64,000 bases of DNA from Pocillopora damicornis. Its lineage: Eukaryota. Position 1 is the first letter of the stretch, and the number at the start of each line of letters is the position of its first letter. This document shows, one piece after another, positions 1-64,000 of the stretch. The stretch lies in the NCBI RefSeq assembly GCF_003704095.1, contig NW_020846901.1, forward strand, positions 310,001 through 374,000, read 5' to 3'. Position numbers and translations under genes: made by a program. The notes below the pieces were generated by a model, which saw only the letters and a program-made list of their open reading frames with translations, ran no database searches and was not told where the DNA came from.

Positions 1-22100: not shown

Positions 22101-25100
22101 TTTTACACAATCTTTACTCTTGCTCACATATGTCTTTTTGTTCTGTACCTGTTTCCCACGTTTGGACCAGTTTTGCTAACGCCATCAAGAAGGGCTTAAT
22201 TATTTCGTGGTGCATTTTCCTCTAGTTACGGCAGACCATTCTGGTCACAAATGATTTTTCAGTCACTCCTCGATGAGGTTCGTAAACCTATGAACAAAGC
22301 CTCGTCAGTGAGTGCACTAACGCTAGAAGCCCTCGGTTGCAGAATTCCCCTCTACTTTTTGCTTGAGAAGAGTGCTCCACGGAATCAATGTTGATTCCTG
22401 ACATAAACTACTTTTTATTCTATTTTCCCCCTGGAAGTGGACGAGTGTAAAAGACAAGGGAACGCATGTCTTAATGGCAGATGTATCAACGTTCCAAGCG
22501 GCTTCCTGTGCTTGTGCAATACAGGATATGTACTTGGACGAGACAATAGGTGTCTCGGTAAGTGTGTCGCAAAAACAAACCTTTCCCATAATTCTGCATG
22601 AGGAAGAGGCCTTTTCAGGAAAACTGAAATGTTGTCCCCACAGTGTCGGGTGGAACACTTTGGGTGGTAAAATCTCCAAAGATTCGAACATGTCTGCCAT
22701 CATTTGCCATCATGATGGCCTTTAGTGCTGGATGCTATCTTGGCCAAGAGGGTTATGAGCGTTGCACGAGCCATGGAGAGGTATATACACATTGCGAAAA
22801 ACGCCTTTTCCTATCAACACTATCCCACTATACTAGAAAATTATACATATAATATGTAGAGAAAAAAGAATACCAGTCTCTAAAATGTTTCTGTCGATTA
22901 AAGTGGTCTGTAAGTTTCTGTTGGTAAAGTCCAGGATTTCCACGTTTCATCAATGGCTGAAAAATTGTTGTTTTGCAGATGTAGACGAGTGTTCAGCGAA
23001 TTCGCTGCTATGTAGAAATGGGCTTTGTATTAACATGAACGGTACTTACAGATGTGAGTGTAACCCCGGCTTCCAGGTGTCTTCTGACGGGAAAAGCTGT
23101 TCTCGAGGTTAGTATGCTACTCCTGTTCGAACATTCCTTAGCACAGAAATCTCTCTAACCCTCAAGACTTGATGCCAATCCAGGAAGTGGTTATCTCCGA
23201 GAGAGATTCACTTTACACCTTTTTTTAAACAGTTCTCTTGTTTCCCAGGTGTCGACCCGTGCTCTCAATCGGGTGTTTGTGAGAACGGCGCTTGTGTGAA
23301 CACAAGAGATGGCTTCACTTGTCAATGTCGCAGCGGATACACATTGACGTCTGACAAAAGAACATGCACAGGTGAACACGGTTCATTTCATTCGACTTAA
23401 CCATTATTGTGCTGTAGAGGAAAGTCAACATTTGTTACATGTTACCATTAAAGAAGGATTCTTGCAGATGAATCTCGTGGAATTCCTTACCATGTTAAGC
23501 GGAAATCACTGTAAGACAGAGATCGTTACAATTAAATCAGACTACTGTCAACTGGGCAGCCTTTTGCGCAGGCTCTCACCTTAACTCTCTTTATCGTTTG
23601 CAGTGATCGCATCGTTCTCTTGTAGCTTCGTTCCATAGTCGTTGCTAAGATATTTATTTCGTAGCCACAATTACTCACACGTGGCTTCTGAACATATTTT
23701 GACCTGTCATTCAATGTTATTGGTTGCCATCTCTTTTTGGCAGATATCGATGAGTGCAAATCCCAGTCCGTCTGCAGTAACGGCCAGTGTACTAACTACC
23801 CCGGAGGTTATGAATGTGCGTGTGATACTGGGTTTGAACCAAGCTCTGACATGCGCCATTGCAACGGTGAGTATACTTCAGGAGCTCTGAAATTCGCTAT
23901 CATCCCATAATATATATTTTTTTCCAAACGATTCTTTAAAAAATGGAAATAAAGTTTAAATATGTGATTGCTGTTATTCTACAGATAAAGACGAATGTCG
24001 TACTCCGCGATTCTGTGTCGACGGAAAGTGCGAGAACAGTCGTGGATCATACCGCTGTACATGCCACAAAGGGTTCCAAAATACAGCAGATCCAAGAGTT
24101 TGCATAGGTAGTCACTTGCATCATTTTAATTTTGAAATATTTCTATTAAAGTTTTTGTTAAGATATGTTATTCGATAGCGATTTATCTTGTCGTTTCGTC
24201 TTAAGGAGAAGTACCTTAGTTCCACCAGGAGGGAAAAAGGATGGAAATTCTGCTAAAACATAAAGACATTGAGACGCCATTAGTTTGTGTAATTCAATAT
24301 CATTAATGATAAAATGAGTAGCATGGGGTTAGAATGAACTGTTAAAGTAATCTTCTCAGTGTTGTAATATTTCAGATATCGATGAGTGCCTACAGGATAA
24401 CATTTGTAAGAATGGTCGCTGTGTGAATGAGCCAGGTAGCTTCAAATGCACTTGTGAACGTGGTTTCACCCCAAGTGCTGATGGGAAAGCTTGCATAGGT
24501 AAGATCACGTGCAGTCTCTTACTCAGTCAAATAAGAAATAGAGGATAAAGCTCTCCTGAGCTCATATCAATTTTATAGAAAACTAACAGAGGTAGTCGTG
24601 CGCAAGCCAGAGCTTCTGTTCTCTGTCTTTGGACGGCCTGGAAGGGCTGCGACGCTTCTGTCTCCAACAGTGCAAAGTCTTAGACTCGGAATGGGTATTT
24701 AGCATGATAGAGCATAAATTCAATTCAGTGCTGTGGTGCATTTGAAATCGGAACAAATTTAAGCCCTCGCGCGGGCTCCTAGAAAACTGGAAGAGTTTGG
24801 CGAAAAAAAGAAGAATTTCTTTGAAACAAATTATTTCGTGCCCAAACAACCCAAAATGTCAATTTTTTCAGTTCTTGCCGTGACACCACAGACTACGATA
24901 AACGTCTCCCAATCATTTGAGGATGGCGCGCGATTAGAAATAAAATTTTGTGGCCAATTTGGGATTTTGGCCACTAGTGNNNNNNNNNNNNNNNNNNNNN
25001 NNNNNNNNNNNNNNNNNNNNNNNNNNNNNNNNNNNNNNNNNNNNNNNNNNNNNNNNNNNNNNNNNNNNNNNNNNNNNNNGTTGAAATATCCCATTAGGTG

Positions 25101-28100
25101 TGATCTGCACCTCATGGAAACTTTCAGGAAATTGTTTGAATCAGAGAATTATGCTTAAGAGACCCGCTAAATTTGTGAAGCGAGCAAGCTGCGAAATACG
25201 ATACCTTCAGTTTACAGGGTGACTCCAGTAAATGGATGATGGAATGGCAGAATCCCGGAATATCCTAAAACGTGGAACGCCTCATTTTATGAAACAAAAG
25301 TCTTTGCAATAAAAATAAGAAAATTATTTAAAATTAACATGGAAAAATCTAAGAAGTAGAGTTTAATTATAATTGGTGCTTAGAGTACAGGTGAACCGTT
25401 AGGCTTTAGAGCTATCCCCTTTCGATCATTATTATATAACTATTGTTCATTATGAGTACTGTTAATTTGATAATTTGTTAGTATTTAATTATTGGTTGAA
25501 TTTCAATTTGTCACTATGTTCTTGAATTATCTTTCTCTTGTGGAACGGGGTACTCATAATATGTGGTATGCGGCAGGTTTTCTGTTTTGCATCTGAATTA
25601 AAATCTTTTGCAACATAACCTTCTAGCGTCATTATATAGCCTCTAGTTCTTTTCATTGCTATAAAAAACTGTGCTGTACTAGTAGCTACACGCAGTCTTA
25701 GACTGCCTATTTTTAACAACAGAATTGCTCTGGAATTGATATAACTAGATATCACACAAAGCCTGACTGTCAAAACATTTTGCGAAGAATCTAGGAAGGT
25801 TTTAACTTTGCCATCGTTGTAATTGTTTAGATACAACACTTGGTCGCTGTTACGCCAAGGTAGAAAGCAGCCGATGTTCTCAGCCCTTGATGAGATTCCT
25901 TACGCTATCGCAGTGCTGTTGTGGAATGGAGAATGGTGGTCAGCGGGGATGGGATGATCCATGTACGCCGTGCCCTCTGAAGGGTACAGGTAGGATTGAT
26001 TTGCTCTTCGCGATTGAAAATAAGAAGTCGCATTGCTTTAAGTAGGGGCTTTGCGGTCGCATGTCCGCAAGGTTGTTCTTCGTCCGCTGTTCCCAGGCTG
26101 AATGTGAATTTGGAGTTTTGATTCTTATAAAAGGGGTAAATGGCAGATGTTGATTGTGTTTTGTCTTGTTTACAGAGAGTTACAACCGAGTTTGTTGTAA
26201 AGGACCCGGAATGACTTGCGGTGGAGATGGTAAGGCCACATGGATGTGTAATTTCGTTGTTAAATTAAGTGAAACGTATAGGGTGACGTGGAGGGAGGGG
26301 GGAGGAGTCCTCATACTGGGTTATTACTTACATTTGGAAGNNNNNNNNNNNNNNNNNNNNNNNNNNNNNNNNNNNNNNNNNNNNNNNNNNNNNNNNNNNN
26401 NNNNNNNNNNNNNNNNNNNNNNNNNNNNNNNNNNNNNNNNNNNNNNNNNNNNNNNNNNNNNNNNNNNNNNNNNNNNNNNNNNNNNNNNNNNNNNNNNNNN
26501 NNNNNNNNNNNNNNNNNNNNNNNNNNNNNNNNNNNNNNNNNNNNNNNNNNNNNNNNNNNNNNNNNNNNNNNNNNNNNNNNNNNNNNNNNNNNNNNNNNNN
26601 NNNNNNNNNNNNNNNNNNNNNNNNNNNNNNNNNNNNNNNNNNNNNNNNNNNNNNNNNNNNNNNNNNNNNNNNNNNNNNNNNNNNNNNNNNNNNNNNNNNN
26701 NNNNNNNNNNNNNNNNNNNNNNNNNNNNNNNNNNNNNNNNNNNNNNNNNNNNNNNNNNNNNNNNNNNNNNNNNNNNNNNNNNNNNNNTTTTTTTTAGATG
26801 TTGATGAGTGTGTGAATAACGCTGGCATGAAGACAAATGTGTGTACCAATGGACAGTGTCAAAACACCATGAAGGATTACATCTGTGTTTGCAACCCAGG
26901 CTACCGCAGCGATGTTACTAAAAAGCTATGCAACGGTTAGAGATAAACTTTATACTCTTGGGTGTCATTAAAGGGAGTTTAACACTTGAGCAGTTTTTAT
27001 CTTAAAGACAGACAGCAGGGTAACTGACAGACAAAGAAAGAGTTTGACATTGGACAGAGGTATGCACAGACAGACTGATAGAAGAGCTAACAAAGAAAGA
27101 CTGAAAGGCTGACAGGATGGCACACTGACACACTGAAAGGCTGACAGACTGACATTCACTCTGGCGTTATATTCTGGTTATATTCCCCACCGACAAAGCA
27201 CCACAGTTTCTTTAGAAACCTACCCATTTATTCATCTGACAGACTGATAGTTGACATACTGACATGAAGAGGGACATTTAGCTAAATTTTCGTGTAGATG
27301 TGGTTAGTTAAGCAGCATTGATCGATGATGGAAACGTCATGTGCGCAGTAGGGACGTAACACGCTTTTAAGAGTAGACACCTGATACAGGCTCCTCAAAA
27401 ATGTTCGCTTTCTGTTAACTTATGCCTCATGAAGCTATACAAAACAATATTGTTGATCATCAAAATTATTAGGTCTCCAATGTTTTCTTTTTAGACATCG
27501 ACGAGTGCACAGAGGACCCAAGACTTTGCCTAGGTGGAAGCTGCCAAAACTTAGCTGGCACTTTCTCCTGTGATTGCCCCAAAGGATTCTCTTTAAATAC
27601 TCAATCTAGAATCTGCGAAGGTAAAGATTTGTTTGTGCAAGTCCAATTTTCTTCCCCTTTTGATTTTGCATACAAGCTTTTCGGTTGTTTCCGTTGCAGT
27701 CATGAAAATGTCGTAGTGAGTAAAATCAAGCTCTACATTTAAGAGTACGTGAAATTTTAACGAGTGTTCTACTTAGTAACCTTTCATACAACTCATGTCT
27801 AACGACGCTAGCCGCTTTATGAGACAAATCGCTGAGAAAATTACACAGCATGGAGGCTTTTCCATCCTATCTAAGTTTAAATTAGATCCCTTTGAAAGCC
27901 CTAGAATGTAGAATGGCCATTATAAGAGAGCGATTCTCCTTCCCTTAAAAAAGTCTTATGCTTTTCCTATCTATGATCGATGATTGATCGATTGTCGTTT
28001 AACCAAACCCGGATAAATAACAACTGCCGATCAGAACGAAAATTGACATCGCAAAGGGCCGGTAAGAACCCATAAGAAAATCCCTACGACGACCAGCTCG

Positions 28101-31100
28101 TTTGCACTTGATTGGTTGAGGATAGCCAGAGTATTCTAGGCCAATCAAACAGGGCAGACAGTGAAGAAAAACTAATAAATCACCGGAACTGCTCCTAACT
28201 GACCTCCTATACTTAAACCACGCTATTTATTCACTTTCAGATATTAATGAATGCGCCTTCGAGGGTCAGTGTATTGCTGGAACGTGTCAAAATACTTTTG
28301 GTAGTTTCCGATGTCAGTGTCCTCGTTATTACGAATTAGATGGATCGGGCAGGATTTGCAAAGGTATCCCTAAAAATTGAATATAAATGATTTGCAAACC
28401 AGAAGGCTATAAAATTGAGAAGTTTGTCTTCTGGCGCCCCTTTATGGAAAATTGGCAATCTAAAAGTTTTCCACGGTCATCTATTTGGTTCCCTCTTCAT
28501 AAATGCACCTCCATGCCTTTGGTCTGTAAATTAAAAACAAACATGAAGAGTCGACTTCGTTTGAAAAGAGCTATCGATGATAAAAAACCTTTCAACTTTA
28601 CAACTACTACATTCTAATGCAATAGTTTTTGGAGGTTACGCGATCTTCCTCGACAAGCTACGGCTATAATTTTGTCCAGTCATTAACCATTAAACTCTGT
28701 TATTCGTGTAAATGTGACTTTGTTATTGAAAACTTTCAGACAAAAGAACAGCGCAATGTTGGACAAAAATCATGAACAATCGCTGCGAGGAATCCATCAA
28801 TGGCGACGTTTCATTAGAAATGTGTTGTAACACCATAGGTAAAGGCTGGGGAAGTCCTTGTGAAGAATGTCCTCCCAGGAAAGGAGGTAAGCGATATTTT
28901 GTTTTGGTAGCGTCGAGTTGCACATCCTGGTCTCAGTCTGCACTTGCATTCCTTTCTCAGTTTTCTCTCTTCCTTTTTTCTTTTTTTTCCTCTCGTTATT
29001 GTGCAACACGTGGGTTTGATGCATAAGCAGATTGGATCTGTGCTACAGATCCTCACCTAGGCAGCCTTATGTTATTCTTGAGTGAAGTGGCGCAGATGAA
29101 ACGAGAAATTTCGTCCATTTGTACCTCTGCACCCCAACTGACCGCCCGATCATAATATAGGTTAAAACAGACTTTCTTCCGTACCATTAAATCCCATGAG
29201 CTATCGAGCACCACCATCTCACAATTTAAGCGCAAATATTAAAAACGAGTGATGAAACTCTTTTTTGCAGATGAGCGGTGTGCTTTAGGGTACGCTATTC
29301 AAGACGAACCAAGATGTACAGGTAACTAATGGGAGAGCTATTTCTCGAGAAGTATGAGGCTATATGGAATTGAGAGAGCAGCCATCACTGCATGTGATGG
29401 GTTACGTAACGATATCAAATCAACAAATTAATTAGTAGTGATACCTATCATGATTGACAGTAACACTGAGCCACTTCTTTGTGGACTCCTTAACTTTTTC
29501 ATTTCTTTTGCCTTATCTCTAAAGAAGTAAAAAATTTTTATTGCAATAAAAGTTTGATTCCTATAATATCTGGGCTCATCAAATAAAACCAAAGAAACGA
29601 TTCTTCAACTGATGGGCGAAAGGTTGTTTAACTAAGTCTTATGAAATATGTGCGCCCTTCAGTGATGGTAGATCTCTTTGTATTTGTGGTTTGCAGACAT
29701 CGACGAGTGTACCCAGTTCCCCGGCTTGTGTAAGAATGGAATCTGTCGTAACACTCTTGGTAGCTTTGTTTGCGAGTGTTCTACAGGCCTGACTTTGGAC
29801 TTCACACAAAAAAACTGCGTGGGTAAGCATAGGTTTGGTCCGTCAATGTTATGAAAAGATGAAAACTACTGGCCTATACCTCTTGCAAAAAAACCCATCT
29901 CGTATGATCTCATTTTTTTACCTTTCCTGTTTTGATGAGTTATGTGGGCGTTGATTTCAGCAATTTCCTAAAACTGATTTCCTTTTGATAGCTATGAATT
30001 AAAGAATAAAAACGTCCATCAACCGGCGGCTGAAGAAACGACTGCCCAGCTAGCTCAGCGACACTGATCGCTGGTGCAGAAGTTGGGTCTATCTGAGTAT
30101 ATATTATTATGCGATCGTAAAGATCATGGTAATCATTCAAACCATCTTCTTAGCGATCACAGCGACCTATAAAAACAAATCCCTTGTTTTTAGACATAAA
30201 GCATGATAAATTTCGTTGATGTTACCAAGATTAATGACAATTATGATTTTCTGTCGGTCTTCTCCCAGATCTTCGGGAGGACGTGTGTTACGGTTCTGTC
30301 TCCTCCAGTGGCTGTGAAAGGCCATACCGAGGAAGGTACAAAAAAGTAGACTGCTGCTGTTCCAAGGTGGGATCGGGTTGGGGTAATCCATGCCAAGAAT
30401 GCCCATTAGAAAACACAGGTAAATAAATACGGACAAGGAAATATCAGGCCACGATAGTGAACGTTCTATAAATACCTTATCCCTTCCAAATTATGATTTG
30501 ATTTCAAGTCACTGTCTCCCAAGTGTCTCTCTCGTGTGTTGTTTACTTATTTTCGGCGTGGCGAGTCAACTGACGTCCCTTAAGTTTCCGAGGTTGAATG
30601 AGCAAAATCTTAGACATGTGAAACAAGCCGTTTCTAGATTGCTCTGAGAAGGGCTAACGCTCGAAACGTCAGCCTTTAAACTCTTTACGGTGGTTAATTT
30701 ACGTTTTCAACTCGGTTGTTAACACTAAATTACCTGTTATACTCTTCAATCGACGCAGCATCATAGTTTCTTCAGAAACTTACCTCCTTTACTCATTTGT
30801 AGGTTCTCCTATTGGGGGTGATCTGTGACTAATTTGCACGGGATTTCCCTTATAGTAACAAAATCGAGACGCAAATTTCTGAAGTCGATGTCCTCTTAGA
30901 ATAATTAAGCGTAGTATGTTAACGAGAAATCTTATTGTATTCTCATATTTTAAACGGTTTACTGTACAGTTTCATTAAACGAAGCGACTCTTCGAAATAT
31001 AGGCTACCCTAGAGTGACACAGAATTTCCAACAAATATCCAGATGCTACTCCTACTCGGAAAGTAACGCGGCTTCTCTATGTAATCTACATTTTCGAACT

Positions 31101-34100
31101 GGAGAGAACTCGGATTCAGGGTGAAGTACCTGATATCCCCTTTTTTCTCGATGTTTTCATGTGGAAGAAATCAATAGAGAAACCGTGCCGGGACCCCAGC
31201 GGATGGGTTGTAACTGCAACTATGTTGTTTCATTTAGATCCGTTTGAAGAACTATGCGGCAATCGAAGAAAGGGATTCAAGACTGTGGATAGTCAGACCG
31301 GACCGAGAGTTGAAGGTTTTTCATATCATGAAAAAGCCAGGCATTTTAATTCATTTTATTTATTTTCGTTTTACCATTCCGTTATTCCATTGTGAGCTTA
31401 TCACTACCGTTTCCGCTCTTATTTTAGATGTAAACGAATGTGCGATTCAAGGCATTTGTAACAACGGACAATGTGTGAACGCACAGGGAGGATTCCAGTG
31501 CGAATGTACATCAGGGTACGCCTTGGACAGTGAGGGAAAGGACTGCATAGGTAAGGAATACTTTTTCATACCCTCAGCTCGATTTTTTTCTAGAAAAGAA
31601 TTTTCCTAACATCTTTAAGTAGTTGGTGCTATGGTAACAAAAATTGAGTTTACGATTTCCTCATGCAAGACGACTGCCTCGCGCATGAAGAAGCTCTTTA
31701 AATCACTAATTTACTTGATCTATTCCTCAATCAAATTCAAGTATTTTTTTATTTATATGAATGATACTTTAAAGATTTAAACTTCCATTTCATTCTTCCA
31801 AAAGGTCTTGATAAAATTGTCCCCGCGGGCTTTTCTCTCTCCTGCAAGAAAAGCCGCTTGTCGAGGGATAGCCTTAGATTGTTTGCTTAAGTGTCAAAGC
31901 CTTATGTTAAATTTCAAATAAAGATAGCACTGAAAACAAGTTCTTTGAGTAACATACGTCCATATTGCCGTTTTGCAGATATCGATGAATGCCGAATATC
32001 TGCGGGGTTGTGTGGCAATGGAACTTGTACCAACATCGCTGGAAGCTTCCGCTGTAACTGCTTTACTGGATTTGAGAATGCTCCAATGATGATGGAGGTC
32101 TGTATTGGTAAGTGCTAAGAAATTCGACCACCTTCCGACTCTCTTAACAATGTAATTCTGGGCTTCCTCAGAATTGCAGAGTTTGCCACCCATTGGTTTT
32201 GCGAAGCTTCTCAGGACCTCTTGAATCACTTAGAGATTTATGCGTTGTGGTAAGTTGAACAGGGAAATCAGGCCATTGGTCGGGTACGTAATATATGGAT
32301 CGTCAGTGTTGAATATAGCACGCATATATTCATACATTCTTTTTGTCTCCTTCTTGCGCCCTTGAAGGTAATTTCCAAAGAAAGGCACTTCTTATTTCTT
32401 GATAAGGCTTTTAAAATACTAATGTTACTTTCAAAATTTTGACGCCGCGCACTGTGATGCAGTTCATTGGCTGAATGTAATGCACTGGACAGTGAATTTT
32501 TTTTTCTTCAGACATCGATGAATGTGAGCGGAAACCTTGTACGGACGGTACATGCGTGAATACTGAAGGAAGCTACAAGTGCATTTGTCCCAACGGAATG
32601 GAGCTTATGAAGGATAATGTGACGTGCGAAGGTTAGTTTCATTTTCAACATCCTTATGCTCATTGTTGACCGCGATGGATTTGCTTCGTACCCTACACGG
32701 AGGTTTTACTTGGTAAAAAATACATAGTTTCATCGATTGCGAGTGGCAAAGAAGGTAGAATGATGATAGCTGGAGGGTGTCAGAAATAATCAACATGTAA
32801 TTTACTCCAACAAAATAAATACATTTCCCAGAAAACTGATTCTGTGACAGGATAGTAAAACGTGTTGGCTGGAGGGTCTTGATAAAACGCCGAATTCTCC
32901 TAACTAATTTACAAGGAAATGAATGACAACACAATGGAGAGGTACAATTGGGATCTTGGAAACGAGCGGGTAAAGTGAATCCCGTCGGATTTATGTTTTG
33001 GTGAATGAGTTGACGATGCAGGCCTGTAGCAAACACAATGATACATCTCTTTGACTTTGCTAGAGAGCAACCACCAACTTGTTAACGTACAACTTTATTT
33101 TCAGACGAAAATGAATGTTCAGATCCAAACAAATGCCGTAATGGTGTTTGTCAAAACTTCCACGGAGGCTATCAGTGTTTGTGTGACTCCGGTTTCGTGG
33201 TCACGGAGGATATGAAGGCGTGTATAGGTCAGTATCATACTGTTATGTATGTTCCGGTCAATAGGCTGATCCCAGCTATGCAGTCGAGTAATGCTCAGTG
33301 ACAACAGGAACAACGTGCGTCATAAGAACGTTGGGTGACATTTGAAAATCGCCAATGGCTGCGAAGGAGATTTTTTTGAAATAAATGTTTTGCCAATCAC
33401 CCGAGTAGAGATACTCAACAGCCGATAGAAAGTATTAAGCTGATGTTCTAAGTAATATTATAAATTTATGTGATTGAGCTATTTCGTCTGCATTAATATA
33501 CTACACTGTTTTAGATTACCAAGATTGCATATGATAGTCTCAACTTAATGTGTTAATGTTCACAGATATCGATGAATGTCAAGTGGATAACGGGAACTGC
33601 CGGGAAGTTTGTAACAACACTCTTGGTAGCTTTGTGTGTGACTGTAGAGCTGGCTTCACGTTGCAGCCTGACGGAGTCACATGTGGAGGTACGGCACATG
33701 CGTAATGATTCTCAGAGAAAACCCTAACTTTTTTATAATCACAAATTGACTGGGTTCAATTGCACAATGATCGTTGTCGAATAGCGACCTATTTATTTTC
33801 CCGTTCAAATTTCTTGTATTTTAACAAACTTCTTAGCATTTCTTTGTCTTCCGAAGATGCTCTTGGAAATGGCACTGACAACACAGGTACCCCAAATATG
33901 TCATTCAAACAACAATGACGCTTACGCGTGCTCTCATATATTTTTGAAAAAAGGCAATTATACTTGCGTGCCGAACCACCAAATACCTTTCTCCAGGATT
34001 CCTGAGTGCTACTCCGAGTTGATGAATGCGTGTTCACCATACCTTTGATTACAGATATCGACGAGTGTTCGCTTGGTGTAGACATTTGCGGGACGAATAA

Positions 34101-37100
34101 CACATGCACGAACTCTGAAGGCAGGTACTATTGCACCTGTGGCCCTGGATATGTGCCTGCTGTTGACAGGAGATCCTGCATTGGTAGGCTAAACTTATAA
34201 ACTGTCTTATATCTAATTTATGTTTAAAAGAATGTCGTAAAAAATCGATTTAATGAAGAGAGACGACTTAGTTAAGATTACAAATCCTTCATTTAAAGAT
34301 GCAGTTAAGATTTCATTCGCGCAATTGTTCGAATGATAACACAGTATAGTTTTGCTCTATTTTTACTTTCAGACGTGGATGAATGTCAAAACGATCCTGA
34401 GCTTTGTACTAACGGTGTCTGTCGAAACACTCAAGGCTCGTTTGAATGTATCTGTGGCAAGGGATACGTTTTGGCCAAAGGGACAACTGCATGTATTGGT
34501 AGGTGCCACGCCTTAAAAGGGGCTTGGCTATGACTAGTCTGTTTTGCAGACTCTTTACTGTTCTTGTTGATATTAATGCTGTTTTTTTTTTCCAAGCGAG
34601 TGAGGGAAAGATGTCACGCAACGCTTATCCAAAGCCTTGCGTGACATACCTAAAGATGGCTGCAAAGGAGACCATTCCACGCCTATCTAATATTGAGAAA
34701 TTCAGCAAACTCTTTCCTCCTTTTGGTCCTTTTTAATGCGTGTCTGTGTTCTCGATCCATAGTTAACTTAATCTATCTGTTTCTCTTCAGATGTTGATGA
34801 ATGTGTTATAGATCTGGCTCAGTGTGGTAGCAATGCTGACTGTAGTAATACTATTGGCAGTTTTACATGCGATTGTAAACCTGGATTCGCCGGAAGTGGT
34901 AACGAATGCATAGGTGAGTGTCTAGAGTGAAGGAAACCTTTTCGTCAGCTTATTATGTTTAGTGCAAATCTACCAGCGAACTATCCCAAATGCTTCAATT
35001 TGATAGGCTACGCCACCCGCCGTTGGGGGCAAATGATCCATTTTTTTCCTCATTTTATTCCTTCATTTAAACTAAGTCGTTTTCCATTAATTTTTTCATT
35101 TTATGACCCTCCCTTTACATCATCTTTCTTCACCGCACAGATATCAACGAGTGCGTCACAGGAGCTGCCAGGTGTCATTTCAATAGCACGTGTGTCAACT
35201 CTCCAGGCTCTTTCAGTTGTGTTTGTGGGCCAGGTTACACAGGAGATGGTTCTTTTTGTAACGGTAGGCTATAATGATATTTAGTTACTCTCTTATACTA
35301 ATGTCAAATCCATCAAGGAGACTTCCGGTAGATTACGAACGGAAACACAGTTCCAAATTTGTACTTGAAGTATTATTAAATGTATCCACGCGGTAGTATT
35401 TCTGAAGTAAGAAGTATTTTCAAAAAGGCGTATTTCCCAGATATAGCAACAATGAGTATACGTGCCTCATTCTACAATTGAGAGCGATGCAGAATAAAAG
35501 AGCAAAGCATGTCTCAGTTATACGAGTACTACTTCAAAAACCCCTTTCCACACGTGAAACTTCCTTTCAAGTGGAACTAAGCACTCGAAGATGCAACTCA
35601 TTAACACTTTGCAAGACGCGGCAGATTGAGAATGCGCTCTGCAAGCGTCGAAATTTTACTAACTTGGCCCATGATGTCGCGATTTTCAGATATCGACGAA
35701 TGTCTACTGGAAGATAATCTTTGTGATCACGGACAGTGCACTAATAAAGCTGGCTCATATGAATGCGAGTGTGAGCTTGGATATATACCAGCTGAAGATA
35801 AAAAGAGCTGTGTTGGTAAGTTACTCTATCAACTGATTTCCATATCGGTTACTTACGAATAGCGCAGTACTGGGACCAACTCTATTTCAACTACAGCAAA
35901 TGTCAGCTCGATTCCCAAGCCGCTGCCGGGAAATGAGCCCGCGCTCCTCCTGTTAACTGGAACATTTACAACACTATTGGGAAGTTTACCTAAGTTCTCA
36001 GGAGAATTCTACTAGAGCCGGAGAGTTGTTTTCTAAGATCCCTCCAGCTCCTTAATAAAGCCTTCCGTGCTCTAATGCCTTTTCACTTTTTCTCCTAGAT
36101 ATCGATGAATGCAGAATGTTTCCATTGTGTAAAAATGGCCGCTGTGAAAATATGCCAGGGATGTTTCGTTGTATTTGTGATGATGGATTTCAGCTAGATA
36201 AACAAGGCACAAACTGCACAGGTATTGATAAAGACTGTTCAAAACCGACTTGCTGAACACTGAGAAATTACTTCGTCATGAAAAATATGGTAAATACGTC
36301 TTCTTTTCCTTTTTTCAGATATCGATGAATGCTCCGTGACAGGAATGTGCATTAACGGTCGCTGCGTGAACGAAATGGGTACATACCGCTGTGAATGTGA
36401 TGGCGACTTCATGCCTAACCCCGCGGGCTCAGGATGTATCGGTAAAAAAAAAGATTCCTCTTCAAATTGTAAATGCATACTAAACTCAGTTTAGCATTTT
36501 ATTCTTGAAATTGTGCTCTTTCGAGACATATTGGTTTATGATTACCAGATTCCAGGTCAGTATTTCCGCAGACCTCTTTCGTAAGCTCTTTCTTGTTTCC
36601 GAAAAGAGGAAAAGAAGTTGTTTTTGTGCTTGTTTTGAAAGATTAAGGGCAGTGATCCTGTCAGTTTTGGATAACCCAAAAGATTGTCCAGTGAATATTA
36701 AAAAAAAACGTTTAAAACAATGCTGGTAGTCTTTTTTTTAATTCTCCTTTCACAGATATGCGAAAAGGAAAGTGCCATTTAAGTGTTGTGAATGACACTT
36801 GTATGAACCCGCTGTCCCCAGCTCATCGCGCGGTGTGCTGTTGCACGTCAGGAAAGGCCTGGGGAGAACCGTGCGAACCGTGTCCTCAGAAGGGGACTGG
36901 TAAGAATGAGACTTTGTCTTATTTTTAGAAACATGGTGAAAAAGTTCCAGAGTGACTGAGGTATCCTTTTTCAGCTAATTATGTAACTTAGAAGTTTGCG
37001 CGATAAAGCAATCGATGCTTTTAAGGGAGGTTCTGTTATCTTAAGCGTAAAAATCTATCTTTGATTTCGCTCTTGTTTTCGCGTATTGGCGCTTTATTTC

Positions 37101-40100
37101 ATTATTACTCTAACAATTCCATGTTCATCCTCCCTTTCAGAGGAGTTTCTGCGGCTGTGTCCCGGTGGGATAGGATTTGTTCCAGATCCTTTCACTCTTG
37201 TCATTAAGGGTAGGCTCTTTATAATTTAATCGCATTCCGTGAACTTTAAACATCTGTTTTTTTCTTAATATAATATTCGTTTGACGCGTTTTGTTTTTTA
37301 ATTATCTCATAGATGTGGACGAATGCCGGGAACTCCCAGGGGTATGTAGTCAAGGGCGATGTTTAAACACTCTTGGAAGCTTTGATTGCTTCTGTCCTAA
37401 AGGATTCAAACACGACATTTCTTCTGGAAAATGCATTGGTAAGATGAAGTCTAATTTCAGTTGATCATTCAACTATCTCCTTTATATTCCAATTCCATCA
37501 TTTTAGTTATACCTCTTACTCCAACGGTTCATATTCGCAATTATTTTCCTCGTTGAAAGCTTATCTTGACCCTTCACACCCTGATATCAGTATACATGTT
37601 CTCCATACTATTCGTTATGTGTTTCCTAAGGTGCTGAAAACGAGAATTTGTTTACCAATCAAGATCCTCTTTAGTTGGTGATGATTTCCTTTGTTCTCGT
37701 GACTTTTATGCTTGATTCAGGGGTGATATTGGAAGAAAAATTAGATACTGGTCACTCTCAGTGGTTCAAAGGTTAATAAGCTTCTGTTTTCTTTAGATGT
37801 TGACGAGTGCAAAGAACTGATCTTCATTTGTGGTCTTGATGGGATATGCATCAACACAAATGGAAGTTATGAGTGTGTCTGCCCCGAAGGACAAAAACCA
37901 AACCCGGACGATAAACGTTGTGAAGGTAAGTGACGTGGCTAGAGGTTTTCGCACTGTTTCCTCTCAATTTTTCATTCCACCAGCTAATATCACTACCTTT
38001 TTTTCTTTTTTTTGGTATTTCGTAATTGATCTACAAAACGAAACAACTCAGGCGGTTTTCCTTTTGTTTGAATTTCCTTGTGAAAACAATGTGCCCAGTT
38101 GAAGGAGCGAGACAGTTCCAGGAAATGGCATTACTGGGTTTTGTCGAACTGGCCTCTTTGAATAAACTCAGTTTTCCCTTTCCTGCGCGGAACACCTGAA
38201 AACCTTGCCAAAGTTTTGACCGACGAATAACGTAGACGATCTGTTAAACCAATTATCAACCCTTCTGGGATTGAAAACATGTTAAGACCACAACGCATAC
38301 AGCTGCAGGCTCACGGAATAGACTTTCGTTCCCCACTTCCGTTAGAAATGACCAACTTTCTTATTTTAGCTGGGCCGGATAAATACACAGCGCGCCGAGT
38401 ATTTTGATTCAATCAAAAATTAAAAAAAAAAAATAACGTTGTTGCCTTTGTTCTAGACAATCGACCGCAAGAGTGTTTCATGGAAGTGGAGAACGAGGCG
38501 TCTTCAAATCCTGTTTGCAAGGGCAAGTTTTCTAAGAACGTGACGAGGGGCGATTGTTGTTGCACTGGAGTGGGGGCGGCGTTTGGCTCAGAGTGCAAGC
38601 AGTGTCCAAAGAAAGATTCAAGTAAGATTCAATTACAAATTTTTCTGAATACTTTATGGCTCTTTTGAATATACTGAGAGAAATTGGTTTCATCATCAAG
38701 CTCTGAGCAGCCATTTTCTCGTGACCAAGCTACTTCTGTGGTACTGTAGGACCTACATAACCCATATTATAACAGTCCTTCACGCTTTTTGAAATAAGGC
38801 TTGAGAATTCATTTCTTTCCTCTGTGTTCACTTTCCACAGTCGAATGGACAGCCTTGTGCCTGTCCATAACACGCGTGACACCAACTACGGGTATTGAAA
38901 TAACTCATCCCACTTCCGAACCCTCCGGGGTTGTTCGCCCTCCTGAAGGGGTAACGACCCCATCAACAACAGTCAAGCCTGTGACACAACCGCGTAGAGG
39001 TAAGAGATGGATAACCTCGTATAGAAGATACAAGAGCCACTTGAGTAACGATTCATATCTACCTAAAAAGACAATTTCCGAATTTTTTTTCGGTGAAAAT
39101 TTAAACTTTCGGCTTTTAATCTGAAGCCTTTAAAAACTAAGATATAAATGCATGGGGGATATGTTTGTAAAGAAACTTAGATGATGCGTCGGTGGGAGAA
39201 TATAGCATGTAATTTAGTGTGAACAACTGAGTTGAAAACGTAAATTGGCCACCGTAAAAGGGTAAAAAGCTGACGTTTCGAGGAAGACGACTAGGTGACA
39301 GATTCCGAGAACACCTTCGCGACGTGGAAAGAAATGACAAGAGATAAAATGCATAAATGCATGGAATCGAGAGTACTTGCCAAATGAAAGTTGATAATAA
39401 CGTTAAAACGAAAGAAAAAGGCAAAAAGGTAATACTTTTTAAATATAGTACAATATCGTTATGGAAAAGGCTTGTGGCTTGCTATGTTTTAGCGTTTCTA
39501 GTCTTATCAACTTCCCATACATTAATTATATAATATATTAGTTTTAATTTTCATTTTAGCTTTCATAAGATATCGGAGATTCGCTACCTCTTGATTTTGA
39601 TTTGATTATTTAGGAGTATTTTTATTATGTTATTGAATTCTCTGTTGCAGTCGTGGATGAGTGCGAACTGTTTCCCGAGCTTTGTTTGTACGGAGAATGC
39701 ATCGACACGCGAGACAGCTACAGATGTACATGCCCGCTTGGTTACAAGCTTGGCCCGAGAGGTGTAATGTGTAAAGGTAAATATGATATTTCCTTTAGCT
39801 TTTCATCCTTCTGGGTGAGTTTCAAGTTGTTGCTAGAGCACTGGAAGGATCAAAAGGCTCCAATTGCAACCGTGGCCTGTTCCCTTATTGGCTGGTAAGA
39901 GGTCCGAAGAGACCAATGACGAGCAATCTTTATCGCCTGACGAAAATCGCTGAAGATGATACCCTAAAAAACACCGCCAAATTGACCACTTCTGGAAAAA
40001 TCGAAAATCATCTCGGTTACTTCGTTATCTTATGATTCTGCTTTTAAGCTCACAGGTATATCAGTGACTGCATTGTTTTTCCTTCTAAATAGATGTGGAT

Positions 40101-43100
40101 GAATGCAAGATGTCTCCGTGTAAGAATGGTACTTGTCTAAACAACTTCGGCAGTTTCCTATGCACTTGTCTAAAGGGATTTAAACTCGACATTACAAGAC
40201 TGGCCTGTGTAGGTAAGTTAAGTCTGTCAGAGCTTATTTTCTAGCTTCTCGTTTCTTATCCATACTCTAGACCTAGCCTACTTAAAGGTCTCTTCTCCAA
40301 ACCTTGCCACCTATCACCTTGTCAACTCTATCTGTTCTTATTTTCCCTTTTCTATCCTCTTCCCATCCACCTCTCTCCTCCCCTCTTTTCCTGTTTTCAC
40401 AGGCGATAATTCCTTTCTTTTCTCTGAGCTTCTTTTCCTTTTAAAAAACTTTACCACAGCCGAAAATTGGTCTTTGTGGTCTTAATGTATCAATAGCTGA
40501 TCCTCGTAGCGTGTGAGGCGCTTTCAAAGCGCCTCTCTCAAGCTTTTGATAAGTGTAACGGTGATTGTGTGAGACAAGCAAAAGCAGATGAGTTTTCTGC
40601 TTCTTACAGAGGCCCCAGCTAATTTTCCGCGCACGTGACTAATTTGAAAATACCCTTTAATAACCTGCTAACCTACGAACGGTGCGGTTTTTTATCCAAT
40701 ATCTTACAAGATCTAGACGAATGTCTTGAGCCAGGATACTGTGAACATGGGCGATGCGAAAATTCTATCGGTGGCTTTAATTGCCAGTGTAACAGAGGCT
40801 ATCAGATCACAACTGACGGAAAGACGTGTGTAGGTAGGTGGATAAAATACTGATAAAATCTTGGTGTACAGCCATTTATAGCTTACATTGCCACTTGTGC
40901 AGTTGTAATTTCAGAATATCATCGAGAAAGTCAATCACAAATAAACTGGTGCAGGATCCGCCTGTTCAATTTGAAAAGGCGTAAAACACTGGACGTACTG
41001 TTGATATCGCTCACCTGCGAGTAGGTGTATCTAAATTTGGGTGCTTTGTACGAATAATTTAATTAATTAATATTTCATTTACGTTTTAAATTAAGCTTGT
41101 GATAAGTATAACGACGACTAAGTCGCAGTTATCACTGAAATTTTCTTCATTTTCTTCTAGATGTAGACGAGTGCTCGCAGGTCAGCGGTATTTGCGTCAA
41201 CGGGACATGCGTCAACACACAGGGATCTTTTCGTTGTAATTGCTTCAATGGCTTTAGGCTCGACAGTCGAGGCTACTGTAAAGGTGAGTTGTAAATGTTA
41301 CAACAGATAACGGATGGTCTCTATGTCTCCATGTTCTGCAATGCTTGAACTTGAAAAAATAACGTAAGAAGAAAGAAATGGGAAAGAAAGAAATTGAACA
41401 GAGAGAAAGAAATTTCATGCTCTAGTAATAATGGTTATTTCTGAGGTACTTGGTATGAGTTATGTGGGGCCCTTAACCTATCACATATTGTTGCTCGAAC
41501 GAGATTGGTCTAGAGCCGACATCTGGCTGAAAATCGCAAGAGCTAAAACCAAAGAATGTTCGAGGTTTGCAGTTACAAATAATATTCGCAAACAAATATC
41601 GGAGCAAATTTCACGCTACATGGAGGTTATTGGGACCATTTAGCTCTTGAACACTAAATTAAACTTTTACATAACTGACATTATATTGTTACTGTTAACC
41701 TATAAATTGGTTTACCAATTTGTAATTATCTGTTTTCATCCTTCTCTCGTTAAGTTTTTTTCTGATTCATTTTCAGATATTGATGAATGCTCAGCTGTGG
41801 TCGGTGTATGTCAAAATGGACGTTGTATTAATACTATTGGCGGCTTCAGTTGTGATTGTATCCCAGGATACACCGCCACCCCTGACAAAATGCGGTGCAG
41901 AGGTTGGTGGCATGTTATTCACGTGCCTTGAGCGATGCTTCTCGTGTCATTGAACGTGACAGGAGTGCATGGCTGTATTCTATTTCCCACAATCTGTGCG
42001 TGTTTCTTGTAAATCTGTTAAAAACCTTGAAATCCTGAGATATTTCGGCATCTTTATTGTGTTTTGACCAATTAAATCAGACATGTAGGCAAACCACATG
42101 TTAATTACCATTGTTGAGTAGTTACTCACCAGTTACTCACGACTGAATAACCTCTTTACGCAATAACATCCTAAAAATGTTTGACGCTCTCGCTTTCCTG
42201 ATTCTAAAAGATTTACAAAATATCAGCACCTTTTTGTTTATCTTCCAAAGTTGTGTTTGCTTTTTGAACCGTTCATTTGGTAAATGCAATCTTCAGTTAC
42301 TGTGATGCAAAAATATACCCAGTGTTTTATTTCCTCAGATATCAACGAGTGTACAGAGGTGCCAGGATTTTGCGAGAATGGTATCTGTACCAATACCATC
42401 GGCGGCTCACGGTGCGAGTGCACGACAGGGTTTAAACTGAACCGTGCAGGAAATGCTTGTCTCGGTGAGGATCTGCTTTGTCACTTTTGTTTTGTCTTCT
42501 CAAGGGTATTGTTTTGTTATCGGTGCTGTTTGGGAAAAATCTTCAGGTCCAAGAAAAACTTAGGGAAGAAACTGGTTATAGTCACATCGATATGCGCATG
42601 GGACATGGATTTTCGCAACGTTTCTGTATTATTCACGCCATGAGTTTCAAAGAGCTACTCACACGTTAGGTGGTTTACTTTCTTCTGATTTATTTATTTA
42701 ATTTATTTATTTAGATGTGAATGAATGCGATGAAAATCCGAACTATTGTCAAGTTGGTGGTCAGTGTGTGAACACAGTGGGAAGCTACCGCTGTCTTTGT
42801 AATAAAGGTTACGAAGTTGGTAACGGTGGAAGCCACTGTATTGGTGAGGGCCTTAGAATGCTCTTGTACTTCAGTAGTACGAAATTGTCCATTCATCCAT
42901 CTATCGTTTCCTCTATTTCTCCTCTTCTCTCCCTCTTTTCATTGGCATTTATTCATTCATCATCTATCCGATGGTCCTTTCATCTTTTCCTTCCATCGAT
43001 TTATCCTCTCTTCTCTCTTTTTTTCCCTCATTCAATTTTCCATCCATTCATTCATTCCATTCATCATCTTTCTGAGTCATTCATTGATAAGTTATTCTCG

Positions 43101-46100
43101 CCTCGTAATTACTTTACACCGTATGATTATCTACTTGACTGTTATTCGTGTTATACCGTTTTATACCAGTCAATTTGTTACAATGTCGATTCAACAGATG
43201 TGCGGGTGGGTTACTGCTTCGAAAAGTTTGACGAGGAAGGTTGCACTAAACCTAATGGACGCGAGATGAGAAAAGCCATGTGCTGTTGTACCGTTGGAGC
43301 CGGCTGGGGTGACCCATGTGAACTTTGCCCGCAGAAAAATACTTGTGAGTATACTGCTATCGTATAACACATCGTGGTTAGTAATTTTTTAGAAATATGA
43401 AAGACAGTCTGCGTTTCCAAGGAAATGTTTGGAAAACTCACATAGTGGAAACTGTGGAAAACCTCTAAGTTACCGAACATCGAACAATTTTCTCTGTCCC
43501 TTATTTCAAAGGATTCGAATGGTTACGGAAGCTGAGTAATTCTTATTTGGGTTACGAACTTTAAAGATTGGACATCTTCAAAAATCATCTGGATTGAATC
43601 AATTAAAAAATTTTCTCAGAGCGTTTAACTCCTATTTATGTGCCATGTTTCGGTATTTTTACTAACCCATTTCAGGTTTGTGTAGACTTCGATAGGAATG
43701 AGGAACAACTGATTTTAATAAAGTGAAATGGTGGAATACTTCTTAAAGTTAGAGCTATACAAAAACTTTGCACATTGCTTTCGAATCATTTGCCTCCAAG
43801 TGGATGTTTACCCATGCGGAAGTGATGTTAGATATGCGGTGAACATTTGTTTCAAGAAAATCACAGCTGAGCGCAGTGAGGCAAAGTTGATGGAATCCTT
43901 CGACTTCCCATTTGAAATTTACACTCTAAGGCGCTCACGTTGTTTTTCAGCTGCCTTTACCCAGTTATGTCCCAATGGTGTTGGATTTGTGATGGACAGG
44001 CATGGTGTTACAGGTGAGATACAGTACAAAGGCGAAGGCAGTTTTTACTGCTTTTGTCCAAAACAAAACAATTCCATTCGCTTTCCTGCTGGAGCATTTA
44101 GCAATACCGGCTCACAGGTATTCTGGGTTTTGCTGCCTGTATCCTTTTTTGTGCAGTTCTTAACATTGCACTGCCTTTTTTTTTCGCTGTTACAGACGTG
44201 AATGAATGTCTCCACATCGCAAATCTTTGCGAAAATGGAGAATGCATCAACAATGATGGAAGCTATCGGTGCAAATGCAAAATGGGATATCAGCTTGATG
44301 AAACTGGAAAGAAGTGTGTCGGTGAGTAATTCTGTTATACCTTAGCTTTGTCAAGTGCTATGTTTTTTATGACACTAGAAGGATTGACCGAGCTGCTAAG
44401 TAATGCATTACAAGAAACCAGTGTTGTTGAGGATGATGACGACAACAATCATAAAATGACGAATAAGAATGGCTAGAGTGATAATGGTGATGATGATAAT
44501 GACGATGATGATAATTACGAAAACGACGACAGGCCTGTTTCGTAACATCCAGTCAATTAGCTATTTTGTATTGTTTTGTTTTTATCTCCGCATTAGATGA
44601 AGATGAATGTGACATGCCCGGTGTCTGTGGTAATGGTCTTTGCGTCAATACAGAAGGCTCTTACACATGCACTTGTCCAAAGGGCTATGCACCAGGCCGC
44701 TTCTCACCACGTTGTTCTGGTAAGGACTGGGTTCCAGGTTACGTGAAACACTTTATCAATCAGTAACTGCCTCTTGTTTTTTTTTGTAACGTACTTCTGT
44801 TCTTTCTACGTTTAACGCATATTTTTGGTTCTCTATAACTGAAAAAATTGTGCTCTAATTTTAAAACCTGCTTTAATTCCATAGATGTCAATGAGTGTGT
44901 ACAAAACAACGATCTTTGCGCGTTCCGTTGTGTGAATCAGCCGGGAAGCTACCGATGTATCTGTCCTCGAGGATTCGACTTGGCCCCAGACAAGATTCAT
45001 TGCAGAGGTAAATGAAGGCCTCATCAATGGCACACATCACGTGTTCAGATATAATCATGAAGTCGAGGCTTATTTGTATCTTATTGGAAAAGATGAGATA
45101 AACAACCAAAGCAAGATGGAACAAAAGCCTTCCTTCGGTTGTCTTTGTTTTTCTGTAACAAGTTTCAAGCAGACTTGTTTCCAATAGACGTTGAAGGTTG
45201 AAACCTGTTCTCCAAATATGCGTAAAAACGTCGTTATTGTAGCTCAGTATGGCTCATTTCTATTACTATTCAAAAATCAATCGGCTCAAAACATGCCGAG
45301 GAAGCTTTTCTCATTCAAAACCGTGAGCGTTATCCTAAGAGAATTGGAGAAAATTTTAAATAATCAAAACAAAACTAGAAGAACTTGGAGTTGCAAATTT
45401 GAACACGATTGTTTTAATCTGCTTTTTCCTTTCCTGTAGATATCAATGAATGCAGAGAAAACACCAGATTGTGTCCGTTCGTTTGTAAGAATTTTATCGG
45501 CGGTTTTAAGTGCAGGTGTCCCGCGGGATTCAGAGGAAATGGTCAGATATGTGAAGGTAAGCTGAATTGTTACATAGACAAATAATTGATATATTTAACT
45601 TACACCCAAACATTGCACGCACGTTACGCCCATAAGTAAAAAGATGTCATATCACGAGGAAAAAACAGCTACACATCGTCTGTAAAGGAAATTGATGATT
45701 TAGGAAACGGGAAGGCTTCGAGTGAGTGACATCATGTAACTTGGAAAGCGCGGATGAAAGTCATATCTGTCAAAAATTGACTCATTTCGAAATGTAGAGT
45801 ACTGACTTCTACCAAATTGGTGGAATCTGTATATCGTGCTGCACGGCCTAACAGGTAAGTTTAGTTTAAGACAGATGATTTTCTACGGCTGCCTGAATTT
45901 TCAGGGGTTTAGAACCAAGCATCAAAGAGATAAATCGACGTCAATTATTTGACAAATATTTTCACTGACTTTTCCCTTAGATATCAATGAATGCCGGGAA
46001 AAGTTGGATATTTGTCAAAATGGCGCGTGCAGAAACCTCGCGGGGACTTACATCTGCGACTGTGACTCGGGGTATCAGCGGAGTGCGGATGGAAAGGAGT

Positions 46101-49100
46101 GTGAAGGTAAAATCGCTCATTGTGGTTTTAAAAAAACTGCTTGGAGTTTACTAACGATGGACTGGCATCTTATTCTGAGGATTTGTTTGTTTGTTTGTTT
46201 TTTCTCTGCTTGCTTGCTAGTTTTGTTTTTAACGCGTTGAGAAACTTGTTGGAATGAGAGAGTACTTCATTCCCTTTTAGATACGCGAAAGGGACTTTGC
46301 TTCGCTGTCGTAAGGAACAACATGTGTGAAGCCGTCACAAAGGAAATGATGCAGGTCCGAAAGAAGGAATGCTGTTGTACGGCCGGGAAAGCCTGGGGCA
46401 CAAACTGCCAACTGTGTCCGAGGAAAGGAACTGGTAAGTTGTTTCTTTGGACATCTTCATAGCAATCTTTAATTTTTTATGTCTTTCTGAAAATTAATTT
46501 ACCTTTCGTACTGTTCCGCAGCTGAATATGGTAACCTATGCCGAACCATGGCACAACAAAAAAACAACATGACCCGTAAGTTTTATTTCCTTTTTTTATA
46601 GTGACTGTCAACGGTGTTAACGTGATTTTTAAAATTTTTTTTCTATTATTTGTTCTATTTCTACTTTTTTGTTCTTCAAGCCAATTCTTTTATTTTGGTC
46701 TAAAAGTCTGCTTCATAAAGGAGAAAGTGCAGTGGTCATTAACTGCGAAAAAACAGTCTTTAAGGGATTTCAATAATAATTTTGACTGAACTAATACAAC
46801 TTACAAGAATACAGTATTTTTTTGGCTGCGTATAGCAGCGTAGAGAGTTTCTAAAGCAGACGTTCCTCCGACGGAGGGCAAACGCTTGAAACGTCAGAGC
46901 TCACTCCCTTTGCGCGCAGAAGCATTTGTTAACAAGTAACAAGTCAAGATGTAAAAAATTTGTGTATGCATTCGAACTTCGAATGATACGTTGATTAAAC
47001 TCGTTTTATTTCAAATTATCATTTCATAGATTTATGTGAGATGATCCCAGGCCTTTGTCAGAATGGGAAATGTATGAATATTCGTGGGGGATACCGCTGT
47101 ATGTGTAACGTGGGCTACAAACTAACCATGGATGCGAAGCGATGCTTAGGTAAGGGAAAGGTCGTTTTCATGTTCTATCACCGGCCTTACTTTCTGGTGA
47201 AAAGTAAAATGTGAAGTGTACAATGTGAAGTGTGAAATGTGTAGTGTGAGGTGCGAAGTGTGAAATGTAAAGTGTGAGATTCTGTAATTTTTGTATGGAT
47301 CGTGACCTCTCTTCCGTGTTAGCTGTCACTATTACCACAATTACCTCATTTTAAATTTTTATACGAGTTTTGGTAACAAATTCTTTGAGTGTTCGGCTAT
47401 GTCACATCGATTTAAGTGTTATCGTGTTTCAATCAACAGATATCGATGAGTGCGCTAAAGATTCCAGTATTTGTCAGTTTACTTGTGCAAACACTGATGG
47501 TTCTTACAAATGTAGCTGTCCCATTGGATATGTGCTGCGAGCCGACAAGAAAACATGTACAGGTCAGTGACACAAACCTAGCTCATGTAGATGTACCTCA
47601 CCTGTCACTGTAAGGTGGTGAGTTAGAAAATTTTATCCACCTAAAATCTAAATCGTAGTTTAGAAAAAATTGTTAAACATGTTAAACGTGTTACCAAAGA
47701 AAAGAGGTTTATATCAGGTGCATGTAGAACACGGTCTGGAGATTTTAGAGTTCTAATTTTCGTCCTCTTTTCCTATCAGATGAAGACGAATGTACTACGG
47801 ATCGACATAACTGTCAGCATAACTGTATCAATGTCCCCGGTAGCTTCCGCTGTGGCTGTCCTGATGGATTCATGAAAAATGGAATTACGTGTGTTGGTGA
47901 GTCAAATATGTTGAGATGTATCCTGTTCCGTTTGTGTTGTTACCCGCTCTTACCTCGCTGGTGCATAGACATCTGTCAACTAAAATAATAATAATGATGA
48001 TAACAAAAAACGGGCGCGTAATGGAGGATGGGAATTTTTGTCTTAAGTCACTTAACATAGCAGAGCGTTGTGATTGCTGACGAGCAAACCATATATATGG
48101 GATCCAGTATTCAATTTTCCACCCATCACTGGACGTCTTTGTGTTTAGTTCTTCAAGTTCTCAACAATCTGTAAATAGCTACCTCTCACCAATTGGGATT
48201 TCAAGATTTATCTGTTATATTTAGAAACCCAAGGGGGTGGGGGGGGGGGGGGGGACAGAGGCATAGGGTGTGTTTAGTGCCCCGTGGTACGCAAAAACGT
48301 GAGGTTTACCTTTGGCATTTTTTTTTTTTAGACAAAGACGAATGTATGACAGATAACAACATCTGTGGATTTGGAAGGTGTGAGAACTTGCCGGGATCTT
48401 ACAGATGCGTGTGTAATCGTGGTTATACATATGACGATAAGACCAAGAAATGCGTTGGTACGAAAAACAGTGATTATTACTTTGTTGAGGTTACGGTCGT
48501 CTAAGAAAACCGATTTATTTTGGATTAGGTGATTTAATGGCGAATAAAAGCGCTTTGGCTGTAGCATAAACGAGAAATGCTGCACCAGAATAAGTCCTGT
48601 GCAATATGTGAGGAATTTTGAGACCATTCCATGGCCAGTCAAAGTGTTTATCTACCGAAGTCTTATGATGCATGATAGAAGTCTCAAATTTGATCAATTT
48701 TTACTCTAATCGTCGTGAATTGACTTGGTGCTGCCGTAATTGCCCTTTCAGAAATAGTCAGCAGCTGAAAATAAGTGCCCTCGAAGTTTGAATACAAAAG
48801 TCGACATTTATGTTACTAAAATTTACCGTATTTTTTTTGTTCAGGAAATAACAGATGTACTGGAAATGCGTGTCAATATGGTTGCTTCAACCTCGGGGGT
48901 GGATATCGATGTGGATGTCCCCCCGGATTCACGCAGGATTTTTACTTCAACCAGTGTGTTGGTAAGTTTAATCATCTTTCGCCATAAAAAATGGCGATAA
49001 ACCTCGTTTGCTTTTACGAAGAACAATGAAACAGATCCACAGTTATCTCTTATCATTTTTTTTTTCTTTTCCTTCTCTGCTTTCTTTGCTTCTATTTTTC

Positions 49101-50961
49101 GCACTGAAACGAGGACGTAATTCCTATAATACTAAAGAATCCACTATTCCCTTCACATTGTGCGACACTGCAGGCTCTTATGTCCAGTGGCGTTACTTAT
49201 TTCTGAAAATATTTTTTGTCGCAGATATCAACGAGTGTCGGAGCAGACTTACTTGTGGACAGGCGCAGTGTAGGAATACATTAGGAGCGTATTACTGTAC
49301 ATGTCATCACGGATATGTGCTTAATCCAGATGGCCGATCGTGCCAAGGTAAGGTAAATGTTCGTCCCTAGCGCTATCATGGCATTTTAAGCTGCCATTAA
49401 CTTCCTTTTTATCAGCGTTGTTGAAACGTTGTTGCTAATCAGACGGGCTGAGCAGCCGTTCCTTCTTTCATGATGGATATCCAAATGGGGAAAAATACAT
49501 TACATTAGTTTTGAATAACAAATAAAGGCAGTCTTCACTCTTGGTTCATATTAGAACCAAAGCATTATTTTTATGTTGTAATTTTGAGTGCGATATCAAA
49601 CCAGTCTGAAACGCACTTAAGATTGTTAACGCATCGTCCCAAGAATTTTTCGGTCCACCTATCTACATTCCTTTTCGTAAACAAATTTTGGTATTTCTGA
49701 CCTAAAGTAATTTTCGTGCTCCTGACTAAATATCAAAAGAATTTGTTCGTTAAGTATATTATAGCCTCTCCTGCATGGATAATTCCTTTCTTTCTTGTTT
49801 GCTTCATCATTATTCATAAAAGTTTAAAATTAAAGATCTTTTTTCCTTTCAGATATGAACGAGTGTGCCCTGGGACTGAGCCCTTGTAGCTTTGGATGCG
49901 ACAACAAGCAAGGTGGATTCAGCTGCCGCTGCCCACATAGTTATCAACCTATAGGGGGAGGGTGAGTACTCTATTCTTTATCATGTGGGGGAGGGGTATG
50001 AAAAACGTAAATGTGTCGTTTTCTGTTATGAAAAAAAAAATCAGTTCTCACCTTGTCGTGCCTTCATTTTGGAAACCTGGGAAAAACTTCAGTTTTGTTC
50101 GGGCTGCCTCAATTGTGCATTTCTTGCAAATATTGTAAAGGTTAAAACCAAATTCTTAAATCTTCCCTTCTGTTTGTTTCCAGACACTGCTTGTCGCCCT
50201 ATGGAGAAGCCTGTTACGAGTGTGCGCTGTCCAAAGGGGACGACGAAGACAAAGGTGTGCCTCTTGTGGAGCGAAACCAAACCGGCAGTCAGACTCAGTC
50301 TTCCGCACCATATCATGTTGTACCAGCAAGCAGCGGAAGCTATGGACAGCACCTCCCTTATGGTAGAAACCAAGGTTATGGTCAACATCAACTAGGACAG
50401 CGTCAAATCCAATTTGGTGGTCAGGCACAAACTTACAATCAACAAAACTATGGCCAACAAAACTGGCAAGCGGCACCACCGAATAACGGCTTTCAATTTT
50501 CGTACACACCTTCAGGGAAGCAGAGGAAACGACGATCCATTGGGCATCGAATGGAAAAATTCACCTTACAAATTCCCACCAACATCAGCTCAGCTAAGCC
50601 GATCCTAACGCTAGTGCCAGTACTCGCGGAATTAAACGGAACCTTCAAATATGTCATTGTTCATGGAAACACGAGCTTGTTTAAAGTGGAACAACGCAAA
50701 GGAGTCTCGTTTCTTTTTGTTAAAACACCGTTCCATCGAAAAGGCGTCTTCCCTGTGTGGATTAAAGGTGCCATGCGCGAGAAAGTGACAAAGGAAATGG
50801 TTTCCAAGGAGACGGGGACGATGGCAACGCATGGACAAGAAACAAGAAAGAGCAATGGGAACAAACTTGGAAAAGAAAACGGAACTAAGAAACAACGACA
50901 CACGCTGGGATATCACGAAGCCAAAAGGTTTTCACTTCGTCTTACCATCAAGGCCGTATAG
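16187..50961 (+). CDS. FBN: Fibrillin (FBN1/2/3 co-orthologue), 69 coding exons identified
   Basis: Signal exon 16187-16329 ([22 protein letters not shown]); N-terminal 4-Cys exon 16833-16915 ([17 protein letters not shown]); EGF1-3 at 18666, 19598, 19929; hybrid1 20111-20645; 2 cbEGF; TB1 21494-21920; 6 EGF 22438-24498; TB2 25831-26229; 3 cbEGF; hybrid2 28740-29321; 1 cbEGF; TB3 30270-31316; 12 cbEGF 31429-36441; TB4 36756-37209; 2 cbEGF; TB5 38457-38999; 7 cbEGF 39651-42843; TB6 43198-44013; 5 cbEGF 44196-46106; TB7 46281-46575; 7 EGF 47030-49961; last exon 50184-50961 with EACYEC and RKRR. Mostly phase-1 D(I/V)(D/N)EC exons. Confidence 0.96.
17829..18023. mobile_element. piggyBac-like MITE, same family as 10992-11195
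   Basis: Shares tgattaacat...caaacttatca...taacaccaaattct...agaatta..caat.aga...ttaaagggtta with that copy. Confidence 0.65.
19202..19548. mobile_element. MITE-like repeat with an internal long hairpin
   Basis: Imperfect ends taataacatga / tcatgtacattatta. Internal palindrome 19247-19316: aaatttttcaaaga..aaattgcac..gccc gaa gggc..gtgcaattt..tctttgaaaaattt. Confidence 0.6.
19755..19863 (+). mobile_element. Degenerate tRNA-derived SINE (CORE-like segment)
   Basis: A-box-like TGGCCTTACGG and B-box-like GGTTCGAGAC, followed by ttgtattcttaagcaaaacacgttactttcacagtgcct, which resembles the CORE-SINE TGACCTTGGGCAAGTCACTTAAC block. Confidence 0.55.
30641..30798 (+). mobile_element. Short interspersed repeat with a degenerate minimal hammerhead ribozyme motif (Penelope-like/retrozyme-type)
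   Basis: gct CTGA-GAA gggc taac gctc GAAAC GTC agc, followed by a body shared with 58031-58123, 39146-39282 (-) and 27178-27234. Confidence 0.75.
37570..37772. mobile_element. piggyBac-like MITE (second family)
   Basis: TTGA|CCCTTCACACC ... GGTTCAAAGG|TTAA, about 200 bp, non-coding, intronic. Confidence 0.5.
39146..39282 (-). mobile_element. 5'-truncated antisense copy of the hammerhead-bearing repeat
   Basis: Minus strand reads ctcGAAACGTCagctttttacccttttacggtggccaatttacgttttcaactcagttgttcacactaaattac... Confidence 0.75.
42890..43090. repeat. Pyrimidine-rich (TCCA/TTCA)n low-complexity tract
   Basis: Repeated ccattcatcc/attcattcat motifs inside a fibrillin intron. Confidence 0.7.
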
Positions 50962-51413
50962 ACACATTACACTGCTTAGGCCTTTTTTAATTTTTAGTTT
51001 CTTTATTTTGTTGATAATGTGTTTTATTTTGTAAAAAGATACTGGCCATGCATTTTTTTATGTTCCAAGTTATATCTAAAGTCCATCTTGCGCTGTAAAG
51101 AGACATTTTTTGCGTGGTATAGACAACAACCGTAAAATTAAAAGCTTTGAAGAAGTATTTAAGATTATAAACTGTGGAGGTGTTATTGCATGATATCCTG
51201 TTTATTTTAAGTTACCCTCCATACGGCTGTTTCATATATGAAGGGAATTTGCATTTTCAAGATCATTATTTTGTCAACACCTGTTTGCTAAATATTTTAC
51301 CCATCGAAATTGTGCGGAAAAGGTATGTGTCTGGGAATTAAAAGCTTGCGATTTCACTTCACGAACAAATTCTGATAAAAGGAAAATACTTTTTGCCTAG
51401 TTATTTTTCAGTG

Positions 51414-51419
51414 AATAAA
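51414..51419 (+). terminator. Candidate fibrillin polyadenylation signal
   Basis: AATAAA about 450 nt after the stop. ATTAAA alternatives lie at 51137 and 51337. Confidence 0.4.
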
Positions 51420-52069
51420 ACAAACGACAAATATTCCGCAATTTACTAAAATTACTAAAACGCCTCGTATTTCCATATCTTATTAAAAATACACGTCAGT
51501 CGTTGTTAACAGTGCACTGAAATGCATTCATCAAAAGAATTAACTTTGACATTAATTGCAGGTGTATGGGTAGTTTTATTAATCTATATTATCATAAGCA
51601 CTTCCTACGCTTCAGAGGATTCTCAATTCATTAGCCTGTTGTATCCACGGAGACTTCCATAAGTTACATCTTTGTCTTTTTACAGATAAGGCGAAATAGT
51701 TAGAAGAATAACAAGGGCGGGTCGTTGTTGAGGCAAGTTTTGATCCAGAATCGAACCATCCAGTCGTAAGGCAAGACAACTACATCGGCAAACGACGACT
51801 TCTAAAGCATTTCTCTCGGCCGGTGTTTTTCAATCAATAGTTTTAAACCCGATCTCTTAAATGGAATACAAACAGCCCTTTAAACTTTAAGCGAATTTTT
51901 GTTCTGCATAAAATATTCTTCAGATCAGGACGTAGTAGCGGTTTAGAGTCTTTTTCAACCACAGGCCTCAAGAACAAGAAAAGATCTGTCTGACGGAATT
52001 ATCAGAAAACTGTGTGGGGAACTGTTTTAATCCTCTTAGCAGTAGTAGCAGTAGCCCTCCTCAGAGAAA

Positions 52070-53097
52070 ATGCCTACCACTGCATTCTTGGATCAGTATT
52101 CTCCCGAGGCGGACAACTCTTCAAGCTTTAACGAAATTACGGAAGAAACGACAAATTTGAATACAGCTGAACGAAACAGTAAGGCCGTGTTCTACTGTTG
52201 CTTGTTCCTTCTCGGCTCCTTAGGGAATGCAATGGTTATTTTGGTATTGAAAGGAAAGCGAAAACGAACCATTAATGATTATTTTATTTTAAACTTGGCA
52301 GTAGCAGACTTAACTTTCTTGTGGCTGTCACTTCCTTTCTATACGTACGAACTTTTTCAGCCGTTTAACAAGAATTTATTGTATTGTAAACTAATTTGGC
52401 CGATGATGTCAGTTACTTCATCAGTCAGTGTTTTCACCTTAACGTCCATGGCAGTCGAACGGTGTCGAGGAATCACAAACCCTTTGCAACCGAGAATCAA
52501 GCCGCAAGCCACGTTGATATGGATTTTCCTTATCTGGATCTTTGCCATCTTTACTTTAGTTCCGTTGATGATCGTGGCGCGGTCGGAAGGTGTGTTCTGT
52601 GCGGAAAATTGGCCGAAGAACTACTATCATCAAGCGTACACTGCTGTTTTATTCGCTCTTCAATATGGCATCCCCTTGTTTGTAATCGCCACAGCATACT
52701 TTAGAATCGCTATTTTTCTTATCAGATCTCGGTTACCGATGCTAACAACGATCAACTCTAAGGGGGAGGTTATCAGGCACAAAACGAGAAGCGAAAATGT
52801 TCAGATAATCCGGACACTGGCTGTTATTGTGATTTTGTTCATGGCCTGCATGTTTCCCAATCAAATCGCTTGGATGCTGTTTGATTTTGGCGGTGCCTCG
52901 CACAAGAAGCTGTCCGACGCATTTTGGACCTGCGCAGAGGCGTTCGTGTTTTTACACGCTTGTATAAACCCAATAGTGTACGGTTCTCTTACTCGGCAGT
53001 TTTGTCGAGGATACATCCGATTCTTCCGACACATTTTCTGCTTCTGCAAAGTGAACGTCGATTACCCAATTGGTGTTTCTCACAACCAGACAGAAGA
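52070..53097 (+). CDS. Rhodopsin-like (class A) GPCR, peptide-receptor-like, copy 1; C-terminus lost in gap
   Basis: Intronless 7TM with GNAMV (TM1), NLAVADL (TM2), C3.25, MAVERC (TM3), C.E.WP (ECL2), CMFP (TM6), NPIVY (TM7) and an N-terminal NSS sequon. Confidence 0.9.
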
Positions 53098-53197
53098 NNN
53101 NNNNNNNNNNNNNNNNNNNNNNNNNNNNNNNNNNNNNNNNNNNNNNNNNNNNNNNNNNNNNNNNNNNNNNNNNNNNNNNNNNNNNNNNNNNNNNNNN

Positions 53198-54356
53198 GGT
53201 ATTGAAAAGAAAGCGAAAACGAACCATTAATGATTATTTCGTTTTAAACTTGGCAGTAGCAGACTTAACTTTCCTGTGGCTTTCGCTTCCTTTCTATACG
53301 TACGACCTTTTTCAGCCGTTTAACAAGAATTTATTGTATTGTAAACTAATTTGGCCAATGATGTCGGTTACTTTATCAGTCAGTGTTTTCACCTTAATGT
53401 CCATGGCAGTCGAACGGTGTCGAGGAATCACAAACCCTTTGCAACCGAGGATCAAACTGCAAGCCACATTGATATGGATTTTCCTTATATGGATCTTTGC
53501 CTTTGTCACGATTGTTCCGTTGATGATCGTGGCGCGGTCGGAAGGTGTGTTATGTGCAGAAAATTGGCCGAAGAACTACTATCGTCAAGCTTACACTGTA
53601 GTCTTATGTATTCTTCAATATGGCATCCCTTTGTTTGTAATCGTCATAGCATACCTGAGAATCGCTTTTTGTCTTATCAGGTCTCGGTTACCGATGCTGA
53701 CAACGATCAATGCTAAAGGCGAGGTAATCAGGCACAAAACGAGAAGCGAAAATGTCCAGATAATCCGGACACTGGCTGTTATTGTGATTTTGTTCATGGC
53801 CTGCATGCTTCCCAATCAAATCGCCTGGTTGTTGTTTGACCTTGGAGGTGACTCGTACAAGGAGCTGTCCGACGCATTTTGGACCTGCGCAGAAGCGCTA
53901 ATGTACCTACACGCATGCGTGAACTCGATTGTATACGGTTCTCTTACTCGACAGTTTCGTCGAGGATACGTCCGATTCTTCCGACACATTTTCTGCTTCG
54001 GTAAAACCAACGTCGATTACTCAACTGGTGTTATTGAAAATCACACAGGAGACAAACATTTACAACCAAAGCGAAAAGCTGGCGTACTTTATGGCTCTCT
54101 TAAATTCAGAAAAATCAGTGAAAACACTAGAACGACACGCTTGATAGTGAATTCCTCTCCGATTATGTCCACAAGTGAAGAAAGTATCAATCAGTTAGCA
54201 AGCCCCTCGCCTGGCTCTTCCCCAGTCCCTAATTCAGCCGGCATAGAGATGTTATTAAGAAGAACTCAGGCGAAGGAAACTCTATTGAAACTGGCCTTTA
54301 TTAACCCGGGTATGGACACGTCTGATGACGATAGTTGCCAGGAAACTAAACTGTAA
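53198..54356 (+). CDS. Rhodopsin-like (class A) GPCR, copy 2; N-terminus lost in gap
   Basis: Close paralogue of copy 1 from ICL1 onwards, with NSIVY in TM7 and a long Ser/Pro-rich tail ending CQETKL*. Confidence 0.9.
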
Positions 54357-55868
54357 CCCGTTTAGCTTTGACTCTAAGCGAATTGTCCTATCTGTACGAG
54401 TTACAATTAATGCATTTATAGATGTCTTTCAAAAAGGTTGCGGTTTCTTTGAAAAGGCAAGCAATTCAGAGAGTTTCTTATTAACATGGATGAGGTCTTT
54501 GAATAATTAACTCGTGGAAAACAAACAATTTGAGTGGAGTTACGCCATGCCTTGATATCCTTTGATCAAGAGAGATCTGAGAGCTTACAAAGACCCCTTT
54601 CTTTTAATCAATGGTAGTACTTATTAACTGCACCGCCGCTTTTTAAAATGTCAAATATAGAGATACAGTTATTAGAAACGGGAATATAGTTTTTTTTGCT
54701 CTCACTTTTCAGTGAGGGGCACGGAAAGATATTTTTGATGAAACACGCCTTTGCCCGCGATTACTTCGATTTGTTCCATGAATGTGCAACAATGTACACT
54801 GAGAATATTAGATCAAACTTGGAATCCTAACATGCTGCAGCAGCCAGTGTTTCAAANNNNNNNNNNNNNNNNNNNNNNNNNNNNNNNNNNNNNNNNNNNN
54901 NNNNNNNNNNNNNNNNNNNNNNNNNNNNNNNNNNNNNNNNNNNNNNNNNNNNNNNNGATCGAGCGAGCGAGCGAATGCCATTCTCCACATCGTATCTACA
55001 ACTCGCACTTGCGCATGCGCGCAATTCACGAGTTAAAAATGAAGTATATTTTGAATTAAGCGTATTACAATAAACGAATGTAAAGAAGTCTTTCAACAAG
55101 CTCGTGGTTTTAAAAAAGTAGGGAACCAATAAACTTCGAGAGTTTCTTTTCCATAGGGAAACATTGAATACCTTGTTAGCGGAAAGAAAAAAGAGAAAAT
55201 TTAATGGAGTTATGCGATGCCTTCATTTTCTTGGGACATCGATCGCGAGAGATCCGAGAATCACCTTTCAATACATGCTAGCTCTAGATATGAGCACCAC
55301 CGTCAGAGTCATAAGAAACGAGACTGGTGTTTTTTTTCTTTCCCTATTTCAATAAAAATGAAACGCTTCTTTCCCCTCGGTCTTTCGATTTGTTCTCTAA
55401 ATGTGCATGTGACGATGAAATAGAACCTTTGTTCAAACTCGGAATTCAAAATGCTCAGTCAGTGTTTCTGATTTGATTATGCCCCAGCTCAATTAAAGCA
55501 TACAAGGTAAGATCGGACACCTGGGATATAAACATCTTGACTCACAAAAACCCCTTAATTGAAGATATGTTGCATTTGGTGTTTGGTAGATAAGGTTCCT
55601 AGGCTAAATAACGAACAACTACACTTTTTTCACGACTATCCTAAAATTGAGTTCTCCTCAAGACTTCAAATTTTATAAAAAGAAATTGGTATTAGCTCCT
55701 ATCACTTGCATCAAAAAACGTCTGGAAGTACGAAAAGCTTAGTTCTCAATAAATCTCAACCGATGTTGGGTTAATTTCAGGTTATGATGATCCAAACAGT
55801 TAAAGTTTAAAGCACAAAAACCGAAAGTTTCAAATGAGTCTAAATCATTCGTATCCCTATCATTTTTT

Positions 55869-56390
55869 TCAAATGACACCCCATGATTGAGTCTTGGGTT
55901 TTATGTCAAGGATATCGCGCCAATAATTCGTCACGAACACTTGGTCCAGAATCAAGCTCTTCTCGCCTACAGATTTAACAAACCATCCATCATTTACGAT
56001 GAGTGTGATGCTTTCAAACTCAACACCTGGCTGCGGAAGGTGCTCGCCCCAGTGCAGGCGGGTTTCAGGAATTTTCAGCAGAATATTCCACAATTACGAG
56101 AAGAATGTCTTGGGATACGCCTTGTTGTACGTCCACCAGTAGGGATCGTCTCGCACCATGTCTTGTTGGTATGACATGCTCAGCCAGAATGGAGAGCTCT
56201 TAGCGCCGTAAATCTCAATGGCAAAGTTGTTAGCCGCTTTTTGATTCTTCGAGAACAGCTTTTGTTTGGAGCTTCCACACCATGTTTGACATTGGTCAAT
56301 TGGAACCCAGATCTCTGTAAATTCCACCCTGATGATAGAGTCCACCTGGACCTCGTTGTCCATGGACAGATCATGAAACCAATGAATAAA
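55869..56390 (-). pseudogene. C-terminal fragment of a gulonolactone/arabinonolactone oxidase-like FAD oxidase
   Basis: DLSMDN..VEFTEIWVPI..FAIEIYGAKSSPFWLSMSY..DPYWW..*LWNILL..RLHWGEHLP..VFVTNYWRDIL. In-frame TAA at 56094-56096. The RxHWG motif is typical of the ALO C-terminal domain. Confidence 0.7.
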
Positions 56391-58030
56391 GGAGGTAAGT
56401 TCTAAAGAAATTGTAGTGCTGTGTCGGTTGAAGAGTATCACTATTAATAGGTAATAAACAATATGGACAATGGGCTGAGATGCAAGGGTCTGATTGAAGT
56501 TGGACGTCCTCAATTTTACACAAATCCTATACACTTTTTTTATTATGAGCAGAAATTCATGACGTCAAACTCTTGATGCGCAGATGGAGTTAAAATTAAG
56601 GTGAAGCAGGTAACACACCAGGGGAATATGGTCGCCAACGGAAAATTCCGATATCTGACATGCCAAATACCGGCGATTTTTTTTCGCCATTCGTAGCGAT
56701 TGGCGAAAATCACGATCGCTGCACTATTTTTCCATCAAACAAAAAAAAATCATCCTAAAACCTTCAGTGAAGCTATGTGACAATAATAACTAATGAAAGC
56801 GTTTTCAAAGTATTATGCTGTACAGAACGTCGGAAAAGCGTGTAGCTGTAGAATGATCAAGAGCAGATATCTACGCCTTTGTCACGCGCTCCTTTACAAC
56901 TCCTTGATCCACCGACTTGCAAAGACTTGATCTAGGGGTTTTTCCTAGCCTGTGCGCTTAAAATCCATGATTTCTTCCCTATAATGTAAATTTCCTTTTT
57001 TAATTACAGTTATAAATGAATTTCTGTGTATGACATGGAAATATTGTATGTTGAGCTCGACTCTGATGTCTCAGTGTTTAGACTCCAGAAATAAGCTTAA
57101 CATTTGCAAACATTTGTCAACCTTTGCAAACACTAGATTTAAACTCATCCGGCAAAAGTGACTTAAATTCAATACACGTCATGGAAATTTGAGCGAAATG
57201 TAAATTCCTATCCGAGACAAAAACGTAAAAGCTACCCTTTTCTTTTCCTCTCAATTAATCTACACTATTTTTACAAGTAATGGATTTACGAGCTCCCTTT
57301 TTTGACGAAAACGGAAATTAGCGAAATGACAAAACAAAAGTCAACAAACTTCTTTAGTCAAATGTAAATATTATAGGCGTTTGTAAATACAGAAACATCT
57401 TCTGTATTCAAACCAACCAGCTTATTTTGTGGCCACTTCTCTGTGACTTTCAGAGTAAAATGTTATGATTAGAATTATACTTGGCTCAATTTCAAAGTTT
57501 TACTTGTAATTCATTTGCCTCAATTTTTGAAAATTTTTTTTCATCTACCTTACTAATTACTGTTCTTTCTATTTCCGCAGCATAAGATCCTTTTTTAGGT
57601 AAAAGGAAACTTTTATGTCAAAATTTAAATGTATTAATCAACCTTCAGGAAGTTCAGTTAAAATCTACCTGTCAGTATTACTTAGCCATCGACCTTTCAT
57701 TTGCTACAGTTCTTTGTAAACATGACAACTATCATTTACCGGAGAAAATATTCTAAGATTACTTCGAGAGTATTAAGGTGGTTTTATTTATTTTTGTTCT
57801 CATCAGCACTTCGGAATCCNNNNNNNNNNNNNNNNNNNNNNNNNNNNNNNNNNNNNNNNNNNNNNNNNNNNNNNNNNNNNNNNNNNNNNNNNNNNNNNNN
57901 NNNNNNNNNNNNNNNNNNNTACAATATCGACCTCAAACAAAACGATTCTTTCAGTACGTGATCAAGATCGTGACACATTGACGCGAGCAGCATGTCTGAA
58001 CTCTTATCGACAACGTCAAATTGGCGATCT

Positions 58031-58123
58031 CTGACGAAGGGCCAACGCTCGAAACGTCAAACTTTTTACTCTTTACGGTGTCCAATTTACGTTTTCAACT
58101 CAGTTGTTAACACTATATTACCT
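58031..58123 (+). mobile_element. Hammerhead-bearing short repeat with an intact catalytic core sequence
   Basis: CTGACGA (58031-37), A, GGGC-CAAC-GCTC stem II, GAAAC GTC (58051-58), followed by the family body. Confidence 0.75.
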
Positions 58124-58333
58124 AAGAAATTTTATTGCCAATATGCACGAAATAACTCTAATGATAACTAATAGTTCTGTTCTATTATATGACGCAATAA
58201 AATCTCATGGATTTTTCAATTTTTTTCTTCAGTTTCAGAGGCTGATAGGGCTAGTGCGGCCAAAGCATTCTTTAGTAAGATCGTCACTCCTATTGTCGAT
58301 CTCTCGTCGGGATTAAATTTGTTGGACCCAGTA

Positions 58334-59170
58334 ATGGTGCATCTTATGGAAGATGCGGCAAAAAGTATTGTAGCTCCTGGAGGTCCCATTGTGCCGGAAG
58401 AATATGTTCGATCCTCCGTTTCCAATACTCAAGACGTTATAGATGCAGTTAAAAGAGCTAAGAGGGAGAAGAAAGTCCTCCGTGTCGTTGGATCGGAACA
58501 CTCCGTAAACGCGGCCATTTATCCTGAGGATGGCATCACACTGGTCCTAAAGGATGATCTTCGAAAAGTAGAAATACTGCACACAGCCGAAGAAGATGGC
58601 AAGAAATGGTTGTATTGTCGTATCGGAGGAGGCTGCTATCTTGGCAAAGATCCCTTGGACCCCAATTCAGCTTGCTATCAGGTGGCAGTTCAAGGGTATG
58701 GCTTTCCTGAGCTGGGAGGAATCAAGTTGGTGGCTTTATCATGACTGGCTCTGCAGGTGGAAGCTTAAAGCATACCTTTGCTGATGTCATCCAAGAGATC
58801 GAGTTTGTGGACGGCAATGCACAAGTTCAAAGGGCCGAACGTGGAACTGATCTTTGGTGTGCGGTAGGTGTTTCCATGGGGCTGTTTGGTGTCATTACCC
58901 GAGTAACATTCCGTCTTCCACCGATGCAGTTTATCAAAGGGTCAGAGTCCAACCACAAGTTTGCTGACTCCATGCTAGGACCCAACAACGAGGGGCAGAG
59001 CAAGCTCAGGAAAAGTCTTGAAGAAAACGAATACATGCGAGTAAACTGGTTTCAACAAAAGGAAGTGATGCGTGTTCAGGAATGGGTTGGTCAACAATCC
59101 TTCGAAAACAATAATCTTGTACCATACAACTCCATTTTGTCCAACATATTAGCAGCTGGTATGGCAGCCA
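58334..59170 (+). pseudogene. N-terminal half of an intronless gulonolactone-oxidase-like FAD oxidase, frameshifted and truncated by a gap
   Basis: LRVVGSEHSV (flavinylation His motif), GGGCYLG, FPELGGI / frameshift at about 58724 / VGGFIMTGSAGGS, IEFVDG, AVGVSMGLFGVITRVTF: FAD_binding_4 (PCMH-type) signature. Confidence 0.75.
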
Positions 59171-59299
59171 NNNNNNNNNNNNNNNNNNNNNNNNNNNNNN
59201 NNNNNNNNNNNNNNNNNNNNNNNNNNNNNNNNNNNNNNNNNNNNNNNNNNNNNNNNNNNNNNNNNNNNNNTGAAGAGTGTATTTGACCGTTCAGCTACC

Positions 59300-60032
59300 T
59301 TTCTCTACATTGTAATTAAATGAACTTCCATGGTTGATCTTGATCAAACATTTGAAACCAAGCTTTTCTCCTCGCGTGAAAATATTTGCTGTTTAGCCAC
59401 AAAGCTAGCGTAAAAGGGGAAAGAAAACCAGTCAAAACCGTTATTGCATGAGGTCTCTGCTTGATTTCGGCGGAAATACGCACTTTGTTCGATGCTTGTT
59501 TTCATCGATATCTCGTTTTGCCACCCACGTTGTGTGCATCAAACAAGATGTCGAATGAATTTGCTTGATCGTTTAGCCAGGGGTTTACAGTTCAGTGGCC
59601 TCTAAAATGCTTCTAAAATGAGATTAGGAACTTACAGTTAATTGACGCCCCCTCGGATTGACACTCAGAGTAGTGTGCTGAGAGCTTTGTTGTGCTAAAT
59701 GGTCAACAGATAGACATCAGATCTTGACACGACATTTTCCCCAGGCTACAAAGAAGTACACTCGACTCCTTGATTCTCAAAATATGTAAGCCATGGCTGT
59801 GTTTGCAGAGCAAGAACAGTTCTGGTATTAACATTTTCCCCGATAATCTCAAATACAAAGTGATTAAAAGCCTCCGATTTCAATTTGCGTATTAATCTTT
59901 AGTTTTAATGTTATTTTGATGAGCATTTTCCGCAATGGTTTGACTGCCTTTCTCTTATATCACGTACATGAAGCATATCTCGTCATTCTAATGCTATTTT
60001 CATAAGTAAGGGAAACGTCGCAGATGAAGGAG
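59300..60032 (+). repeat. Duplicated non-coding block, copy A
   Basis: Directly repeated at about 60828-61585 (e.g. cttccatggttga.cttgatcaaacatttg ... aagggaaacgtcgcagatgaaggag). Confidence 0.85.
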
Positions 60033-60396
60033 ATGAAATGAACAGTTAAACAGAGGCGTATCTGCTACTGATGATTAAACAGCTACGTGCTTTGCGGACG
60101 TACTAAATAACATGATACTTAAAAAACGCCTTTATCAATCGTTATTATTATGTAACCTAAGAGTATTAGGATGATTTTTCCGTTTCATGGAAAACCAAAT
60201 ATCAGTTACTAAGGGACACTAGTAATCCACTCTAAATCCACTGAAGCATGAGGGATGATATCCTTCAACTGCTATTGGTCGAGAGATGGCGGTGTTNNNN
60301 NNNNNNNNNNNNNNNNNNNNNNNNNNNNNNNNNNNNNNNNNNNNNNNNNNNNNNNNNNNNNNNNNNNNNNNNNNNNNNNNNNNNNNNNNNNNNNNN

Positions 60397-61585
60397 CTGC
60401 TATTGGTCGAAATTCAAAGGTTATAGCGTAAAGGTTCCCCCAGTGCTTTTACTGTACGTGCAGACTTTTCGGACTGAATCTGGGTGTGTATCGTTAACAG
60501 TAAGCCGACAGCTTTGTTCATCCAAACAATGGCCGCAAAAGCAGGTAAGAAGCCTAACATTTTCAAAGATGCATCGGTGTTGTTTGATTGAATTAACTGG
60601 CCTGGGACTCAACTATAACTTTTTTCAATAATCAATGCAATAGTTGCACAGGATCTTGCCAACTTTTTAGTGGAAAAGTGTCAAATGAATGCGGAACAGT
60701 AATATGATAAAAGCGATACATTGAATCATGTTCAGTTCGTTCGAAAATATTTGCTGTTTAGGCACAAAGCTGGTATGAAATAGAAAAATATCCTAGTTAA
60801 AACCGATATTGCATCGAAGCCTCTGCTTTCTCTATATTTTAATTAACTGACTTTCCATGGTTGAACTTGATCAAACATTTGCAACTAATCTTTTCTCCTC
60901 GCGTGAAAATATTTATTGTTTAGCCATAAAGCTAGTATAAAAGGGAAAAGAAAATCAGTCAAAACCGTTAGTTGTATGAGGTCTCTGCTTGATTTCGGTG
61001 GAAATACGCACTGTGTTGGATGTTTGTTCTCATCGATATCTAGTTTTGCCCACCCACGTTGAGTGCATTAAACAAGATGTCGAATGAATTTGCTCGATCG
61101 TTTAGCAAGGGGTTTACAATCCAGTCGCCTCTAAAATGCTGCTAAAATGAGATTAGGAACATTTAATTGTCGCCCCTTCGGATTGACACTCAGAGTAGCG
61201 TGCTGGTACGTAACAACAATCAGTTGGTAGAAAACTTGGTTCTTCAAAATAGTCAACAGGTAGACGTTAGATCTTGACACAACATTTTCCCCAGGCTACA
61301 AAGAAGTACACTCGACTCCTTGATTCTCAAAAAATGATAGCCGCAGCCATGTTTGCAGAGCAAGAACAGTTCTGGTATTTATATTTTCCCCGATAATGTC
61401 AAATGCAAAGTGATTAATAACCTCCGATTTCAATTTGCTCGTTAATCTTTAGTTTTAATGTTATTTTGATAAGCATTCTTCGCAATGGTTTCAAGACTGC
61501 CTTTCTCTTATATCACGTACATGATGCATAGCTCGTTATTCTAATGTTATTTTCATAAATAAGGGAAACGTCGCAGATGAAGGAG
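60397..61585 (+). repeat. Duplicated non-coding block, copy B
   Basis: Its 3' part matches copy A; 60397-61373 is the reverse complement of 61686-62725. Confidence 0.85.
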
Positions 61586-61685
61586 NNNNNNNNNNNNNNN
61601 NNNNNNNNNNNNNNNNNNNNNNNNNNNNNNNNNNNNNNNNNNNNNNNNNNNNNNNNNNNNNNNNNNNNNNNNNNNNNNNNNNNNN

Positions 61686-62725
61686 CAGAACTGTTCTTGC
61701 TCTGCAAACATGGCCGCGGCTATCATTTTCTGAGAATCAAGGAGTCGAGTGTACTTCTTTGTAGTCTGGGGAAAATGTTGTGTCAAGATCTAACGTCTAC
61801 CTGTTGACCATTTTGAAGAACCAAGTTCTCTACCAACTGATTGTTGTTACGTACCAGCACACTACTCTGAATGTCAATCCGAAGGGACGACAATTAAATG
61901 TTCCTAATCTCATTTTAGCAGCATTTTAGAGGCGACTGGATTGTAAACCCCTGGCTAAACGATCGAGCAAATTCATTCGACATCCTGTTTGATGCACTTA
62001 ACGTGAGTGGCCAAAACTAGATATCGATGAGATTCGACTAGATAGAGGCGACTGGATTGTAAACCCCTGGCTAAATGATCGAGCAAATTCATTCGACATC
62101 CTGTTTGATGCACTTAACGTGAGTGGGCAAAACTAGATATCGATGAGAACAAACTTGGAACACAGTGCATATTTCTGCCGAAATCAAGCAAGAGACCTTT
62201 TGCAACTAACGGTTTTGACCGGTTCTCTTTTCCCTTTTATACTAGCTTTATGGCTAAACAGCAAATATTTTCACGAGAAGAGAAAAGATTGGTTGCAAAT
62301 GTTTGATCAAGATCAACCTTGGAAAGTCAATTAATTACAATGTAGAGAAAGCAGGGGCTTCGATGCAATATCGGTTTTAACTAGGTTATTTTTCTATTTC
62401 CACTAAAAAGTTGGCAGGATCCTATGTAACTATTGCATTGATTATTGAAAAAAGTTATAGTTGAGTCCCAGGCCAGTTAATTCAATCAAACAACACTGAT
62501 GCATCTTTGAAAATGTTAGGCCAGTTAATTCAATCAAGCAACACTGATGCATCTTTGAAAATGTTAGGCTTCTCACCTGCTTTTGCGGCCATTGTTTGGA
62601 TGAACTATGCTTTCGGCTTACTGATAACGACACACACCCAGATTCAGTCCGAAAAAGTCTGCACGTACAGTAAAAGCACTGAGGGAACCTTAACGCTATA
62701 ACCTTTGAATCTCGACCAATAGCAG
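61686..62725 (-). repeat. Duplicated non-coding block, copy C (inverted)
   Basis: Reverse complement of copy B, with internal tandem duplications at about 61928-62030/62044-62146 and about 62471-62520/62519-62568. Confidence 0.85.
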
Positions 62726-62904
62726 GTGAAGGGTTCAACTTCCTAAACAGGTTTTTGTTTTTTAAAACGTCTGATTGGCAAAAAAGTCACGGAACTGAAC
62801 TGAATTAAACTGCTGCAAGTAGTTTGCATAATTTGTTTTTGTTCAGGAAACATGCGTGAGAAGACAGAAGTTGTTTTTCGGGGTAAATGGGCTAACTACA
62901 TGCA

Positions 62905-63106
62905 CGACTATAATGTGAATAGAATAAGAGAGGTGGTAAGTTTTGAGCTCGGTAAAGAAATACAGAAGGATGTTTTTCGTCTTGTCTCGAGCGTGGAACA
63001 AAGAAAACATTCTGAGTCCCCATGAAGAATCGAACGTCAGACTTTCGGATTCCGCGCTCCGATGCTCTTCCACTGAGCCATAGAGACTCAACGTTGAGCG
63101 AGGTCT
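62905..63106 (-). mobile_element. tRNA-derived SINE
   Basis: On the minus strand, A box TGGCTCAGTGG (63070-63080) and B box GTTCGATTC (63027-63035) in a tRNA-like head, followed by a non-tRNA tail. Confidence 0.8.
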
Positions 63107-63203
63107 GTGATCATTATCCAGTTTTTATGGTTCCTTGCTGGGAATGGATCTTACAAATAAAAAATAGGCACAAACGGGAAAGACCCCAAACACTTCTTAT
63201 TGG

Positions 63204-63750
63204 GAGCAGAAATTTATGACGTCAAACCCTTGATGTGCAGTTGAAGTGCACACAATTGAATGATGAAAAAACCTCTTATAAAGAATTCCTTTTTTTCCCC
63301 GCGTACATAAAATATACTTTATTAATCCGTCTGCCTTCAGGGCTTTAGATGCCAGTATAAACGTACATATAATCACGTCTACGTCGGTTTAGAACTGATT
63401 TTCCATTGAATCTTTTTGTAGAGTGACTGNNNNNNNNNNNNNNNNNNNNNNNNNNNNNNNNNNNNNNNNNNNNNNNNNNNNNNNNNNNNNNNNNNNNNNN
63501 NNNNNNNNNNNNNNNNNNNNNNNNNNNNNTGTGAGCAGAAATTTATGACGTCAAACACTTGATATGCAGGTGAAATGTAAACAATGAAACAATCTCTTAT
63601 AAAGGCTTTCTTTTTTTCCCCCGCGTACATGAAATGTACTTTATTAGTCCGTCTGTCTTCAGGGTGTTACACGCCAATATAAACGTACGTATAATCACGT
63701 CTCCGTTGATTTAGAACTGATTTTCCATGGAATCTTTTTGTAGAGTGACT
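63204..63750 (+). repeat. Direct duplication of about 225 bp flanking a gap, each copy with TGACGTCA
   Basis: 63204-63429 and 63533-63750 align from gagcagaaatttatgacgtcaaac to gaatctttttgtagagtgactg with scattered differences. Confidence 0.85.
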
Positions 63751-64000
63751 GTACTCAGTGAACGACTATTAATAGCCATTTAACGAAGTCGACATCGAGC
63801 GTGTGTGGTGTCTATTTCAAGTGAAGTGTCATTTAAAAAAACGCATATGTATCCATTTCGTTCCACACGAAGTAGGTCATATCACGACTCTTGCATCCTT
63901 GCACGCTATGTCCTAATTTTTACTGCAAAATATACAGCTTGCTCATTTATTATCTCCAAGTCCGAAGAAGATGAAGTAATCACGGTCTTGTTACGATAGG

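What the first reader, a model, noticed from the sequence alone, without database searches (positions are those of the whole stretch)
58026..58066. Minimal type I hammerhead ribozyme core in a dispersed repeat
Seen: CUGACGA-A-[GGGC caac GCUC]-GAAAC-GUC, i.e. both conserved core strands, a 4-bp stem II and a tiny palindromic AC/GU stem III with a GUC cleavage triplet at 58056-58058. Established: this minimal architecture is typical of Penelope-like retroelement repeats and retrozymes, and is thought to cleave as a dimer. Inference: this repeat is a catalytic-RNA-bearing retroelement remnant. Stem I is poor in this copy; the family consensus appears to be GCT...AGC.
Basis: partly seen in the sequence, partly recalled or inferred. 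Interest (0 to 1): 0.7.

Follow-up and report, generated by a model that had tools for sequence, protein, structure and literature searches.

The report
Hammerhead in truncated Penelope end repeat
This is a real but ordinary, cut-down end of a Penelope-type jumping gene carrying an already published minimal hammerhead-ribozyme motif; this copy has lost the stem and the promoter-like boxes of its family and is likely inactive, and the family's copy ends suggest that most insertions came from RNA that had not cut itself.

Summary
The hammerhead core at 58031-58058 heads a 95-bp copy (58029-58123) of the end repeat (pLTR) of a Penelope-like retrotransposon. Longer copies run into RT (PF00078) and GIY-YIG frames that end about 120 nt before the core. 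The same family motif is printed as a PLE-associated minimal hammerhead of Acropora digitifera in the supplement of PMC4209133. The genome holds 1753 core matches against 29 for the control. Stem I pairs at 18 of 18 positions across six hand-picked lineages (best of 720 permutations). It is not a tandem retrozyme. This copy keeps 1 of 3 stem I pairs and lacks the tail and upstream boxes, so it is likely inactive. Side result: of 80 sampled insertion events, 51 begin 3-14 nt before the core and 3 at the cut site. CCAAT and TATAAA lie at -64 and -38. The hammerhead therefore likely fills the first ~35 nt of the transcript, and inserts likely come from uncut RNA. Cleavage was not tested. The scan found such pLTR ends before in other genomes.

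The parts
58029..58123 (+). Truncated solo pLTR copy of a Penelope-like element. It starts 2 nt before the core, ends at the family's short (tail-less) 3' end, and has no CCAAT/TATA region. No target duplication is seen.
   Evidence: 7 differences from the majority of 51 sampled copies over 95 columns
58031..58058 (+). Minimal type I hammerhead core: CUGACGA, extra A, 4-bp stem II, GAAA, ACGU palindrome, GUC triplet. The predicted cut falls between 58058 and 58059.
   Evidence: same family motif in PMC4209133 supplement
58028..58061 (+). Stem I positions (58028-58030 with 58059-58061). Only the pair next to the core is kept; the 5' strand is cut short by the insertion edge and the 3' strand is mutated.
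   Evidence: contigs of other runs mostly show G at 58060
30638..30799 (+). Sibling pLTR copy with tail; one base is missing in the core 5' strand
39156..39341 (.). Inverted joint: pLTR arm with tail (39282-39156, minus strand, truncated inside stem II) fused to a 61-bp piece of the GIY-YIG frame (39281-39341, plus strand)
   Evidence: blastn 95% over 61 bp and tblastn 20 of 20 residues
46866..46897 (+). Degenerate hammerhead of a related repeat (core U4 and A9 changed)
27179..27240 (+). Tail-only fragment of the same pLTR
56382..56438 (-). Tail-only fragment of the same pLTR

Best explanation
The motif is the published minimal hammerhead in the end repeat of a Neptune/Nematis-type Penelope-like retrotransposon, and this 95-bp copy is a truncated, likely dead insertion of that end repeat. 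Shown: longer copies join the motif to RT and GIY-YIG frames; most sampled insertions are head-to-head pairs with one tailed and one tail-less arm; their 5' ends pile up just before stem I. Inferred: a CCAAT/TATA promoter in the pLTR starts RNA about 7 nt before the core. The element's RT then primes internally at two sites about 95 and 150 nt downstream and runs off the 5' end of uncut RNA, which gives thousands of short promoterless copies. In intact elements the hammerhead would cut slowly, as a dimer through the ACGU palindrome or with help from the element's protein (by analogy with tested PLE hammerheads). The window copy cannot form stem I and would at most be read passively with host RNA.
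For: L034 is contiguous from RT (PF00078, E 3.4e-7) through GIY-YIG (PF01541, E 3.1e-4, just below the curated cut-off) to the hammerhead. The linker has C-x4-C-x2-C and the N-terminal part has DKG and KGLNF motifs. [quoted passage not shown] Stem I pairs at 18 of 18 positions in six lineages (permutation mean 8.8, 1 of 720); stem II pairs 2-4 at 14 of 18 (20 of 720). Subfamily-diagnostic columns: 0 of 23 non-CpG hammerhead columns against 10 of 39 others (p=0.01; p=0.04 and 0.02 at two other thresholds). Of about 88 events 59 are inverted, and 42 of the 44 with both arms classifiable pair a long with a short 3' end. Outermost 5' end: -14..-3 in 51 of 80 events, at the cut site in 3. TATAAA at -38 in 19 of 30 long copies; CCAAT at -64 in 20 of 28. 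Computed active dimer form: -12.3 kcal/mol for a family copy, +1.1 for the window copy.
Against: No cleavage was measured, and only assembled contigs were available, which cannot show RNA ends or strand. No intact single frame and no pLTR-to-ORF-start tandem junction were found among 40 fetched ORF loci and one pattern search. Within the family the core decays about like the non-diagnostic rest (4.9% against 6.6% at non-CpG sites). The 51 copies behind the column test were those aligning through the core, which favours conserved cores. The active dimer is far above the dimer minimum (-28.9), and the monomer minimum pairs the core 5' strand with the cleavage site. The six lineages were chosen by eye: L100 (1 pair) and likely chance hits were left out, and D, F and G rest on one or two copies. 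The transcription start is inferred from motif spacing only.
Confidence: 0.85

Rival explanations
1. The repeat is a non-LTR retrozyme: a tandem, non-coding unit that makes circular RNA by hammerhead cleavage.
For: Coral retrozymes exist and are expressed as circles (PMC7229834, passages). RNA-library contigs hold the repeat.
Against: No tandem array covers it. 59 of about 88 events are head-to-head inversions and the rest are solo or unresolved. The motif is the minimal PLE type, and the copies continue into a protein frame.
Confidence: 0.04
2. The 5' pile-up at about -7 marks an endonuclease nick or processing site in the element's own DNA, not the RNA start.
For: The Anolis PLE endonuclease prefers 5'-ATT-3' in its own ORF-pLTR junction (PMC11167929), and the minus strand of this family reads ATT at -7..-5.
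Against: TATAAA starts 31 nt before the -7 base and CCAAT lies at -64. CCAAT boxes also precede the hammerhead in two unrelated families. The canonical TATA spacing is recalled, not from a call.
Confidence: 0.25
3. The conserved bases are a DNA promoter element downstream of the start, and the hammerhead fold is vestigial or incidental.
For: D. virilis Penelope has a downstream promoter element containing ACGT (PMC2377424, passages), and GAAACG would sit near +28 of the inferred start. PLE hammerheads cut poorly in vitro (PMC4209133), and cleavage is not needed for insertion in vitro (PMC11167929).
Against: Stem I and stem II covary across lineages, and G10.1-C11.1 is invariant although the search pattern did not ask for it. 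A DNA element would not need pairing.
Confidence: 0.08
4. The window copy has been co-opted by the host, for example to cut the RNA of the neighbouring FAD-oxidase-like gene.
For: It lies on the same strand about 105 nt before an acceptor-like run. Its left junction is bridged in two runs and its right junction in three runs labelled as different organisms.
Against: Stem I is broken and the copy differs from the family majority at 7 of 95 columns. The neighbouring frame shifts near 58724-58744 in this assembly.
Confidence: 0.03

Closest known systems
Minimal hammerheads in pLTRs of metazoan PLEs; Acropora digitifera entry (Cervera and de la Pena 2014, PMC4209133)
   Same: Family motif identical in the printed parts: stem I GCU/AGC, core 5' strand with extra A, stem II GGGC/GCUC, loop UAAC, CGUC; the entry is marked as PLE-associated.
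   Different: The window copy has loop CAAC and a broken stem I. The passages seen do not describe the 5' pile-up or the promoter boxes.
EN+ PLEs of the Neptune/Nematis type, with inverted 5'-truncated pLTR and one-sided tail (PMC8557442, PMC3846280)
   Same: RT, then CX2-5CxxC linker, then GIY-YIG; head-to-head inversions; tail on one arm; TATA-like box in the pLTR as in Pen2a_Av.
   Different: The tail here is about 55 nt rather than 30-40. No intact partial tandem was recovered, and the clade was not resolved by a tree.
PAc, Poseidon of Anolis carolinensis (PMC11167929)
   Same: Two RT start sites matching the tail; uncut RNA is the main template; the hammerhead lies near the pLTR end.
   Different: PAc is Penelope/Poseidon clade and its ORF starts inside stem II. 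Here no ORF start downstream of the hammerhead was found.
Non-LTR retrozymes of corals (PMC7229834)
   Same: Type I hammerhead in a coral repeat.
   Different: Retrozymes are 220-240-bp tandem units with canonical hammerheads; this one is dispersed, minimal and tied to a PLE frame.

Membership tests
Minimal PLE hammerhead (family motif) | Conserved core with an extra base between 9 and 10.1, and a G10.1-C11.1 pair | tested here: met
Minimal PLE hammerhead (family motif) | Palindromic minimal stem III | tested here: met
   ACGU at 58054-58057
Minimal PLE hammerhead (family motif) | Stem I and stem II pairing with covariation across families | tested here: met
   18 of 18 and 14 of 18 in six hand-picked lineages
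Minimal PLE hammerhead (window copy) | Closing stem I in this copy | tested here: not met
   1 pair; active dimer form +1.1 kcal/mol
Hammerhead ribozyme | Self-cleavage 3' of GUC | not testable with these tools
   no bench assay; only contigs, no raw RNA reads
EN+ Penelope-like element | RT and C-terminal GIY-YIG frame next to the repeat | tested here: met
   L034; GIY-YIG score 21.4 bits against cut-off 22.6
EN+ Penelope-like element | Inverted 5'-truncated pLTR and one-sided tail | tested here: met
   59 of about 88 events inverted; 42 of 44 asymmetric
EN+ Penelope-like element | Partial tandem pLTR-ORF-pLTR with an intact frame | tested here: inconclusive
   not found in 40 ORF loci or by one pattern; the assembly is fragmented and searches score only 40 candidates
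Neptune or Nematis clade | CX2-5CxxC motif in the RT-EN linker | tested here: met
   C-x4-C-x2-C in L034 and L051; definition
Neptune or Nematis clade | RT phylogeny placing it in one of the two clades | not tested
   no reference set was fetched
Non-LTR retrozyme | Tandem units, each with a hammerhead | tested here: not met
Non-LTR retrozyme | Circular RNA | not testable with these tools
   contigs only

The most novel reading that the evidence does not exclude
In this coral's PLE families the hammerhead occupies the first ~35 nt of a CCAAT/TATA-driven polymerase II transcript. Cutting would remove the capped leader and act as an off-switch or translation switch rather than release unit-length RNA. 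The thousands of short dispersed copies are then run-off cDNAs of uncut RNA, and their ends map both the cap site and the two RT start sites in vivo.
Probability: 0.4. Interest if true: 0.45.

Novelty: already known. Interest (0 to 1): 0.17.

Why it matters
The copy itself matters little: it is one of well over a thousand decayed pLTR ends, and the motif has been in print since 2014. What PLE hammerheads do is still called unclear in the literature (PMC8557442, passages). This family offers a dense natural record of insertion ends. It suggests that inserts come from uncut RNA and that the ribozyme sits right behind the transcription start, which cap mapping and one cleavage assay could test.

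Tried and rejected
Rfam scan at E<=1: no hammerhead family hit. The idea that the core's UGA is the stop codon of the ORF was rejected; the real frame ends about 120 nt upstream. An inverted remnant just upstream of the window copy is not significant (28 of 189 random window 40-mers score as well). No target duplication was seen at the window copy; 5 of 17 solo copies show one of 7 bp or more. A downstream hairpin ending at the short 3' end has weak energy (z -0.4 to -0.8) and no consensus fold. No intron joint in the pLTR appeared among the listed contig joints, though 56 joints were not shown. The search for a pLTR-ORF tandem junction gave 22 matches; 10 were examined and none led into the ORF's N-terminal part. 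No empty-site joint was found in three presumed DNA runs. The one RNA run laid on the locus had no cover at 58130-58759, which proves nothing. The neighbouring gene has no paralogue or solved relative, so its upstream exon and the intronic position stay unproven. Lunse et al. (dimer cleavage) is not held and is known here only through a review passage. The supplement of PMC7229834 and file 1 of the PMC4209133 supplement could not be read; they may describe this family further.

Full report
Observation. In the window alone a loose core pattern is at chance level (5 found, 6.6 expected), and Rfam has no hammerhead hit. The genome search settles it. Bases 58029-58123 match a dispersed repeat at about 80-94% identity, the best hits at 92-94% (65 matches from 40 scored of 1561 candidates). 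The pattern CTGANGAN{10,26}GAAACGTC occurs 1753 times against 29 for the reversed control, and a 20-mer of the repeat body occurs 1618 times against 0. Runs that hold the element include coral metagenomes and metatranscriptomes.

What the repeat belongs to. Copies that extend upstream run into a protein frame that ends about 120 nt before the core. L034 is contiguous from an RT segment (PF00078, E 3.4e-7) through a GIY-YIG segment (PF01541, E 3.1e-4, 21.4 bits against a cut-off of 22.6) to the hammerhead. The linker carries C-x4-C-x2-C and the N-terminal part carries KGLNF and DKG. By the definition read this is a Neptune- or Nematis-type Penelope-like element; I built no tree. Inside the window, 39156-39341 joins an inverted pLTR arm to 61 bp of the GIY-YIG frame. 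None of 40 fetched ORF loci was intact or showed a partial tandem, and a pattern search for the pLTR-ORF junction failed.

Is it a selected RNA structure? Unrelated repeats in this genome share the core but differ in their stems. In six lineages chosen by eye (three represented by one or two copies; L100 and likely chance hits left out), the first three stem I positions pair 18 of 18 times. The permutation mean is 8.8, and 1 of 720 permutations does as well. Stem II positions 2-4 pair 14 of 18 times (20 of 720). G10.1 and C11.1 are invariant in seven aligned motifs although the pattern did not specify them. Within the family, 51 of 99 sampled copies span the motif. Their non-CpG core sites differ from the majority at 4.9%, against 13.2% for the rest, or 6.6% once subfamily-diagnostic columns are removed. 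So copies decay about neutrally, while diagnostic changes avoid the hammerhead (0 of 23 columns against 10 of 39; p=0.01, and 0.04 and 0.02 at other thresholds). This subset leans toward conserved cores.

The window copy. It starts at -2 relative to the first core base and ends at the family's short 3' end. It differs from the sample majority at 7 of 95 columns and keeps one stem I pair. The active dimer arrangement evaluates to +1.1 kcal/mol against -12.3 for L034. For both, the predicted monomer minimum pairs the core 5' strand with the cleavage site, an inactive fold. The left junction is bridged by contigs in two runs and the right junction in three runs labelled as different organisms, with no empty-site joint, so the insertion is real and probably old. 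It lies on the strand of a FAD-oxidase-like frame (PF01565, E 1.2e-5, below cut-off), about 105 nt before an acceptor-like run. The intronic position is not proven.

How the family most likely works. I sampled the first 100 listed matches of a 20-mer that lies outside the hammerhead and recovered 99 distinct copies. The 3' ends fall in two classes, about +88..106 and +130..165, with 46 copies each. After merging paired arms (9 merges; a few pairs may remain unmerged) there are about 88 events. Of these 59 are head-to-head inversions, and 42 of the 44 classifiable ones pair a long arm with a short arm. This is the known one-sided tail, which PMC11167929 ties to two RT start sites. The outermost 5' end lies at -14..-3 in 51 of 80 gap-free events, further than -60 in 8, and at the cut site (+28) in 3. 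Those three sit at inversion joints with short microhomology. A minor use of cut RNA is not excluded (Poisson p about 0.02 against the local background). Long copies carry TATAAA at -38 in 19 of 30 and CCAAT at -64 in 20 of 28. CCAAT boxes also lie at -59 to -88 in 6 of 9 copies of family B and 5 of 6 of family C. With the recalled TATA-to-start spacing of about 31 nt, the start falls at -7. I infer that short copies are run-off cDNAs of uncut RNA, and that cleavage, if it occurs, would remove a capped leader of about 35 nt. A nick at the ATT on the minus strand at -7..-5 is the main rival for the pile-up. RNA-library contigs cover the element and most deeply the pLTR, but they cannot show strand, ends or the source locus.

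Comparison with what is known. The supplement of PMC4209133 prints this family's motif for Acropora digitifera and marks it as PLE-associated. Its main text reports no monomer cleavage and low dimer cleavage for a schistosome minimal hammerhead (parts 1-2 of 4 read). PMC7229834 counts more than 6000 type I motifs in 16 families in A. millepora, most of them minimal (passages; supplement unreadable). PMC11167929 shows protein-assisted cleavage, no need of cleavage for insertion, and no RNA-seq ends at the cut site (parts 1-2 of 4). Inversions, tails and a TATA-like box in a pLTR are described in PMC8557442 and its preprint (passages) and PMC3846280 (passages). PMC2377424 (passages) describes a TATA-less internal promoter in D. 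virilis Penelope. I read part 1 of 5 of the 2026 retrozyme preprint and passages of the review PMC6765202. Lunse et al. was not available. One search for pLTR, truncation, hammerhead and transcription start together returned only PMC8557442, whose passages do not place the hammerhead at the start site; that is a thin search. The scan's earlier notes report the same kind of pLTR ends in other genomes and none for this sequence.

Verdict. Already known; interest 0.17. The one lead of value is the inferred promoter-start-hammerhead order and the scarcity of inserts beginning at the cut site.

Noticed in passing
L073, L244, L220, L239, L055, L234, L049: At least five further repeat lineages with minimal hammerheads and different stems; 389 genome matches have a longer stem II (control 29). 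No PLE frame was found beside them in the 3-kb loci held.
   Followed up: partly
window 58230-59170: FAD-linked oxidase-like frame with a frameshift near 58724-58744; a contig of run X20 has 10 extra bases at 58724-58725, so this may be a broken allele or an assembly error.
   Followed up: partly
window 63015-63087 (minus): tRNA-like match (Rfam 43 bits), possibly the head of a tRNA-derived repeat.
   Followed up: no
window 52243-54052, 59299-62725, 63201-63751: Duplicated stretches at about 81-98% identity on both sides of 100-N gaps, likely haplotype overlaps or assembly artefacts.
   Followed up: no
window 42702-43367: Frame with calcium-binding EGF and TB domains, fibrillin-like.
   Followed up: no
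L068 2286-5918: Large palindromic arrangement of two deleted PLE copies with four pLTR pieces.
   Followed up: no
family positions +61..+79: One subfamily has linked changes at +63 and +76 (12 of 51 copies) that would complete an 8-bp hairpin; confounded with subfamily descent.
   Followed up: partly
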